In this document: in pieces, positions 1 to 24,486 of the stretch
How positions within the stretch are numbered: the first letter of the stretch is position 1
Layout: the number at the start of each line of letters is the position of its first letter
Virus record (IMG/VR): IMGVR_UViG_2529292836_000011
Coordinates: 1-24,486 of that record
DNA from: a virus
Lineage: Duplodnaviria; Heunggongvirae; Uroviricota; Caudoviricetes
DNA length: 24,486 nucleotides
Reading direction: 5' to 3' (one strand)
Position numbers and translations under genes: made by a program
The notes under the pieces: model-generated
Database searches by the model: none
What the model saw: only the letters and a program-made list of their open reading frames with translations
Told to the model about the DNA's origin: nothing

Positions 1-155
1 GCCACGAAAGGCCAGCTCTCCGAAAGCGCACGAACATACTACAAACTGTTGATTTTGGTACACCCAGGCGACGCCCGGCCACAACCCGGGGTAAATGTTC
101 TTCAAAGTGAAGACGTAAAGCTTCAGTGATCCAGGTCCGGTGTTTCATACGATAG

Positions 156-186
156 TGTCCATTAAAAATGATGGACATTATTTTTG
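156..186 (+). terminator. Terminator-like hairpin (GTCCAT, 8-nt loop, ATGGAC) followed by a T-rich run
   Basis: Inverted repeat gtccat/atggac at 157-162 and 171-176, followed by attatttttg. Read directly from the sequence. Confidence 0.35.
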
Positions 187-222
187 TAGAGCCGGAGGAA
201 ACAGACCAGACGGTTTAAATGA

Positions 223-456
223 GCCGGTTACGGTATAGCGTCATTCTGTCCCTATAACATTGGCCCCGGTAAGTGTTTCCCGTCGACGTTTTATAAGCGG
301 CTGAATGCCGGTGATCGTAAGGGCGCATGCGAGGCGATTCGCTGGTGGATAAAAGATGGTGGGCGCGATTGCCGCATACGTTCAAATAACTGCTATGGAC
401 AGGTTATTCGTCGTGACCAGGAAAGCGCATTAGCCTGTTGGGGGATAGATCAGTGA
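223..456 (+). pseudogene. Endolysin (GH24 T4/P21-type lysozyme) C-terminal fragment, 5'-truncated
   Basis: Frame-1 translation ...[55 protein letters not shown] resembles the C-terminus of P21 R/RrrD-type lysozymes. An in-frame TGA at 220-222 and no in-frame ATG/GTG/TTG leave only 77 codons. Its stop overlaps the Rz start. Confidence 0.6.
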
Positions 457-911
457 GCAGAGTCGCCGCGATTATTTATGCTCTGGTTATCTGCATCATC
501 GTCTGCCTGTCATGGGCTGTTAATCATTACCGTGATAACGCAATCGCCTACAAAGAGCAGCGCGATAACAAGGCCAGTGAACTGGAGAAGGCGAACGCCA
601 CCATCGCTGACATGCGGAAGCGTCAACGTGATGTAGCAGAACTCGACGCAAGATACACAAAGGAGCTTGCTGATGCTAACGCGACTATCGAAAGTCTCCG
701 TGCTGATGTTTCTGCTGGGCGTAAGCGCCTGCAAGTCGCCGCCACCTGTGCAAAGTCAACGACCGGAGCCAGCGGCATGGGCGATGGAGAAAGCCCAAGA
801 CTTACAGCAGATGCTGAACTCAATTATTACCGTCTCCGAAGTGGAATCGACAGGATAACCGCGCAGGTTAACTACCTGCAGGAATACATCAGGACGCAAT
901 GCCTTCGATGA
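453..911 (+). CDS. Rz: Rz i-spanin (lysis protein)
   Basis: Translation [38 protein letters not shown]... closely matches the recalled lambda Rz sequence (N-terminal TM helix, coiled coil, C-terminal Cys). The GTG at 453 overlaps the endolysin stop; the ORF track's start at 438 is probably an over-extension. Confidence 0.85.
673..858 (+). CDS. Rz1: Rz1 o-spanin (outer-membrane lipoprotein), embedded in the +1 frame of Rz
   Basis: ORF lies wholly inside Rz in another frame. Signal peptide with lipobox LLGVSAC and a proline-rich stretch ([12 protein letters not shown]) as in lambda Rz1. AGGAG sits 7 nt upstream of the ATG at 673. Confidence 0.8.
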
Positions 912-1290
912 TAGCGATAATTTTACTCATCATCCTTCACATCTGGCTCTGTAGACAGGGTGGTGATCACTTCTGGAGTGAATCCAGATTAAACATCTCA
1001 TTGCTGATGCTTGATATTGAGCATCTGGCGCGCGGTAAGGGGCTGCGTTGAGATAAGAGCCAGTTCATTACAAAGCCTATCTACTGGTGGGCTTGATAAT
1101 GAAACCGGAATTTATTCTGGGTAACCAGTTACGGCAGTACAGCGAAACAACCAAAGCCAGTAAGTGGGGAAATAACACTGGCATCCACTGAAAGATGAAC
1201 CTCCTGCCTTATGGCAAAAAAAGATTCTTTGTGGTGGCGGACTGATGGAAAGACATCCTAATCAAGCAACCACTCCACAGGGTCATAATT

Positions 1291-1671
1291 ATGAACGACC
1301 AGCAAATCGAAAAAGAAATCGTTGAGAAAGGCAAAACCGCTCCGAGAATCACTCCGCAGCACATCGAAGACGTGATTAAAAGCGAGCATTACTTTACTGC
1401 TTATGATGGACGTAATGGTGCCATTTCCAGCAACGAATATTGTGGCAGGGAAAAACCAGAAGAAGGCGATCGTGATTTATCACCATTGAAGTTGCTCACT
1501 TTCTGCGTACTGGTGCTGAAGAATGGCTTCACCGTCACCGGAGAGAGTGCCTGTGCAAGCCAGGAAAACTTTGATGCAGAAATTGGTCGGAAGATTGCCC
1601 GGCAAAATGCTGTAAACAAAATCTGGATGCTCGAAGGTTACTTGCTGAAGCAGAAGCTAAGCGAACAGTAG
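1291..1671 (+). CDS. Hypothetical phage protein, possibly N4 gp49 / Sf6 gp66 family
   Basis: 126-aa ORF between the lysis genes and the terminase, where P22-like phages carry gp66-family genes. Family assignment is from memory of family features only. Confidence 0.55.
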   Translation: MNDQQIEKEIVEKGKTAPRITPQHIEDVIKSEHYFTAYDGRNGAISSNEYCGREKPEEGDRDLSPLKLLTFCVLVLKNGFTVTGESACASQENFDAEIGRKIARQNAVNKIWMLEGYLLKQKLSEQ

Positions 1672-1774
1672 TTATTACAAAAGCCATTCCCTACAGAGTG
1701 GCTTTGATAATGGCTTATACCCTACACGGGATAACTTAACTGATATCCCTTTTAACGGATAAACGGAGCCAACA

Positions 1775-2017
1775 ATGGCAGAGATTATTCCCATGACTGA
1801 AGAACAGAAATTCCAGTTAGAGATTTACAAGCTGGTCATGAACCAGAACGCAGCAGCAGAGGAAGCATTTCAGTTCATTGGCACTGACGAGCTGAAGCTT
1901 GAGCTATTCAAAATTCACTTCCAGTCAGGCGGCGCTAATTCAGATATCACGACCCGCACTATCGAAGCGGTGCGTAAATCGAAGGAAGCGTTAGACCTGT
2001 TCACTACCGGAGCATAA
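1775..2017 (+). CDS. Hypothetical small phage protein upstream of the terminase
   Basis: 80-aa ORF whose stop lies directly before the small terminase start. Confidence 0.5.
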   Translation: MAEIIPMTEEQKFQLEIYKLVMNQNAAAEEAFQFIGTDELKLELFKIHFQSGGANSDITTRTIEAVRKSKEALDLFTTGA

Positions 2018-2019
2018 AC

Positions 2020-2460
2020 ATGGCGCGCCCAACAAAGTATCAAGAGGCGTATGCCGAACAGGCACGCAAACTGTGCTTGCTGGGCTATACAGACGCAGAA
2101 CTTGCTGATTTCTTTGAAGTCAGTGAGTCAACTATTAACAAGTGGAAGCTTGATTATCCTAAGTTTTCGGAGTCCATAAAAAAGGGTAAGGCCGTCGCTG
2201 ATGCAGAAGTTAGTGACCGTCTTTATCAACGCGCTATGGGCTTCGTGGCTCCAGACATCGATATTCGTGTTATTGAAAACAGAATTGTCGAAACTCCGCT
2301 TGAGAAGTATTACCCGCCTGATACAACCGCTGCCATCTTCTGGCTTAAGAACCGACAGAAGGATAAATGGCGCGACAAGGTTGATCACGAGCTAACAGGC
2401 AAAGACGGCGGCGCAATCCAGATTGAAACATCACCGATGAGCACTCTATTCGGAAAATGA
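2020..2460 (+). CDS. Terminase small subunit
   Basis: N-terminal HTH-like motif (PTKYQEAYAEQARKLCLLGYTDAELADFFEVSESTINKWK) typical of small terminases. Its stop overlaps the large terminase start (ATGA). Confidence 0.85.
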   Translation: MARPTKYQEAYAEQARKLCLLGYTDAELADFFEVSESTINKWKLDYPKFSESIKKGKAVADAEVSDRLYQRAMGFVAPDIDIRVIENRIVETPLEKYYPPDTTAAIFWLKNRQKDKWRDKVDHELTGKDGGAIQIETSPMSTLFGK

Positions 2461-3872
2461 CCTCGATTAATCCTATCTTTGAACCGTTCATTGAGGCGCA
2501 TCGCTACAAAGTCGCCAAAGGCGGTCGAGGGAGCGGTAAATCATGGGCAATTGCGAGACTGCTTGTTGAAGCGGCGCGTCGGCAGCCAGTGCGTATTCTC
2601 TGTGCTCGTGAACTGCAAAACAGTATCAGCGATTCGGTAATCCGGTTGCTTGAAGACACCATAGAGCGGGAAGGGTATTCGGCTGAGTTTGAAATTCAGC
2701 GTTCAATGATTCGTCATCTCGGAACGAATGCTGAATTCATGTTCTACGGCATCAAAAACAACCCGACGAAGATTAAATCGCTAGAAGGCATTGATATTTG
2801 CTGGGTGGAAGAAGCGGAAGCGGTAACGAAGGAATCGTGGGATATCCTGATCCCAACCATCCGTAAGCCGTTCTCTGAAATATGGGTGAGCTTTAACCCG
2901 AAGAACATCCTCGACGATACCTATCAGCGATTCGTTGTAAATCCTCCCGATGATATTTGTCTGCTGACGGTGAACTACACCGACAACCCGCACTTTCCTG
3001 AAGTTCTCCGTCTGGAGATGGAAGAGTGCAAACGCAGAAATCCGACACTGTATCGTCACATCTGGCTTGGTGAGCCAGTAAGCGCAAGTGATATGGCAAT
3101 CATCAAACGTGAATGGCTTGAAGCCGCAACCGATGCGCACAAGAAACTCGGATGGAAAGCGAAAGGCGCTGTTGTCTCTGCGCATGACCCGTCAGATACA
3201 GGGCCGGATGCTAAAGGTTATGCATCGCGTCACGGTTCGGTTGTTAAGTGCATTGCCGAAGGTCTGCTGATGGACATCAATGAAGGTGCTGACTGGGCAA
3301 CTTCGCTGGCGATTGAAGACGGTGCTGACCATTACCTGTGGGATGGTGATGGTGTTGGTGCGGGTCTACGCAGACAGACAACGGAAGCGTTCTCCGGCAA
3401 GAAAATCACCGCCACGATGTTCAAGGGCAGCGAATCGCCATTCGATGAAGATGCGCCATATCAGGCCGGAGCATGGGCTGATGAAGTCGTACAGGGCGAC
3501 AACGTTCGCACTATTGGCGATGTGTTCCGCAATAAGCGAGCGCAATTCTATTACGCGCTGGCTGACAGGCTGTATCTGACATATCGGGCGGTTGTCTACG
3601 GTGAGTATGCAGACCCTGACGACATGCTGAGTTTCGACAAAGAAGCGATAGGCGAGAAGATGCTGGAGAAGTTGTTTGCAGAACTGACGCAGATTCAGCG
3701 CAAATTCAATAACAACGGGAAGCTGGAGCTAATGACTAAGGTCGAAATGAAGCAGAAGCTCGGTATTCCATCTCCTAACCTGGCTGATGCGCTGATGATG
3801 TGTATGCATTGCCCGGAGTCGGCTGCGCAACCCGACTATTCCAGTTACTCAATTCCTTGTGGTGTAGGTTGA
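2457..3872 (+). CDS. Terminase large subunit (PBSX/Sf6 gp2-type)
   Basis: Walker A P-loop KGGRGSGKS near the N-terminus, a C-terminal nuclease-like region, 471 aa, located between small terminase and portal. Confidence 0.93.
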   Translation: MTSINPIFEPFIEAHRYKVAKGGRGSGKSWAIARLLVEAARRQPVRILCARELQNSISDSVIRLLEDTIEREGYSAEFEIQRSMIRHLGTNAEFMFYGIKNNPTKIKSLEGIDICWVEEAEAVTKESWDILIPTIRKPFSEIWVSFNPKNILDDTYQRFVVNPPDDICLLTVNYTDNPHFPEVLRLEMEECKRRNPTLYRHIWLGEPVSASDMAIIKREWLEAATDAHKKLGWKAKGAVVSAHDPSDTGPDAKGYASRHGSVVKCIAEGLLMDINEGADWATSLAIEDGADHYLWDGDGVGAGLRRQTTEAFSGKKITATMFKGSESPFDEDAPYQAGAWADEVVQGDNVRTIGDVFRNKRAQFYYALADRLYLTYRAVVYGEYADPDDMLSFDKEAIGEKMLEKLFAELTQIQRKFNNNGKLELMTKVEMKQKLGIPSPNLADALMMCMHCPESAAQPDYSSYSIPCGVG

Positions 3873-3873
3873 T

Positions 3874-6072
3874 ATGGCAGAAAAAAAGATGGCTGACTGG
3901 CATCGCAAGGTGCTGTGCAACTTTGATAATGCCTGGTCAGCAACGCAGGATATGCGTGAGCAGATTATTGAGGCTCAACGTTTCGTCCGGGTGTCCGGCG
4001 CACAGTGGGAAGGCAGCACAAACGCTGGTTACTCATTTGATGAAGGCAGGTTTGAGCATTACCCGCGCTTTGAACTGAATAAGATTTCCCGTGAATGTGA
4101 TCGCATCATTGGCGAGTATCGACAGAATCGCATCAGCGTTAAATTCAGGCCGAAGGACGATAAGGCATCGGAAGCGTTAGCCGAAAAGATGAACGGCAAA
4201 TTCCGCGCTGACTATCAGGAAACATCCGGTGGCGAAGCGTGTGATAACGCATTTGATGATGCTGTAACAGGCGGATTCGGTTGTTTCCGCATGTGTGCCG
4301 ATTACGAAGATGAAATGGACCCAAGTAACGAGCAGCGACGCATCAGCCTTCTTCCTGTTTACGACCCGGCGACATGCGTCTTCTTCGATCAGGACAGCAA
4401 GCAATATGACCGCTCTGATGCTATGTGGGCTATGGAAATGTTCTCCATGACGCCCAAAGCGTTCGAGGCTGAATACCCTGATTCCACCGCGGCAAGCCTT
4501 TCTCGTGATGACACTGGCACTCAATATGACTGGTCAACGCCCGATGCCATCTATGTTGGACGCTACTACGAAGTTCGCATAGAGAAGGTGAAGCTCACGG
4601 CGTGGCGCAACCCTGTTAGCGGAGAAACGGCAATCTATGATGAAGAGCAAATCAAAGATATTGTCGACGAGCTAACCGATGGCGCATTCGAACTGATTGG
4701 CGAGCGGACAGTGAAGAAACGCCGAGTTTATTGCGGTCTTCTTTCTGGCGCTGAATGGCTGGAAGAACCGAAGCGTATTCCTGGCGAACATATTCCTCTC
4801 ATCCCGGTATATGGGCGTCGCTCATTTGTTGATAATCAGGAGCGAATCGAAGGCCACGCTGCAAAAGCGATGGATGCACAGCGTCTTGAGAACCTGATGG
4901 TTTCCATGATTGCAGATAACGCTACTCAGGCTGGCGGTGATGGCATTCCTATCGTGGATGTTGATTTCATTCCCGGTCCATTAATGAATCACTGGGCAGA
5001 GAGGAATAAGAAAAGACCTGCAGTTCTTCCCATGACCAGCAAGAAGGACAAAAACGGAACGGTCATTTCAGAGGCTCAGGTTGCTGGCTGGACACCTCCG
5101 ACACAAATGCCTCCTGCTCTTGCCGGGCTATTGCAGTACACCGGAACGGCTATTCAGCAAATTACAGGTGCGTCGCAGCTTGAGAACATGCCGAGCAACG
5201 TCGCCACCGATACCGTTGATAGCATTTTTAACCGGATGGACACGCAGTCCTATATCTACATGGACAACATGGCTAAATCCATGCGTCGCGCTGGCGTTGT
5301 GTGGCTTTCTATGGCGCGTGAGGTCTATGGAAGTGATACGCCGATGCGTATCGTTAATGAGGACGGCAGCGATGACGTGGCGCTGATGACTGGTGAAGTG
5401 GTTGACCGTCAGACAGGGCAGGTTATCGCTCTTAACAACCTTTCGCAGGGTAACTATGAAGTGACTGTCGATGTTGGTCAGTCGTTCGCTACTCGCCGTG
5501 ATGCAACGGTTAAGTCGTTACTTTCCATGCTGGCACTTATCCCACCGGGAACGCCGAAGCATGACCTTGTATCGTCTCTTATTCTCGACAATATGGACGG
5601 CGAAGGGATGGAAGACCTGAAAGAATACAACCGCAATCAGTTGCTTCTGTCTGGAGTTATCAAGCCGAGAACACCAGAAGAACAGCAGATGGTTGAGCAG
5701 GCGAAACAACAACAGGCCAGTCAGCCGGATCCGGCTATGGTTGCAGCGCAAGGTCAGCTTCTGGCTGGTCAGGCTGAATTGCAGAAAGCGCAGAACGAAC
5801 AGGCAGCCATTCAGGTTAAAGCATTCCAGGCACAGACTGATGCTCAGGTTGCTGCGGCAAATGTTGTGAAAATCCTCGCATCTGCCGATAGTCAGCAGAA
5901 ATCTGATATCCGCGAGGCTCTGAAACTGCTCGGACAGTTCCAGCAACAGCAAGGAGACAATGCCCGTGCTGATGCAGAGCTTGTCCTGAAGAGTCAGGCG
6001 CAGGGCCATGCGCAGCGCATGGACATCAACAGCATCCTGCAAAAATCAACTCAGCAACAACCACAGCAGTAA
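3874..6072 (+). CDS. Portal protein (P22 gp1-like)
   Basis: 732 aa with blocks matching the recalled P22 gp1 sequence (RRRVY, GEHIP.PV.G, PEEQQ...QQ..DPAMV.AQG.LL.GQAEL.KAQN) and a Gln-rich C-terminal barrel region. Confidence 0.93.
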   Translation: MAEKKMADWHRKVLCNFDNAWSATQDMREQIIEAQRFVRVSGAQWEGSTNAGYSFDEGRFEHYPRFELNKISRECDRIIGEYRQNRISVKFRPKDDKASEALAEKMNGKFRADYQETSGGEACDNAFDDAVTGGFGCFRMCADYEDEMDPSNEQRRISLLPVYDPATCVFFDQDSKQYDRSDAMWAMEMFSMTPKAFEAEYPDSTAASLSRDDTGTQYDWSTPDAIYVGRYYEVRIEKVKLTAWRNPVSGETAIYDEEQIKDIVDELTDGAFELIGERTVKKRRVYCGLLSGAEWLEEPKRIPGEHIPLIPVYGRRSFVDNQERIEGHAAKAMDAQRLENLMVSMIADNATQAGGDGIPIVDVDFIPGPLMNHWAERNKKRPAVLPMTSKKDKNGTVISEAQVAGWTPPTQMPPALAGLLQYTGTAIQQITGASQLENMPSNVATDTVDSIFNRMDTQSYIYMDNMAKSMRRAGVVWLSMAREVYGSDTPMRIVNEDGSDDVALMTGEVVDRQTGQVIALNNLSQGNYEVTVDVGQSFATRRDATVKSLLSMLALIPPGTPKHDLVSSLILDNMDGEGMEDLKEYNRNQLLLSGVIKPRTPEEQQMVEQAKQQQASQPDPAMVAAQGQLLAGQAELQKAQNEQAAIQVKAFQAQTDAQVAAANVVKILASADSQQKSDIREALKLLGQFQQQQGDNARADAELVLKSQAQGHAQRMDINSILQKSTQQQPQQ

Positions 6073-6162
6073 TTAACCCATAACGTGCAATGGCTGTCTT
6101 TATGAGGCCTGGCACCCTATTGCCTTCCGATGGGCTGAACATCGAGTAAACAGGGGTAACAA

Positions 6163-7056
6163 ATGGACCAGATGGCAGAAAACACACCAGAAGTTGAAAT
6201 CGAAACCGATACATCAGAGCAGATTCCTGATGATGTCGAACTGGCTGAAGAAGTCGAAACAGAAGATGGCAGTGAGTCCTCCGGCAATGATGCAGAGGAA
6301 GCTACTGAAACTGATGACGACGAATCAGAACAGGAATTCTACTTTGGTGACGAAAAGCTGGATTCGCCAACCAGCGAAGATGGCGCAGAGCATGGACTGG
6401 TAAAACACCTGCGCAAGACGATTAAAGAGAAAGACCGCGAGCTGAAAGAGCTGATGCGTCAGTCTCAGAAACCCGTCGAGCAGCAGCCGGTAATCACTCA
6501 ACCACCGCGAATGCCAAAACTGGACGATGAGGACATCGGTTTCGATGAAGAAATCTACCAGCAACGCATGGCTAAGTGGGCAGAGGATAACGGCAAGTAC
6601 CAGCAACAGGAGATGGCTCGCAAGCAGAAGGAGCAGGAGCTTCAGGCTGCCTATCAAGAGCGATTATCCAAATATCAGCAACGTGTTAAGGCTCTCAAGG
6701 TTCCTGGCTATCAGGAAGCAGAACAGGCCGTACTCGAGGAAATCCCCATCGAGACACAAAGCGCGATCCTGTTTGAGTCAGAGAAGCCGGAAATCGTTGT
6801 TCTGGCGCTTGGTCGCAACGCTGAACTGCGCAAGCAACTGGCAGAAGCTACCAACCCCGTAGCAATTGGTCGTCTGCTGGAACGTATCGAATCGAAGGCC
6901 AGAATCATGCCAAAAGCAAAAACCACGGCAGCCACAACCCCGACAGTTAAGGGGAGCAACGGCGCAGTAATCAATAACCTCGACAAACTGAAAGCCAAGG
7001 CGCTGGAAACTGGTGACTGGACGCCGTATTTCGCCGCTAAAAAGGCAAAAAAATAA
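6163..7056 (+). CDS. Scaffolding protein (P22 gp8-like)
   Basis: 297 aa with a highly acidic N-terminus and coiled-coil, Lys-rich C-terminus, located between portal and coat. Confidence 0.8.
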   Translation: MDQMAENTPEVEIETDTSEQIPDDVELAEEVETEDGSESSGNDAEEATETDDDESEQEFYFGDEKLDSPTSEDGAEHGLVKHLRKTIKEKDRELKELMRQSQKPVEQQPVITQPPRMPKLDDEDIGFDEEIYQQRMAKWAEDNGKYQQQEMARKQKEQELQAAYQERLSKYQQRVKALKVPGYQEAEQAVLEEIPIETQSAILFESEKPEIVVLALGRNAELRKQLAEATNPVAIGRLLERIESKARIMPKAKTTAATTPTVKGSNGAVINNLDKLKAKALETGDWTPYFAAKKAKK

Positions 7057-7074
7057 CCTATCGGAGCATTAAGC

Positions 7075-8334
7075 ATGGCTAACCAATTAGCAAAAGACCT
7101 TGAAATCATGTTCGAAAACTACGTTGAAGGCTTTGAGGCCGCCTGCGTAGTTTCCCGTAACGCTAAAAAATTCCGTCCCGGTGATACAGCAATGCAGCGA
7201 GCAGGTGATGTTCTGTATCGTCCGCAGCATTACCACATGAACATTGAGGAGGGCTTGGACCTCAGCGAAAAAACACCAACAGCACTGGTTCAGCGCCTTG
7301 TTCCTTCTGTGTTCAAGGAGCCGAAAAACATTCTGTACACTCTGGATGCGCGTGAAATGCGTGACCCGGAACATAAAACTGAAGCTGGTCGAGCCGCAGG
7401 TATGCGCCTTGCTGCACAGATTGACTCTGACCTGATTTCCATGGTCACGCAGCGTGCTACTAACGTGGTCGCAATTCCTGCCTCAGAAAATGGCTCACGG
7501 GGCCTTGCCTTGTGGAATGGTGCGGCAGATATTGATGCCACCATGACGGCGATTGGTGTACCTCAGGGTATCAACCGTCGCTCTTTCTGGAACCCATTCA
7601 ACTACAAAGACCTTGCTGGCGAGCTTGGTCACCGTGCCTACGCTCAGGGCGCAACCCTGACAGCATACGAAAAAGCGCAGATCCCTCCGGTTGCTTCCTT
7701 TGATAGCTACAAGACCGATATTTCCGGTCGATTACCGGCAGGAAGCACTGAAACCTTGACAGTATCAAATAAACCTGAACACAAGGTTGAAGCGAAAGAT
7801 TCAAATGGCATGCCTGTTGATAACCGACAGGGGACCATTACGGTATCTGCTAAAGGCTTGCAGGTTGGCGATGCGTTTACCATCGCAGGTGTGAATTCCG
7901 TACACCAGATCACCAAAGATACCACCGGGCAGCCGCAGGTATTCCGCGTTCTGGCAGTAGACACAGCAGGAACCACCGTAACAATCTCTCCAAAGATTCT
8001 CCCTGTTGGAAATGCCGATGTTGCGAGCCGTCCATATGCAAACGTCGATGCCAAGCCGGCAGAAACTGCAGCAATCACCATTCTCAACAAGAACGCAGCA
8101 CCTGCTAACCTGTTCTGGGCTGATGGTTCTGTTGAGCTGATGTACGGCAAACTGGCGTTCCCGACTGGTCAGGGTCCACAGGTAATGACGGCAACCACCG
8201 AGCAGGGCGCTACGCTGATTATGTCTTACGCCTTCGACCACATCAAAGGCGTAACCACTGCGCGTTTCACCACTCTGTACGGCTGCTCTGTACTTGTTCC
8301 TGAATATACGGGCATCGTTATTGCCGGGCAGTAA
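7075..8334 (+). CDS. Major capsid (coat) protein (P22 gp5-like)
   Basis: 419 aa, after the scaffold gene, with C-terminal blocks resembling P22 coat (PYANVDA..., NLFWADGS). Confidence 0.88.
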   Translation: MANQLAKDLEIMFENYVEGFEAACVVSRNAKKFRPGDTAMQRAGDVLYRPQHYHMNIEEGLDLSEKTPTALVQRLVPSVFKEPKNILYTLDAREMRDPEHKTEAGRAAGMRLAAQIDSDLISMVTQRATNVVAIPASENGSRGLALWNGAADIDATMTAIGVPQGINRRSFWNPFNYKDLAGELGHRAYAQGATLTAYEKAQIPPVASFDSYKTDISGRLPAGSTETLTVSNKPEHKVEAKDSNGMPVDNRQGTITVSAKGLQVGDAFTIAGVNSVHQITKDTTGQPQVFRVLAVDTAGTTVTISPKILPVGNADVASRPYANVDAKPAETAAITILNKNAAPANLFWADGSVELMYGKLAFPTGQGPQVMTATTEQGATLIMSYAFDHIKGVTTARFTTLYGCSVLVPEYTGIVIAGQ

Positions 8335-8341
8335 TTTTGGT

Positions 8342-8364
8342 GGGGCTTCGGCCCCATTTTTATT
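8342..8364 (+). terminator. Hairpin GGGGC-TTCG-GCCCC plus T-run after the coat gene (possible partial terminator)
   Basis: Perfect 5-bp GC stem with a TTCG tetraloop followed by ATTTTTATT, directly after the coat stop. Confidence 0.5.
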
Positions 8365-8375
8365 GGGAGAAGACA

Positions 8376-8564
8376 ATGGCACGAACAATGCTCTATAAGC
8401 CGGGCAACATGATCACCTGTGGTCAGTTTGCTGTCGATTACATCATTGTTGATGACGAAGAAGTTAAATCTCACCTGAAAAAAGGTTGGGTAAAAACTCC
8501 TGAAGAAACCGCAACGAAGCAAAAAGTGGCTAAGGCGGAAGAAGATGGCGAAAACGAAGGGTGA
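8376..8564 (+). CDS. Hypothetical small protein after the coat gene
   Basis: ATG at 8376 preceded by GGGAGAAGACA. The ORF-track start at 8337 would run through the hairpin. The 3' end overlaps the gp4-like gene. Confidence 0.45.
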   Translation: MARTMLYKPGNMITCGQFAVDYIIVDDEEVKSHLKKGWVKTPEETATKQKVAKAEEDGENEG

Positions 8565-9006
8565 TCTCGTTCTTAAGGCTTTACGAAAAGCCGGGCTGTA
8601 TTCCAATGCCACGTTGACAGATGCTGACCCTCAGGCAATTGAAGATGCCATTAATGACCTCGAAGACATGATGGCAGCATGGCAGGCGAAAGGTATCGAG
8701 CTTGGGTATCAGTTTGCTGATACAGAAAACGGCATCATGCCGTTACCTGACGATGATTCAGGTATCCCTGCATGGGCAAATGATGGCGTCGCTTTGAAAC
8801 TCGCTGTGCAAGCGTGCATGGACAACGTCATTCAGCCGTCAGACGCTCTCCTTACCGCTGCTGACAGTGCATATCAAACAATCTGTATCGCTTTAACCAA
8901 AATACCACCACTTGAGCGGCGAAATGACATGCCTCGCGGCAGTGGTAACAAAAGCGCGTTTACGTGGAATCGGTTTTACATCGAGAAAGATGATCCGAGT
9001 ACGTGA
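8545..9006 (+). CDS. Head completion / tail adaptor protein (P22 gp4-like)
   Basis: N-terminus KTKGDLVLKALRKAGLYSNATLTDADPQAIEDAINDLEDMMAAW resembles recalled P22 gp4; position after coat. Confidence 0.8.
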   Translation: MAKTKGDLVLKALRKAGLYSNATLTDADPQAIEDAINDLEDMMAAWQAKGIELGYQFADTENGIMPLPDDDSGIPAWANDGVALKLAVQACMDNVIQPSDALLTAADSAYQTICIALTKIPPLERRNDMPRGSGNKSAFTWNRFYIEKDDPST

Positions 9007-9015
9007 GGTGAATAA

Positions 9016-10434
9016 ATGCCGATTCAGCAACTTCCGCTCATGAAAGGTGTCGGCAAAGACTTCCGAAACGCCGACTATATCGACTATCTGCCAGTGAATA
9101 TGTTGGCTACACCCAAAGAAATCCTTAACAGCAGCGGATATCTTCGTTCATTCCCGGGCATTGCCAAACGTTCTGATGTGAACGGAGTATCGCGAGGCGT
9201 CGAGTACAACATGGCGCAGAGTGCTGTTTATCGCGTGTGTGGTGGCAAACTGTACAAAGGAGAAAGCGAGGTTGGTGATGTTGCCGGAAGTGGTCGCGTA
9301 TCAATGGCGCATGGTCGAACATCTCAGGCTGTAGGCGTTAATGGTCAACTGGTTGAGTATCGCTATGATGGCACGGTTAAAACCGTCTCAAACTGGCCTA
9401 CAGGCAGCGGATTCACGCAGTATGAGTTAGGTTCGGTTCGTGACATTACGCGCTTACGTGGGCGTTATGCGTGGTCAAAAGACGGCACTGATTCATGGTT
9501 TATCACTGATCTTGAAGACGAATCGCATCCTGACCGCTACAGCGCACAATATCGCGCAGAATCGCAGCCGGACGGCATCATTGGCATCGGCACATGGCGA
9601 GACTTCATCGTCTGCTTTGGTTCATCGACGATTGAATATTTCTCCCTGACTGGTGCAACCACTGTTGGGGCTGCTCTGTATGTCGCACAGCCATCACTGA
9701 TGGTGCAGAAAGGTATTGCCGGAACTTACTGCAAAACGCCGTTTGCTGATTCCTATGCGTTTATCAGCAATCCGGCAACAGGTGCGCCGTCTGTGTATAT
9801 CATCGGTTCCGGTCAGGTGTCACCAATCGCCAGCGCGAGCATTGAGAAAATCCTCCGCTCCTACACTGCTGATGAACTGGCTGATGGCGTGATGGAATCG
9901 TTGCGGTTTGATGCGCATGAGTTGCTGATTATCCATCTTCCGCGCCACGTCCTCGTATACGACGCATCTTCAAGCGCCAATGGTCCGCAATGGTGTGTGT
10001 TGAAAACAGGCCTGTATGACGATGTGTACCGCGCTATCGACTTCATTTACGAAGGCAATCAGATAACGTGCGGCGATAAGCTGGAATCGGTTACCGGTAA
10101 ATTGCAGTTCGATATCAGCAGCCAGTACGACAAGCAACAGGAACACCTGCTGTTTACTCCATTGTTCACAGCGGATAACGCAAGAGTGTTTGACCTTGAG
10201 GTTGAATCGTCAACTGGCGTTGCGCAGTACGCCGACCGCCTGTTCCTCTCTGCAACCACTGACGGCATAAATTACGGACGTGAGCAGATGATTGAGCAGA
10301 ATGAACCGTTCGTTTACGACAAACGCGTTTTGTGGAAGCGTGTCGGGCGAATCAGGAAAAATGTCGGCTTCAAACTTCGCGTTATCACGAAGTCACCTGT
10401 AACTCTGTCTGGCGCTCAGATAAGGATTGAGTAA
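9016..10434 (+). CDS. Head completion / tail hub protein (P22 gp10-like)
   Basis: 472 aa, the same length as P22 gp10, between the gp4-like and gp26-like genes. Confidence 0.8.
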
Positions 10435-11135
10435 TGGCGGATTCATCACTGAATAATCCTGTCGCGGTTCAGGCTACGCGCCTTGATGCTTCAATTTTGC
10501 CACGCAATATATTCAGCCAGTCTTACCTGCTATATGTCATAAATCAGGGAGCTGATGTCGGCGCAATTGCCGGGAAGGCAAATCATGCTGGTCAGGGCGC
10601 TTACGAAGCCCAGGTAAAAAACGATGAACAGGACGTCGAACTGGCTGATCACGACGCAAGAATCACCGCAAACACAAAAGCGATAAATCTCCTTGAGGTC
10701 AGGTTAACAACCGCCGAAGGGAAGATAGTCGTACTGCGTAGCGATGTTGATTACTTGCTGGATGAGGTTATCGATATTCAGGGGCATCTGGTCACTGTTG
10801 ACCAAAGACTGGATGACGTAGAAAACGATGTCTCTGGCATTAAGAGTGATTACGTATCGAAAACCGTAACAGAATCGCAGTCTCTTGCGTCACCGCTGGA
10901 TGTAAAAACATCATATTCAGTTGATGGAATTCAGGTTGTTGGAGCAAGAAATACCGGATGGACTGCAGCCACAGGTACACCTCTTCTTGGCTCATTCAAC
11001 GCTAACCAGTCATACACGGTCGGCACTACGTACACACAATCCGAAGTCGCAGCTATCGCTACAGGTTTGGAGCAGGCGCGGCAGCGTATTCTGGCGCTTG
11101 AAACAGCACTTAGATTACATGGGCTGATTGACTGA
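10434..11135 (+). CDS. Tail needle protein (P22 gp26-like)
   Basis: 233 aa; N-terminus [50 protein letters not shown] and C-terminus ...LRLHGLID closely match recalled P22 gp26. Start overlaps the upstream stop (TAATG). Confidence 0.9.
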
Positions 11136-11590
11136 TGATTACATTCAAACCAACGCGAAACATCGACCTGATAGAAGCAGTCGGAAATCACCCTGACATT
11201 ATTGCCGGGAGCAACAACGGCGATGGATACGACTACAAGCCTGAATGCCGTTACTTTGAGGTTAACGTGCACGGGCAGTTCGGCGGCATTGTTTACTATC
11301 AGGAGATTCAGCCGCTGACATTCGATTGCCACGCCATGTACCTGCCAGAGATTCGCGGCTTCAGCAAGGAAATCGGGCTGGCGTTCTGGCGATACATTCT
11401 GACTAACACCACCGTTCAGTGCGTCACATCGTTCGCTGCACGCAAATTCCGCCACGGGCAGATGTACTGCGCAATGATTGGCCTTAAGCGTGTAGGAACC
11501 ATCAATAAATACTTCAAAGGCGTGGATGACGTGACGTTTTACAGCGCCACACGCGAAGAACTAATCGACTTCCTGAATCACGGGAGATAG
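11135..11590 (+). CDS. gp14-like head/ejection assembly protein
   Basis: 151-aa ORF in the gp14 position; start overlaps the gp26 stop (TGATG). Confidence 0.6.
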   Translation: MITFKPTRNIDLIEAVGNHPDIIAGSNNGDGYDYKPECRYFEVNVHGQFGGIVYYQEIQPLTFDCHAMYLPEIRGFSKEIGLAFWRYILTNTTVQCVTSFAARKFRHGQMYCAMIGLKRVGTINKYFKGVDDVTFYSATREELIDFLNHGR

Positions 11591-11592
11591 CC

Positions 11593-12285
11593 ATGTTATA
11601 TGCATTTAAGCTGGGCAGAAAACTGCGCGGCGAGGAACCTTATTGCCCTGAAAAAGGCGGGAAAGGTGGCAGCTCTGATAAAAGCGCAAAGTATGCAGCA
11701 GAAGCTCAGAAGTATGCTGCAGACCGGCAAAATCAGCAGTTCAACACCATCATGAACAACCTGAAGCCGTTTACTCCTCTGGCTGATAAGTATGTCGGCA
11801 GCCTCGAGAACTTATCGTCTCTGGAAGGGCAAGGTCAGGCGCTTAACCAGTATTACAACTCTCAGCAGTACAAAGATCTTGCTGGTCAGGCTCGCTATCA
11901 GAGTCTGGCGGCAGCGGAAGCAACAGGTGGATTGGGTTCCACTGCAACCGGTAATCAGTTAGCAACAATCGCACCAACGCTTGGTCAGCAATGGCTATCT
12001 GGACAAATGAACAATTACAACAACCTGGCAAATATCGGTCTTGGCGCTCTTCAGGGACAGGCAAACGCCGGGCAAACATATGCCAACAACATGAGTCAGA
12101 TTTCGCAGCAAAGCGCAGCACTGGCGGCGGCAAACGCCAACCGACCGTCAGCATTGCAGCAGGGTGTTAGTGGTGCTGCATCCGGTGCGCTTTTGGGTGG
12201 TGGCATAGCCAGTGCTCTCGAGCTATCAACTCCGTGGGGGGCTGGTATTGGTGCTGGTCTTGGTCTGCTTGGTTCACTGTTTTAA
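11593..12285 (+). CDS. Ejection (internal virion) protein, gp7-like
   Basis: 230 aa in the gp7 position, with a Gly/Ala-rich C-terminus. Confidence 0.7.
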   Translation: MLYAFKLGRKLRGEEPYCPEKGGKGGSSDKSAKYAAEAQKYAADRQNQQFNTIMNNLKPFTPLADKYVGSLENLSSLEGQGQALNQYYNSQQYKDLAGQARYQSLAAAEATGGLGSTATGNQLATIAPTLGQQWLSGQMNNYNNLANIGLGALQGQANAGQTYANNMSQISQQSAALAAANANRPSALQQGVSGAASGALLGGGIASALELSTPWGAGIGAGLGLLGSLF

Positions 12286-12295
12286 GGGTTAATCA

Positions 12296-13747
12296 ATGGC
12301 TACGTGGCAACAGGGTATTAATTCTGGTGGTTTTCTGGCTGGCATTGGTGCGCAAAACGAGAATGCGCCAAAGGCAAGCGACATTAACGCAACGCTTGGT
12401 CTGATCCGCGAAAACAATGAACTGGCTCGATCAGGTGCAAATAACGTTGCTCTGACAGGTCTTCGTGGTCTGGCTGGAGTTGCTGATATTTATAAGCAGC
12501 AGCAAAAGCAGGAGCGTAAAGCGGCATTCCAGAAAGGTTATGCGGATGCTTATGCGTCCGGCGACAGGGAGCAGATGCGTAATCTTATTACAGCATTCCC
12601 CGAAGAGTTTGAGGAAGTCCGTAAAGGCATGGGGTATGTCGATGACGCCCAGCGGGATGATTTTGGCAATCTGGCGCTTAAGGCTCAGGTCGCTTCGTCG
12701 CTTGGTCCGGGTGCATTTGGCAGGTTCATGATGGATAACGAAAAGGAGATGCGTCGTTTAGGTATCCCTCCAGAAACTATTGCGGAAATGCAGGTTAATG
12801 ACCCGCAGGGCTTCCAGCACTTCGCAGGTAATCTGGCACTATTTTCTCTCGGTCATGAGAAGTATTTCGATATCAAAGATCAAATGGAAGGTCGGGATAT
12901 TGAGCGTGGCAAGTTGGCAGAGACGATTCGCAGCAATAAAGCTGGGGAAGGTTTAAAGGCGCAAAGCATTGCTGTTAGCCGTGAAAACTCCCTGCGCACT
13001 GCTGGAGGTGCTGTTCCTGCATCTGTTAAAGAATATCAATATTTCAACAGCCTGTCTCCAGAGCAACAAAAGACATATCTTCGTGTTCGAGGTCGTCCTG
13101 ATGCTGGCGGGGAGAATGTTGTGCAACTGGCAGATGGCAGAACGGTAACGGTTGGTAGGAAGCTTCACGGCGCTGGTGCTAATGCGTTCTACGAAGGAAT
13201 AGACAACGAGGGCAATATGATTCGCGTCCCCGCCAGTTCTATTGCTGCTCCGGCTACATCGGCAGCTAATGCACAGAATTACGAAATGAAGAAAGATCTT
13301 GATGCAATTTCTGGCGCATCAATTGACGATCTTGGCTTCATGACAGGTATTACAGGTTCTTCAGGTTCTTTTGCTCTTGGTGCAGATATTCGTAGCAGGG
13401 CATCTGGTGTTGAGGAGAGGAGGCTATACAACGCTGCACAGCGAATCATGGGCAAAATGCAAAATCAGGGGATTGCAGCAGCCCGAGATATGGGGGCATC
13501 TGGCATCAACACCGAAGCAGAGGCCAATAGGTATTTTCAGGGTATGCCAAAGCCTGATTTCTCAAGTCCTGAAGCGCTGCAACAATCAATGCGCGACATT
13601 CAGCAATATACCGACAATTACAACCAGCAATATAACGTTAATGTTGGTAATGGCGGGAAGAAATCATCAAGGCAACAGCCAGCTACTCAGCAATCAGCAG
13701 GAGGTAGCTACACGTCAAAATCAGGCATTCAATTTACGGTGGAATGA
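12296..13747 (+). CDS. Ejection protein, gp20-like
   Basis: 483 aa in the gp20 position (P22 gp20 is about 471 aa). Confidence 0.7.
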
Positions 13748-15759
13748 TGAAAGTAACTGCAAATGGTAAGACATTTACCTTTCCTGATGGTACGAGCACG
13801 GAAGATATTGGGTCCGCCATTGATGAGTATTTTGCTGGTCAGTCAGCGCCAACACAACAAGGTGTTCAGCAATCGCCAGCAGACAACTCACTTGCATCAG
13901 GATATGCACAGCTTGCCACTCAGCAGAAGGAAGGACTAGATCGCTCTGCTGAGCAAGGGGCTGTTTTAGGTGCTGCAATGCGCGATGCCGTTACCGGTGA
14001 AAGCCGAATGACACCAGAAATGGAGAGACTGCAAAATGTTGGGGCTGCCCCTGAGTTGAACTCACTAAGCATGGATGCCCTGAAGGCTGGATGGTCTCAA
14101 CTTTTCGGCTCCGACGCGTCTCAGGAAAAGATTCTTCAGAGTATGGGGGCGAAATTAAGGCAGGATGAGAAGGGTAACACTATCGTTTCCCTGCCATCCG
14201 GTGATTATGCCCTGAACAAGCCAGGTTTATCACCGCAAGACCTGACTTCGTTTCTTGCTAATGCGTTAGCGTTCACACCAGCGGGCAGGGCTGGAACGGT
14301 GCTTGGTGCCATAGGGAAATCAGCTGCTACAGATTTAGCACTACAGGGTGGCACCAGCCTTGCTGGCGGAGAAGATATTGATCCTGCACAAACGGTAATT
14401 TCTGCTGGCATTGGTGGTGTTGGCAAGGGGCTGGAAAATACAGTTAGTGCGGTTTCCAGGGCTGTTCGCGGTGAGATGTCACCGGAAGCAAAGGCTGCTG
14501 TCGATTTTGCGTCGGAAAGAAACCTGCCGTTAATGACCAGTGACACGCTGAAAGATAAAACCTTTATGCAGAGTCAGGCTCAGACATTAGGCGAAAGAGT
14601 TCCTTTTTTTGGAACCGGTAAGAATCGGCTGAATCAACAACAAGCACGAGAAAATTTAGTCAGAACATTTAGCGATGGTCTGGGTGGCATTTCTGATAAA
14701 CAGCTTTATGAATCTGCGACTAAAGGGCAACAAAAATTCATTGAGGCAGCAGGAAAGCGATATAACCGCATAATTGACGCTATGGGGGATACCCCTGTCG
14801 ATCTCTCAAACACGGTAAAAGCTATCGACAATCAGATTGCCGTGTTAAGCCGCCCGGGCAAATCTCAGGATAGAGCCGCGGTAAAAGTCTTGCAGCAATT
14901 TAAAGACGATATCACCAGCGGACCCAATGACCTGCGTCTGGCGAGAGAAAACAGAACTGACCTTCGAAAGCGGTTCATGAATTCAAACGAGACTGTTGAT
15001 AAAGACACGCTCCAGAAAGCCAGCGATATTGTCTACAAGGCATATACAGCGGATATGAAAAAAGCAGTATCCCAAAAACTAGGCTCAGAAGAAGCTGCCA
15101 ATATGTCTAGGGTTGATCGCTCATGGGCTAGATTCAATGACATGATGGGAAGAACGCGCGTTCAAAAGGCAATAGCCAGCGGCAAGGCTACACCTGAGGA
15201 TGTAACAAAACTCGTTTTTAGCCAAAACCCATCAGAACGTTCTCAGCTTTACAGGCTTCTGGATGACAATGGTAGGCAAAACGCACGAGCAGCCATAGTT
15301 CAGAATGCTGTAGATAAGGCGACTGATCCGTCTGGAAATATTAGTGTTGAAAAGTTTATTAATGCGTTACACCGGAACAGGAAGCAATCAGCAACTTTCT
15401 TTAAAGGCGTACATGGAAAGGAACTGGACGGCGTTATTAAATACCTCAACGATACAAGACACGCGGCAAAAGCGAACGTTCAAAACTTAAATGGTCAGCA
15501 GCTTTATGGATTGTTAGTTGGTGGTGGCATCATAAACGCAGCAGTATTAGCGGGGATGCTAAAAACGGCTGCGTTTGTTGTTCCTGCTGCTGGTGTCGTA
15601 GGAGGAGCTGCGAAGGCATACGAAAGCCCTGTTATACGAAATGCCTTGTTACGTCTGGCAAATACGCCAAAAGGTAGCACAGCATATGACAGAGCGATCA
15701 GTACGGTCACACAATCGCTCACCAGAGTCGCACAGGCATCACAAAAAGAAGCTCAATAA
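13744..15759 (+). CDS. Ejection protein, gp16-like
   Basis: 671 aa in the gp16 position, ATGA overlap with the upstream gene, hydrophobic Gly-rich segment near the C-terminus. Confidence 0.7.
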
Positions 15760-15776
15760 CTGGCAGCCACGGATGG

Positions 15777-16127
15777 CTAATTTTTATTCTTTGATCTCGT
15801 CCACAGGTAAAGAAGAGCAATGGCAAGACAGGAAACAGAGAATAGATAACCTACCTCATATGGTGCGCCAAAAAAATTAGCTATTGATACGGGCAAAAAA
15901 GCCGAAGCGATCAGAATTGAAAGGCAAAAAATAAGCCCAGTAACATAGTTTATTAAACTCTTAAATGAGAAACGTTTTGCTTGATTTACGGTCTCAGCGA
16001 GTGATCGCTTAACGATGGATAAAAGAAAATAGATGGCGACAGTAGCTAATGCCCCTTTCCACCAGTCTGGATATAGTTTTGCGACAATCAGCCCAAGGAA
16101 AACCATGATGACAGACTGAGCATTCAC
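15777..16127 (-). CDS. Small multi-pass inner-membrane protein (possible superinfection-exclusion moron)
   Basis: About 117 aa from a GTG preceded by AAGGAGG (5-nt spacer), with three to four hydrophobic helices. AT-rich. The ORF-track start at 16202 adds a non-hydrophobic extension. Convergent with the gp16-like gene. Confidence 0.55.
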   Translation of the reverse strand: MNAQSVIMVFLGLIVAKLYPDWWKGALATVAIYFLLSIVKRSLAETVNQAKRFSFKSLINYVTGLIFCLSILIASAFLPVSIANFFGAPYEVGYLFSVSCLAIALLYLWTRSKNKN

Positions 16128-16192
16128 ACCAACCTCCTTAGTTTTGCTCAGGATACCAGATGATAATGTGTAGTTGGAGTAGCGCGGTTGTA

Positions 16193-16282
16193 ATGCAAGC
16201 ATTTTGTTTTGGTTTTATGCTTGCTTGTATGTGTGTACAGTGTATATAATGCAAGCATACATCACAATAAAGGTGCTTGCAT
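16193..16282 (+). promoter_or_regulatory. Divergent promoter region with two copies of a palindromic operator (half-site ATGCAAGCAT, 14-bp spacer)
   Basis: ATGCAAGCAT at 16193-16202 pairs with inverted ATGCTTGC at 16217-16224. ATGCAAGCAT at 16249-16258 pairs with GTGCTTGCAT at 16273-16282. A TATAAT at 16245-16250 overlaps the second operator. Confidence 0.5.
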
Positions 16283-16283
16283 T

Positions 16284-17276
16284 ATGACTGAAAAGAAAAG
16301 TGGCGAAGGGAAAGCTAAGGGCGGTATCGCTCGCGCAAAGTCGCTGACTAAAGAGCAGCGTTCTGAAATAGCAAAGAAAGCAGCGGCTGCAAGATGGAAG
16401 GATAAACCATTAATTGCTACGCATAAGGGATCGTTCCAGCATGAATTCGGGATTGATGTTGAGTGCTATGTGTTAAATGATGATAACAAAACTGCCGTTA
16501 TTAGCCAGAGAGGCATGGGAGAAGCGATTGGTCTTGGCGAAGGTGGCAGCAGGTTGCCAAAGTTTATTCAGGGGAAAACTATTTCTCAGTATATCGGGCA
16601 TGAATTAAGGGCAAAACTTGAAAATCCTCTTATTTTTCAATACAAACAGGCGGGCACGAACACTCCAGCTAATCCTGTAATACATGGCTACGATGTAACA
16701 ATATTAATTGATTTATGTCGAGCAATCTCTAATGCTAAAGCTGAAGGTAAGTTGCTTTCCAGTCAGGAAGGGATTGCTAAGCAAGCCAGAATCATTATTG
16801 ATGCATCAGCCAAGGCGGGCATTCAGGGGCTTGTTTATGCTTTGGCAGGGTATGACAGAACAAAAGAAGAGGTAATTCAAGCATATAAGCGATATGTTGC
16901 TGAAGAGGCTCGTGAGTATGAAAGAGAGTTCACCCCTGAACTTTATGAGCATTGGTATCGTCTGTATGGTATAGACAAACCAGTTAGAGGGCGACCATGG
17001 GCGTTTAAATATCTTACGATAGATCACATTTATTACCCATTAGCCAGAAGTGAAGGAAAGGTATTTAATTTAGCAAAAACGTCAAAAGAAGAAAAAGGCA
17101 GCAAAAACGATAAAATACACCAGTTTTTATCAGAGGTTGGAGTTAAGGCTCTTAGAACCCAAATAGGTAAGGTTACTGGTATTGCAATGGTTTCTGATAC
17201 TCGAGAAGAGTATGAGAAATACATAGATGAAAAGGTTATTGGACAAAGAACCATAGACTTAAAAGATAAAGAATAA
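16284..17276 (+). CDS. Hypothetical 331-aa protein with a basic N-terminal tail (possibly P63C-domain / anti-repressor-like family)
   Basis: ATG at 16284 preceded by AAAGGTG. N-terminal KGGIARAKSLTKEQRSEIAKKAAAARW motif. Followed by a strong terminator. The ORF-track start at 16209 would run through the promoter and operators. Family assignment is tentative. Confidence 0.7.
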   Translation: MTEKKSGEGKAKGGIARAKSLTKEQRSEIAKKAAAARWKDKPLIATHKGSFQHEFGIDVECYVLNDDNKTAVISQRGMGEAIGLGEGGSRLPKFIQGKTISQYIGHELRAKLENPLIFQYKQAGTNTPANPVIHGYDVTILIDLCRAISNAKAEGKLLSSQEGIAKQARIIIDASAKAGIQGLVYALAGYDRTKEEVIQAYKRYVAEEAREYEREFTPELYEHWYRLYGIDKPVRGRPWAFKYLTIDHIYYPLARSEGKVFNLAKTSKEEKGSKNDKIHQFLSEVGVKALRTQIGKVTGIAMVSDTREEYEKYIDEKVIGQRTIDLKDKE

Positions 17277-17282
17277 GAAAAT

Positions 17283-17304
17283 CCCACCGTCAGGTGGGTT
17301 TTTT
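17283..17304 (+). terminator. Rho-independent terminator (CCCACC-GTCA-GGTGGG then TTTTTT)
   Basis: Perfect 6-bp GC-rich stem with a T6 run, directly after the 16284-17276 gene; an A-run upstream makes it potentially bidirectional. Confidence 0.7.
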
Positions 17305-17317
17305 ATAAGGAGTAATC

Positions 17318-17503
17318 ATGACCATAGAAGAACGTCTGAACAACATTGAGTTGAATCAAACCCTGCTTGACCAGCGACTTTCAGATCTTGAGCTTAAAGA
17401 TCTAGATGTGCAAATATCAGAAGCAGAAGCCAAGCTCTCCAGCTTAAACCACCGCAGGAAGCAAATCCGCGACAGAATTACTCGTGGACGCGGAGGCTGT
17501 TAA
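17318..17503 (+). CDS. Hypothetical small coiled-coil protein
   Basis: 61 aa, with AGGAG 7 nt upstream of the ATG. Heptad-like Leu/Glu pattern and a basic C-terminus (RRKQIRDRITRGRGGC). Confidence 0.5.
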   Translation: MTIEERLNNIELNQTLLDQRLSDLELKDLDVQISEAEAKLSSLNHRRKQIRDRITRGRGGC

Positions 17504-17580
17504 GGTGTGATGGTAATCCTTGCTCACTAAATTTAAGGATGCGAATCTTTCCGGCCATAGGAGTAATCATGATTTACCCA

Positions 17581-18117
17581 TCAAACAACCCACCAGTTTG
17601 CCTGATTGGATACCAGCCTTGCAGTTTTTATGGAATTAATTATGCCATGCTCAAGAGCCTTGTTAGCATCCAAAATGGTCGAGTCTGCTATCAGGGATGC
17701 CCACCTAATATGGGTTCCGATGTCGATATTGAACGTCTCAACGAAGCGATCAAGATCGTTATCGAGGCATTTCCCGTACTCTCTCAATCTGGCATGGTCG
17801 GCGGCTGGGGAGGCAAAGCACCATAATAGAGGATGTAACAGGAATCTTGATAATGGGTTTGCGAAACGTTCTGAGCCAGCCAGGAAAACGATATTAGCTA
17901 TGGATTCAACATTGCTTATGTTGTGAGTTCTAACGGTAACAGGGAGTGACTTAAGAAAGTTATACGCAGTAAAGCCAGCGGCAGTTTCCCCTCCCTGACT
18001 TGATATATGGATATTTAATTCAGTTGCGCCTTGAGATAATGCGGTGAGACAGTGGTTCTGAAGTTGCCCAACAGTGGCAGTGTTAACGGGGCATAAGAAA
18101 TGAATTGTGTGCAGCAT
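17581..18117 (-). CDS. ClpP-like (peptidase S14-fold) protein, N-terminally truncated; translationally coupled to mnt
   Basis: Ungapped match to the recalled ClpP core from the GG motif to the active-site Ser (ISSQGG for INSPGG; VESIAN for AASMGA). His-box RFANPLSRFLLHP for RFCLPNSRVMIHQP. The Asp position reads GIINSI for GLVDSI. Its ATG overlaps the mnt stop (TAATG). Confidence 0.5.
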   Translation of the reverse strand: MLHTIHFLCPVNTATVGQLQNHCLTALSQGATELNIHISSQGGETAAGFTAYNFLKSLPVTVRTHNISNVESIANIVFLAGSERFANPLSRFLLHPLLWCFASPAADHARLREYGKCLDNDLDRFVETFNIDIGTHIRWASLIADSTILDANKALEHGIINSIKTARLVSNQANWWVV

Positions 18118-18365
18118 TATTTTTCATCCTTACCATACATGGTCTTTAGCGTCTCAAGCAGCGCCTCTTTGAATTTGTCAGCTTCTTGCTGAGCAAATGA
18201 CTCAACTGACTTTGGCGACCTATCTTCATCAATCGCGGCTTGCAAAATCATGACGATCTCGGAGTTAACAGAGCGACCATTTTTTGATGCTCTGACAGCA
18301 AGAGCCTCGCGTAAAGATTCAGGGATTCTTACCGTAGTTGGAGAAATTGACACACCCTTTGCCAT
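18117..18365 (-). CDS. mnt: Mnt-like ribbon-helix-helix repressor
   Basis: 82 aa from the ATG at 18365 (AAGGTG upstream). RASKNGRSVNSEIVMILQAAI matches the Arc/Mnt signature (recalled P22 Mnt: RAEANGRSMNSELLQIVQDAL); C-terminus TLKTMYGK versus TLKDLYKK. Confidence 0.8.
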   Translation of the reverse strand: MAKGVSISPTTVRIPESLREALAVRASKNGRSVNSEIVMILQAAIDEDRSPKSVESFAQQEADKFKEALLETLKTMYGKDEK

Positions 18366-18479
18366 ATCACACCTTTGGTATTCAATTTGATAGCAAAGTG
18401 TATGCAAAAAAATTTTGACTAGATATACTCACTTTGATATCTTTTGTATTCGAAAAGAGTTGTTTGCGTGGAGGGTAAC
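18366..18479 (+). promoter_or_regulatory. Divergent mnt/arc promoter-operator region (immI-like)
   Basis: AT-rich 114-bp gap between divergent RHH repressor genes, containing TTGACT and TATACT/TATCTT-like hexamers. By analogy to P22 Pmnt/Pant; the operators were not mapped. Confidence 0.45.
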
Positions 18480-18632
18480 ATGGAGAAAGAAATAAGTAAG
18501 ATTTTGGTAAGGATGCCGCAGTCGTTAAAGGATGCTATCGGTAGCAGGGCAAAGGAAGAGTGCAGGTCGTTTAACTCAGAGGTTATCAAGCGCCTGATAG
18601 ACAGCCTGAAGAGAGAGGGGGTAACGGTGTGA
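18480..18632 (+). CDS. arc: Arc-like ribbon-helix-helix repressor
   Basis: 50 aa from the ATG at 18480 (GGAGGG upstream). VRMPQSLKDAIGSRAKEECRSFNSEVIKRLIDSLKREG parallels recalled P22 Arc (...NGRSVNSEIYQRVMESFKKEG). Confidence 0.8.
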   Translation: MEKEISKILVRMPQSLKDAIGSRAKEECRSFNSEVIKRLIDSLKREGVTV

Positions 18633-18864
18633 TTCGCTTGGATGCAGTAGTCAAAGAGATTGCGATTACCATTTTAAGACCAAATTTTGTTCATGGCGAA
18701 TCATTTGGCACGAACGAAAAATTGAGAAGAGAAAGAGTATTCAGTGGCAAGCGCACGTTTTCAGAAGTGATGCTTGATGCGGCAAAGAAATCAAAACAGT
18801 GAAGCCCCAACTGCGGGAACGGTCAGGGCTTCGGTTGTCAGTAAATCCGTGGAGAAAAACCAAC

Positions 18865-19767
18865 ATGAATAGTATAGCAATTTTAGAAGCAGTGAACACC
18901 TCTTACGTACCATTCAACGGTCAGCAAATTATCACCGCCATTGCTGCCGGAGTTGCATATGTTGCGATGAAGCCAATCGTTGAAAACCTTGGAATGAGCT
19001 GGTCAACGCAGCAAACAAAACTCATGAAGCAGATTAGCAAATTCAACTGTGTTCATATGAACATGGTTGCCGCTGATGGGAAGCTTCGTAAGCTACTCTG
19101 CCTTCCTTTGAAGAAGTTAAATGGATGGCTGTTCAGCATCAACCCTGAGAAAGTTCGTGCTGACATACGTGATAAACTGATTCAGTACCAGGAGGAATGC
19201 TTTAGCGTGCTGCATGACTACTGGACAAAGGGAGAGGCAGCAAATGCACGGAAGAAAACATCTGTTGATGACAGGACTCCGCTTCGTGATGCTGTAAATA
19301 TGCTAGTCAGCAAAAAGCATCTAATGTACCCAGAAGCTTATGCAATGATTCATCAGCGTTTCAATGTGGAAAGTATTGAAGAGCTTGATGCATCTCAGAT
19401 ACCACAAGCAGTAGAGTACATCCACAGGGTAGTGCTTGAAGGTGAGTTCATCGGCAAACAAGAGAAGAAAACCAACGAGCTTTCTGCAAAAGAAGCAAAC
19501 AGCCTTGTATGGCTATGGGATTATGCCAACCGCTCACAGGCATTATTCCGCGAACTGTATCCGGCGCTAAAACAAATTCAATCGAACTATTCCGGCAGAT
19601 GTCATGACTGCGGTTATGAGTTCTCCCGTATTATCGATATAGCGAGAGACGTTTTAATCAATCACACACTAGATGTTGATATTAATGAGCCAGACGGACC
19701 AACGAATCTTTCCGCATGGATGAGACTTAAGAATAAAGAATTACCTCCTTCAGTACATAACTACTGA
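18865..19767 (+). CDS. ant: Antirepressor Ant
   Basis: About 300 aa directly downstream of arc, as in P22 immI, and followed by a terminator. Start taken at the ATG at 18865 ([17 protein letters not shown]...); the upstream GTG extension runs through a hairpin. Confidence 0.75.
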
Positions 19768-19785
19768 CAGATAACCAACGCAACG

Positions 19786-19810
19786 ACCCAGCTTCGGCTG
19801 GGTTTTTTTA
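19786..19810 (+). terminator. Rho-independent terminator (ACCCAGC-TTCG-GCTGGGT then T8)
   Basis: 7-bp stem with a TTCG tetraloop followed by TTTTTTTT, between ant and the tailspike. Confidence 0.7.
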
Positions 19811-19867
19811 TGCCCAAAATTCACCGTAGCCATGCTGCGGCGATTCTTTGCATCTGGAGCAAATTAA

Positions 19868-22138
19868 ATGACAGACATTACAGCCAATGTGATCGTATCG
19901 ATGCCTTCGCAACTATTCACTATGGCTCGTTCTTTTAAAGCCGTAGCCAATGGCAAAATTTATATCGGTAAAATTGACACTGACCCGGTAAATCCTGAAA
20001 ACCGGATTCAGGTTTATGTGGAGAATGAAGACGGTTCTCACGTTCCTGTATCTCAACCAATCATCATTAACGCTGCCGGATATCCGGTATATAACGGACA
20101 GATTGCCAAATTCGTTACCGTGCAAGGCCATTCTATGGCTGTTTATGATGCATATGGTGCGCAGCAGTTCTATTTTCCGAATGTGCTGAAGTATGACCCT
20201 GATCAACTGCGATCTGAACTGGAGGGTCCTGGTGGAGCTGGATTTGTCGGAGGATTAGCAAAGCCTGTTACTTGGAGTGGTTTTGCCGGAGGTGCTGATC
20301 CTACTGGTGTGCTTGATTCAACTGCGGCGTTTCTGGCTGCCAATGCCACGAAAAGTAAAATTTATATCCCAGCGGGCACATACAAACTAACCCAAGATGT
20401 AGTGTCTGATCCCCTTACATCATGGGAAATGGAGATGGGGGTTTCATTTATAGGTGGATACTGGCTGCGTCAGGTACCTTGGTTGTCAGGTGTAGGTAAT
20501 AATATATTTTACTATCTCGAAAGACACTGTAGAAATACATTTATTGCGCCACCTGACGGCATAGGTGTTTACGGGTCGGCACACACTGCCCTCGGTGGTG
20601 CAGGCGGTGCTGCATTAGGGGTGGCAGGTACTGCGATAAACGATGATACATCTGGCTCACGATCAAGTGTGTGGGCCTTGTACGGTTCAGCTATACGCAA
20701 TGCAGGAACAATAGGAGCAAGTCACGGTCTTGAACTTGATATAGCAAACAGGGGGAATGAGCGTGAAATGTATCCTAATTCAATGTTCCCCAACGGTCAG
20801 ACTGACGCATTATGGTTAGGCTCAGGTGGTGAATTAACCCAAGCTGGAGAAGTGTTGAATGCTGCATCGGCAGCAATTGGAATAATAGCTAACGACAAAA
20901 CTGCTGGGAAAACAGCGCGCTTTCTGAAGGGCATCGTATTTGGCAGTAATAGCCTTAAAGGAACCGATGGAGAATCAACAGGTCAAGGTGTGGCAATTGC
21001 TTTTGGTAATAGGCACTCAATGACCTGGTACAACAATTTAAATCAGAAAACTTCTGAAATACTCTCTGTTTTGGAGGATGCAACCAGATCAACCAGAATG
21101 TTATTTAGTGATAATGGCGTAGTATTTACACGATTATCGTCTGGGTTGCCTATATTTGCCATAGAGTCTGGGCCTACAGTTCCTGCCAATTATCTATCCA
21201 TGCGCTCGCATACAGAATCTAATGCTCCTGCTGTTGGCGTTGCTGGAAGCGATAAAGATATTCATTTGAGGCTATCTCCAAAAGGGGATGGCATTGTAAT
21301 AGTAGACTCATCTATTGCACCATTATCACAGAACAGTAACAGCACGGTCGGAACTGCTGGTCGTGTGTGGTCTGGTGGATTCACTCAAACAGCCTTTACC
21401 GTTACTTCAGATGAGCGAGCTAAAACTGCACCTCTTGAAATCACTGATACAATACTTGACGCATGGTCAGAGGTTGACTTCGTTCAATTTCAGTATCTTG
21501 ACAGAACAGAAGAAAAAGGGGAAGACGGAGCTCGTTGGCATTTTGGCGTAATAGCTCAACGTGCAAAGGAGGCGTTTGAACGTCATGGGCTTGATGTGCA
21601 CCGATTTGGATTCTTTTGCTTTGACGAGTGGGATGATCAATATACTAAGGTTCAGACAAACGAAGGTGTAATGGTTACTAAAACTCGCATAACAACAGTT
21701 CCAGTGCAGGTTACTAAAACTCGAATTGTAAGCAAACCAGTGATGGTTACTGAGAGTCGTCAGGTATTAAAGGATGAGGTACTGGAAGACGGAACACGGA
21801 TTAAACGAGTAGTGAATGAAGAGTATCAGACTCCAAAAATGGAAATGATACCTGTTCTTAATGAAGATGGTTCACCTTTTGCGCAAAATCCATTCGTAAG
21901 CGTTCCTGTAGTTGAAGATGTAGAAGAGGAGTACATCGAGACAGAGTTTCAAGAAGTAGAAGAAGAGTATGAAGAAGAGGCAGAACCAGAATATGAAGAT
22001 ATTCTGGTCACTCCGGCAGGCTCACGTTATGGTATCCGTTATGAAGAGGCGTTAGTCCTTGAAGCTGCATTACAACGCAGGAATTACCAAAAAGCATTAT
22101 CTAGAATTGAAATGATAGAAATGAGAGAAAATATATAA
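19868..22138 (+). CDS. Tailspike: P22-type N-terminal head-binding domain, divergent receptor-binding domain, C-terminal S74-type intramolecular chaperone domain
   Basis: N-terminal ~115 aa ([11 protein letters not shown]...[21 protein letters not shown]...[12 protein letters not shown]...NVLKYDPDQ) near-match the recalled P22 gp9 N-terminus. The centre is AT-richer and Gly/Ser/Ala-rich. The C-terminus carries TSDERAKT and [13 protein letters not shown] motifs typical of autocleaving chaperone domains. Confidence 0.9.
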
Positions 22139-22188
22139 CATGCTTTAATAAAGTAAAAATTATCAAAGGTATAAATATTTAATACAAT

Positions 22189-22218
22189 AGGCCATGCTTT
22201 CAGTGGGGAGCATGGCCT
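22189..22218. terminator. Bidirectional terminator hairpin between convergent tailspike and acetyltransferase genes
   Basis: 10-bp perfect inverted repeat AGGCCATGCT/AGCATGGCCT with a 10-nt loop, flanked by A/T-rich runs on both sides. Confidence 0.6.
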
Positions 22219-22232
22219 TAATAAATATTATT

Positions 22233-22877
22233 TTATTTTTCTGAAGCGCTTCTGTTTTCTAATATTTTTAATGGGATTTCAATATTAGACGTCCCGAAAG
22301 ATGAACCAATCAAATTCCACAGCTCATTAGGTTTTAACTTCCACCATTCAGTCTTTAATAATCTATCAATTATTTCTGGAGGATGTCTGTATCTAATAAC
22401 CTTAGCTGGTACTCCTCCTACAATTGCATATGGCGGTACATCTTTAGTAACAACAGAGCCTGCGGCAATGATGGCACCAGTTCCAATATTAACCCCTGCT
22501 AAAATTGTACATCTAGAACCAATCCATACATCATGCCCTATGATAACATCAAGATCTTTCCCAAATATGTCAGAGCTCGCCTGCCATATATGTCCTGTAG
22601 GGTTAAATCCATTTCTTAACTCAGGATCTACAACCATATTTAGCGGGTAACTTGTTAATGTATTTGTCGCATGACGACCTTGTCTTCCAACAAAAATCAC
22701 AACGTCGAAAGCTATAGAGCAATATTCACCAATTGAAAGAATTCGCTTGTCGTCATGCATCCCAATCTCAATTCTTGGTTTTCCGTATGTGTATTCACCA
22801 CACTGAATAGTCAAGAAATCTCTGCTGTAATTAGATCTTAAATAAGAAGCAGTTGATGCTGGGCCAGGAAAATTCAT
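22233..22877 (-). CDS. Hexapeptide-repeat acetyltransferase of the XAT class (Vat/CatB-like)
   Basis: 214 aa; C-terminal IGHDVWIGSRCTILAGVNIGTGAIIAAGSVVTKDVPPYAIVGGVPAKVIRYRHPPEIIDRLLKTEWWKL closely parallels recalled CatB/Vat sequences (IGNDVWIG...GDGA...VTKDV.PYAI.GG.PAK.IK.RF...I..L....WWNW). Markedly AT-rich compared with the structural genes. Confidence 0.85.
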   Translation of the reverse strand: MNFPGPASTASYLRSNYSRDFLTIQCGEYTYGKPRIEIGMHDDKRILSIGEYCSIAFDVVIFVGRQGRHATNTLTSYPLNMVVDPELRNGFNPTGHIWQASSDIFGKDLDVIIGHDVWIGSRCTILAGVNIGTGAIIAAGSVVTKDVPPYAIVGGVPAKVIRYRHPPEIIDRLLKTEWWKLKPNELWNLIGSSFGTSNIEIPLKILENRSASEK

Positions 22878-23152
22878 TGTTATACCTATAGATAATTACT
22901 AAATTCTTGTAAATATAGCTTCATGTTAATAGATAAAACTGCAATTGGTACAATACCACATATTGTCTTTGTTTGAACACTAAGATTGCAAACGCTTGTC
23001 TACTAAGTGGGCACTGAAGGATCGCGATCCGCAGACACATCAAGCAAGTCAGCATTCTATGGCGTGCTGTTACCGATGAAACAAAACGGAGACACACAAA
23101 GCTTTGCACTGGATTGCAAGGCTTTGTGCTCTTCGATAGTTGTTAAGGTGGA

Positions 23153-24310
23153 TCACTCCACCTTTTCATCAATCCAGTCAGCCCACCACTGCATCATTTC
23201 TCTGCGTTTATCGAGATACTGAGCATGGTTGTAAATCCCACGCACAGATCCGCCGTTGGCATGTGCCAGTTGCACTTCAATAGCGTCAGCAGGCCATTCG
23301 TGCTCGTTCATAATTGTGCTGAATTCATGCCTGAATCCGTGACCGCTTTCCAGACCCTCATAGCCGATTTGTTTGATCACAAGTAATACCGCGTTCTCGC
23401 AGATTGGCTTTTTCTTATCGTTGCGCCCGGAAAAAACAAACTCTGATACTGGTTTGGTGATTGAGCTTAGCGTAGTGAGAAGTTCAACCCCCTGGTCTGA
23501 CATCGGTACTACATGAATCTTGCGGCCCTTCATCACACTGGCGTCGATGGTGATAATCCTGTTTTCAAAATCGACGTTCTTCCATAGCATGGAACGAAGC
23601 TCTTTCGTTCTTAGGGCTGTGTAGCGTAAAACTTTGGTCGCAATGAGCGATACGATACTTCCTGAAAATGTTGCCAGTGCTTTGTTGAATGCCGGGATCT
23701 GGTCGGCAGGTAAAAACGGGAAGTTCTTCTTGCGATATCCTTTCATGGCGTCTGCAAGGTCAGGTGCCGGGTTATATTTAGCCCTTCCGGTGACAATAGC
23801 GTAACGGAAAACCTCGCCGCATCTTCTACGTGCTTTGTTGGCTCGCTCCATTGCACCGCGATATTCAAATCTGCGGATTACTTCCAGCAGTTGTATCGGC
23901 TCAATATCCTGAATTTCAAGGCCGCCGATGATAGGTAAAATGTCGTCGTCAAACATTTTGGCAAGTTCGTTTGCATAGCCTACTGACCAGACTTGCTTCT
24001 TGTGCTCGTACCATTCCTTGTAAATCGCACTAAAGGAATTGTTGTTAGACGAAGCCTTTTTCGCCCTTACCGGATCGATGCCAACCGAGATGTCTTTCCT
24101 CGCAGTCCATGCCTTATCCCTTGCTTCCTGCAAAGTCATAAGCGGATATTTTCCGACAGTCAGGATTTTCTCCTTACCGTCAATCTTGTAGCGAAGCTGC
24201 CATACCTTTTTCCCTGATACAGGGACATAAAGGTACAGGCCATTACCATCGAGTAGGCGGTATGGTTTTTCTTTCGGCTTTGCTGCTTCAATCTGCTTAA
24301 CGGTGAGCAT
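23153..24310 (-). CDS. intS: Tyrosine integrase, P4-type (IntS-like)
   Basis: N-terminus LTVKQIEAAKPKEKPYRLLDGNGLYLYVP, catalytic box HGFRHEF and C-terminal Tyr region RGIYNHAQY. Adjacent to a tRNA 3' end. The ATG at 24310 is preferred to the ORF-track GTG at 24346. The intS symbol is by analogy with argW-site integrases. Confidence 0.9.
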   Translation of the reverse strand: MLTVKQIEAAKPKEKPYRLLDGNGLYLYVPVSGKKVWQLRYKIDGKEKILTVGKYPLMTLQEARDKAWTARKDISVGIDPVRAKKASSNNNSFSAIYKEWYEHKKQVWSVGYANELAKMFDDDILPIIGGLEIQDIEPIQLLEVIRRFEYRGAMERANKARRRCGEVFRYAIVTGRAKYNPAPDLADAMKGYRKKNFPFLPADQIPAFNKALATFSGSIVSLIATKVLRYTALRTKELRSMLWKNVDFENRIITIDASVMKGRKIHVVPMSDQGVELLTTLSSITKPVSEFVFSGRNDKKKPICENAVLLVIKQIGYEGLESGHGFRHEFSTIMNEHEWPADAIEVQLAHANGGSVRGIYNHAQYLDKRREMMQWWADWIDEKVE

Positions 24311-24471
24311 GGGTAAAAATCCGGTGGGTAAAATTATTTTATCCACTTTTTACCCGTCATGGAGTGCGGCTGTCAACGATCTGACGCGAACCATGACGAA
24401 CTGTGAATATACGGAAGGCTTGATATTCAGGGGATTTTGCGGACTGGTACGGATGGTAGCGAACTGATAAA

Positions 24472-24486
24472 TGGTGTCCCCTGCAG
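24472..24486 (-). tRNA. argW: 3' end of a tRNA gene (acceptor arm plus CCA), consistent with tRNA-Arg argW; truncated by the window edge
   Basis: Reverse complement of the last 15 nt is CTGCAGGGGACACCA, matching the recalled 3' end of E. coli argW (...GGTTCGATTCCTGCAGGGGACACCA). Location next to the integrase start fits an attL. Confidence 0.5.

Follow-up and report, generated by a model that had tools for sequence, protein, structure and literature searches.

An IS66-family insertion interrupts the endolysin gene at the contig end of an Sf6/P22-like Escherichia coli prophage

ISCro1 is an IS66-family element that alters gene expression in Escherichia coli sequence type ST131 (PMC8764528). 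Members of this family, ISCro1 included, are well documented in E. coli, where their insertion is known to inactivate genes or change their function. The ISCro1 group of the IS66 family shares with the element described here the gene order tnpA-tnpB-tnpC, imperfect ends that begin with GTAA, an 8-bp target duplication, and the presence of many copies per genome. The ISCro1 of PMC8764528 is 2,824 bp long, whereas the present element measures 2,699 bp, and for this reason we call the latter a member of the ISCro1 family by RefSeq naming only and not ISCro1 itself.

The gene into which this element is inserted belongs with the GH24 endolysins of rrrD/rrrQ prophages, with which it shares the PF00959 domain and, in its relatives, an upstream class II holin of 71 amino acids (PF04971) followed by YdfR, both of them 5' of the lysozyme and outside the stretch analyzed here. 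It differs from those endolysins in being split by an insertion sequence (IS) after residue 106, with residues 104 to 177 falling within our stretch. The pairing of such an endolysin with a class II holin presumably resembles the S21/R21 system of phage 21. Downstream, the locus has the embedded Rz/Rz1 arrangement of lambda and P22, in which Rz carries an N-terminal transmembrane segment and the lipoprotein gene Rz1 lies wholly inside Rz in another frame. The Sf6, CUS-3, and Sf101 prophages at argW share Rz, gene 65, gene 66, terminase, portal, coat, gp4, and gp10 with the locus at 93 to 96% DNA identity, and likewise have IntS and argW at their end. They match only from position 454 on, however; their endolysin allele differs, and their holin is of the lambda family. 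We therefore regard the lysis module here as a mosaic replacement.

The window, by which we mean the whole stretch of 24,486 bp that was analyzed, is the entire draft contig AQEB01000011.1 (GCA_000354895.2), as an exact look-up of its Rz protein revealed. Its left edge lies 231 bp inside the IS66-family element; its right edge, beyond intS, reaches about 14 bp into argW. The two edges look like assembly breaks caused by repeats, and they bound the late half of a prophage. The right edge is the boundary between prophage and host, at which a duplication of the attachment core is presumed. ARAGORN detected no tRNA in the window, which is consistent with a contig that cuts argW. The features are as follows.

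1 to 231, minus strand: last 231 bp of an insertion sequence of the IS66 family (labeled ISCro1 family in RefSeq; the full copy is 2,699 bp)
2 to 178, minus strand: first 59 codons of tnpA, with ATG at 178 and no stops, open to the window edge
202 to 231, minus strand: IS terminal inverted repeat, GTAACCGGCTCATTTAAACCGT... on the minus strand; 18 of the 30 terminal bases match the other end, GTAAGCGACTCGTCAGAACCGT
232 to 239, no strand: one copy of the 8-bp target-site duplication GGTATAGC, which flanks both IS ends in strain NCCP 13717
232 to 456, plus strand: 3' part of a phage lysozyme gene (GH24; allele type rrrD/rrrQ), covering residues 104 to 177 of 177 and the stop codon
453 to 911, plus strand: Rz (i-spanin), 152 amino acids, PF03245 positions 1 to 125 of 126 (E = 1.4e-40)
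673 to 858, plus strand: Rz1 (o-spanin lipoprotein), 61 amino acids, PF06085 positions 1 to 41 of 41 (E = 2.2e-20)
899 to 1051, plus strand: Sf6 gene 65 homolog, a hydrophobic open reading frame (ORF) of 50 amino acids, named after the Sf6 annotation and matching phrog_11822 over its full length (E = 3.9e-38)
1291 to 22138, plus strand: Sf6/CUS-3/P22-like late region with all ORFs open, from Pfam and PHROG matches

An earlier note on this DNA had described a lysozyme-like frame of 77 codons that has no start and is preceded by an in-frame TGA, and our analysis agrees: frame 1 is open from 223 to 453 and closed by TGA at 454 to 456, with TGA also at 220 to 222, and no in-frame ATG, GTG, or TTG occurs within the 77 codons. 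Only 74 of these codons (232 to 453) derive from a lysozyme, the upstream TGA and codons 223 to 231 being part of the IS terminal inverted repeat. The lysozyme fragment matches PHROG 7 endolysin (E = 1e-26) and, over profile positions 73 to 125 of 125 only, PF00959 (E = 1.1e-8), so that the complete domain is not present. Thousands of E. coli genomes contain annotated lysozyme genes that are 98 to 99% identical to it in DNA, and the match is therefore not due to chance. When positions 1 to 1300 of the window were compared by megablast with 5,426 complete E. coli genomes, thousands of lysozyme-Rz cassettes were matched; the intact lysozyme genes of more than 5,000 genomes all align from base 232 onward, and none extends further left. 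A sequencing error or frameshift whose correction would restore the endolysin was considered and rejected, since in all genomes the homology to intact genes breaks off sharply at 232. The catalytic Glu-8aa-Asp-5aa-Thr motif is absent from the fragment in the window. By eye, E-x8-D-x5-T, which we take to be the catalytic motif of GH24/T4-type lysozymes, can be read in the 5' half (EGNHTTAYRDGSGIWT) of the corresponding loci L002 (strain NCCP 13717) and L005 (a draft contig described below). In relatives, the N terminus of this 5' half is a Gly/Ala-rich hydrophobic stretch, MNAKIRYGLSAAVLALIAVGAP, which lies outside the window.

The bases that precede position 232 form the end of an IS. Positions 1 to 231 are 100% identical to positions 8001 to 8231 of L002, an IS end in E. 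coli NCCP 13717. Searched alone, window positions 1 to 240 matched 2,419 records; 1,840 of them, all from E. coli, are at least 99% identical and carry the annotation “IS66-like element accessory protein TnpA.” The RefSeq tnpA coding sequence occupies positions 7501 to 8178 of L002. On the minus strand of the window, the start of this gene is easily missed, since the ORF lister omits ORFs that run off the end. On the plus strand, positions 1 to 220 contain stops in all three frames and no holin-like ORF, as had been reported, the only ORFs being of 26 and 32 amino acids.

The IS terminus is base 231, and the right-hand copy of GGTATAGC follows directly at 232 to 239, the left-hand copy lying outside the window. 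The two IS ends, GTAAGCGACTCG... and GTAACCGGCTCA..., are imperfect repeats of each other that both begin with GTAA and agree at 18 of 30 bases. In NCCP 13717, the full copy encodes TnpA (225 amino acids), TnpB (115 amino acids), and an “IS66-like element ISCro1 family transposase” (tnpC; 523 amino acids); transposase domains of the DDE_Tnp_IS66 type (PF03050/PF13817) were seen in L005. The element thus combines the tnpA-tnpB-tnpC order, the 8-bp target duplication, and the imperfect GTAA terminal inverted repeats of the IS66 family, with the gene order judged on the NCCP 13717 copy and the window itself holding only 59 codons of tnpA.

Among the 5,426 complete E. coli genomes, a single one, NCCP 13717, has the identical IS/lysozyme junction. 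The order there is class II holin (71 amino acids, pinholin type), YdfR, the 5' 106 codons of the lysozyme, GGTATAGC, the IS, GGTATAGC again, the lysozyme 3' part, and Rz. The 5' half of the lysozyme ends in ...CCACAAAAAGCGGGTATAGC before the right end of the IS (GTAAGCGACTCG...), the junction being CCACAAAAAGCGGGTATAGCGTAAGCGACTCG; its truncated product is 106 amino acids long and ends in ...PQKAGIA, with a stop that arises three bases into the IS. Exactly this product is on record on five to seven contigs in public assemblies, and the carriers listed are AQDX01000036.1, a metagenome scaffold in ENA, a Logan contig, and JAVSRJ010000107.1. At least two contigs, L005 and L006, contain the full holin, YdfR, and the lysozyme 5' part and then break inside the right end of the IS, while L007 and L008 are shorter and stop at the gene itself. 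L005, which is AQDX01000036.1 from another assembly, is 100% identical to NCCP 13717 over 5.9 kb.

Joining the 5' piece from L005 to the 3' piece in the window and removing one copy of the duplication yields an uninterrupted ORF of 534 bp and 177 amino acids. The reconstructed protein covers PF00959 positions 2 to 125 and shows two differences from a full-length E. coli lysozyme (P0004) and three from the intact gene of strain EM20-18-50 (L001). Because the two halves rejoin into an intact ORF once one copy of the duplication is removed, we conclude that transposition was clean and that no target sequence was lost. We also considered an insertion hotspot and rejected it: the junction is shared by only 1 of the 5,426 complete genomes, and repeated insertion is less likely than common descent with recombination. 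The lysozyme is also on record in E. coli assemblies in many other truncated versions, 66 to 162 amino acids long; these are probably a mix of contig-edge partials and independent disruptions.

The endolysin gene is truly interrupted. We put the probability at roughly 85% that an insertion of an IS66-family element into the endolysin gene, together with a contig that ends inside that element, accounts for the locus, the predicted far side and functional outcome included. According to this reading, an Sf6/P22-like prophage integrated at argW would have received an element of 2,699 bp (ISCro1 family) in its lysis cassette, at codons 104 to 106 of the GH24 endolysin gene, with duplication of the 8-bp GGTATAGC. 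Since the left end of the contig is 231 bp inside the IS, nothing but the IS end, the last 74 endolysin codons, and the genes downstream is visible. The holin, YdfR, and the endolysin 5' part of the same strain would then reside on another contig that ends in the opposite end of the IS; this upstream context is extrapolated from NCCP 13717, in which the split endolysin belongs to a different prophage.

The left edge is an assembly break within a multicopy IS rather than the end of a biological deletion, given that the window equals a whole draft contig and that this contig ends within such an element. The IS end matches eight places in the NCCP 13717 genome, a copy number that explains the break, since repeats of this kind are classic break points of short-read assemblies. 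It follows that the absence of a holin cannot be concluded from the contig: the holin lies outside it, and its being missing from the window is a property of the contig that does not imply its absence from the strain. Likewise, the statement that the endolysin lacks its 5' half stands insofar as the gene is interrupted, but a deletion of the 5' half is not supported; what replaces it in the window is an IS that ends at 231.

The outcome for the phage can be reasoned from general knowledge of GH24 lysozymes and of lambdoid lysis. The 106-amino-acid product of the 5' part has the signal-anchor-like N terminus and E-x8-D-x5-T without the C-terminal lobe and is probably inactive, and the 3' fragment has no start codon. 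Termination-resistant late transcription, antiterminated by Q, could cross the IS, so that Rz/Rz1 and the virion genes would be expressed. Induction would then kill cells via the holin with few particles released. A lysis defect is plausible because the endolysin is interrupted and Rz/Rz1 and the virion genes are intact.

An alternative that starts from the same insertion is that a later event, either an IS-mediated deletion of adjacent DNA or recombination with another copy of the IS, left the cassette really without its endolysin 5' half and holin. The element is multicopy in related genomes, as its eight places in NCCP 13717 illustrate, and the lineage has rearranged, since in that strain the split endolysin sits in another backbone. 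The exact look-up of the 106-amino-acid product did not find the strain's own complementary contig, as no match listed was identifiable as AQEB01, and no visible accession of the product comes from the window's own assembly; EMW62074 and EMW82663 appear to come from assemblies other than that of the window Rz (EMW90454). No positive evidence for such a rearrangement was found, however. Homologous exchange at the endolysin/Rz boundary, downstream of the IS, accounts for the difference in backbone just as well, and the missing accession may be due to annotation or to contig-edge effects. We consider a secondary rearrangement unlikely and continue to favor a clean insertion whose far side lies on another contig.

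The two prophages of NCCP 13717 also bear on whether the window was assembled correctly. The IS-split endolysin of that strain lies in its second prophage, which is HK97-like, carries iss, and is located at 2.86 Mb; in the P22-like prophage, at 1.59 Mb and oppositely oriented, the holin-endolysin pair is intact and a different one. In a three-way alignment, the window resembles the HK97-like, iss-carrying prophage up to about position 470 and the P22-like prophage from about position 480, as would be expected of an assembly chimera in which the IS and endolysin 3' part of one prophage were joined to the Rz and late genes of the other via the conserved 5' region of Rz. Against this, positions 545 to 650 match neither prophage and include a 21-bp indel, and several complete genomes have uninterrupted lysozyme-Rz-gene 65 cassettes with which positions 232 to 1074 are collinear at 98.7% identity, which makes the lysozyme/Rz join a natural module arrangement. 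We thus judge a chimera to be very improbable.

The same rare insertion site, with the same target duplication, is found in the HK97-like lambdoid prophage of NCCP 13717 and in the Sf6/P22-like argW prophage of the window, and on this ground we infer that the split allele arose once and that homologous exchange at the endolysin/Rz boundary came later. It is possible, though somewhat doubtful, that the presence of the split endolysin in these two unrelated backbones reflects an exchange of late regions between prophages at this boundary, or even a large chromosomal inversion between two oppositely oriented prophages.

The earlier note had proposed that the holin and the 5' part of the endolysin were removed by a deletion, for which our analysis offers no support: everything to the left of 232 is an exact IS end, and the contig stops inside that IS. 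Where that note had suggested aligning intact cassettes to locate the deletion junction, such alignments place the boundary at 232, directly after the IS terminus and at the first base of the 8-bp target duplication. Although the window contains no holin or endolysin 5' half and the plus-strand frames of positions 1 to 220 are closed, a simple deletion that left unrelated junk upstream is scarcely credible, because bases 1 to 231 are an exact IS66-family end with the start of tnpA and not junk, the break coincides with the IS terminus and the target duplication, the contig ends inside a repeat, and NCCP 13717, with the same junction, has the missing parts beyond the IS.

Downstream of the insertion, the spanin genes are undamaged, as that note had also stated, with PF03245 and PF06085 matched over their full length. 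Rz starts at a GTG that overlaps the stop of the lysozyme frame (GTGA) and has a transmembrane segment at its N terminus, and the whole of Rz1, a lipoprotein gene with the lipobox VSAC and Cys20, lies inside it in another frame, as in other embedded two-component spanins. The exact Rz protein of the window forms a singleton cluster at 90% identity in a collection of 15 billion proteins and has one GenBank accession, EMW90454.1. Window bases 545 to 650, inside the Rz gene, which differ from both NCCP 13717 prophage alleles and carry 21 bp missing from the P22-like allele, look like a local recombination patch upstream of Rz1. The gene 65 homolog that follows is conserved beside Rz in P22-like phages.

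The claim that the head and tail module is intact also held, all ORFs of the Sf6/P22-like late region being open. This region contains the gp49/gene 66 family, DUF2560, TerS, TerL, portal, scaffold, coat, gp4, and gp10 genes, as well as gp26/14/7/20/16-like genes, ejection protein genes among them, an immI-like region that includes Arc/Mnt and Ant, and the tailspike gene. Among its Pfam matches are P22_portal, P22_CoatProtein, P22_Tail-4, Phage_stabilise, Terminase_3, and Head_binding; the portal, coat, gp4, gp10, and head-binding tailspike families (PF16510, PF11651, PF11650, PF11134, and PF09008) place the prophage among the P22-like phages (Lederbergvirus). The region is 99.1% identical to the P22-like prophage of NCCP 13717 and 94 to 96% identical at the DNA level to phages CUS-3, phiv205-1, and Sf101.

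Accessory genes occupy positions 15777 to 18407, between the gp16-like ejection protein gene and the ant/tailspike region. They comprise a minus-strand ORF of 141 amino acids with no family match, a P63C-domain protein of 355 amino acids (phrog_2384), a ClpP-like serine protease of 178 amino acids on the minus strand (PF00574, E = 2e-11), and an Arc/Mnt-like repressor of 96 amino acids. Judging from its position, that of sieA/immI in P22, the stand-alone Clp-protease-like gene could be superinfection-exclusion or defense cargo. The tailspike (19868 to 22138; 756 amino acids) has a P22 head-binding domain at residues 1 to 113 and an endosialidase-type intramolecular chaperone domain (Peptidase_S74) at residues 514 to 575; about 180 residues follow this domain, which is usually C terminal and self-cleaved.

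The tailspike gene is followed directly by genes for a CatB-like O-acetyltransferase and the integrase IntS, both on the minus strand (22233 to 24486). An integrase beside the tailspike raised the possibility of a circular or tandem phage molecule that contains attP. This was rejected: complete genomes read tailspike, O-acetyltransferase, intS, argW, and the host gene yfdC, and from the order intS-argW-yfdC we conclude that the contig shows what an integrated argW prophage normally has at this end.

Prophage genes are routinely disrupted by IS elements, and contigs routinely break at IS copies; the case adds one more IS knockout of a prophage lysis gene and opens no new question. Its main use is as a correction, in that what looks like a deletion at the first bases of a window can be a contig that breaks within an IS. 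If the exchange or inversion between prophages did take place, it would have put a complete P22-like virion module behind a dead endolysin, a foreign holin, and a foreign late promoter, and that placement would represent a step in prophage domestication. The knockout of the endolysin could keep a P22-like prophage that is complete in other respects locked in its E. coli host, which is of the enterotoxigenic type.

Follow-up and report, generated by a model that had tools for sequence, protein, structure and literature searches.

Swappable cargo in the left half of the ant moron of a P22-like prophage, and a putative four-site control element of P63C genes

A moron in the sense of Hendrix and Juhala is said to be a unit of promoter, gene and terminator placed in a phage operon. 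In the P22-like phages the ant moron is the region between genes 16 and 9 of P22, for which ten types have been described in sixteen genomes (Villafane et al. 2008, PMC2629481). The SieA proteins fall into types A-C (PMC10883804). BstA (ST313-td) of prophage BTP1 is the product of a single gene; it works by abortive infection and is paired with its own self-immunity element in DNA. This element, aba, consists of 63 bp of DNA across the start of the bstA gene itself and turns BstA off when the prophage itself replicates (PMC8585504). PpClpP1 of Pseudomonas plecoglossicida is an 'orphan' ClpP paralogue without axial loops that does not bind ClpX and forms a tetradecamer as well as mixed complexes with canonical ClpP (PMC12900304).

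The window analysed here is the whole of a 24,486-nucleotide stretch of a Caudoviricetes record (IMG/VR IMGVR_UViG_2529292836_000011). Its interval 15760-18117 makes up the left half of the hypervariable ant moron and holds swappable accessory cargo; it represents one more, unusually large, version of a slot described since 2008. The reading favoured here, at a probability of roughly three in four, is that this left part of the ant moron consists of four independent modules joined at short conserved joints and probably expressed from the prophage, with the module roles proposed below. The new result is a conserved putative cis-element of P63C genes, whose four sites overlie the -35 and -10 hexamers and the start codon.

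A cargo slot between gp16 and the tailspike

Upstream of the island the virion genes stand in P22 order (Rz, terminase, P22 portal, coat, gp7, gp20 and gp16), and mnt, arc, ant, tailspike and integrase follow downstream. This placement of the flanking genes by Pfam and PHROG bears out the sequence-only reading, which had described the P22 late order as kept and four extra genes as lying between gp16 and mnt; there are exactly four credible ORFs between 15759 and 18117 (Table 1). Pfam Arc is matched twice in the window, along with P22_AR_N and P22_AR_C, and the mnt homologues of RefSeq relatives are annotated as Arc family proteins. The sar RNA is present at 82.4 bits (Rfam threshold 43), and nothing else in the scanned segment 15600-19000 exceeds threshold. 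Rfam plant miRNA models placed over the operator array score far below threshold and merely reflect its inverted repeats.

Table 1. Features of the slot and its flanks, by position in the window
Feature	Position	Strand	Evidence or remark
gp16-type DNA-ejection protein	13744-15759	+	phrog_770 DNA transfer protein, 1.3e-172; left anchor of the variable region
Weak terminator-like hairpin	15765-15778	+	5-bp stem then AATTTTTATT; candidate
116-aa multi-pass membrane protein	15777-16127	-	GTG start at 16127, AAGGAGG before it; hydrophobic segments
Conserved leader (SD and start codon) of the sieA-position gene	16122-16158	-	left recombination joint of the slot
Operator-like site 1, ATGCAAGCAT	16193-16202	+	position conserved in distant homologues
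Operator-like site 2, inverted, one mismatch	16217-16226	-	holds -35 hexamer TTGCTT (16221-16226)
-10 TATAAT (16245-16250) fused to operator-like site 3, ATGCAAGCAT (16249-16258)	16245-16258	+	
Operator-like site 4, inverted	16273-16282	-	abuts ATG of the P63C gene
330-aa P63C-domain protein	16284-17276	+	Pfam PF10546, 35.9 bits (cut-off 26.1)
Predicted intrinsic terminator of the P63C cassette	17283-17298	+	CCCACC-GTCA-GGTGGG then T6; right joint
14-bp direct repeat AGGAGTAATCATGA, left copy (SD and ATG)	17308-17321	+	read from sequence
61-aa predicted coiled-coil ORF	17318-17503	+	phrog_7586, 1.1e-43
14-bp direct repeat, right copy	17559-17572	+	
178-aa N-truncated ClpP paralogue	17581-18117	-	Pfam CLP_protease PF00574, 44.4 bits (cut-off 20.2)
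Mnt-type ribbon-helix-helix repressor	18117-18365	-	Pfam Arc, 9.6e-11; right anchor in the sequence-only reading
ant	18865-19767		Pfam P22_AR_N, P22_AR_C
Tailspike	19868-22138		Head_binding domain

As in the ant moron (immI) of P22, the region lies between homologues of genes 16 and 9, has the mnt-arc-sar-ant core, carries a leftward gene after gp16 that uses the sieA leader and a gene downstream of mnt within the mnt operon, and is in high flux among relatives. It differs from P22 in having an unrelated small membrane protein in place of sieA, a ClpP paralogue in place of orf59a, and an additional rightward P63C cassette with a 61-aa ORF. Since this position is taken by sieA and orf59a in P22 itself, cargo has been replaced in a variable slot, and the earlier wording that the genes were inserted between gp16 and mnt is inexact.

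A survey of related prophages for other cargo at the junction covered 59 P22-like loci having both the gp16 end and the tailspike start. The gap between these two ranges from 165 to 4109 bp, comprises 82 ORF clusters, and is longest in the window (4.1 kb, against 2.9 kb in P22). The cargo is varied, and a YafO toxin, a SocA/Panacea antitoxin with its partner, a CI-like repressor, HNH and lipoproteins occupy the same joints elsewhere. Comparison by blastn with three E. coli prophages and P22 placed joints at 16122-16164, 17298-17321 and 17559, and these recur in IMG/VR loci. Presence and absence of the genes vary widely among close relatives, between otherwise near-identical flanks. The pieces also differ in prevalence: at a coverage of at least 80%, the 3′ half of gp16 with the membrane gene was found in 183 of 5426 complete E. 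coli genomes, clp with mnt in 78, the P63C cassette in 3 and the whole arrangement in none. The gp16 gene and the adjoining membrane gene are 99.8% identical in two of the E. coli loci (L002 and L003). A scan of genome contigs with gp16 returned only one locus. The four modules would assort independently, having been assembled by recombination at the short conserved joints. The earlier view of a single insertion is not borne out, and the limits it had set differ from those of the modules, the membrane gene travelling with gp16 and clp belonging to the mnt operon.

A very different reading would take the four genes for conserved genes of the lineage, their low GC for the composition of the right arm, and the ClpP-like gene for a leftover head-maturation protease. 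Base composition was tested by windowed GC, which gave 42.0% for the island (15760-18117) and 50.0% for the virion genes; the lowest 2358-bp window within 1-15759 reaches 46.8%, so that the island is indeed more AT-rich than the flanking head genes. The AT-rich tract runs on to the right through immI (43.4% GC), the tailspike (44.0%) and an acetyltransferase (37.7%), and composition therefore sets no right edge. The low-GC tract spans about 14.5 to 23 kb and reaches well past the island, as the lineage reading would have it, the P63C cassette (40.2% GC) lying below its neighbours. Against that reading stands the wide variation in presence and absence among close relatives; it is already contradicted by the comparative data and is highly improbable. 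Core genes with a host-like composition would have overturned the sequence-only reading; these genes are neither core to the lineage nor host-like in composition.

The favoured reading assigns the genes to three transcription units: one running leftward with the membrane gene, one running rightward with P63C and, behind it, the 61-aa ORF, and one running leftward with mnt-clp. Three such units had been counted before, which is reasonable, but clp is no unit of its own. Its ATG overlaps the mnt stop in the TAATG at 18115-18119, which makes it the distal gene of the mnt operon. The island was also said to have its own terminators and operators, and both were recovered: a strong hairpin with a T-run at 17283-17298, a second and weak one that directly follows the gp16 stop and overlaps the 3′ end of the membrane gene, and four 10-bp sites at 16193-16282 that are conserved in distant homologues. 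Promoter calls are at the level of consensus only, and promoter-like sites in the region as a whole show no excess over shuffled sequence. The island is probably expressed from the prophage, and late transcription would have to cross the whole region by read-through to reach the tailspike gene.

The P63C cassette and its four-site array

P63C was reportedly defined by Iyer et al. in 2002 among shuffled viral regulator domains; a search of the literature on 'P63C' found almost nothing relevant. In the protein of the window a basic helix hairpin spans about residues 10-38 near the N-terminus; a central domain (about 40-195) comes next, and the P63C domain occupies residues 202-289. The protein matches phrog_2384 (4.5e-103). 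One homologue (P0001) is named a P63C domain protein by NCBI. The 2766 homologues are 60-70% identical across gamma- and beta-proteobacteria, which looks like strong purifying selection, untypical of arms-race genes. The AF2 model has a pLDDT of 62.6, the P63C domain being poor (below 50). Sequence and profile matches in the PDB, to EngA and designed Kelch repeats, were judged spurious, and Pfam at E ≤ 10 returned nothing for the N-terminal 45 aa or the central 164 aa.

Across Proteobacteria, P63C genes carry the motif ATGCAAGCAT/ATGCTTGCAT as an array in the order > < > < that covers the promoter and start codon. In 54 diverse loci the exact 8-mers TGCAAGCA/TGCTTGCA occur 148 times in the 17,280 nt upstream of the P63C genes and 11 times in the remaining 429,521 nt, an enrichment of about 330-fold. 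At least three sites are present in 34 of these loci, in the same order and at about -85, -62, -31 and -8. The geometry recurs in 22 distinct upstream regions with unrelated flanks, which have the -35 inside site 2 and a -10 of the form TAnnAT fused with site 3; the fusion TAnnATGCAAGCA is kept in all of them. Sites accompany 46 of 48 homologues that have the motif GGxARA...AARW and none of five that lack it (Fisher p 7e-6, with homologues taken as independent of phylogeny and the motif classified partly by eye, since a regular expression under-called it and its calls were re-scored by eye before the test). The co-occurrence of the array with this N-terminal basic motif suggests that P63C is autoregulated. 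The promoter and first 39 codons are 96-98% identical in loci where the body of the P63C protein is only 54% identical.

Matches to the cassette in other loci stop at 17298-17321, and module 2 (16159-17321) would be a self-contained single-gene cassette with the -35 of its promoter in site 2 and the -10 fused to site 3. The protein may bind the four sites through its N-terminal helix hairpin and repress its own synthesis, which would keep it at a low steady level in the lysogen. The cassette resembles a moron in having its own promoter-like elements and predicted terminator, a lower GC and a presence or absence between near-identical flanks. It departs from one in bearing a deeply conserved operator array, and in a mosaic joint within the gene, at about 16399-16503, between the regulatory head and the protein body.

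The array might instead be no autoregulatory operator, acting as RNA hairpins that control translation or as a DNA decoy of the aba kind. Sites 1/2 and sites 3/4 each make an inverted pair with a spacing of 22-26 bp and could fold, site 4 abuts the start codon and adjoins the SD, and the self-immunity DNA of BstA is likewise placed across the start of its own gene (PMC8585504). However, the two arms keep their very sequence, beyond their complementarity, and covariation is therefore absent. Given the fusion of the conserved -10 to site 3, the expected start of transcription falls in or after that site, leaving the mRNA without a 5′ arm. The decoy is compatible with autoregulation; the sequence of aba is unrelated to the array. 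All told, such a non-operator role is rather unlikely. A family with thousands of members thereby gains a precise, conserved cis-element and a candidate DNA-binding motif, which make the regulation of P63C, and possibly its biology, directly testable.

Possible functions of the P63C protein

From its position a defence or lysogenic-conversion role of the island is plausible. PADLOC-DB 2.0 gave no credible defence match for any of the four island proteins; a coiled-coil match of the 61-aa ORF to PbeC (E 0.001, 15.7 bits) was judged noise. The body of P63C would belong to the modular Bro/KilA/Ant class of phage proteins, and the Foldseek BFVD list consists mostly of Bro-N, KilA-N and antirepressor proteins. 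A relative, P0246, fuses the N-terminal 122 aa of the P63C type to P22_AR_C. In other prophages P63C lies directly downstream of CI-type repressors (L086, L087/88, L100, L124, L133, L151, L161 and L166); as ORF calling was noisy in high-GC loci, ten neighbours were checked by Pfam. Most likely the protein acts on an incoming or a resident phage, either by abortive infection in the manner of BstA or in the manner of an antirepressor.

The parallels with BstA are several. Both are single prophage genes of about 300 aa, with an N-terminal KilA-N/Bro-like DNA-binding region (predicted for P63C) followed by a second domain; both typically sit beside cI in many prophages, occur across alpha-, beta- and gamma-proteobacteria and have a conserved DNA element across the start of the gene. 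In P63C, in contrast, the cis element is a four-site inverted-repeat array over the promoter, unrelated in sequence. Homology of the two proteins was rejected (hhalign against ST313-td of BTP1, probability 0.85%; no PADLOC match). The boldest extension, in which P63C is a widespread mobile gene-plus-operator cassette with BstA-like action, the array serves as a decoy besides, and the ClpP paralogue remodels host ClpP, is speculative and on balance unlikely to hold as a whole. Were it true, the cassette would travel from one prophage cargo site to another throughout the Proteobacteria, its product, an autoregulated DNA-binding protein made at a low level, would abort or exclude infection by other phages, and the four-site array would double as a self-recognition or decoy element.

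Somewhat less doubtful, if still tentative, is the alternative that P63C serves the immunity circuitry, as a second antirepressor or as a transcription regulator, acting on resident or heteroimmune repressors and having no part in defence or exclusion. Its place in the immI/ant moron beside mnt-arc-sar-ant, its adjacency to cI elsewhere, the joining in P0246 of this N-terminal half with the P22 Ant C-terminal domain, the fold matches and a tight autoregulation that suits a regulator all point this way. However, Pfam detects no P22_AR_N, P22_AR_C, Bro-N or KilA-N domain in the protein, the window already has a complete Ant under Mnt/Arc/sar control, and constitutive production of an antirepressor in the lysogen would undermine lysogeny if the protein were not specific for foreign repressors.

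The membrane protein, the 61-aa ORF and the ClpP paralogue

The start of the membrane gene aligns to that of P22 sieA over 34 bp at 94% identity. The leader is 85-100% identical in more than 45 P22-like loci, P22 included, with different genes on either side of it. The 116-aa product is not SieA: BLASTP against P22 SieA gives an E of 0.27 and the motif FxRYPxEAxxFNK is absent. A true type B/C SieA, with FNRYPGEARKFNK, occupies the same position in another surveyed locus (L072). Neither Pfam, NCBIfam, PHROG and PADLOC nor tblastn against 50,697 phage records gave a match to the membrane protein. Module 1 (15777-16127, minus strand) would supply, behind the leader common to all sieA-position genes, a small inner-membrane protein, of the exclusion type if its position is a guide.

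Module 3 (17322-17558) would be gained or lost between the two copies of the 14-bp repeat, and loci without the 61-aa ORF have a single copy. The ORF is present in nine of the surveyed loci and in phage Emek as orf61, and it has no room for a promoter after the P63C terminator. Searches of Pfam, NCBIfam and PHROG gave only a PHROG of unknown function.

The ClpP paralogue is homologous over its full length to PpClpP1 (PDB 9UXT; E 1.8e-35, residues 3-175 on 4-179). Like PpClpP1 it has no axial-loop region, keeps the catalytic Ser and His and lacks the triad Asp; where that Asp would stand, PpClpP1 has Pro and the protein of the window Ser/Thr, and only here is the gene that of a prophage and translationally coupled to Mnt. 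In alignments with ClpP profiles and chains, the start of the protein falls at about position 20-37. Across 20 homologues S72 and H95 never vary, and Ser/Ala-Thr replaces Asp at the third position. The NCBIfam ClpP equivalog models all fall far short of their cut-offs.

The leftover head protease of the lineage reading gains some credit from the best PHROG match, 'head maturation protease', and from the same annotation in phage phiv205-1 (MN340231). However, the NCBIfam model for ClpP-related head-maturation proteases reaches only 49 bits against a cut-off of 120, the gene lies on the strand opposite the late operon and is coupled to mnt, and its closest characterised relative is a ClpP paralogue of the cellular type. 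Capsids of the P22 type, moreover, are not known to need a protease for their maturation.

The family to which the paralogue belongs occupies moron positions in unrelated prophages, and in enterobacteria truncated paralogues of the PpClpP1 type seem to be carried as cargo by prophages. On the favoured reading, module 4 (17581-18117, minus strand) would be made together with Mnt in the lysogen and, by analogy with PpClpP1, may co-assemble with host ClpP and alter proteolysis by ClpXP and ClpAP. PpClpP1 was lately put forward as a drug target, and a prophage origin changes how 'second ClpP' genes are to be read; it also suggests a tuning of host proteolysis by prophages. On the opposite strand of clp, an antisense ORF (17569-17826) stays open in diverged homologues and may be coding or an effect of codon bias.

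Gene content of the interval

The window covers the late region of a P22-like prophage. According to Pfam and PHROG, its virion genes follow the P22 order (Rz, terminase, P22-type portal, scaffold, coat, gp7, gp20 (Inj_translocase) and a gp16-type ejection protein). After the gp16-type gene and the interval at 15760-18117 come Mnt, Arc, Ant and a tailspike that has the P22 head-binding domain, and beyond the tailspike a hexapeptide acetyltransferase and then an integrase. The sequence-only reading placed four genes between gp16 and mnt, and four credible ORFs are found there, after the gp16 stop at 15759 and up to 18117, where mnt ends. The leftmost most likely starts at GTG 16127, because this codon is preceded by AAGGAGG and, in alignment, coincides with the start annotated for P22 sieA. 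The stop codon of mnt is overlapped by the ATG of the Clp-like gene (TAATG, 18115-18119) with AAGGA upstream of that ATG, which makes clp the second gene in the operon of mnt, and with this placement the earlier count of three transcription units is fair. The operators credited to the interval are also real features, namely four copies of ATGCAAGCAT or its complement within 16193-16282; as to terminators, there is one clean intrinsic terminator and one weak hairpin.

Features of the interval and its surroundings
Feature	Position	Strand	Remarks
gp16-type ejection protein, 671 aa	13744-15759		Pfam/PHROG
Weak hairpin	15765-15778		
Membrane protein ORF	15777-16127	-	
P63C ORF	16284-17276	+	
Intrinsic terminator, clean	17283-17298		
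61-aa ORF	17318-17503	+	
Antisense ORF, 85 aa	17569-17826	+	good SD; opposite 3′ third of Clp-like gene; phrog_7758, 1.6e-61
Clp-like ORF	17581-18117	-	
57-aa ORF between arc and ant	18629-18802		phrog_17642
sar antisense RNA	18798-18864	-	Rfam RF00262, 82.4 bits
Hexapeptide-repeat acetyltransferase, between tailspike and integrase	22233-22877	-	GC3 26%

The GC content of 15760-18117 is 42.0% versus 50.0% in the virion genes, and the lowest value of any 2358-bp window within 1-15759 is 46.8%; within the interval the P63C cassette (the gene with its own promoter-like elements, operator-like sites and terminator) is lowest at 40.2%. The interval is thus more AT-rich than the flanking head genes, as had been noted, but this is not specific to it. 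The AT-rich tract continues rightward, with a GC content of 43.4% in immI, 44.0% in the tailspike and 37.7% in the acetyltransferase, and composition therefore marks the whole right arm.

A mosaic ant moron

The gap from gp16 to the tailspike, whose left part is the interval, is exactly the ant moron of Villafane et al. (2008). [quoted passage not shown] The phenomenon is already known; the match supports the accessory-island interpretation and makes the island an unusually large, new example of a known locus type. Alternative cargo at this junction, for which the sequence-only reading proposed a check, was found in a survey of 78 IMG/VR loci with a gp16 homologue plus reference loci. In the 59 with both the gp16 end and the tailspike start, the gap spans 165-4109 bp, the window being the longest, and its ORFs form 82 clusters. 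Cargo includes YafO toxin, SocA/Panacea antitoxin with a partner, a CI-type HTH+S24 repressor, HNH endonuclease, lipoproteins, Bro-N/P22_AR_C proteins and several unrelated leftward membrane proteins, true SieA types among them. From position and neighbouring cargo, a candidate defence or lysogenic-conversion function is plausible. The shortest surveyed gap (165 bp) belongs to locus L067; BTP1 (L175), which carries BstA, has 156 bp between gp16 and tailspike (14022-14178), without an ant moron.

Mapped by blastn of the window against three E. coli prophages and P22, the joints between modules are sharp. The gp16 and membrane genes (13701-16158/16164) are 99.8% identical to those of strains SW070919 and ATCC 11775, after which the genes differ, with three small ORFs in one strain and, in the other, a hypothetical gene and a YafO toxin. 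Among the compared prophages the P63C cassette (16125-17321) is common only to MS 21-1, a strain with another gp16 and another leftward gene, and the 61-aa ORF (17306-17558) only to SW070919; clp, mnt and arc (17559-18632) are common to all three. Since these joints split the interval, it is a mosaic of modules: the accessory character proposed earlier stands, the single insertion does not. The same joints recur in IMG/VR loci, where the cassette adjoins clp, the 61-aa coiled-coil ORF (cc61) plus clp, or mnt directly. Among 5426 complete E. coli genomes (match at ≥80% coverage), the gp16 3′ half with the membrane gene occurs in 183, clp with mnt in 78 and the whole P63C cassette in 3, and no genome has as much as 80% of 15400-18700 at a single site.

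A 14-bp direct repeat, AGGAGTAATCATGA, comprising SD and ATG, bounds the 61-aa ORF (17308-17321 and 17559-17572), and loci lacking this ORF have a single copy, as expected if it is gained and lost by recombination between the repeats. Further left, about 37 bp at 16122-16158 (minus strand; TGGTATCCTGAGCAAAACTAAGGAGGTTGGTGTG) are 85-100% conserved in more than 45 P22-like loci, P22 included. They supply the leftward gene with its leader, SD and start codon, include the 5′ end of P22 sieA and head at least five mutually unrelated genes. This leader looks like the slot's recombination joint, but it could also be a shared expression or translation signal, or both. The protein behind it in the window (116 aa, several hydrophobic segments) has no match in Pfam, PHROG or PADLOC and no tblastn match among 50,697 phage records. 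Membership of the SieA family is ruled out by the lack of similarity to P22 SieA (E 0.27) and the absence of the SieA motif FxRYPxEAxxFNK (PMC10883804); position and shared leader suggest an exclusion-type role. IS elements interrupt the region in several E. coli genomes (L003, H14-H16, H43), with IS3, with IS5 inside a P63C gene and with ISEc12 in the tailspike or close to it. In locus L011 a truncated remnant of 72 aa is left of clp. Both observations add to the evidence for flux and decay.

The P63C cassette and its probable operator array

The P63C protein (330 aa; Pfam P63C at residues 202-289) has 2766 homologues, 60-70% identical across Enterobacterales, Burkholderiales, Azotobacter, Ralstonia and Laribacter, in a family of 1888 representative clusters at 50% clustering. 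In other prophages it is a lone gene at classical cargo positions, often directly downstream of a CI-type repressor (loci L086, L087/88, L100, L124, L133, L151, L161 and L166).

The main new result is the conserved operator array of this gene, which merits experimental follow-up. The same four sites occur in the same order upstream of Azotobacter and metagenomic homologues, embedded in unrelated sequence. In the upstream regions of 54 diverse homologues (17,280 nt) there are 148 exact copies of the 8-mers TGCAAGCA/TGCTTGCA, against 11 in the 429,521 nt that make up the rest of these loci (about 330-fold enrichment), and 34 of the 54 loci have at least three sites in the order > < > < near -85, -62, -31 and -8. 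Alignment of 22 distinct upstream regions reveals a -35-like TTGCAt within site 2, a spacer of 17-18 nt, a -10 of the form TAnnAT that is fused with site 3 (TAnnATGCAAGCA), an SD-like GGAG and then site 4 overlapping the ATG. With this predicted geometry transcription would start inside or after site 3, which favours a DNA operator over an RNA hairpin as the function of the array.

An N-terminal motif, GGxARAxxLxxExRxxIAxKAAxARW, predicted to form a helix hairpin, is present in 48 of 53 homologues; the sites accompany 46 of these 48 and none of the five lacking it (Fisher p 7e-6, a statistic that ignores kinship, with the motif scored partly by eye). The protein may thus repress its own promoter through putative binding by this motif. 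A joint within the gene (16399-16503) separates promoter and first 39 codons, 96-98% identical to the P22-like loci L071, L073 and L079, from the rest of the protein, only 54% identical in the same loci; regulatory head and motif therefore travel together. The 255-bp head alone, at about 96% identity, occurs in about 64 complete E. coli genomes, since 67 have some match and 3 of these carry the whole cassette.

Sequence and profile searches found no PDB relative of the P63C protein, and AF2 models only residues 40-190 well. Foldseek matches in BFVD include many Bro-N, KilA-N, "repressor domain" and antirepressor proteins and Mx8 p63, all with E-values of at least 4e-3, and in one relative (P0246) the shared N-terminal part of 122 residues is fused to the P22 Ant C-terminal domain. 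Taken together, these results place the protein in the modular Bro/KilA/Ant class. Its closest functional analogue may be BstA, encoded by a lone prophage gene next to cI. BstA has a KilA-N-like N-terminus, and its DNA self-immunity element spans the start codon of its gene (PMC8585504). The P63C protein does not belong to the BstA family itself (hhalign probability 0.85%; no PADLOC match).

The ClpP paralogue and the right arm

The Clp-like protein (178 aa) is above the Pfam Clp threshold and far under every NCBIfam cut-off for ClpP or head maturation protease. It is homologous over its full length to Pseudomonas plecoglossicida PpClpP1 (PDB 9UXT; E 1.8e-35), a wide-pore tetradecamer of low activity with a Ser-His-Pro triad that misses the N-terminal region, does not bind ClpX and forms a more active mixed tetradecamer with canonical ClpP (PMC12900304). 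Among 20 homologues of the Clp-like protein, S72 and H95 never vary, and none has Asp at the third triad position. The family occurs in Klebsiella lambdoid prophages, on the opposite strand between lysis genes and terminase, in a Chromobacterium myovirus-type prophage and after mnt in a Pectobacterium P22-like prophage. Because of the PpClpP1 homology and these cargo positions in unrelated prophages, the annotation "head maturation protease" in one phage record is almost certainly wrong. Its co-expression with Mnt implies that the Clp-like protein is made in the lysogen, where, by analogy with PpClpP1, the paralogue might co-assemble with host ClpP. Relatives of PpClpP1, recently studied as a drug target, thus sit in cargo positions of several unrelated prophage types (L169-L174), and this prophage habitat is worth experimental follow-up. 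The antisense ORF opposite clp could be either a true overlapping gene or a codon-bias artefact; its frame stays open in clp homologues of 57-79% identity.

With sar beside Mnt, Arc and Ant the immI circuit is complete and appears intact. The acetyltransferase gene is likely a surface-polysaccharide conversion gene; no heptanucleotide repeat tract was found near its 5′ end. The tailspike of the window carries a Peptidase_S74 chaperone domain.

Follow-up and report, generated by a model that had tools for sequence, protein, structure and literature searches.

The minus strand of the window, the 24,486-nt stretch of viral DNA analyzed here, carries at positions 15777–16127 a genuine gene (the target), more than a chance open reading frame. 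Its product is a candidate exclusion protein, analogous but not homologous to SieA of phage P22, that may block the entry of DNA from related phages; we favor this reading tentatively, at somewhat short of an even chance. An earlier note on this DNA had proposed such a role from the position of the gene. The positional analogy to sieA is now strengthened, homology to SieA is refuted, and the exclusion function we infer by analogy. The target occupies the sieA slot of the block of genes known as the ant moron and, as we picture it, is a coding cassette swapped in behind the leader, ribosome-binding site and GTG of P22 sieA. The prophage would express it into the inner membrane of the lysogen, where the protein would get in the way of DNA delivery when P22-like phages superinfect the cell, for instance at the gp20/gp16 conduit or at a host partner of that conduit.

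The gene and its predicted product

With phiv205-1, CUS-3 and Kapi1 as its best matches, the window represents the late-gene half of an E. coli phage or prophage of P22-like (Lederbergvirus) type. Its genes run in the order terminase, portal, coat, tail, ejection genes 7, 20 and 16, a variable block, tailspike, hexapeptide acyltransferase and integrase. The acyltransferase gene (22233–22877, minus strand; hexapeptide repeats, PF00132) lies between tailspike and integrase, and CUS-3, which has an annotated heptanucleotide repeat tract, carries a neuO-labelled feature in the corresponding region. The target reading frame runs from 16127 to 15777 and has 117 codons counting the TAG stop; the earlier note had thus placed the gene correctly, while its protein of about 117 residues is one of 116. 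The AAGGAGG Shine-Dalgarno sequence that it reported is present at 16139–16133 on the minus strand, 5 nt before the in-frame GTG (16127–16125), and is invariant in P22 sieA, Emek orf129, 611R6 and S88. The description of the gene as AT-rich is true but modest (39.6% GC vs. 47.3% for the whole window), and both reported orientations hold, convergent with the last ejection gene and divergent from the neighbor on the other side. The convergent gp16-type DNA ejection gene (13744–15759, plus strand, 671 aa) matches phrog_770, phrog_29117 and phrog_29864 at E ≤ 1e-172, and its counterpart in the S88 genome is annotated as P22-gp16 family. Only 17 bp separate its 3′ end (15759) from that of the target (15777). 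The divergent neighbor encodes a P63C-domain protein of 330 aa (16284–17276, plus strand; PF10546, E 1.2e-8; phrog_2384, E 4.5e-103). Low GC content combined with an orientation against the late operon is typical of a moron, which argues for the exclusion reading. Between the convergent genes, a consensus scan placed a terminator-like hairpin, AGCCACGGATGGCT followed by a T-run (15765–15778, plus strand), that overlaps the target TAG stop; with one site found in the scan against 0.9 expected, it is weak evidence by itself. On the minus strand the hairpin has no T-run, and transcription of the target may for that reason continue into gene 16 as antisense RNA.

Public and mechanical calls differ over where the protein begins. 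Besides the GTG at 16127, there is a RefSeq (PGAP) call of 109 aa, WP_011703616.1, from ATG 16106, and a mechanical ORF of 141 aa from ATG 16202. Three independent lines favor the GTG. DNA similarity to four other loci of the same slot, P22 sieA among them, stops exactly there. Relatives of 37–40% identity, which begin MN(A/G/Y)Q, align an ATG with it, and the Yersinia and Edwardsiella copies keep the GTG, with VNAQ or VNGQ. On these lines the RefSeq call is probably too short, and the 141-aa ORF is probably too long. In 611R6, the annotation of the hkcB-like gene starts at an ATG farther upstream and reads through the shared leader (MLALQPRYSNYTLSSGILLKTKEVGV...), the same artefact as the 141-aa ORF of the window; in public records, the start codons of both the target (RefSeq) and this 611R6 gene look mis-annotated. 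A literature search for WP_011703616 found nothing.

A Kyte-Doolittle profile of the target has four hydrophobic segments, and AlphaFold2 gives four helices (residues 3–18, 22–46, 55–85 and 90–115) at a mean pLDDT of only 65 (two runs gave 56 and 65). The three to four transmembrane helices expected earlier thus come out as four by both methods. Clusters of Lys and Arg give the loop at residues 40–57 a net charge of +4 and the C-terminal tail one of +3, and by the positive-inside rule the N-terminus, this loop and the C-terminus are predicted to be cytoplasmic. Predicted to face the periplasm are only two short turns, YPDWW and GAPYE, of ~5–7 residues each. We infer from this an inner-membrane protein with four predicted transmembrane helices. 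The hydrophobic helices and positive-inside charges speak for exclusion. Against it count the low confidence of the structure model, fold searches that came back empty (with Foldseek, neither PDB nor BFVD gave a match at E ≤ 0.001, and PDB yielded none by sequence either) and periplasmic loops so short that they offer little surface to an incoming conduit.

When the target and its relatives were scanned against Pfam, PHROGs, NCBIfam and PADLOC, only sub-threshold matches typical of hydrophobic sequences were returned, none to a PHROG or PADLOC family at a meaningful E-value. Phage_holin_3_6 (PF07332, E 0.063) was one of these, another weak match was to LydA-type holin models (E 0.47), and a protein of ~120 aa with four transmembrane helices does resemble GtrA and some holins. 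It could accordingly be asked whether the target acts in lysis or in cell-surface modification, as a holin, antiholin or GtrA-like flippase. However, both holin matches fall far short of significance, that to PF07332 reaching 13.8 bits against a cutoff of 28.4; no target-family member matches a holin family above its cutoff, and none of 10 members matches PF04138 (GtrA) at E ≤ 1. Moreover, the target lies away from the lysis region and is transcribed against the late operon, the lysis genes of related phages lie at the far left of the matched region, and no gtrB or gtrC adjoins the target, whose neighbors are gp16 and the P63C-domain gene. We regard a lysis or surface-modification role as highly improbable.

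A shared leader and its cassettes

The target is preceded by a conserved leader that alignments find in front of other genes of the slot (16125–16165, minus strand, including -10-like elements, ribosome-binding site and start codon). The leader sequence TGGTATCCTGnnCAAAACTAAGGAGGTTGGTGTG is identical in five places, namely the window, P22 sieA, Emek orf129, the 611R6 hkcB-like gene and the S88 prophage, and after the GTG the coding sequences of these five loci are wholly divergent. Emek is 100% identical to the window across 16123–16165, and the type-B sieA of the HS1 prophage has much, but only part, of the leader (ACACATTATCATCcGGTgTtCTGctCAAAACTAAGGAG). To the left of the leader the window is 99.6% identical to the prophages of S88, APEC O1 and ATCC 11775, ending near 16164; on the other side, its identity to phage 611R6 is 98% from 16125 onward. 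Judged from these alignments, the window is a mosaic, and the leader is its junction.

The leader contains two -10-like elements, TATCAT (16165–16160) and TGgTATCCT (16158–16150), and the annotated putative PsieA promoter of P22 ends at the position aligned with TATCAT. A consensus scan found no canonical sigma-70 -35/-10 pair on the minus strand at the target; for this reason a promoter role of the leader is putative, and the exclusion reading is weakened. Farther upstream, in the divergent intergenic region, a pattern search found four ATGCWWGCAT-like sites (16193–16282; two perfect, two with one mismatch). Four of the five such matches in the window thus fall within 90 bp, at spacings of 24, 32 and 24 bp. 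The four combine into a long imperfect inverted repeat, and this accounts for the sub-threshold miRNA-like matches that were all an Rfam scan of the region returned. These sites are probably operators of the divergent P63C-domain gene, and the one nearest the target abuts its predicted -35 position. Upstream of the leader, S88-type prophages diverge in sequence from the window, so control by these sites would not be intrinsic to the target.

How many different genes use this leader? The exact 22-nt sequence CAAAACTAAGGAGGTTGGTGTG, which comprises the ribosome-binding site and GTG, was found in at least 119 viral contigs of IMG/VR, and among the matches listed 117 complete ORFs beginning at its GTG were sorted into families. 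It precedes at least 12 unrelated gene families, and similarity ends at the start codon. The most frequent are the hkcB type (at least 27 loci) and the Emek orf129 type (at least 24), followed by a 62-aa protein with two hydrophobic segments (at least 12), SieA type A and a 75-aa protein with several hydrophobic segments (at least 9 each), a second type with N-terminal anchor and coiled coil, 109 aa long (at least 8), and the N7 ORF14 type (at least 6). The target family has at least 5 loci, as do a 149-aa protein with one hydrophobic segment, a 99-aa protein with a possible signal peptide and a 140-aa protein with neither a hydrophobic segment nor an obvious signal peptide. A 68-aa protein with an N-terminal hydrophobic segment has at least 2. 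By an automated count, 10 of the 12 families among the matches listed have a hydrophobic membrane or signal segment, and the 99-aa family looks like an eleventh, as its start resembles a signal peptide. This predominance suggests that the slot is one for action at the cell envelope, which favors the exclusion reading.

Position alone does not prove exclusion, because at least 12 unrelated families share the identical leader. SieA is the only one of them with a known function, which weakens the case for the target. The target might instead be a prophage-expressed membrane protein of some other benefit to host or phage that does not block DNA entry, such as an ion or solute channel, a stress or colonization factor, a membrane toxin, an abortive-infection effector or a modulator of a host membrane protein. 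The very different architectures in the slot, one without a hydrophobic segment, fit such a role, as do the minimal periplasmic exposure of the target and its lack of homology to any exclusion protein. Ant morons have also been described as having non-identical, unstudied functions by Villafane et al. (2008; PMC2629481), who give no function to their unique genes. On the other side, the slot's only characterized occupants are two exclusion proteins, SieA types A and B (Leavitt et al., 2024; PMC10883804), the target adjoins the ejection-protein genes, and no toxin, channel or defense family matches it either. We consider some other benefit a distinct possibility, only slightly less likely than exclusion.

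The same paper (PMC2629481) describes the ant-moron block between genes 16 and 9 as unusually variable, with only P22's version studied, and names the APEC-1 prophage of E. coli APEC O1, a strain that carries the target gene, among the six-gene types; the part drawn on here contains no description of a shared leader ending at the start codon. In the window, the ant moron consists of the target, the P63C-domain gene, a ClpP-like gene, Arc/Mnt-like genes and ant. The target has the features of a moron: its presence is patchy among collinear relatives, it brings a ribosome-binding site and leader of its own, and it is low in GC and oriented opposite to the late operon, on the minus strand. An Arc/Mnt-like ribbon-helix-helix gene (18117–18407, minus strand) is followed immediately downstream, with a 1-base overlap, by the ClpP-like protease gene (17581–18117, minus strand; PF00574, E 2e-11); the pair, an unusual passenger for this region, is also present in S88, ATCC 11775 and phiv205-1. 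More speculatively, the leader with its -10-like element, AAGGAGG and GTG might serve P22-like phages as a fixed docking point for exchanging unrelated cassettes of envelope proteins, recombination breakpoints falling at the start codon. The slot would then be a hot spot for blocking entry and the target family a new non-SieA exclusion class present in ~4% of complete E. coli genomes; taken as a whole, we think this unlikely. One leader in front of a dozen unrelated, mostly envelope-associated cassettes does provide a list of candidate exclusion genes.

Distribution, gp16 neighbor and selection

The target family is small: a search of 5.8 billion proteins yielded 24 members, and one of 1.84 billion yielded 7 cluster representatives. 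None has a name, and where a source is named it is Escherichia, Salmonella, Yersinia or Edwardsiella. Searches of 50,697 phage records with tblastn and megablast found no copy of the target, which is absent from CUS-3, phiv205-1, 611R6 and N7. The gene is present in 229 of 5,426 complete E. coli genomes (227 match at least 80% of it), and could thereby affect the susceptibility of the carrier strains to P22-like phages. Carriers include the type strain ATCC 11775, the extra-intestinal pathogens S88 and APEC O1, and the asymptomatic-bacteriuria strain 83972. An allele at least 99% identical to the target occurs in 59 genomes, and in the two of these examined, S88 and ATCC 11775, it lies in prophages that retain, in the region shown, a complete set of tail, ejection and ant genes, and in S88 the tailspike gene as well. 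These two prophages have the same gp16, but where the window has the P63C-domain gene to the right, they have a hypothetical gene and then a YafO-family toxin gene.

A second allele, ~93% identical, occurs in 167 genomes, and the two copies examined lie in decayed prophages. In strain 83972 the gp16 beside it is truncated; in an O111:H8 strain the target lies directly beside ykgL, with no gp16. In both, the target is annotated as an intact CDS, which favors the exclusion reading. As evidence of domestication, survival in decayed prophages is only weak, because neighboring phage genes have persisted in them as well. The decayed P22-like prophage is itself widespread among E. coli strains, 277 genomes matching at least 80% of a 3.3-kb stretch of it.

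The target family keeps its place beside gp16. In all five relatives whose neighbors were checked (37–87% identical to the target), the gene is convergent with a gp16 gene, as it is in the prophages of S88, ATCC 11775 and 83972, and this shared arrangement speaks for exclusion. The gp16 proteins next to the target-family members examined are 63–77% identical to that of the window, while those of P22, HS1, Emek and phiv205-1 are at most 31% identical to it and those of CUS-3 and 611R6 give no match. We asked whether this link is a sign of functional coupling, and rejected it. As a control, cassette family was cross-tabulated against gp16 type at 108 IMG/VR loci with the leader. Most cassette families track one gp16 type, and the gp16 type of the window occurs with the target at 5 loci and with the N7 ORF14 type at another 5. 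The link is not specific evidence, because cassette families in general behave in this way and because N7 carries the gp16 type of the window with another cassette; a general pattern for adjacent genes, it weakens the exclusion reading. Among sequenced phages this gp16 type is rare, only N7 and HZ41 reaching 70% identity and the rest at most 37%.

Across target alleles, dN/dS is 0.12–0.44, with 0.35–0.44 between close alleles and 0.12–0.15 against the Yersinia copy (dS ~1.2). Such ratios indicate that the target is under purifying selection, which again favors exclusion. In the family alignment L11, V15, K17-L-Y-P20, F53, Y61, G64-L65, F67, P79 and R111 are invariant. A skeptic could take the target for a spurious or decaying ORF without function, as its annotation is only "hypothetical protein", the confidence of its model is low and no family matches it. 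The low dN/dS at the distance of the Yersinia copy, a frame that is open and a start that is conserved in relatives of as little as 37% identity, and the strong, conserved ribosome-binding site leave this explanation scarcely credible.

Comparison with SieA and other membrane proteins

SieA is integral to the inner membrane, which it crosses with three transmembrane segments in type A and four in types B and C; the three types are ~25% identical to each other and have a conserved motif, FxRYPxEAxxFNK, in the cytoplasmic C-terminal part (Leavitt et al., 2024; PMC10883804). P22 sieA and HS1 sieA were each shown by experiment to be sufficient to exclude P22-like phages (PMC10883804). The earlier note had P22 SieA at the analogous position, and the correspondence proves close: P22 sieA (13336–13830, minus strand) is convergent with gene 16 and follows it by 22 bp, and its leader, Shine-Dalgarno sequence and GTG are the same as those of the target. 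In the window, the target (ending at 15777) likewise lies between the end of gp16 (15759) and the tailspike gene (19868–22138). That position, orientation and leader are shared with P22 sieA, and partly with HS1 sieA, argues for the exclusion reading, and the orientation of the target, like that of sieA, suggests expression from the prophage rather than from the late operon.

The likeness does not extend to the protein sequence. Where the earlier note called for a homology search against the SieA, SieB and Imm families, no similarity to SieA type A or B emerged, and nothing significant in Pfam, PHROGs, NCBIfam or PADLOC; this lack of similarity to any characterized exclusion protein or defense family weakens the exclusion reading. 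The target was rejected as a member of the SieA family. BLASTP against P22 SieA gave E 0.27. When a 10-member target profile was compared by hhalign with a profile of nine type A members, the probability was 0.27%, and with HS1 type B it was 0.08%. Of the families that represent SieA, PF26849 is matched by no target-family member, and phrog_7745, which detects HS1 type B at 6.5e-21, is not matched by the target even at E ≤ 10. The SieA motif is also absent: the target ends ...LLYLWTRSKNKN, with no RYP..EA..FNK stretch, and none appears in the family alignment. This comparison covered types A and B; Proteus phage Brookers, tried as an example of type C, holds a lipoprotein gene in the slot instead.

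Might the target still be a true SieA homologue, extremely diverged and shortened, a fourth "type"? The slot and leader are the same, types A, B and C are themselves only ~25% identical, and all are multi-pass membrane proteins. Yet neither profile comparison, BLASTP nor phrog_7745 links them, the motif is missing, and the target has 116 aa against 162–212 and a cytoplasmic loop of ~18 residues against ~50. We find such descent very unlikely. If the target is instead an analogous blocker, it matters for the mechanism: SieA, the only characterized gene of the slot, blocks the gp16/gp20 conduit in a way that is still unclear, and a second, unrelated and much smaller blocker under the same expression signals would offer a comparison from which the requirements for blocking P22-type DNA entry could be narrowed down.

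How, then, does the target compare with known systems? With SieA it has in common a multi-pass membrane protein (predicted for the target), a slot 17–22 bp after gene 16 and a leader, AAGGAGG and GTG identical to those of P22. It differs in being about a third shorter, with four closely packed helices whose spacing is unlike that of the SieA segments. The proteins of hkcB (HK620, CUS-3 and 611R6), Emek orf129 (Sf6 gp38-like) and N7 ORF14 share slot and leader with the target as well, and are small, uncharacterized proteins with an N-terminal hydrophobic segment; neither their sequences nor their architectures are related to those of the target. In HkcB a coiled coil accompanies one N-terminal membrane segment, and Emek orf129 has a signal peptide and a soluble domain; among the hkcB, Emek orf129 and target types, only the target has four predicted membrane helices. 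Beyond the P22-like phages, T4 Imm and HK97 gp15 are small membrane proteins that block phage DNA entry. The target would follow the same general logic, that of a small inner-membrane protein encoded by a phage or prophage, and differs from both in helix number and size.

Follow-up and report, generated by a model that had tools for sequence, protein, structure and literature searches.

The window, by which we mean the whole 24,486-nucleotide stretch analysed, comes from a P22-like prophage and includes its immI region, in which mnt-like (18117–18365), arc-like (18480–18632) and ant genes are found. A gene on the + strand at 16284–17276 encodes a 330-residue protein with a P63C domain (Pfam PF10546, E 1.2e-8, 35.9 bits against a curated cut-off of 26.1), which also matches PHROG 2384, a family of unknown function (E 4.5e-103). 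This gene is flanked by a membrane-protein gene and a ClpP-like gene, and its transcription unit is closed by an intrinsic terminator composed of CCCACCGTCAGGTGGG and a T-run (17283–17304, + strand). The repeat array described here lies immediately 5' of the P63C gene, 1.8 kb from the mnt-like and arc-like genes; the mnt-arc intergenic region (~18366–18479) is separated from the array by the P63C and ClpP-like genes.

The array is composed of four ten-base sites whose order by strand is + - + -. Site 1 (ATGCAAGCAT, 16193–16202, + strand) is exact, with the core GCAAGCAT at 16195–16202, and is positioned upstream of the -35 hexamer. Site 2 (ATGCTTGCTT, 16217–16226, - strand) reads ATGCTTGCtT, with one mismatch to the reverse-complement consensus, and holds the -35 hexamer TTGCTT. 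Site 3 is a second exact copy of ATGCAAGCAT (16249–16258, + strand) and lies over the predicted transcription start, while site 4 (GTGCTTGCAT, 16273–16282, - strand; gTGCTTGCAT, one mismatch) is situated between the ribosome-binding site and the ATG. The first-pass annotation had reported four half-sites in two inverted pairs; the arrangement is as described, with 14-bp spacers and pair starts 56 bp apart, but just two of the four sites match without error. The second palindrome also extends further than had been reported, with ATAATGCAAGCA (16246–16257) and TGCTTGCATTAT (16274–16285) complementary at 12 of 12 positions. A pattern search of the 24.5-kb window at one mismatch or fewer returned five matches against 3.5 expected, four of them inside 90 bp, an interval in which ~0.013 would be expected (Poisson P(>=4) ~1e-9; ~3e-7 once all 90-bp windows are allowed for). 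The four repeats are real and non-random. The sole further match in the window, at 16875 within the P63C gene, is at chance level; this search, which had been suggested for the rest of the prophage and the host genome, was also extended to ~0.5 Mb of related loci.

The -10 hexamer TATAAT (16245–16250, + strand) was identified by direct reading and from a logo of 32 arrays, and follows TTGCTT (16221–16226) by 18 nt; related arrays have TTGCAT in place of the latter. In the logo, TTGCAT within site 2 is followed by 17 nt and then by TAtaAT ending in bases 1–2 of site 3, the counts at this fixed position being T22 A27 t a A20 T28. The earlier description of TATAAT as flanked by the two pairs was incomplete, since the hexamer shares its final two bases with the beginning of site 3. 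The Shine-Dalgarno sequence AAGGTG (16270–16275, + strand), also read directly, occupies the 3' end of the second-pair spacer and overlaps site 4; the downstream pair thus overlaps both the -10 hexamer and the ribosome-binding region, as had been noted. The ATG at 16284 starts one base beyond site 4. Purine-rich runs of the GGAG/AAGG type are found at the Shine-Dalgarno position in related arrays too, and in these relatives the end of the last site falls within -2 to +1 relative to the start codon, as GCATG, GCATATG or GCATTATG, in either orientation. Based on the -10 hexamer, transcription is predicted to start at ~16256–16259, under site 3. The -35 hexamer of the window is weak (3/6 match), and because of this a simple promoter scanner made no call for the rightward promoter of the P63C gene. 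We also considered whether site 1 could serve as the -35 of a leftward promoter in the window; the best -10 candidate was AACTAC, and the scanner found none.

The left boundary of the mobile P63C cassette is marked by a mosaic joint at 16125–16164. E. coli genomes match either 15760–16164, which contains the membrane-protein gene and no P63C gene, or 16125–16700, which belongs to the P63C cassette, and none spans both. The promoter array, the P63C gene and the terminator form one mobile cassette that swaps between prophage slots. In ATCC 11775, the slot is occupied by a YafO-family toxin gene and an adjacent hypothetical gene. Salmonella phage ST104 carries a 34%-identical homologue (orf23) in another slot, after cI and its terminator, with the same four sites upstream and with spacers that cannot be aligned with those of the window. 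The position of the joint shows that the array goes with the P63C gene, read rightward, and is not part of the membrane-protein gene, read leftward; together with the lack of a detectable leftward promoter, this leaves the divergent promoters of the first-pass annotation unsupported in the window.

For comparison with other genomes, we assembled a main sample of 80 genomic loci chosen by protein similarity rather than by the motif (26–68% identity), from Proteobacteria, Myxococcota, Acidobacteriota, Actinobacteriota, Chloroflexota, Planctomycetota, Nitrospirota, Verrucomicrobiota and other phyla. Ten-mer sites were present within 215 bp upstream of the gene in 55 of the 80 loci, at least two of them in 43, whereas the remaining 482,557 bp of these loci contained 37 sites, which is the chance level. 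A scan with the 8-mer core covered 72 arrays, namely the window and 71 loci whose product carries the N-terminal ARW motif discussed below. At least three GCAAGCAT cores were found in 62 of these arrays and at least four in 51; about ten of the 72 motif-bearing loci have fewer than three core sites, and some use variants such as CTAAGCAT. The window fits the definition that we adopted for the family, in which three or more GCAAGCAT-type sites precede the ATG within ~120 bp and the final site abuts it. Positions 3–10 of the site, corresponding to GCAAGCAT, are 85–100% conserved, a figure that is partly built in because sites were chosen at no more than one mismatch to the core, while flanks and spacers are free to vary. 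In viral loci ascertained by the motif, clusters of three or more good ten-mers adjoin a P63C gene in 14 of 16 instances. Judged from these comparisons, the array has been conserved together with the P63C gene in at least ten phyla, both in sequence and in the way it is laid out over the promoter and start codon. Looser 8-mer clusters beside non-P63C genes on viral contigs were set aside, the 14 of 33 that were inspected looking like chance matches, of low quality and within coding regions, with the exception of one probable relic. Some copies of the array adjoin tRNA genes, and Rfam scans of eight related loci at gathering thresholds detected nothing but a tRNA.

The spacing of the sites differs between relatives. 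Pairs in + - order are separated by 20–25 bp and also by 10 and 27–30 bp, and the enterobacterial copies show a spacer polymorphism of 13, 14 or 15 bp. The order + - + + is as common as + - + -, with site 4 forming a direct repeat in 12 of 24 four-site arrays. Variable spacing and a direct-repeat site 4 are compatible with neither a rigid 34-bp dimer palindrome nor an RNA hairpin, and the symmetric-dimer operator originally proposed gives way to an asymmetric 8-mer, GCAAGCAT, as the conserved unit. Equivalents of site 1 were found in homologous arrays, and site 1 is invariant in 21 distinct close relatives. Among these 21, two of 40 columns vary within sites as against 15 of 51 outside them (p = 0.003), a footprint-like pattern that points to purifying selection on the sites, visible in E. 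coli and Salmonella prophages that contain no transposase.

The P63C gene at 16284 is alone in accompanying the array in every context, and its product is thus a candidate for the repressor, to which the first-pass annotation had given no name. Its family is large, with 2766 homologues (clusters) at E <= 1e-5, and PADLOC gave no match of the protein to known defence families. The predicted protein has three regions, of which the middle one is beta-rich and had no Pfam match at E <= 10. The most conserved stretch of the family alignment is an N-terminal motif with the consensus KGGxARAxxLxxxxRxEIAxKAAxARW, represented in the window by KAKGGIARAKSLTKEQRSEIAKKAAAARW at residues 11–38 (coding region 16314–16397, + strand). 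A profile of this motif matched these residues at E 1.2e-16 and matched nothing else in the window. The predicted structure shows two helices (residues 10–20 and 23–39) at modest confidence (pLDDT 50–71). Pfam and NCBIfam searches with the N-terminal 49 residues returned nothing at E <= 10, and a sequence-profile search against the PDB matched the motif to no DNA-binding family. Presence of the motif is correlated with presence of the sites: none of eight homologues in which it is missing or replaced has sites, as against 54 of 71 with the motif (Fisher p = 4e-5), a correlation that is partly phylogenetic because the motif-less homologues are also among the most divergent overall. In a search for large non-P63C fusions, the motif was carried only by P63C proteins, by a small partner protein and by a single HTH-motif protein. 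The latter has the motif at its C-terminus, and the promoter downstream of its gene has an AAGCAT/ATGCTT pair in its spacer.

In many bacteria, the P63C gene and its array sit within 2–4-kb IS1-like elements, divergent from the transposase gene. Besides the transposase and P63C genes, most of these elements have a small gene whose product ends with the same motif that begins P63C. Both terminal inverted repeats, which are of the GGnnnTG type, were found at 25 related loci, and the 24 for which both flanks were available show perfect 8-bp target-site duplications. The DDE transposase matches the NCBIfam model transpos_IS1 at E 6e-16, which is below the curated cut-off, and is for this reason regarded as a distant member of the IS1 family. 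The interval that separates the transposase gene from the P63C gene is taken up by the array. The transposase promoter carries ATGCTT..AAGCAT pairs and overlaps ATGCTTGACA and AAGCATAAT, so that part of the motif doubles as promoter hexamers. The window itself contains no IS1-family DDE transposase and no small motif protein beside P63C, and a scan of it for element ends found no match to GGTAGTGnnTCAGTTTGAA at four or fewer mismatches. The prophage cassette was probably derived from IS1-like elements.

Based on the conservation of the sites across phyla, their footprint-like preservation in close relatives and their placement on the -35, the -10/start and the 5' UTR, we retain the proposal that they are protein-binding operators over a promoter and regard it as almost certain. 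We hypothesise, with a probability of roughly 0.6, that the repeats are operators of the P63C promoter, which would be autorepressed by the P63C protein through its N-terminal motif. Each operator would be one copy of an asymmetric site with the core GCAAGCAT. The P63C protein would bind these sites on its own promoter, most likely via the conserved two-helix motif, acting as an oligomer with flexibly tethered DNA-reading heads. Its binding would exclude RNA polymerase and shut the promoter off, and the prophage would therefore make a low, buffered amount of P63C. Protein binding, P63C as the binder, the motif as the reader and repression as the effect are all parts that we infer from sequence patterns; reading of the sites could fall to the beta-rich middle domain, and the sites could serve activation or another DNA transaction in place of repression. 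A broader suggestion, which we regard as possible though rather doubtful, is that the ~30-residue ARW motif, common to P63C proteins and to the small protein of a widespread group of IS1-like transposons, is a portable and so far undescribed sequence-specific DNA reader of (G/T/C)(C/T)AAGCAT and that the prophage cassette is a captured part of a transposon control circuit.

Control at the level of RNA would leave the repeats as hairpins, of which the first would act as an attenuator or terminator and the second would control translation by hiding the start codon and the ribosome-binding site. If fully transcribed, 16243–16292 would form a 14-bp stem of -16.4 kcal/mol (z = -4.2) with the Shine-Dalgarno sequence at the loop-stem junction and the AUG at the stem foot, and the entire 108-nt region folds at z = -6.7; a difference between the arms is also wobble-compatible, T in the window giving U.G and C in ST104 giving C-G opposite the G of site 4. 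However, because the end of the -10 hexamer falls within site 3, transcription is expected to begin at ~16256–16259, which would leave the 5' arm of this hairpin out of the RNA; folded from that point, the leader showed no significant structure (-2.1 kcal/mol, z = +0.7). Nor does the first hairpin reach significance (z = -1.3); its loop is 14 nt long, it is followed by no U-run, and no terminator was called at 16193–16282. The arms keep their sequence and show no co-variation, the mismatch in site 2 (16225) is uncompensated, and in the half of the four-site arrays in which the last site is a direct repeat the stem would contain A.A mismatches. We therefore consider hairpins very unlikely. Slightly less credible still is that the repeats are reiterated promoter elements (TTGCAT as a -35-like hexamer on both strands) or functionless transposon relics. 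TTGCAT is indeed present on one strand of every site, site 2 does act as the -35, and the doubling of the motif as promoter hexamers in IS-borne relatives, together with the probable origin of the cassette, is in keeping with this. Yet sites 3 and 4, being downstream of the -10, have no -35 role open to them and are nevertheless conserved like site 2; the GC of GCAAGCAT, outside the hexamer, is equally invariant, and selection visible in transposase-free prophages of E. coli and Salmonella argues against loss of function.

Binding by a different regulator, whether the Mnt-like or Arc-like ribbon-helix-helix proteins of the prophage, some other repressor of phage origin or a transcription factor of the host, would suit the immI setting of the array, 1.8 kb from the mnt-like and arc-like genes, and palindromic operators are typical for such repressors. 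The Mnt-like and Arc-like proteins are unlikely binders because the array occurs in contexts that lack them, having followed the P63C gene into the cI slot of ST104, tRNA neighbourhoods and IS1-like elements. A host factor would need to have the same 8-mer recognition in at least ten phyla, and the motif is at chance frequency outside P63C upstream regions; as a whole, this explanation seems to us quite improbable. The P63C protein may also bind the sites for another purpose, such as autoactivation, DNA recognition as part of its main activity (for example transposon regulation or target marking) or exclusion of incoming site-bearing DNA. This is in keeping with the family being cargo of IS1-like transposons with the array between the transposase and P63C genes, with the use of the prophage slots for toxin or defence cargo (as in ATCC 11775), and with the size of P63C (330 residues in three regions), which is far bigger than a plain repressor requires. 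Sites that cover the -35, the transcription start and the 5' UTR fit repression and not activation, the protein has no match among known defence families, and the motif in the window is confined to P63C's own promoter, and we consider such a purpose unlikely overall. Autorepression by P63C remains our preferred reading.

Several known systems offer partial parallels. The P22 immI operators are bound by the ribbon-helix-helix repressors Mnt and Arc, and the array shares with them its neighbourhood and the principle of short repeated promoter sites and a small phage-encoded repressor. However, the array consists of four asymmetric 8–10-bp sites at 20–25-bp spacing, whereas the P22 operator is one compact palindrome, and it is co-inherited with P63C rather than with mnt or arc, its candidate binder having no ribbon-helix-helix domain. 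A similar layout is seen with lambda cI at OR and with autorepressed toxin-antitoxin operons: multiple copies of a site extend from the -35 across the -10/start into the leader, and the presumed binder is the product of the gene under control, an arrangement that would keep prophage expression homeostatically low. The P63C array differs from these in its unfixed orientation and spacing, in a last site that overlaps the start codon, and in a proposed reading head that is an undescribed ~30-residue motif and not HTH or ribbon-helix-helix.

Among insertion sequences, IS1 encodes InsA, a small repressor of transposase transcription that binds the terminal inverted repeats via a zinc-finger/HTH region. 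The relatives' array and small motif protein likewise occur in IS1-family-like elements, with AAGCAT-type pairs over the transposase promoter, but the P63C sites are internal and bear no sequence relation to the element ends (GGTAGTGnnTCAGTTTGAA), and the protein motif is another one. BstA is an abortive-infection protein of prophages whose gene follows the repressor gene in the P22-like phage BTP1, and a DNA element within this gene acts as self-immunity. P63C is similar in that its ST104 homologue orf23 occupies a slot after cI, in being a large accessory gene with a predicted DNA-binding N-terminus and in having a cognate cis element, and is different in that no sequence relationship was detected (no PADLOC match) and in that its sites lie on the promoter while the BstA element lies inside the gene. 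Finally, Tn3-family transposons with toxin-antitoxin cargo between divergent promoters have been described (bioRxiv 10.1101/848275). Both cases place an accessory gene in the transposon regulatory core beside the transposase promoter, an embedding from which shared regulation is likely, while P63C belongs to another transposon family and is another cargo; no toxin or antitoxin homology of the P63C cargo was found.

Our search of the literature on the P63C domain, the motif, ISMhu11 and IS1 passenger genes found no functional study and no description of the array. Phages, prophages and transposons encode thousands of P63C proteins, with no known function or solved structure and almost no literature, and the array provides a first testable molecular handle on this family in the form of a defined DNA site, a candidate reading motif and a promoter. 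A short DNA word tied to one gene family over at least ten phyla is unusual among bacterial operators. The array also links an accessory gene of an E. coli prophage to cargo-carrying IS1-like transposons that have the same sites between transposase and cargo. If the ARW motif is a new DNA-binding module, it would add a minimal DNA reader to those described and would aid the annotation of small hypothetical proteins of mobile elements. Should this reading of the motif be true, P63C could also read sites on incoming transposons or phages, which may lead to cross-regulation or exclusion beyond self-repression.

A pattern search of the 24,486-bp window with ATGCAAGCAT at one mismatch or fewer returned five matches, four of which lie directly upstream of the P63C gene (16284–17276, + strand), within the stretch 16180–16290 (gtaATGCAAGCATtttgttttggttttATGCTTGCTTgtatgtgtgtacagtgtatataATGCAAGCATacatcacaataaagGTGCTTGCATtATG). 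These four sites start at 16193 (site 1, +), 16217 (site 2, −), 16249 (site 3, +) and 16273 (site 4, −) and form two inverted pairs, each with a spacer of 14 bp and with 56 bp between the pair starts. The first-pass annotation had described four identical half-sites in this arrangement; the positions, spacers and offset stand, but only two of the four copies are exact, the others carrying one mismatch. The rest of the prophage window holds one further match. When extended, pair 2 (sites 3 and 4) is a perfect 12-bp inverted repeat (16246–16257 versus 16274–16285). The window-wide density predicts 0.013 chance matches per 90 bp, against the four observed (P ~1e-9). The repeats are real and look functional. 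In the same region, TAGTTTTGC is present twice in window 16073–16147, at 16074 and 16139 (65 bp apart), with a partial third copy at 16203 within the pair 1 spacer; this repetition is probably due to chance.

The window belongs to a P22-like prophage of E. coli, and an identical copy of its P63C protein has been recorded in a 4.99-Mb E. coli contig. Two ejection-protein genes, the last ending at 15759, are followed by a small membrane-protein gene (15777–16106, − strand; start as in RefSeq entries of related genomes), the repeat array and the P63C gene, which encodes 330 aa (Pfam PF10546, E 1.2e-8) and has a terminator at its 3′ side (17283–17298). Beyond these lie a 61-aa ORF (17318–17503, +), a ClpP-like serine-protease gene (17581–18117, −; Pfam CLP_protease, E 2e-11; PHROG head-maturation protease), a Mnt-like ribbon-helix-helix gene (18117–18365, −) and then the Arc-like, Ant antirepressor and tailspike genes. 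E. coli genomes align either to the membrane-protein side (window 15760–16164) or to the P63C side (16125–16700), and no single E. coli match spanned at least 80% of the 15760–16700 query. This two-sided matching places a joint at ~16125–16164, and the array is therefore part of the P63C cassette. Because E. coli ATCC 11775 holds a hypothetical gene and a YafO-family toxin gene in the same slot (locus L364, 2848–4116), the interval between the membrane-protein and ClpP-like genes (window 16107–17304) is a cargo hotspot. Promoter, operators, gene and terminator together make the P63C unit a self-contained “moron”.

The 61-aa ORF that separates the P63C terminator from the ClpP-like gene matches PHROG 7586 (unknown function, E 1e-43) and is coiled-coil-like by eye; it is missing from E. 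coli MS 21-1, where the distance from the P63C gene to the ClpP-like gene is ~50 bp. The ClpP-like gene abuts the Mnt-like gene of the P22-type immunity region (immI), their reading frames sharing base 18117, and the two appear to be co-transcribed. An immunity repressor is not usually paired with a ClpP-like protease; the arrangement is kept in other E. coli prophages.

The array is inherited together with the P63C gene. In Salmonella phage ST104, a P63C homologue of 34% identity occupies a different location, directly beyond cI and its terminator, and the region upstream of it reads ATGCAAGCAC-N14-ATGCTTGCTT-N22-ATGCAAGCAC-N15-GTGCTTGCAT-A-ATG, with spacers that cannot be aligned to those of the window. 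An inverted-core scan of viral contigs gave many chance matches; where at least three good ten-mers fell within 130 bp, a P63C gene adjoined them in 14 of 16 contigs, including one whose P63C gene is cut by the contig end. We also sampled 80 genomic loci by protein similarity (26–68% identity) from one-genome-per-species contigs, covering Beta-, Gamma- and Alphaproteobacteria, Myxococcota, Acidobacteriota, Actinobacteriota (including a Mycobacterium), Chloroflexota, Planctomycetota, Nitrospirota, Verrucomicrobiota, Gemmatimonadota and a cyanobacterium. Within 215 bp upstream of the gene, 43 of these loci had at least two ten-mers at one mismatch or fewer and 55 had one or more; the other 482,557 bp of the loci contained 37, approximately the chance expectation.

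Site statistics were drawn from 271 sites in 72 arrays (71 loci bearing the N-terminal motif described below, plus the window). Positions 3–10 (GCAAGCAT) are conserved at 85–100%, a figure partly built in by the selection of sites at one mismatch or fewer to the 8-mer core, whereas positions 1 and 2 (A and T) reach only 42% and 60%; some clades carry the variant cores CTAAGCAT or TCAAGCAT. Based on this difference, we regard the operator unit as an asymmetric 8-mer, and the ten-mer looks nearly palindromic (ATGC..GCAT) partly because of neighbouring bases. At least three core sites are present in 62 of the 72 arrays and at least four in 51, with the + − + − and + − + + arrangements equally common (12 arrays each). 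Spacing within + − pairs is mostly 20–25 bp, with 10 and 27–30 also seen, sites 2 and 3 are usually 31 bp apart, and the second spacer measures 13, 14 or 15 bp even within enterobacterial copies. Such variation in spacing and orientation among relatives does not fit a rigid palindromic operator for a symmetric dimer, and the dimeric palindrome that had been proposed is without support in the window. Across 21 distinct E. coli/Salmonella prophage upstream sequences (16193–16283), 15 of 51 non-site columns vary, versus 2 of 40 site columns, each in one sequence (Fisher p = 0.003), and the one indel among these close relatives is located in a spacer.

Alignment of 32 arrays on site 3 yielded a promoter logo of TTGCAT (within site 2), 17 nt, and T(22) A(27) t a A(20) T(28), in which the last two bases of the −10 box are bases 1–2 of site 3. 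The window promoter reads TTGCTT, 18 nt, TATAAT (16245–16250), its −35 likewise lying within site 2. Since the −35 is in site 2 and the −10 runs into site 3, the promoter forms an integral part of the array. Site 3 covers the predicted transcription start (~16256–16259), site 4 sits between the Shine-Dalgarno AAGGTG (16270–16275) and the ATG, and site 1 immediately precedes the −35. The last site ends between −2 and +1 relative to the start codon in all the relatives inspected, whichever way it is oriented, and the AT of this site is often also that of the ATG. Such placement is to be expected if repression works by occluding RNA polymerase and promoter escape. The operator assignment of the first-pass annotation was right in kind, but the divergent promoters it invoked are without support in the window.

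We place the probability that the sites are bound by protein and control the P63C promoter at roughly 0.85. That the inverted repeats act instead as RNA hairpins is very improbable. If transcribed in full, pair 2 would fold into a strong hairpin (−16.4 kcal/mol, z = −4.2) whose apex carries the ribosome-binding site and whose base carries the AUG; however, the conserved −10 predicts a transcript start inside the 5′ arm of this hairpin, and the leader from 16257 onwards was unstructured upon folding. The pair 1 hairpin lacks both significant stability (z = −1.3) and a U-run, the arms conserve sequence with no co-variation, and the last site is a direct repeat in half of the four-site arrays.

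Regarding the protein that would bind these control sites, the P63C gene is the only gene accompanying the array in every context, namely immI, the post-cI slot, tRNA-adjacent loci and transposons. Because nothing else always travels with the array, binding by the Mnt or Arc protein, or by a host factor that at least ten phyla would have to share, is unlikely. The repressor had been left unnamed, and this constant association now puts forward the product of the 16284 gene as a candidate. As the most likely repressor, it would act at operators on its own promoter, which is a known kind of mechanism; we lean towards P63C itself binding and repressing. The best-conserved stretch of the P63C protein is the N-terminal KGGxARAxxLxxxxRxEIAxKAAxARW (ARW motif), modelled with modest confidence as two helices (residues 10–20 and 23–39). 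At least one ten-mer accompanies 54 of 71 homologues with this motif and none of the 8 without it (p = 4e-5), a correlation that may be partly phylogenetic. Among the 8, the motif is replaced by a GRKGGEKTAKRG..YYAEIQA-type N-terminus in three, and one has a helix-turn-helix-like N-terminus (by eye). Given its conservation and its tracking of the sites, we tentatively propose the ARW motif as the reading head, with the middle domain of the protein as the alternative reader. The motif had no match in Pfam, NCBIfam or PDB families, and the window P63C protein had no PADLOC match and no structural relative.

In L239 (2456–2760), the P63C gene is broken directly after the ARW motif and the downstream ORF reads MKKRFSDEQIISILREAEAG..., which we take to be the start of an IS3-family transposase; what remains is an ORF of 40 aa that carries only the motif and follows an intact first operator pair, an allele common to five viral contigs. 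In L016 (5385–5490), ATGCAAGCATTTTCTTTTGTTTGTTGCTTGCAT resembles pair 1 of the window, spacer included, with no P63C gene after it, and is possibly a relic of cargo replacement.

The ARW-motif profile also detects a 75–95-aa protein that ends with the same motif. This small protein begins with MPKRSSK..DLNQLAK.IVDEATGE or MPKGPKGEKRPADVIGNA..., carries GGxARA...AAAARW at its C-terminus and has no match in Pfam or NCBIfam. It is encoded at L152 4067–4318, L166 4052–4318 and L040 1426–1668 (all − strand), for example, and in the metagenome loci L284–L363. Its gene is directly downstream of and convergent with the P63C gene in most of ~30 loci, and on the same strand in four. The conserved 19-mer upstream of it, GGTAGTG(N2)TCAGTTTGAA, is a terminal inverted repeat found at both ends of a 1.9–3.9-kb unit in 25 loci, one of which has two nested candidate left ends (3.9 or 5.1 kb). 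Perfect 8-bp target-site duplications (e.g., GACTTAAG, TCCAATTG, TTGAATCG) were present in all 24 loci with both flanks available. The units encode a ~290-aa DDE transposase, a divergent P63C gene and, in most cases, the small gene; as its IS1-family match (NCBIfam, E 6e-16) scores below the curated cut-off, we consider the transposase a distant member of that family. These IS1-like elements include the P63C-bearing L152 1978–4385 and those of L127, L128, L140, L143, L146, L154, L166, L175, L176, L183, L185, L186, L190 and others, from many phyla. The GCAAGCAT array fills their transposase–P63C gap. The transposase promoter bears an ATGCTT...AAGCAT pair overlapping TTGACA and CATAAT, and the start codon 6–7 nt after the −10 suggests a leaderless message.

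Among 80 metagenomic loci sampled by the small protein, the P63C gene was evident in only 9 and was undetected in 47 despite at least 1.1 kb of flank after the small gene; many loci without a detected P63C gene also carry an IS1-like transposase gene and/or the terminal repeat. Because many elements are without P63C, the small protein looks like a core part of the IS1-like elements, which it may regulate, and P63C like one of several cargoes. The window has no GGTAGTG-type ends, transposase or small gene, and its cassette stands alone. A separate locus (L280, 2243–2640) contains a 119-codon open frame (~112 aa from the first ATG) with a helix-turn-helix-like N-terminus (by eye) and a C-terminal ARW motif; directly 3′ of it, TTGACAaAGCATatATGCTTgctTTATAA is promoter-like with an AAGCAT/ATGCTT pair in its spacer.

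According to database source annotations, the P63C domain is named for the C-terminus of Myxococcus phage Mx8 p63. The literature searched, as far as its accessible text extends, contains no functional study of the domain and a mention in passing in a phage paper; it has the site motif sequence only in primers and similar sequences, and no description of cargo-carrying IS1-like elements of this kind. New here are the site with its loose grammar, the candidate motif for reading it, the conservation across phyla and the link to IS1-like transposons.

Follow-up and report, generated by a model that had tools for sequence, protein, structure and literature searches.

The window, the whole stretch of 24,486 nucleotides analysed here, carries a gene for a 330-aa protein that is a full member of the P63C family (PF10546; PHROG 2384). 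The gene is an accessory, stand-alone and self-contained single-gene cargo cassette of a P22-like prophage, made up of a promoter with four boxes, the gene itself and a terminator (Table 1). The best explanation of this cassette, to which we assign a probability of roughly one half, is that the protein would bind the boxes through its N-terminus, repress its own gene and carry a body resembling that of BstA. An anti-phage role is plausible, judging by the remote homology to BstA, a homologue in the bstA slot and the toxin-type cargo that sister prophages carry in the same slot. P63C is a large family, for which the analysis offers three testable handles: a four-box DNA element, predicted to be the target of an N-terminal motif of 30 residues; a probable relationship with a characterised prophage defence protein; and an IS1-family transposon vehicle that would account for the spread of P63C. 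No functional study emerged from a literature search on P63C (PF10546) and on the box sequence, and no earlier description of the box array, its link to the N-terminal motif or the carriage by transposons was found for this family.

Table 1. Features of the P63C cassette and its flank; positions are those of the window.
Feature	Position	Strand	Evidence or remark
Mosaic 5' module (boxes, promoter, first ~43 codons)	16186..16413	+	DNA comparison, E. coli genomes
Box 1, ATGCAAGCAT, AA orientation, left arm of upstream inverted pair	16193..16202		Exact match
Box 2, ATGCTTGCTT, TT orientation	16217..16226		1 mismatch; includes -35 TTGCTT (16221-16226)
-10 hexamer TATAAT (predicted)	16245..16250	+	Shares its final 2 nt with the start of box 3
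Box 3, ATGCAAGCAT	16249..16258		Spans -10 and predicted transcription start
Box 4, GTGCTTGCAT	16273..16282		Between Shine-Dalgarno (AAAGG, 16269-16273) and start codon
P63C-family gene, 330 aa (ATG 16284 to TAA 17276; 331 codons with stop)	16284..17276	+	PF10546, E 1.2e-8; phrog_2384, E 4.5e-103
Basic two-helix motif KGG..ARA..L..R..IA.KAA.ARW, aa 9-39	16308..16400	+	Putative box-binding module
Stretch aligning with the BstA N-terminal half including its KilA-N-like domain, aa 59-249	16458..17030	+	hhalign
Pfam P63C domain proper, aa 202-289, helical	16887..17150	+	PF10546
Intrinsic terminator, CCCACCGTCAGGTGGG + T6	17283..17298		Scores on both strands
orf61 (phrog_7586), 61 codons, small conserved ORF	17318..17503	+	Shine-Dalgarno AAGGAG at 17307-17312

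An initial annotation had described a protein with a Lys/Arg-rich tail behind its own promoter, followed by a terminator and a 61-aa ORF with a good Shine-Dalgarno sequence. All of these elements lie where it had placed them, with the protein being 330 aa long and its basic N-terminus reading MTEKKSGEGKAKGGIARAKSLTKEQRSEIAKKAAAARWKDK. A TTG-started version of the ORF, 355 aa in length, is an artefact, because family alignments begin at MTEKK. The gene occupies a slot between the gene in the sieA position and mnt. The annotation had further placed the genes outside the structural and immI sets of P22, and this is correct, since no gene lies in P22 from its sieA promoter up to its mnt terminator, which means that the same slot is empty there.

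Family membership is clear. The Pfam model matches with 35.9 bits against a gathering cut-off of 26.1, the match to phrog_2384 covers the full length (aa 6-328), and each of the 28 aligned relatives (28/28) also matches the Pfam model. P63C, one of the families that had been named for checking, is thus the actual family, and an identical E. coli protein at NCBI is labelled 'P63C domain-containing protein'. The search found 2766 relatives, the top ones being 60-100% identical. When sequences are clustered at 50% identity, about 2500 clusters match P63C; they come from phages, satellites, transposons and the chromosomes of many phyla. The protein of the cassette is 46-68% identical across phyla; conservation of 55-68% across phyla is unusually high for a defence protein and counts against the best explanation. 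In the representative library, P63C also appears joined to ABC transporter, Nramp or RelB domains; these fusions are likely artefacts of gene calling or assembly and were left out. A PDB sequence search with the protein gave no match, and neither did a Foldseek search of the PDB with a first AlphaFold2 model, which was built from 28 close relatives and was of poor quality (pLDDT 62).

The tight operator control proposed in the initial annotation is supported by a box array that is kept across phyla, a pattern far more striking than could be seen from the window. Four copies of a 10-mer (ATGCAAGCAT/ATGCTTGCAT), with 0-1 mismatch and arranged as two inverted pairs, lie over the predicted promoter of the P63C gene, at the -35 and at the -10/start site, and over its ribosome site. 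The single 10-mer is itself nearly palindromic, and the 24.5-kb window holds one further match with one mismatch, against about 1.5 expected. Upstream of homologues in 62 loci (57 distinct sequences), the boxes stand in the order AA-TT-AA-TT with a modal spacing of 23/31/23 bp. These loci span Proteobacteria, Acidobacteriota, Firmicutes, Myxococcota and Abditibacteriota. In the family consensus, TTGCAT from box 2 is followed by a 17-nt spacer and by TAnAAT overlapping box 3, while box 4 adjoins the ATG and in most homologues provides, with its final AT and the next G, the start codon. On the strength of this consensus, TTGCTT and TATAAT, which are separated by 18 nt in the window, are read as the promoter of the P63C gene. 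A generic promoter scan made no call at the site, because the -35 fits at only three of six positions. This weak -35 of the window copy counts against the best explanation.

An exact box pair was found in 40 IMG/VR contigs, in 35 of which it adjoins a P63C gene, and these include homologues at only 24-34% identity. Within the sieA-mnt slot, the boxes accompany P63C cargo only and are missing when the cargo is YafO or DUF4065. The boxes were also considered as sites for a host or phage repressor; this was rejected because they follow the gene across phyla and vanish with other cargo of the slot.

It is also conceivable that the inverted boxes are not DNA operators at all and fold into RNA hairpins, a stem of boxes 3 and 4 hiding the start codon and controlling translation. 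Each box pair can be drawn as a stem of 10 bp closing a loop of 13-14 nt, with box 4 overlapping the start codon and the Shine-Dalgarno sequence placed in the loop. However, the predicted transcript begins inside box 3, as the -10 overlaps this box, and would lack the 5' arm of the stem. The arms are also kept by sequence and not by compensatory change, with about half of the variants at position 10 of box 3 matched in box 4, and an RNA stem has no need of nearly palindromic 10-mers. Searches for Rfam families returned none, only spurious miRNA matches. Control by such hairpins is therefore considered quite improbable.

The preferred reading, in which the boxes are operators bound by the P63C protein itself, draws on the basic motif at the N-terminus, for which AlphaFold2 predicts helices at aa 10-20 and 23-39. 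The KGG..ARW motif occurs in 117 loci, and at least two core boxes are present in 112 of the 117. The seven loci without the motif all have 0-1 boxes, and one acidobacterial clade combines a variant N-terminus with a variant operator, TACTTGCYCGRGCAAGTA. These counts imply more than they prove: as the boxes adjoin the N-terminal codons, a single replacement of the 5' region removes both, and their joint loss is correspondingly weaker evidence. Also in favour of the link, the 5' module is swapped between alleles as one unit: its DNA is 95-98% identical in about 64 E. coli genomes whose P63C bodies are only 54% identical (protein). From these comparisons we infer negative autoregulation via the motif KGG..ARA..ARW. 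The N-terminal module would bind the four ATGCAAGCAT boxes of its own gene and, because the boxes overlie the promoter elements and the ribosome-binding site, the bound protein would shut off its own promoter. The result would be a low, constant level of the protein in the lysogen, independent of the Arc/Mnt and C2 circuits of the phage.

What the body of the protein does is suggested by the comparison with BstA, a prophage abortive-infection protein of Salmonella prophage BTP1 (Owen et al. 2021, PMC8585504). An hhalign comparison of a 117-sequence P63C profile with 55 BstA sequences gave a probability of 81.2% (E 1.2e-5, 166 columns), against 0.1% for the reversed control. The alignment covers residues 28-205 of BstA, and the two families have collinear motifs in common, for example YVLNDDNKTAVISQRGMGEAIGLG and GVLNDGTPYLTGRGLAEMCGV. 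The probability grew with the depth of the profile (6.6%, 9.6%, 26% and 81%), shallow profiles giving only 6.6-26%. The P63C protein is thus probably a distant relative of BstA, with a value of 81% being suggestive and not proof. For the C-terminal domain of BstA, the hhalign extension was of low confidence only and BLASTP gave no match, so that there is no demonstrable C-terminal homology; the low-confidence alignment of the C-terminal halves counts against the best explanation. The aligned BstA domain was named KilA-N-like by its authors from HHpred (PMC8585504).

Beyond the alignment, both are single prophage proteins of about 300 aa with an N-terminal DNA-binding domain (putative in P63C) and a helical C-terminal half, and both genes have a short DNA element straddling their own start codon. 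For bstA this element is aba, a 63-bp DNA self-immunity element at -29 to +34 of the start codon (PMC8585504). The two systems also differ. The KGG..ARW module is an N-terminal addition of P63C proteins that is missing from BstA, and the gene in the window lies in the immI region behind its own promoter, whereas bstA rides on the cI transcript. Further, aba measures 63 bp, has CCCGCC direct repeats at its ends and differs in specificity from one BstA variant to the next, whereas the P63C array consists of four near-universal 10-bp boxes.

If the likeness extends to function, the body of the P63C protein would act as BstA does: expressed in the lysogen, it would bind DNA and, through exclusion or abortive infection, keep superinfecting phages from replicating. 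The boxes may have a second use as a DNA decoy, relieving the resident phage during its own replication, as aba does for BstA. Such a decoy would not be exclusive to the resident phage, because the boxes are near-universal and aba is variant-specific. A more ambitious version of this reading, in which P63C and its boxes form a BstA/aba-type abortive-infection system, the additional KGG..ARW N-terminus recognises the boxes, these serve as operator and as a self-immunity decoy sensing copy number, and the whole was spread across bacterial phyla by IS1-family transposons and then captured by phages, is regarded as possible though doubtful. If true, no BstA-like defence carried by a transposon would have been known before, and the role of the P63C family would have its first handle. 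The BstA-like reading as such, if it holds, would broaden this defence family far beyond Gram-negative prophages and provide a simpler, universal protein-DNA pair for studying DNA-based switch-off. Even if it fails, what remains is a compact, portable and self-regulated expression unit that apparently works from Firmicutes to Proteobacteria.

The positions of P63C genes in phage genomes are in keeping with a role in the lysogen. In ST104, the homologue orf23 lies downstream of cI, between cI and N, the very slot of bstA, and another homologue follows cI in an Azotobacter prophage. Further homologues were found between Q and the holin gene, between sieA and mnt in Salmonella, and within the integrase/repressor cassette of Gordonia phage Petra. 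Such phage slots hold lysogen-expressed accessory genes. The P63C cassettes take the same positions (cI-N, Q-S, sieA-mnt) as the accessory cargo of P22-like and lambdoid phages, which includes sieA, sieB, rexAB and bstA, and this cargo is likewise built as a promoter-gene-terminator unit and varies between sister phages. In sister prophages of the one studied here, the P63C slot is taken by a toxin of the YafO family or by a DUF4065 protein. In contrast, most cargo of these slots is restricted to related phages, whereas the P63C cassette spans phyla. Two results on defence links count against the best explanation. None of the defence-protein models in PADLOC-DB 2.0 matches the 330-aa protein, and the immediate neighbours of 80 homologues (150 proteins, PADLOC) are not enriched in defence genes.

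A regulatory role without any part in defence has to be weighed as well. P63C would then belong with the regulators of the Bro/KilA/antirepressor type: by binding specific DNA sequences or repressors it would reprogram host genes or other prophages, with boxes that serve autoregulation only. P63C was reportedly defined, by Iyer and colleagues in 2002, among the modular transcription regulators of DNA viruses. The fold matches in BFVD, each weak by itself, are mostly to Bro-N, KilA, 'repressor domain' and antirepressor proteins, and the invariant residues are mainly structural, with no evident catalytic constellation. The modular build and the phage accessory context are common to P63C and the Bro-N/KilA-N/Ant proteins, but sequence and profile comparisons do not support a relationship. 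Homology to Bro-N (PF02498), suspected from the sequence pattern and the weak BFVD matches and among the families earlier named for checking, was ruled out by profile comparison: hmmscan gave no match at E up to 10, hhalign returned 0.2% and 2.7%, and Foldseek matches were weak (best E 2.9e-3). KilA-N (PF04383) and AntA, put forward in the same list, have no Pfam match either, and the link to KilA-N runs solely via BstA. As the best-supported relative is a defence protein and an Ant controlled by Arc/Mnt/sar is already present in the prophage, a purely regulatory role is considered rather unlikely.

The spread of the family beyond phages has a vehicle. In 39 of 80 genome loci, P63C rides on an IS1-family transposon as a passenger gene; these loci carry a gene for an IS1-family DDE transposase of about 290 aa, divergent from the box region. 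Terminal inverted repeats, missed by a naive search and recovered by blastn-short, were found in 7 of the 39, with target duplications in 5 of the 7. Perfect inverted repeats of 20-27 bp (GGTAGTGTCTCAGTTTGAAAT) and 8-bp target duplications bound the element, within which lie the transposase gene, P63C and the gene of a small protein with the same KGG..ARW motif. The ends of these related loci fit GGnnnTG, which we take to be the end pattern of the IS1 family. The 8-bp target duplications and a transposase matching the IS1 model are IS1-like, but the transposase scores 62-68 bits, below the NCBIfam IS1 cut-off of 100, and the element has three or four genes. Transposase-bearing loci have an additional palindrome, 'box 0'.

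These elements raise the possibility that P63C is an accessory or regulator of the transposon. Acting through the boxes, P63C and the small KGG..ARW protein would then control either the expression of the transposase or transposition itself, and the copies in phages would be relics of insertions. The presence of the transposase at so many loci, the enclosure of all three genes by the repeats and the company of 'box 0' fit such a role. However, the same transposase family carries other passengers in place of P63C, namely a Clp-fold protease and an XRE-ImmA protein, and intact four-box P63C cassettes without a transposase occur in P22-like, lambdoid, Burkholderia and Gordonia phages. The window has neither a transposase gene nor a repeat remnant. 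Such a role in the transposon is hence judged unlikely. The similarity of a ClpP-like gene in the window to the Clp-fold passenger of the transposons is not significant.

The initial annotation had suggested that the P63C gene and orf61 fit an abortive-infection or anti-phage gene pair. Such a two-gene abortive-infection or toxin-antitoxin pair is hardly credible in light of the comparisons made here. The two genes are adjacent on the same strand in the window, as they are in E. coli A2 and some Salmonella prophages. However, two E. coli genomes have an identical P63C gene with no orf61 next to it, and orf61 follows the unrelated DUF4065/orf161 cargo in phage Emek and has no relative at any of the loci of distant P63C homologues. 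It is also the more frequent of the two, being present in 105-235 of 5426 E. coli genomes, compared to 66 for the P63C cassette. Between the genes lies the strong terminator, a hairpin of six pairs (five G-C) with a run of six T. The same hairpin stands 3' of other cargo in the slot (Emek and YafO variants). orf61 is independent of the P63C gene and not its partner. Its sequence has a readable heptad pattern (L7, I10, L17, L21, L24 and V31), and its profile matches are weak and restricted to coiled segments, the proteins matched being XhlA (E 0.02) and PbeC of PADLOC-DB (E 0.001).

The elements that the initial annotation had described at this site, namely a long reading frame, upstream boxes, a terminator and the small frame orf61, are all present in the window sequence (see table), and the observation is confirmed with an enlarged significance. 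What is new is that the box array is conserved and linked to an N-terminal protein motif, that the protein is probably related to BstA and that a transposon carries such genes. The large protein exceeds the gathering threshold of Pfam P63C and has a full-length match to PHROG 2384, two families of unknown function; PADLOC and NCBIfam searches with it returned no match. Judged from the database matches, this is a large family with striking conservation: a 90%-clustered database gave 2766 relatives and a 50%-clustered library 2471 clusters, with identities of 60–70% to proteins of Burkholderia, Ralstonia and Azotobacter and of 46–68% to species representatives from Acidobacteriota, Myxococcota, Firmicutes, Chloroflexi, Verrucomicrobia and others. 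The gene in the window is an ordinary member of this catalogued family. Homologues in isolated phages are all annotated as hypothetical or as 'P63C domain-containing protein', and no functional study of P63C was found in the literature searched.

Features of the window and of comparison loci (L-numbers)
Feature	Position	Strand	Remarks
gp16-type injection protein gene	end 15759
Small membrane-protein gene, sieA position	15777-16202	-	141-aa ORF
Block kept regardless of slot cargo	16125-16185
Four boxes	16193, 16217, 16249, 16273		ATGCAAGCAT or near-complement ATGCTTGCAT, 0-1 mismatch each
P63C ORF	16284-17276	+	intact, 330 codons plus stop; starts MTEKKSGEGKAKGGIARAKSLTKEQRSEIAKKAAAARW
Terminator hairpin	17283-17298	both strands score	five G-C pairs, six T's
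orf61	start 17318	+	61 codons; 20 bases past terminator; preceded by AAGGAG
ClpP-like protein gene	17581-18117	-	178 aa; Pfam CLP_protease, E 2e-11
Mnt-like repressor gene of immI	18117-18407	-	overlaps downstream ClpP-like gene by one base
sar antisense RNA, P22 immI region	18798-18864	-	Rfam RF00262, 82 bits, E 5e-17
Emek slot cargo	L001 3374-4247		DUF4065 protein, orf161
MS20673/APEC slot cargo	L004 2104-3128		188-aa protein, YafO-family toxin
IS1-family elements	L055 2911-5605; L062 777-3534; L093 2978-5654; L032 3035-5561		2.5-2.76 kb
Small KGG..ARA..ARW protein genes	L139 1078-1287; L138 1545-1775; L041 3936-4205; others		70-95 aa
Exact box pairs, no nearby P63C gene	L104 4814; L105 6440; L106 1751; L112 8155; L131 4143		viral contigs
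ST104 orf23, start region	L135 3417-3452		annotated start is box 3 ATG
P63C gene with IS3-type insertion	L115 3924-5299		viral contig

The window comes from an E. coli prophage of the P22-like (Lederbergvirus) kind and covers its late region, in which the cassette is followed rightward by the ClpP-like gene, the Mnt-like gene, Arc, sar, Ant and the tailspike. As P22 itself has no gene in the interval from the sieA promoter to the mnt terminator, P63C occupies an otherwise empty slot. Among sister prophages the flanks are conserved at both sides and the slot content differs, with unrelated cargo in the Salmonella phage Emek and in E. coli MS20673 and avian-pathogenic (APEC) strains, and a second P63C allele in other strains. 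In P22-like phages this position is thus a hot spot where cargo of the toxin type varies.

Several details of the flanking genes deserve mention. The ATG of the 141-aa frame falls within box 1; a perfect AAGGAGG (16133–16139), followed by GTG at 16127, suggests a membrane protein of 116 aa instead, and RefSeq gives 109 aa in sister prophages. This protein has no match to the Pfam SIEA model, whereas its Salmonella counterpart in L009 does. The ClpP-like protein, related to head-maturation proteases, is encoded directly downstream of the Mnt-like gene, where P22 has only orf59a; the Mnt-like and ClpP-like pair is found again in other E. coli prophages. Further, since sar lies where it does, the 322-aa Ant frame listed from GTG 18799 is over-extended, and the true ant start must be sought downstream of sar.

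The proposal that P63C and orf61 form an abortive-infection or anti-phage gene pair is rejected, since orf61 is missing beside an identical P63C gene and present after unrelated cargo. In E. coli MS 21-1 and GCA_045171025 the identical gene is followed directly by the ClpP-like gene, and in Emek the terminator and orf61 come after the unrelated cargo. Among 5426 complete E. coli genomes, the orf61 region occurs in 235, or in 105 when coverage of at least 80% is required, and the P63C cassette in 66, the window's allele in two. Because its frame and length are preserved and most changes relative to the Salmonella copy (9 of 16) affect third codon positions, orf61 is probably a real small gene (phrog_7586).

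The boxes belong to the P63C gene and are deeply conserved with it. In an alignment of slot variants, likeness between cargo types stops a few bases left of box 1, and the boxes accompany P63C cargo only. The window's four boxes form two inverted pairs, with a single further one-mismatch match elsewhere in the 24.5 kb. Homologues in Azotobacter, Ralstonia, Burkholderia, Enterobacter and Salmonella have these boxes in front of them as well, and at least three canonical boxes are present at 48 of 80 genome loci. Over the full set of loci compared, 62 (57 distinct sequences) follow the order AA-TT-AA-TT with start-to-start spacings of 23, 31 and 23 bp. In the consensus, box 2 supplies the -35 hexamer TTGCAT, a TAnAAT 17 bases after it extends over the two opening bases of box 3, the Shine–Dalgarno sequence lies between boxes 3 and 4, and box 4 ends in an AT that the next base, G, completes to the start codon. 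The off-consensus spacings in the window (24, 32 and 24 bp) and its TTGCTT -35 explain why a generic promoter scan missed the site. Scanning IMG/VR for the exact pair ATGCAAGCAT-N11-16-ATGCTTGCAT yielded 40 contigs, 35 with a P63C gene start within ~110 bp (one gene IS-split, one cut by the locus end), including homologues of only 24–34% identity. The boxes are also found at ST104 orf23 and, in more degenerate form, at Gordonia phage Petra gp34. No mention of the box sequence in a comparable sense was found in the literature searched, and an Rfam search of the box region gave no family match.

The five exact pairs lacking a nearby P63C gene could be orphan operators, targets or chance matches; the one in L112 lies upstream of a small ribbon-helix-helix-like ORF and an integrase. 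For ST104 orf23, to judge by the family alignment and the arrangement of the boxes, translation truly starts 12 codons downstream of the annotated position, at MSDKESKEPTGKSKGG...

When the protein body diverges, the constant part is the N-terminal motif KGG..ARA..L..R..IA.KAA.ARW, modelled as two helices by AlphaFold2. Scoring translated 5' ends from 124 loci with a motif profile detected it at 117 (94 with at least three core boxes, 18 with two and 5 with variant or decayed boxes); the motif was absent at seven, all with 0–1 boxes, a joint loss weakened as evidence because boxes and N-terminal codons are adjacent and one recombination removes both. Of these seven genes, two are disrupted; the other five are intact, belong to different lineages and have unrelated N-termini. 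In an acidobacterial clade (L030, L033, L037, L038, L042, L044, L051, L056, L061, L070), a variant N-terminus, with an AAKxLSxLGA extension and a changed helix 2 (EIARAAIQARW), goes together with a different palindromic operator: two copies of TACTTGCYCGRGCAAGTA replace the four boxes and flank a TTGACT -35 ~130 bp upstream of the gene. Among E. coli alleles, the boxes and first ~43 codons have 95–98% DNA identity on bodies sharing 54% of residues; the 5' module is thus swapped as a unit. The simplest reading of these patterns is that the N-terminus would bind the putative operator boxes and repress its own promoter. A host factor might act at the boxes instead, but their range across many phyla makes this unlikely; an RNA hairpin is likewise unlikely, as the transcript is predicted to begin within box 3, and conservation of the arms is by sequence, not by compensation. 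Autoregulation of the cassette through the boxes is, in our judgement, likely.

Transposase-bearing loci have, upstream of box 1, a palindrome that resembles TACTTGCYCGRGCAAGTA of the acidobacterial clade and is called 'box 0' (ATGCTTGAnCGG..AAGCAT). In L115, an IS3-type element has inserted just past the N-terminal motif, sparing the boxes and a 41-codon KGG..ARW frame.

With regard to function, Foldseek gave no match for the P63C protein in the PDB, and matches in BFVD were weak and mostly to Bro-N, KilA and antirepressor proteins. A Bro-N relationship was rejected, since comparing the family profile to an alignment of Bro-N domains was negative. BstA, an abortive-infection protein encoded by prophages, has an N-terminal domain of KilA-N-like type; its gene lies downstream of cI, and aba, a 63-bp DNA element from -29 to +34 of the bstA start codon, neutralises it (PMC8585504). 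Once bstA had been retrieved via the published aba sequence, the P63C and BstA profiles were compared, and the signal grew with profile depth: from 6.6% probability (E 0.0055; 73 P63C sequences against one BstA) and 9.6% (E 0.0033; 73 against five) to 26% (E 0.00073; 117 against five) and 81.2% (E 1.2e-5; 117 against 55 distinct IMG/VR sequences). The deepest comparison spans 166 columns (P63C residues 59–249, BstA residues 28–205); a control with the reversed BstA alignment gave 0.1%. Three collinear motifs are shared, one holding a cysteine that is nearly invariant in P63C (C145) and the same in all five sequences of the smaller BstA alignment (C108), and the C-terminal halves align with low confidence only. 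BstA is, on this profile evidence, a probable relative.

Slots such as cI–N, Q–holin and sieA–mnt are established sites of lysogen-expressed accessory genes in phages. ST104 orf23, a family member with four boxes, sits in exactly the cI–N slot held by bstA in BTP1, and other homologues lie downstream of cI in an Azotobacter prophage, between Q and the holin, between sieA and mnt in Salmonella and inside the repressor/integrase cassette of a Gordonia phage. Likeness to BstA and position make an anti-phage role plausible; that the cassette is a BstA-like defence is a tentative proposal, a little short of even odds. Our best explanation as worded, an autoregulated cassette with BstA-like defence, is given a probability of about 0.5.

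The window contains neither a transposase gene nor a repeat remnant. At 39 of the 80 genome loci a gene for a ~290-aa DDE transposase is divergent from the box region; the enzyme's hits to the IS1 model have E-values of 1e-14 to 1e-19, under the curated cut-off, and RefSeq names its homologues 'IS1 family transposase'. Terminal inverted repeats of 20–27 bp (GGTAGTGTCTCAGTTTGAAAT and variants), perfect or nearly so, bound 2.3–2.76 kb at seven loci, with target duplications of 8 bp at three and 6 bp at two. The repeats are perfect over 21–22 bp (GGTAGTG..TCAGTTTGAAAT) in L055, L062, L093 and L032, the first three with 8-bp and the last with 6-bp duplications. The element carries the transposase gene, P63C, one more small ORF and a small protein with the KGG..ARW motif of the P63C N-terminus as its C-terminal half, and it occurs in Alpha-, Beta- and Gammaproteobacteria, Acidobacteriota, Firmicutes and Abditibacteriota. 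Plasmid-borne members of this transposase family carry other passengers along with the small KGG..ARW protein. P63C, then, is itself a passenger; its reach across phyla follows from this. The small proteins go with the transposase whichever passenger gene is present. The Clp-fold passenger of the L138 element has no significant similarity to the window's ClpP-like protein. In the small proteins the motif is preceded by KRPADVIGNAVKVMKIATGE or KRPRDxNQLAKxIVxxATGE, and one of them is recorded as 'histone H1'.

Follow-up and report, generated by a model that had tools for sequence, protein, structure and literature searches.

In textbooks, Escherichia coli and its relatives figure as organisms with a single ClpP. 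A second ClpP with an atypical or defective catalytic triad or N-terminus is described for Listeria (ClpP1/ClpP2), M. tuberculosis (ClpP1P2) and P. aeruginosa (ClpP2). Such secondary enzymes are weak alone and become functional when stacked on a canonical, unfoldase-binding ring; they are chromosomal, comprise about 200 aa and mostly retain the N-terminal region, and none of them is phage-borne. The one solved member of the small family considered here, PpClpP1 of Pseudomonas plecoglossicida (PDB 9UXT), forms a homotetradecamer with a pore of 42.7 Å and a 13-fold lower peptidase efficiency, on its own neither binds ClpX nor degrades casein or GFP-ssrA, and together with the canonical ClpP assembles into a stable heterotetradecamer with raised peptidase activity and only “slightly higher” ClpX-dependent degradation (PLoS Pathog 2026, PMC12900304). 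Its activity is abolished by Ser-to-Ala or His-to-Ala substitution while the third residue is dispensable, deletion of its gene impairs growth and motility, and purified protein was obtained by over-expression in E. coli (PMC12900304). On the phage side, two slots are known for lysogen-transcribed cargo oriented against the late operon, namely the Rz-cos junction of lambda with bor and the position downstream of mnt, which is occupied by ORF59 and sieA in P22 and by a terminator only in epsilon34. SieA is an inner-membrane blocker of injection (PMC10883804). Bor is an outer-membrane lipoprotein. A precedent for prophage influence on what host Clp proteases degrade is lambda RexB, a lysogen-expressed modulator of ClpP-dependent proteolysis (Schoulaker-Schwarz 1991 and Engelberg-Kulka 1998, as cited in PMC11077077). 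RexB is a membrane protein reported to inhibit degradation and has no homology to ClpP. Here we describe a clpP-like gene that follows mnt in a P22-like prophage of E. coli, “the window” being the whole stretch of 24,486 nucleotides that was analysed. The gene and its relatives use the same slots as ORF59/sieA and bor, while its product, with the fold of a soluble protease, is unrelated to SieA and to Bor. The gene and the codons at its putative active site are the following.

17581-18117, minus strand: clpP-like gene including its stop codon, encoding a ClpP-family protease of 178 aa with a truncated N-terminus
17902-17904, minus strand: codon of the catalytic Ser72, aligned with Ser97 of E. 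coli ClpP
17833-17835, minus strand: codon of the catalytic His95, aligned with His122 of E. coli ClpP
17680-17682, minus strand: Ser146 codon; MAFFT and HMMER alignments set this residue against E. coli Asp171, the Asp of the canonical triad

A sequence-only reading of this DNA had aligned the 178-aa ORF with the ClpP core and proposed profile searches and structure prediction as checks, and both are in agreement with it. Residues 24-165 match positions 37-180 of the 182 in Pfam CLP_protease (PF00574) with E 2.2e-11 and 44.4 bits against a cut-off of 20.2, and the AlphaFold2 model (pLDDT 93.1, pTM 0.89) is superimposed by Foldseek on 9UXT with TM 0.92 and on canonical ClpPs with TM about 0.8 (0.78 at the lowest). 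By profile and model, the phage protein is of the ClpP head-plus-handle fold, peptidase S14 type. It is not a canonical ClpP, scoring 19-40 bits with the equivalog models TIGR00493 and PRK00277 (NCBIfam), the cut-offs of which are 228-361, and in its handle region insertions and deletions are found relative to the E. coli enzyme. That reading had also allowed for an opposite-strand ORF being the real gene. Differences from the Pectobacterium orthologue are distributed over the three codon positions as 34/16/82, indicating purifying selection on the clpP-like frame, and the plus-strand ORFs 17539-17826 and 17606-17926 are therefore regarded as its antisense shadows; conservation of the protein between genera excludes them as well.

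The closest relative is PpClpP1, matched over the full length with E 1.8e-35. Both proteins are of about 180 aa, truncated at the N-terminus, with Ser and His kept and a residue other than Asp at the third position, although they are about 38% identical and differ in that Pro of PpClpP1 stands where Ser146 is found here. Structural similarity to the secondary ClpP paralogues of other bacteria is lower (TM only about 0.8, 19-24% identity), and a neighbour-joining tree, computed without support values and with E. coli ClpP as the sole canonical outgroup, places the phage protein with PpClpP1 on a long branch from E. coli ClpP. The two genes differ in setting: that of PpClpP1, like its Pseudomonas orthologues, lies on the chromosome with KGG stress genes and DUF6555 as neighbours, whereas the phage gene is mnt-coupled prophage cargo. 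The same chromosomal surroundings of its close relatives led us to reject PpClpP1 itself as prophage cargo. At E up to 1e-30 the family numbers 229 cluster representatives; some of its members, in Pseudomonas and Massilia, are stable chromosomal genes beside stress genes.

Ser72 and His95 are invariant in the alignment of 36 relatives and in all 28 family members compared, in accord with the retention of active-site Ser and His boxes claimed before, and the SxGG oxyanion motif (S39, S40, G42, G43) is likewise invariant in the family alignment. The third triad position was misjudged in the sequence-only reading, where it was given as Asn; the residue is Ser146. In this column S, A or T occurs in the phage clade, Pro in 9UXT and A, S, P, G or E across the family, with Asp in 0 of the 28 members compared. 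A one-residue shift that would make Asp145 the triad Asp is ruled out by the variability of its column. The canonical Ser-His-Asp triad is thus represented by Ser72 and His95, with the Asp absent. From its sequence, the phage paralogue keeps the catalytic Ser-His pair and is predicted to be catalytically competent, as one element of the overall explanation that is tentatively advanced below.

Another deviation concerns the N-terminus. Compared with mature E. coli ClpP, the protein begins at around residue 25, so about 24 N-terminal residues constituting the axial gate are missing, as had been noticed earlier, and the alignment contains no counterpart of the N-terminal axial loops implicated in pore gating and ClpX/ClpA contact. 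The pocket that accepts the IGF/LGF loops of the unfoldases in E. coli ClpP consists of residues which we take, from the ADEP and ClpX-ClpP structures, to be Y60, Y62, F82, I90, M92, F112, L114 and L189. Mapped by sequence only, the corresponding phage residues are N35, H37, S57, H65, I67, F85, N87 and K164, and most of the eight positions (N35, H37, S57, H65, N87, K164) are polar or charged; a hydrophobic docking pocket was not found by this mapping. The surface on which the IGF loops of ClpX/ClpA dock in E. coli ClpP is, as predicted from this correspondence, largely polar in the phage protein.

The gene is embedded in an immI region of the P22 type, in which the following features were delineated.

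17283-17298, both strands: bidirectional intrinsic terminator, a GC-rich hairpin that has a T run on each strand
17559-18160, minus strand: mosaic cassette comprising 40-90 nt from the mnt end, the clpP-like gene and a further 22 nt on its 3′ side
18115-18131, minus strand: translational coupling signal, with the Shine-Dalgarno AAGGA at 18131-18127 inside mnt and TAATG at 18119-18115
18117-18365, minus strand: mnt, 82-aa Mnt-type ribbon-helix-helix (RHH) maintenance repressor, ATG at 18365
18366-19767, plus strand: Pant/Pmnt control region and the rest of immI (arc, small ORF, sar, ant)
18480-18632, plus strand: arc (Pfam Arc, 5e-12)
18629-18802, plus strand: small immI ORF
18798-18864, minus strand: sar antisense RNA (Rfam sar, 82 bits)
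18862-19767, plus strand: ant (Pfam P22_AR_N/C, 1e-44 / 5e-28)

The 82-aa repressor matches Pfam Arc with 9.6e-11 and shows 36% identity in a full-length alignment with P22 Mnt (E 8e-14), and its gene is divergent from arc-sar-ant in the same arrangement as in P22, with a promoter-like TTGACT-17-TATCTT at 18415-18443. The mnt stop TAA (18119-18117) and the ATG of the clpP-like gene (18117-18115) share one base; this TAATG overlap had been recognised before, and the translational coupling to Mnt deduced from it gains support from the preceding AAGGA and from the constancy of the junction, since the 1-nt overlap is kept in 35 of the 36 Mnt-coupled loci (in the exception, L053, the end of mnt is frameshifted by 1 nt) and, together with the Shine-Dalgarno sequence, is conserved across five Mnt classes. 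Five N-terminal classes of Mnt, 26-46% identical, are in fact joined to clpP-like genes at least 97% identical. In blastn comparisons one edge of the shared block is sharp at 17559, and where a locus has another Mnt allele the other edge falls at 18157-18209. Judged by these edges, the mnt end, the clpP-like gene and its 3′ flank travel together as one cassette. The leader of the cassette is as short as 40 nt in some loci, and a promoter within it is excluded because the minimal leader has only this length. Expression in the lysogen can soundly be inferred from the short leader combined with the conserved 1-nt overlap, and the window copy would depend on Pmnt for its transcription. In most related loci position 17321 is joined directly to 17559, bringing the terminator to about 40 nt from the end of the cassette; the hairpin at 17283-17298 is likely the end of the mnt-clpP transcript. 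The gene had been judged not to be a canonical one for P22, and the contents of the corresponding slot in P22 and epsilon34 bear this out. For the ORF at the sieA position no similarity to P22 SieA was found.

Among 5426 complete E. coli genomes the mnt-coupled form is present in 78 (about 1.4%), and the phage-borne clade occurs only in prophages and temperate phages of Enterobacterales and Chromobacterium and in one P. putida prophage, where the relative, 55% identical, lies at the tail end. In all P22-like loci the gene is coupled to mnt, across the five specificity classes, and in lambda-like PhiR12 phages the entire ant-arc-mnt-clpP block has been transferred together to the tail operon. 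Relatives lacking mnt or any other RHH partner stand alone in 43 loci. These stand-alone genes, 51-58% identical, belong to lambdoid and myovirus-like prophages with immI genes absent nearby, and in most cases run antisense to lytic operons, occupying moron sites (Rz/terS, beside N, the tape measure gene, tail-fibre ends). They have a terminator of their own and a leader, about 170 nt long, that is conserved; a consensus promoter scan upstream of one such copy found none despite the conserved leader. No constant partner gene accompanies them, their flanks being ordinary phage genes and unrelated small ORFs. On this distribution, the clpP-like gene is classed as accessory, single-gene prophage cargo.

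Taken together with PpClpP1 as the model, these properties may be explained by a lysogen-made, catalytically competent, gate-less ClpP paralogue that co-assembles with host ClpP, an explanation which we prefer tentatively, its chances falling somewhat short of even. Transcription would proceed from Pmnt, and ribosomes ending mnt would re-initiate at the overlapping AUG; the protease would be made together with Mnt and, judging from its sequence context, would be dispensable for lytic growth. By analogy with PpClpP1, the product may form heptameric rings with a wide open pore, which alone would be a weak peptidase unable to recruit an unfoldase, and a phage ring stacked on a canonical host ring would give a mixed tetradecamer. 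Host ClpX/ClpA could address this particle via the host ring, with the proteolytic output altered and probably higher. The one-ClpP host would become a two-ClpP host with changed turnover of Clp substrates, and lysogen fitness, control of induction and exclusion of other phages are candidate pay-offs for the phage. Hetero-assembly of the phage protein with E. coli ClpP is a pure analogy. Several considerations count against the explanation: identity to PpClpP1 is only about 38%, the chromosomal Pseudomonas clade of PpClpP1 may have co-evolved with its own ClpP, the handle region departs from that of E. coli ClpP by insertions and deletions, the gain in ClpX-dependent degradation reported for PpClpP1 was slight, the gene is disrupted or truncated in a few prophages (L059, L060 and L072), and its strict linkage with immI in E. 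coli phages could point to a more restricted function confined to immI. More broadly, temperate phages of Enterobacterales might spread a single-gene module for a gate-less ClpP ring, and the reprogrammed or unleashed proteolysis would serve as a new form of superinfection exclusion or defence, or as a control of induction, wired into immI in the P22-like members; this generalisation we regard as rather doubtful. If a prophage does supply a second ClpP ring, lysogeny itself would alter the regulated proteolysis of the cell, and RpoS, SOS fragments, antitoxins and phage replication proteins could be affected. The gene itself places a protein family previously described only as a Pseudomonas drug target in a biological setting, and adds a soluble protease to the known cargo of the mnt/sieA slot in P22-like phages.

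The sequence-only reading had made the gene a candidate for exclusion or defence. Host ClpP would be unneeded if an open-pore homotetradecamer acted alone in the lysogen, degrading unfolded or intrinsically disordered polypeptides of a superinfecting phage (ejected or nascent proteins, for example) or being unleashed on infection and aborting it. The slot below mnt is known for prophage exclusion genes, the Rz/terS and N-adjacent positions in lambdoid prophages are used by relatives as well, the gene is mobile between unrelated temperate phages like defence cargo, and the inferred expression from a lysogenic promoter, the invariant Ser-His pair and the wide pore reported for PpClpP1 (PMC12900304) would all suit such an effector. 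Nevertheless we consider it unlikely: the phage protein has no match in PADLOC-DB v2 even at E up to 1, the PpClpP1 homotetradecamer is a poor peptidase that leaves casein and GFP-ssrA undegraded (PMC12900304), family members persist as stable chromosomal genes in Pseudomonas and Massilia, and our literature search found no paper on the phage-borne form. A PADLOC scan of same-strand neighbours in other loci also returned no match, and searches for ClpP combined with prophage, defence, moron, superinfection or sieA/mnt found no paper on a phage-borne family member. The biochemistry of PpClpP1 points, by analogy, to a paralogue acting via the canonical ClpP of the host in preference to an autonomous effector. 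Attachment to mnt in every P22-like locus irrespective of the Mnt class, the adjoining canonical sar RNA and ant, and the transfer of the whole block in PhiR12 would be accommodated by a protease that, with or without host Clp ATPases, clears Ant (or Arc) that remains from infection or comes from a leaky Pant, puts post-translational control on top of Mnt, Arc and sar, and stabilises lysogeny. This accessory function within immI is quite improbable, given that the 51-58% identical relatives stand apart from immI genes, that P22 and epsilon34 operate immI without a clpP-like gene, and that a folded Ant of 300 aa should resist a gate-less ClpP lacking an unfoldase.

A small RHH gene with a second gene overlapping its end is the usual arrangement of type II toxin-antitoxin operons, and a weak FitA-like RHH Pfam match (2.1e-8) agrees with the RHH protein being an antitoxin and the ClpP-like protein a toxin; the RHH protein is, however, a genuine Mnt by its full-length identity, C-terminal coiled coil and position divergent to arc-sar-ant, the same ClpP is paired with five unrelated Mnt classes, homologues occur with no RHH partner at all, and over-expression of PpClpP1 in E. 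coli yielded purified protein (PMC12900304), which leaves this option highly unlikely. Scarcely credible is the function of a head-maturation (prohead) protease, under which the gene is annotated in phage phiv205-1 (GenBank QGF19911), even though the best PHROG is phrog_94 “head maturation protease” (7.4e-21) and NCBIfam Clp_rel_HeadMat (NF045542) is matched with 5.2e-13. The latter score is 49.3 bits against a cut-off of 120. Prohead proteases (phrog_94, NF045542) share with the phage protein the ClpP fold, Ser-His catalysis, the missing gate and coding by phages, but they belong to the head module, frequently as fusions with scaffold or capsid, and are expressed late, whereas the present gene lies in immI and not among the head genes, opposite in strand to them and behind a lysogenic repressor, and its stand-alone relatives at moron sites are likewise antisense to structural, late genes. 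Moreover, P22-type capsids need no protease to mature. The misleading annotation is hereby corrected. Phenotypes described for phiv205-1 as a whole prophage (biofilm, adhesion) are not attributable to the clpP-like gene.

The 178-aa ORF on the minus strand of the window (17581-18117) is a real gene and encodes a ClpP. It passes the Pfam CLP_protease threshold (44.4 bits versus a cut-off of 20.2), and an AlphaFold2 model for which 36 relatives were used (pLDDT 93.1) is superimposed with TM of about 0.8 on solved ClpPs and of 0.92 on PDB 9UXT, in line with the fold proposed by the sequence-only reading. Close relatives, about 70 in number and 178-190 aa long, are found across Enterobacterales and in Chromobacterium. 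Differences from the Pectobacterium orthologue (79% identical) are distributed as 34/16/82 over codon positions 1/2/3, so that the overlapping plus-strand ORFs, one of which had been named as the possible real gene, are rejected as shadows, and at the sequence level the clpP-like frame is shown to be under purifying selection.

Ser72 and His95 are the counterparts of E. coli ClpP Ser97 and His122 and, like the SSxGG oxyanion motif, are invariant among relatives, as expected from the Ser and His boxes recognized earlier. The third triad residue, previously read as Asn, has to be corrected: the column of E. coli Asp171 is occupied by Ser146 and, across the family, by A, S, P, G or E and never by Asp, and the adjacent Asp145 is not conserved. 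The protein begins at a point equivalent to about residue 25 of the mature E. coli enzyme and so lacks axial loops and gate, which bears out the loss of the N-terminal gating region. The IGF-loop pocket of E. coli ClpP, which we take from ClpP-ADEP and ClpXP structures to consist of Y60, Y62, F82, I90, M92, F112, L114 and L189, corresponds to N35, H37, S57, H65, I67, F85, N87 and K164, so the former docking surface appears largely polar. Thus fold and Ser-His machinery are retained while gate and docking pocket are missing, and, judging by sequence, the product would be a Ser-His protease unable on its own to gate the pore or recruit an unfoldase. The C-terminal N-W-W-V motif (residues 174-178, NWWVV), which hardly varies within the phage clade and is predicted to form a terminal beta-strand, could serve subunit packing or fill the former docking pocket.

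The family is already known, being annotated by NCBI as ClpP subunit, and was the subject of one structural and biochemical study in 2026 (PMC12900304). By far the best PDB match is its object, 9UXT, the ClpP1 of Pseudomonas plecoglossicida (PpClpP1; E 1.8e-35, full length), the shortest ClpP characterised and likewise N-terminally truncated (PMC12900304). Its homotetradecamer has an axial pore of 42.7 A and peptidase efficiency 13-fold below that of the canonical paralogue; of its Ser-His-Pro "triad", Ser and His are required but not the third residue (PMC12900304). PpClpP1 does not bind ClpX and alone degrades neither casein nor GFP-ssrA, but it assembles with canonical ClpP into a stable heterotetradecamer, in which peptidase activity is raised and ClpX-dependent degradation slightly increased, and its deletion causes growth and motility defects (PMC12900304). 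A neighbour-joining tree without bootstrap support, with E. coli ClpP as sole canonical outgroup, grouped the window protein with 9UXT and relatives of about 180 aa (Massilia, Telluria, Azotobacter and others), a long branch leading to E. coli ClpP. With an E-value limit of 1e-30, exhaustive profile search collected 229 cluster representatives.

The window belongs to a P22-like (Lederbergvirus) prophage or phage; among isolated phages, Escherichia phage phiv205-1 comes closest to it (98% across the region). Genes for terminase, portal, scaffold and coat are followed by ejection-protein genes and immI, past which lie tailspike, acetyltransferase and integrase; immI itself is canonical, with mnt on the minus strand and arc, a small ORF and ant on the plus strand.

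Features of the window around immI
13744-15759: gene 16 homologue (ejection protein)
15777-16202, minus strand: 141-aa ORF directly after gene 16, on the opposite strand, at the position of P22 sieA
16284-17276, plus strand: P63C-domain protein (phrog_2384, unknown function) with lysine/alanine-rich N-terminus
17283-17298: bidirectional hairpin, likely a terminator
17318-17503, plus strand: 61-aa ORF (phrog_7586, unknown function), convergent with the clpP-like gene
18629-18802, plus strand: 57-aa ORF (phrog_17642) between arc and ant, overlapping the arc stop
18798-18864, minus strand: sar antisense RNA (82 bits), starting right after the 57-aa ORF
19868-22138: tailspike
22233-22877, minus strand: hexapeptide-repeat acetyltransferase between tailspike and integrase, probably an O-antigen acetylase gene of lysogenic conversion

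P22 and epsilon34 have no gene at the position of the 57-aa ORF. The P63C-domain gene is another cargo gene of the interval from gene 16 to immI and occurs only in some related phages. The 141-aa ORF has several hydrophobic, membrane-like segments, gave no PHROG, Pfam or PADLOC match and no similarity to P22 SieA, and may be an unrecognised SieA analogue. The 61-aa ORF is an insertion/deletion module, 17321 being fused directly to 17559 in most related loci.

Window Mnt (82 aa) shares 36% identity with P22 Mnt along its whole length. Its stop TAA (18119-18117) shares one base with the ATG (18117-18115) of the protease gene, just as the sequence-only reading had it, and an AAGGA Shine-Dalgarno lies inside mnt 9 nt upstream of this ATG, so the coupling signal is evident. 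The mnt gene precedes the protease gene in 35 P22-like loci and in phiv205-1, and the 1-nt overlap is identical in all coupled loci except one (L053, 3495-3779), where the reading frame is shifted by 1 nt at the end of mnt, so that Mnt continues into the protease gene. Other damaged copies (L059, L072 and L060, 4855-5001) comprise one IS transposase insertion and two 5′-truncations. By their N-terminal, DNA-binding part the coupled Mnt proteins can be sorted into five classes with only 26-46% identity between them, one having the N-terminal half of P22 Mnt, whereas the protease gene is at least 97% identical across them. Boundaries of blastn blocks show the protease unit to be a discrete cassette, which ends sharply at 17559, 22 nt beyond the stop, and on the other side at 18157-18209, 40-92 nt inside the mnt 3′ end. 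Its short versions leave no room for a promoter, which argues for expression from Pmnt through mnt. The slot downstream of mnt is a variable cargo site, holding ORF59 and the exclusion gene sieA in P22 and only a terminator in epsilon34. In lambda-like PhiR12 siphoviruses the whole ant-arc-mnt-clpP block lies between tail genes L and K (phage PhiR12_1, PV340549, 2525-4537), so immI module and protease move as a unit between phage types.

The enterobacterial clade was found in prophages and temperate phages alone, thus showing a prophage-only, single-gene distribution in Enterobacterales. In P22-like phages of E. coli and Pectobacterium the gene always stands behind mnt; in lambdoid prophages (Klebsiella, E. 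coli, others) it is a lone gene between Rz/LysC spanins and small terminase, on the opposite strand; in Proteus lambdoid prophages it adjoins the N antiterminator, and elsewhere tape-measure, tail-fibre-assembly, invertase or integrase genes. At 43 stand-alone IMG/VR loci the flanking genes are mostly on the other strand. The stand-alone gene carries its own terminator and a leader of about 170 nt that is conserved; a strict consensus scan upstream of one such copy called no promoter, and no constant partner gene was found. Among 5426 complete E. coli genomes the mnt-coupled form occurs in 78 and the Rz-adjacent form in 15; six isolated E. coli phages have the gene. In the searchable literature we came across no account of the phage-borne members as a clade, of how firmly they are tied to Mnt whatever the immunity class, or of their repeated appearance at moron sites. 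The gene presents a clear, cheap experimental target.

By analogy with PpClpP1, the protein would form rings assembling into a tetradecamer, stay latent alone, and stack its ring on the host's canonical ClpP ring, whereupon host ClpX/ClpA would deliver substrates to a chamber of mixed composition whose output is altered. It is quite possible, if short of probable, that during lysogeny the prophage thereby gives a host with one ClpP a second one. The phage might gain through lysogen fitness, considering the defects of the Pseudomonas mutant, through tuning of induction, or through exclusion of phages with Clp-substrate proteins; lambda RexB, judging by references in PMC11077077, offers a precedent for a product that is made in the lysogen and modulates Clp proteolysis. 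An open-pore protease working on its own as exclusion or defence effector would suit the genomic slots, but the homologous homo-oligomer is inactive on proteins and neither protease nor neighbouring genes have a PADLOC match, which makes this unlikely.

A role restricted to immI, e.g., clearing of Ant, agrees with tight mnt linkage but leaves stand-alone relatives unexplained, and appears rather improbable. Those same solitary homologues, together with the interchangeability of Mnt classes, contradict a toxin-antitoxin pair of Mnt and the ClpP-like protein. The GenBank label "head maturation protease" is contradicted by position and strand of the gene, a sub-threshold score (49 versus 120 bits) and P22-type capsid biology. 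Addition of a second ClpP to the host remains the reading we tentatively prefer.

PpClpP1 itself was rejected as prophage cargo, its close relatives in the P. putida and P. fluorescens groups being chromosomal and adjoining KGG stress-protein and DUF6555 genes. In five Pseudomonas chromosomal loci (L102-L106, around 6001-6552) the PpClpP1-type gene consistently has KGG-repeat stress-protein genes and a DUF6555 gene at its flanks, a context that hints at a stress-regulon role and is not mentioned in the 9UXT paper. A Massilia family member is also chromosomal.

What the first reader, a model, noticed from the sequence alone, without database searches (positions are those of the whole stretch)
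19868..22138. Mosaic tailspike with a P22 head-binding domain and a C-terminal autocleaving chaperone domain
The first ~115 residues are near-identical in pattern to the P22 gp9 head-binding domain, then the sequence and composition change abruptly into an AT-richer receptor-binding region. The C-terminus carries TSDERAKT and HFGVIAQ motifs characteristic of S74-type intramolecular chaperone domains, placing the predicted cleavage about 240 residues from the end. Receptor specificity is therefore not that of P22 and may target the polysaccharide modified by the neighbouring acetyltransferase.
Basis: partly seen in the sequence, partly recalled or inferred. Interest (0 to 1): 0.5.

Follow-up and report, generated by a model that had tools for sequence, protein, structure and literature searches.

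The report
CUS-3-type mosaic prophage tailspike
This gene encodes the host-recognition spike of a P22-like E. coli prophage, built from a standard P22-type tail anchor, a rare uncharacterised sugar-binding domain and a self-removing folding helper; the design is already known from phage CUS-3, and only the unusually long helper domain is out of the ordinary.

Summary
ORF 19868-22138 (+) encodes a 756-aa protein. Pfam Head_binding covers residues 1-113 (E=2.7e-66) and Peptidase_S74 covers 514-575 (E=1.3e-14). TSDERAKT lies at 513-520 and HFGVIAQ at 558-564. By homology with endoNF and T5 pb1, the Ser514/Lys519 dyad should cut T513|S514. That would release a 243-aa chaperone and leave a 53.9-kDa mature spike.

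The context is a P22-like (Lederbergvirus) prophage at the intS/yfdC site. It has the same layout as CUS-3: head-binding domain, foreign receptor-binding domain (RBD), S74 chaperone, hexapeptide acetyltransferase, integrase.

Corrections:
- The RBD is AT-richer only at third codon positions.
- The head-binding domain is closer to CUS-3 (94%) than to P22 (73%).
- The acetyltransferase and the RBD assort independently. The acetyltransferase is most like CatB/Vat xenobiotic enzymes, so its link to the spike's target is unproven.

New points:
- The RBD is rare and absent from sequenced phages. Its fold could not be resolved beyond a β-helix cap.
- The chaperone is long because its "tentacle" carries a conserved repeat expansion.

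Verdict: a new member of a known kind, of modest interest.

The parts
19868..22138 (+). Tailspike gene, 756 codons plus stop; the precursor is 82.3 kDa
   Evidence: ORF list. The identical protein is NCBI cluster P0173, named 'phage tailspike protein', with 89 member sequences. It is found on at least 11 contigs.
19868..20212 (+). Head-binding (tail-attachment) domain, aa 1-115
   Evidence: PF09008, E=2.7e-66. Identity is 94% to CUS-3, 88% to Sf6 gp14 (7sg7) and 73% to P22 gp9.
20192..20206 (+). YDPDQ hinge, the 5' mosaic junction
   Evidence: Motif position. All phage DNA matches end at nt 329-344 of the gene. RBD relatives with other N-termini become alignable from about aa 116.
20213..21262 (+). 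Receptor-binding domain, aa 116-465; a rare family with a pectate-lyase-like beta-helix cap motif at aa 139-178
   Evidence: PF12708 matches below its cut-off in the window protein (E=0.004-0.008) but in 8 of 11 family members (best E=2.4e-7). Only about 50 relatives were found among 5.8 billion proteins. No sequenced phage carries a close relative. No solved homologue was found.
21263..21406 (+). Pre-cleavage stalk, aa 466-513; presumed triple beta-helix, includes R499
   Evidence: The profile matches the C-terminal stalk of mature K5 lyase (2x3h residues 489-541, E=2e-8) and 9vvr residues 664-714. R499 aligns with an endoNF stalk arginine that I take to be R897, the residue important for cleavage (PMC8326128).
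21404..21424 (+). T513-S514-D-E-R-A-K519: predicted scissile bond T513|S514 and Ser/Lys catalytic dyad
   Evidence: Motif position. It is equivalent to endoNF T910|S911...K916 (PMC3828593) and T5 pb1 T1263|S1264...K1269 (PMC4690869).
21407..22135 (+). C-terminal intramolecular chaperone (S74), aa 514-756; 243 aa, 28.4 kDa, predicted to be released
   Evidence: PF13884, E=1.3e-14. PDB matches: 9vvr E=8e-60, 3gw6 E=4e-19, 3gud E=2e-18, 4uw8 E=1e-6. There are 5,640 relatives among 1.84 billion representatives.
21647..22015 (+). Expanded 'tentacle' segment, aa 594-716: three basic V-x-V-T-K-T-R units, D-G turn regions, then acidic E-E-V-E-E-E-Y units
   Evidence: Absent from the closest RBD relatives and from 9vvr and endoNF. 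It shows 36-nt periodic repeats. It belongs to a discrete long class: 22 of the 133 database proteins with both motifs, HFG-to-GSRYG spacing 117-164 aa against a median of 66. The segment is conserved across that class. It was predicted as long beta strands at pLDDT about 70.
22016..22135 (+). Chaperone C-terminal helix ([24 protein letters not shown]...); the 3' mosaic junction lies after aa 739
   Evidence: Matches 9vvr residues 794-834 and 3gw6 residues 220-274. The ATCC 43886 copy is identical up to ALQRRN (aa 739) and then diverges together with the downstream gene.
22233..22877 (-). Neighbouring 214-aa hexapeptide-repeat acetyltransferase (a moron at the lysogenic-conversion position); GC 0.29-0.41 in the 300-nt windows over the gene
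   Evidence: Pfam Hexapep. CatB/Vat-like but below all NCBIfam cut-offs. Nearest structures are CatB/Vat (E=4e-25); NeuO 3jqy scores E=2e-10. No NeuO-type tandem repeat is present.
23153..24346 (-). IntS-type tyrosine integrase, marking the prophage end at the intS/yfdC site, beside tRNA-Arg in the complete genomes
   Evidence: Pfam Phage_integrase, Arm-DNA-bind_3 and Phage_int_M. Nearly identical to the CUS-3 integrase by inspection of the two ORF translations. Homologous loci continue into tRNA-Arg, yfdC and mlaA.

Best explanation
This is the tailspike (gene 9 equivalent) of a CUS-3-like, P22-type (Lederbergvirus) prophage of E. coli. It is assembled from three exchangeable modules.

1. Residues 1-115 are the conserved head-binding domain that plugs the trimer into the tail hub. 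This is shown by homology.
2. Residues 116-465 are a rare receptor-binding domain that begins like a right-handed beta-helix polysaccharide enzyme. It most likely binds, and probably cleaves, a surface polysaccharide of its host. This is inferred. The O25 O-antigen of the ETEC lineage that carries it is the best guess, at about 0.4.
3. Residues 466-756 are a K5-lyase-type stalk plus an S74 intramolecular chaperone. After translation, three chaperone domains trimerise through their C-terminal helices. Their beta-hairpin tentacles clasp the upstream chains and nucleate the triple beta-helix stalk. Once the stalk is correctly folded, the Ser514-Lys519 dyad, helped by stalk Arg499, cuts the T513|S514 bond. 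This releases a 28-kDa fragment and leaves a 54-kDa mature spike whose distal end is unmasked. The mechanism is inferred from endoNF, GA-1 gp12 and T5 pb1. The residues are shown to be present; cleavage itself is untested.

The chaperone is about 100 residues longer than usual. Its tentacle carries a conserved expansion of paired basic and acidic 12-residue units.

The downstream acetyltransferase occupies the lysogenic-conversion slot but is an independently swapping cassette.
For: Domain calls are far above curated cut-offs, with 39 PHROG tail spike/fibre families matching.

Solved homologues cover the N-terminal domain (7sg7, 2vky, 1lkt) and the C-terminal module (9vvr, 3gw6, 3gud, 6eu4, 4uw8, 2x3h).

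The catalytic Thr-Ser-x4-Lys motif and the stalk Arg are in register with endoNF and T5 pb1.

The gene sits downstream of P22-type ejection-protein genes and an Arc/Arc/antirepressor region, and upstream of a conversion gene, intS and yfdC. The upstream 19.9 kb is about 96% identical to phages phiv205-1 and CUS-3 over 60-72% of its length.

CUS-3 has the same architecture. Its head-binding domain is 94% identical and its S74 domain 34% identical. neuO and a nearly identical integrase follow the spike gene.

Mosaic junctions are mapped at YDPDQ, near nt 1577 and after aa 739.

The ORF is intact, and the cluster holding the identical protein has 89 member sequences. The exact protein is on at least 11 contigs.

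All three complete genomes with this RBD are related strains. Two are named O25:NM or assigned O25:H16. E2528-C1's O25:NM serotype is from my own knowledge.
Against: No experiment exists on this protein. Cleavage, trimerisation and enzymatic activity are all inferred.

The RBD fold could not be established. The AlphaFold2 models were poor (mean pLDDT 52 and 64). Foldseek gave no hit at E<=0.001. The PF12708 match is below its threshold for this sequence.

The O25 assignment rests on three probably clonal genomes and on record names, not on serotyping of the window's own host.

The mature K5 lyase chain in 2x3h ends with the serine, so the exact scissile bond has a one-residue uncertainty.
Confidence: 0.85

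Rival explanations
1. The receptor-binding domain is a capsule (K-antigen) or other exopolysaccharide depolymerase rather than an O-antigen-specific enzyme, as in CUS-3 (K1) and the K5 lyase spikes whose stalk and chaperone it shares.
For: The stalk and chaperone are most similar to K5-lyase-type spikes: 78-80% identity over the first 79 chaperone residues, and stalk matches to 2x3h and 9vvr. The closest prophage relative, CUS-3, targets a capsule. From my own knowledge, carrier strain ATCC 43886 is listed as O25:K98.
Against: The catalytic body shows no meaningful similarity to K5 lyase or endosialidase; only weak, non-significant local matches were seen. According to the BASEL paper, the classical Lederbergvirus spikes (P22, HK620, Sf6) bind O-antigens. 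The only host information available is an O-group.
Confidence: 0.25
2. The central domain binds but does not cleave its receptor, or modifies it (for example by deacetylation) rather than depolymerising it.
For: No catalytic residues could be assigned. The fold is unresolved. Esterase tailspikes exist in other podophages (paper listed, PMC11654681).
Against: The domain opens with the G-A-D-P-T-G...A-A-F cap motif typical of PF12708 beta-helix glycanases and lyases. Acidic residues are invariant or nearly so across the family: E218 and E289 invariant, D259 in at least 90% of sequences. No esterase family appeared among the Pfam matches at E<=1.
Confidence: 0.15
3. The expanded chaperone is not released. 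The long insertion disables autocleavage, so the C-terminal domain stays on the virion as part of the functional spike.
For: The insertion is unusual: 22 long-class proteins among the 133 with both motifs in the 149 relatives examined. No long-class member has been studied experimentally, as far as the literature searches showed.
Against: The dyad, the preceding Thr, the stalk Arg and the C-terminal helix are all intact. The insertion lies in the tentacle, which already varies in length among cleaving chaperones (PMC4690869; PMC8326128). In T5 the uncleaved form cannot bind receptor.
Confidence: 0.07
4. The gene is a decaying remnant of a defective prophage and makes no functional spike.
For: Several related loci are degraded. 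F5505-C1 is cut by IS100, PK8276 is split into two ORFs and GN25 is frameshifted.
Against: In the window the ORF is intact. It is preceded by an apparently complete P22-type late region running from terminase to ejection-protein genes. The same 756-aa sequence recurs on at least 11 contigs, in a cluster of 89 member sequences. RBD relatives at 53-89% identity keep the same reading frame.
Confidence: 0.05

Closest known systems
Tailspike (endosialidase SiaK1) of E. coli K1 prophage CUS-3, with neuO and int at argW
   Same: Same phage type and the same integrase-proximal end of the prophage. The head-binding domain is 94% identical and ends at the same YDPDQL junction. A foreign RBD is followed by an S74 chaperone with a T-S-D-x-x-x-K dyad (34% identity). 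A hexapeptide O-acetyltransferase gene lies between the spike and a nearly identical integrase.
   Different: The RBD is unrelated to the endosialidase. The chaperone here has the long tentacle. The acetyltransferase is on the opposite strand and lacks the phase-variable heptanucleotide repeat. It shares only the 53-residue hexapeptide core with NeuO at 47% identity, and is CatB/Vat-like.
P22 gp9, Sf6 gp14 and HK620 gp9 tailspikes
   Same: N-terminal head-binding domain (73% identity to P22, 88% to Sf6), gene position, and the role of O-antigen-directed trimeric spikes.
   Different: In the PDB searches, these proteins matched only through the N-terminal head-binding domain and not over the C-terminal chaperone region. 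From my own knowledge, their beta-helix bodies end in their own C-terminal trimerisation domains and are not processed.
K5 lyase tailspikes (KflA, 2x3h; K1-5/K5-type spikes; 9vvr)
   Same: They are the closest relatives of the stalk and of the N-terminal half of the chaperone: about 78% identity over 79 residues, with a stalk profile match at E=2e-8.
   Different: They have a different catalytic body, a different N-terminal adaptor (SP6/K1-5-type phages) and a short tentacle. In 9vvr, query residues 595-700 have no counterpart.
Structurally characterised S74 chaperones: endoNF CIMCD (3gw6), GA-1 gp12 (3gud), T5 pb1 (4uw8)
   Same: Ser/Lys dyad five residues apart, a Thr before the Ser, a stalk Arg, an HFG-x-IAQ core, beta-hairpin tentacles and a C-terminal trimerising helix.
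   Different: Those domains are about 129-154 residues long; this one is 243. In endoNF, only about 16 unaligned residues (chain 204-220) separate the two matched blocks that are 106 residues apart here.

Membership tests
P22-like (Lederbergvirus) tailspike | N-terminal head-binding domain (Pfam PF09008) over its full length | tested here: met
   221 bits against a cut-off of 24, profile positions 1-113 of 113. 73-94% identity to P22, Sf6 and CUS-3.
P22-like (Lederbergvirus) tailspike | Gene position: after the ejection-protein genes and the Arc/Mnt/antirepressor region, before the conversion gene and integrase | tested here: met
   P22_gp16, Arc x2, P22_AR_N/C, tailspike, acetyltransferase, intS, yfdC. 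The upstream 19.9 kb matches phiv205-1 and CUS-3 at about 96%.
P22-like (Lederbergvirus) tailspike | Trimeric right-handed beta-helix receptor-binding body | tested here: inconclusive
   Only the N-terminal cap motif is detectable. PF12708 is below its cut-off, and Foldseek gives local matches of 70-90 residues. Models have pLDDT 52 and 64. A trimer could not be modelled.
P22-like (Lederbergvirus) tailspike | Binds the tail hub of the virion | not testable with these tools
   Needs virion structure or biochemistry.
Peptidase S74 / C-terminal intramolecular chaperone domain | Profile match to PF13884 | tested here: met
   54.6 bits against a cut-off of 22, profile positions 1-58 of 58. phmmer hits to 3gw6, 3gud, 6eu4, 7y5s and 4uw8.
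Peptidase S74 / C-terminal intramolecular chaperone domain | Catalytic Ser with Lys at +5, preceded by Thr at the scissile bond | tested here: met
   T513-S514-D-E-R-A-K519 aligns with endoNF T910/S911/K916 and T5 T1263/S1264/K1269.
Peptidase S74 / C-terminal intramolecular chaperone domain | Upstream stalk with the conserved arginine that takes part in cleavage (endoNF R897) | tested here: met
   R499 aligns with the endoNF stalk Arg. The equivalence to R897 is my reading of the numbering. The stalk profile matches K5 lyase residues 489-541. The role of R897 is described in PMC8326128.
Peptidase S74 / C-terminal intramolecular chaperone domain | C-terminal trimerising helix after the tentacle | tested here: met
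   [24 protein letters not shown] matches 9vvr residues 794-834 and 3gw6 residues 220-274. Predicted as a helix at residues 725-755.
Peptidase S74 / C-terminal intramolecular chaperone domain | Autoproteolytic release after folding | not testable with these tools
   Needs SDS-PAGE or mass spectrometry of wild type against S514A and K519A.
Endosialidase (CUS-3 / K1F type) tailspike | Sialidase beta-propeller catalytic body | tested here: not met
   BLASTP against the CUS-3 spike aligns only residues 1-124 and 483-602, with nothing in the central domain.
Pectate-lyase-like beta-helix (PF12708) | Profile match above the gathering score | tested here: inconclusive
   16.5-17.5 bits against a cut-off of 27, covering only profile positions 8-50. 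8 of 11 family members match, best E=2.4e-7.
Polysaccharide O-acetyltransferase of the NeuO type (the neighbouring gene) | Closest similarity to NeuO/OatWY-type enzymes, plus a phase-variable 5' heptanucleotide repeat | tested here: not met
   The best matches are CatB/Vat xenobiotic acetyltransferases, all below their cut-offs. NeuO 3jqy reaches only E=2e-10, covering the hexapeptide core. No tandem repeats were found.

The most novel reading that the evidence does not exclude
The 243-residue chaperone may represent an undescribed 'long-tentacle' subclass of S74 intramolecular chaperones. In it the beta3-beta4 tentacle would be expanded into a roughly 120-residue antiparallel ribbon. One arm is built from basic V-T-K-T-R units and the other from acidic E-E-Y units. 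Both arms appear to lengthen together in 12-residue steps: the 160-164 class has one extra unit on each side compared with the 140 class. Such a ribbon could be long enough to reach past the stalk and clasp, or mask, much of the receptor-binding body during folding. That would make the chaperone a template for the whole distal spike and not only for the triple beta-helix.
Probability: 0.35. Interest if true: 0.45.

Novelty: new member of a known kind. Interest (0 to 1): 0.3.

Why it matters
The architecture itself is textbook modular tailspike evolution, already exemplified by CUS-3, so it changes no concepts. It has three practical or modest values.

1. It defines an uncharacterised receptor-binding domain family of about 50 known sequences. 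At least four N-terminal adaptor types are attached to it. None is in a cultured phage. In E. coli it is tied to the O25 ETEC lineage, which makes it a candidate O25-specific depolymerase for typing, pyocin retargeting or therapy.

2. It gives a clean natural example of three recombination junctions in one gene. One lies inside the last 50 nt and couples the end of the spike gene to whichever lysogenic-conversion cassette follows.

3. It reveals a discrete long-tentacle class of S74 chaperones. Paired basic and acidic repeat expansions in this class could be used to test how far these chaperones template the folding of upstream domains.

Tried and rejected
- AlphaFold2 of residues 116-756 with 16 sequences gave mean pLDDT 52. 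I did not use it for fold comparison.
- AlphaFold2 of the RBD alone with 37 sequences gave pLDDT 64 and pTM 0.49. Foldseek against the PDB gave no hit at E<=0.001, only short cap-region matches. The enzymatic class is therefore left open.
- A profile of the RBD family against all PDB sequences found only the stalk (K5 lyase, 9vvr) and chance matches to designed beta-trefoils.
- NCBIfam has no model for the tailspike.
- I considered whether the 123-aa tentacle segment (aa 594-716) was an assembly artefact, a mobile element or recent junk, and rejected all three. It is in frame and at least 98.4% identical across the 12 complete E. coli genomes that carry it in full. It is present at 46-66% identity in about 20 different 50%-identity clusters with characteristic lengths, and in a compost metagenome fragment.
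- I looked for a NeuO-like phase-variable repeat in or upstream of the acetyltransferase and found none.
- I tested whether the acetyltransferase and this RBD are a fixed pair. They are not.
- The promoter and terminator scan around the gene was no better than shuffled sequence. The exception is a strong hairpin with a T-run at 19785-19804, upstream of the gene.
- I could not serotype the window's own host. Only the contig (AQEB01000011.1, assembly GCA_000354895.2) was identified.
Full report
OBSERVATION

The window contains a single long ORF at exactly 19868-22138 on the + strand, encoding 756 aa and starting MTDITANV. Pfam places Head_binding (PF09008) on residues 1-113 over the whole profile (221 bits, cut-off 24, E=2.7e-66). 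It places Peptidase_S74 (PF13884) on residues 514-575 over the whole profile (54.6 bits, cut-off 22, E=1.3e-14). PHROGs returns 39 families, nearly all annotated as tail spike or tail fibre.

TSDERAKT is at aa 513-520 (nt 21404-21427) and HFGVIAQ is at aa 558-564.

The N-terminal 116-124 residues are 73% identical to P22 gp9, 88% to Sf6 gp14 and 94% to the CUS-3 tailspike. The sequence break is abrupt. Every megablast hit in 50,697 phage records ends between nt 329 and 344 of the gene, immediately after the YDPDQ hinge at aa 109-113.

The compositional statement is only half right. Overall GC rises from 0.435 in the head-binding part to 0.46 in aa 116-513, and to 0.484 in aa 116-250. Third-position GC falls from 0.41 to 0.33. 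The chaperone part is AT-richer by both measures, with GC 0.41 and GC3 0.29.

CONTEXT

The window is contig AQEB01000011.1 of E. coli assembly GCA_000354895.2. Upstream lie P22-type genes:
- the ejection-protein gene gp16;
- a P63C-domain gene;
- a ClpP-family gene;
- two Arc-family repressor genes;
- a P22-type antirepressor gene.

Downstream lie a 214-aa hexapeptide acetyltransferase on the opposite strand and an IntS-type integrase. In longer homologous contigs yfdC and mlaA follow, and the annotated complete genomes also show tRNA-Arg between intS and yfdC.

The 19.9 kb upstream of the spike gene is about 96% identical to phage phiv205-1 over 72% of its length and to CUS-3 over 60%. This is therefore the gene 9 equivalent of a Lederbergvirus prophage at the integration site that CUS-3 uses.

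NCBI already names the identical protein 'phage tailspike protein'. Its 90% cluster, P0173, has 89 member sequences.

THE C-TERMINAL MODULE

Residues 465-756 match solved chaperone-bearing proteins:
- a K5-lyase-type tail spike, 9vvr (E=8e-60);
- the pre-cleavage endoNF fragment, 3gw6 (E=4e-19);
- the released GA-1 gp12 chaperone, 3gud (E=2e-18);
- 6eu4 and 7y5s;
- T5 pb1, 4uw8.

The stalk just before the motif (aa 466-513) matches the C-terminal stalk of mature K5 lyase, 2x3h residues 489-541 (E=2e-8).

According to PMC3828593, endoNF is cut immediately N-terminal of Ser911. Lys916 acts as the general base, and Thr910 helps to strain the bond. In T5 pb1 the mature protein ends at residue 1263. 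Ser1264 is catalytic and Lys1269 is its partner. The uncleaved protein cannot block phage adsorption, so the chaperone masks the receptor site (PMC4690869).

The window protein has T513-S514-D-E-R-A-K519 in exact register. R499 aligns with an endoNF stalk arginine. I take that residue to be R897, which PMC8326128 describes as important for cleavage.

The predicted products are a mature spike of 513 residues (53.9 kDa) and a released fragment of 243 residues (28.4 kDa). One caution applies. The deposited mature K5 lyase chain ends ...AFTVTS, including the serine. The exact bond therefore carries a one-residue uncertainty until it is measured.

WHY THE CHAPERONE IS SO LONG

Typical chaperone domains are about 129-154 residues, as in GA-1, T5 pb1 and endoNF. 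In the alignment with the closest RBD relatives, the window protein alone carries extra residues. They lie between the conserved F-C-F-D-E-W strand and the [11 protein letters not shown] helix start. In 9vvr and endoNF, query residues 595-700 have no counterpart.

This is where endoNF has its beta3-beta3a-beta3b-beta4 'extremely long tentacle', which contacts the stalk and the upstream domain (PMC8326128). T5 pb1 has 'long beta-hairpin tentacles' at the equivalent place, and phi29 has much shorter ones.

The DNA of the segment shows 36-nt periodicity. There are three V-x-V-T-K-T-R units at 21668, 21704 and 21740, and three acidic E-[DE]-V-E-E-E-Y units near 21915-21998.

The segment is not an artefact:
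- Among complete E. coli genomes, 12 of 5,426 carry the whole segment at 98.4-100% identity, and two more carry part of it.
- It is absent from all phage records.
- A compost-metagenome fragment carries a copy of its acidic half that is 57% identical.

An exhaustive HMMER search of 1.84 billion representatives found 5,640 S74 relatives. I examined the 149 representatives from that search that were on file, the earlier hits and the window protein together. Both motifs were found in 134 proteins, of which 133 are database proteins.

The spacing from the HFG motif to the GSRYG motif is bimodal. Most proteins have 45-95 residues, with an overall median of 66. Twenty-two database proteins have 117-164 residues, with preferred values of 140, 160 and 164. 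The window protein has 160.

The long segment is conserved in sequence across these proteins. They have quite different upstream domains and lengths of 265-1116 aa.

Relative to the 140 class, the eight aligned proteins with a spacing of 160 or 164, including the window protein, have one extra basic unit on the N-terminal side and one extra acidic unit on the C-terminal side. The basic arm (aa 598-640) has a pI of 9.5. The acidic arm (aa 678-712) has a pI of 4.05 and contains no Lys or Arg. The first AlphaFold model predicted long strands at 602-624 and 682-704, with pLDDT about 70.

I infer an elongated antiparallel tentacle whose two arms lengthen together. This is an inference from sequence and is not a demonstrated structure.

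THE RECEPTOR-BINDING DOMAIN

Residues 116-465 are a rare family. A single-sequence search found 21 relatives and a profile search found 50, among 5.8 billion proteins. There is no close relative in any sequenced phage. The best phage hit is 27.7% identity over 60% of the query, to a Stappia phage spike.

Relatives carry other N-termini:
- a P22 head-binding domain (P0174, P0191);
- a PF18668 N-terminal domain (P0039, P0176);
- two other N-terminal types.

They become alignable at residue 116 or so. The RBD plus stalk plus chaperone is thus a cassette shared between phage types.

The domain opens with [10 protein letters not shown]-x-x-D-S-x-A-A-F. Pfam recognises this as the cap of PF12708 (pectate-lyase-like beta-helix). 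The match is below the cut-off in this sequence but appears in 8 of 11 family members, best E=2.4e-7. E218 and E289 are invariant across the family and D259 is nearly so.

Neither AlphaFold run gave a trustworthy model (pLDDT 52 and 64). Foldseek gave no significant PDB hit, only 70-90-residue matches to the caps of beta-helix glycanases, lyases and tailspikes. The PDB profile search found only the stalk.

I therefore treat 'beta-helix polysaccharide depolymerase' as the most likely reading but not as established. Hydrolase, lyase and simple binder remain open.

HOST AND RECEPTOR

Only three of 5,426 complete E. coli genomes carry this RBD: ATCC 43886, E2528-C1 and 2014EL-1343-2. All three copies are about 99% identical to the window over nt 1-2217. 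One record is named O25:NM, and ATCC 43886 is assigned O25:H16 in the ETEC reference-genome paper. From my own knowledge, E2528-C1 is O25:NM. These strains are probably clonally related, so this is weak evidence. O25 O-antigen is nevertheless the best available guess for the receptor.

THE ACETYLTRANSFERASE HYPOTHESIS

The position of the gene fits lysogenic conversion. In CUS-3, neuO occupies the same slot. P22 gtrABC and Sf6 oac are the same from my own knowledge. Two results weaken a specific link.

First, the modules assort independently.
- In the three complete genomes with this RBD, the downstream gene is a GT2 glycosyltransferase. The spike is identical from aa 47 to aa 739 and diverges only in its last 17 residues, together with the downstream gene.
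- The acetyltransferase, at 97.7-100% DNA identity, occurs in 10 complete genomes. None of the 10 is among the three genomes that carry this RBD. In the two checked at protein level, the spike keeps the same long chaperone but has a distantly related RBD, about 30% identical.
- In draft assemblies, the exact window protein sits on at least 11 contigs. In all six places shown it lies next to the acetyltransferase.

Second, the enzyme's nearest families and structures are CatB/Vat xenobiotic acetyltransferases. NCBIfam scores are about 105 bits against cut-offs of 300-415, and PDB E-values reach 4e-25. NeuO matches only through the hexapeptide core, at E=2e-10 and 47% identity over 53 residues. 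There is no NeuO-type phase-variable repeat. The substrate of the enzyme is therefore unknown.

COMPARISON AND NOVELTY

The closest described system is CUS-3. It is the same phage type with a nearly identical integrase. Its head-binding domain is 94% identical. A foreign catalytic body is followed by an S74 chaperone, and a hexapeptide acetyltransferase lies next door.

The combination of a P22 head-binding domain with an S74 chaperone is thus a known kind. The protein is already auto-annotated as a tailspike. What is new is the particular RBD family, which is uncharacterised, and the recognition that its chaperone belongs to a discrete long-tentacle class. I found no description of that class in the papers retrieved, but this literature check was limited.

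VERDICT

The finding is a new member of a known kind, and its interest is modest (0.3). The most novel reading that the evidence does not exclude is the co-extending basic/acidic tentacle ribbon acting as a template for the whole distal spike. I give it a probability of about 0.35, and it would be of moderate interest if true.

Noticed in passing
window 17581-18117 (-) and 18117-18407 (-): A 178-aa ClpP-family protease homologue (PF00574, E=2e-11) sits directly downstream of an Arc-family repressor gene, inside the immI-like region between the ejection-protein genes and the antirepressor. ATCC 43886 has small hypothetical genes in its place. It may be a moron or a defence/counter-defence cassette.
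   Followed up: partly
window 16209-17276 (+): A P63C-domain protein (PF10546, E=1.2e-8) of 330-355 aa lies just after the gp16-like ejection-protein gene. It is conserved in the related prophages (L001, L005-L009). Its function is unknown.
   Followed up: no
L011 2749-4497 and L002 4832-6430 (type-B spikes of F5505-C1 and PK8276): These related spikes carry a tandem duplication of the cleavage region (...FTVTSDENHKTKNPPILARGVLDFVVTSDERLMQ...), giving two candidate Ser sites about 20 residues apart ahead of the same long chaperone. In F5505-C1 an IS100 element lies immediately upstream of a spike ORF that lacks its 5' part.
   Followed up: partly
window 22100-23000: The acetyltransferase cassette has much lower GC than the rest of the window (0.29-0.41 in 300-nt windows against 0.473 overall), which is consistent with recent foreign origin. 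The 3' end of the tailspike gene falls to 0.35-0.40 as it approaches the cassette.
   Followed up: partly
window 19785-19804 (+): A strong terminator-like hairpin (GACCCAGC-TTCG-GCTGGGTT followed by a T-run) lies between the antirepressor gene and the tailspike start, with a second weaker one at 19824-19840. Transcription of the spike gene presumably needs read-through or antitermination, as I recall for P22 late genes.
   Followed up: no
L001 8331-10076 (-), ATCC 43886: In the three complete O25 genomes, the conversion slot next to the same spike holds a 581-aa GT2 glycosyltransferase instead of the acetyltransferase. The same prophage backbone thus offers alternative surface-modification cassettes.
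   Followed up: partly
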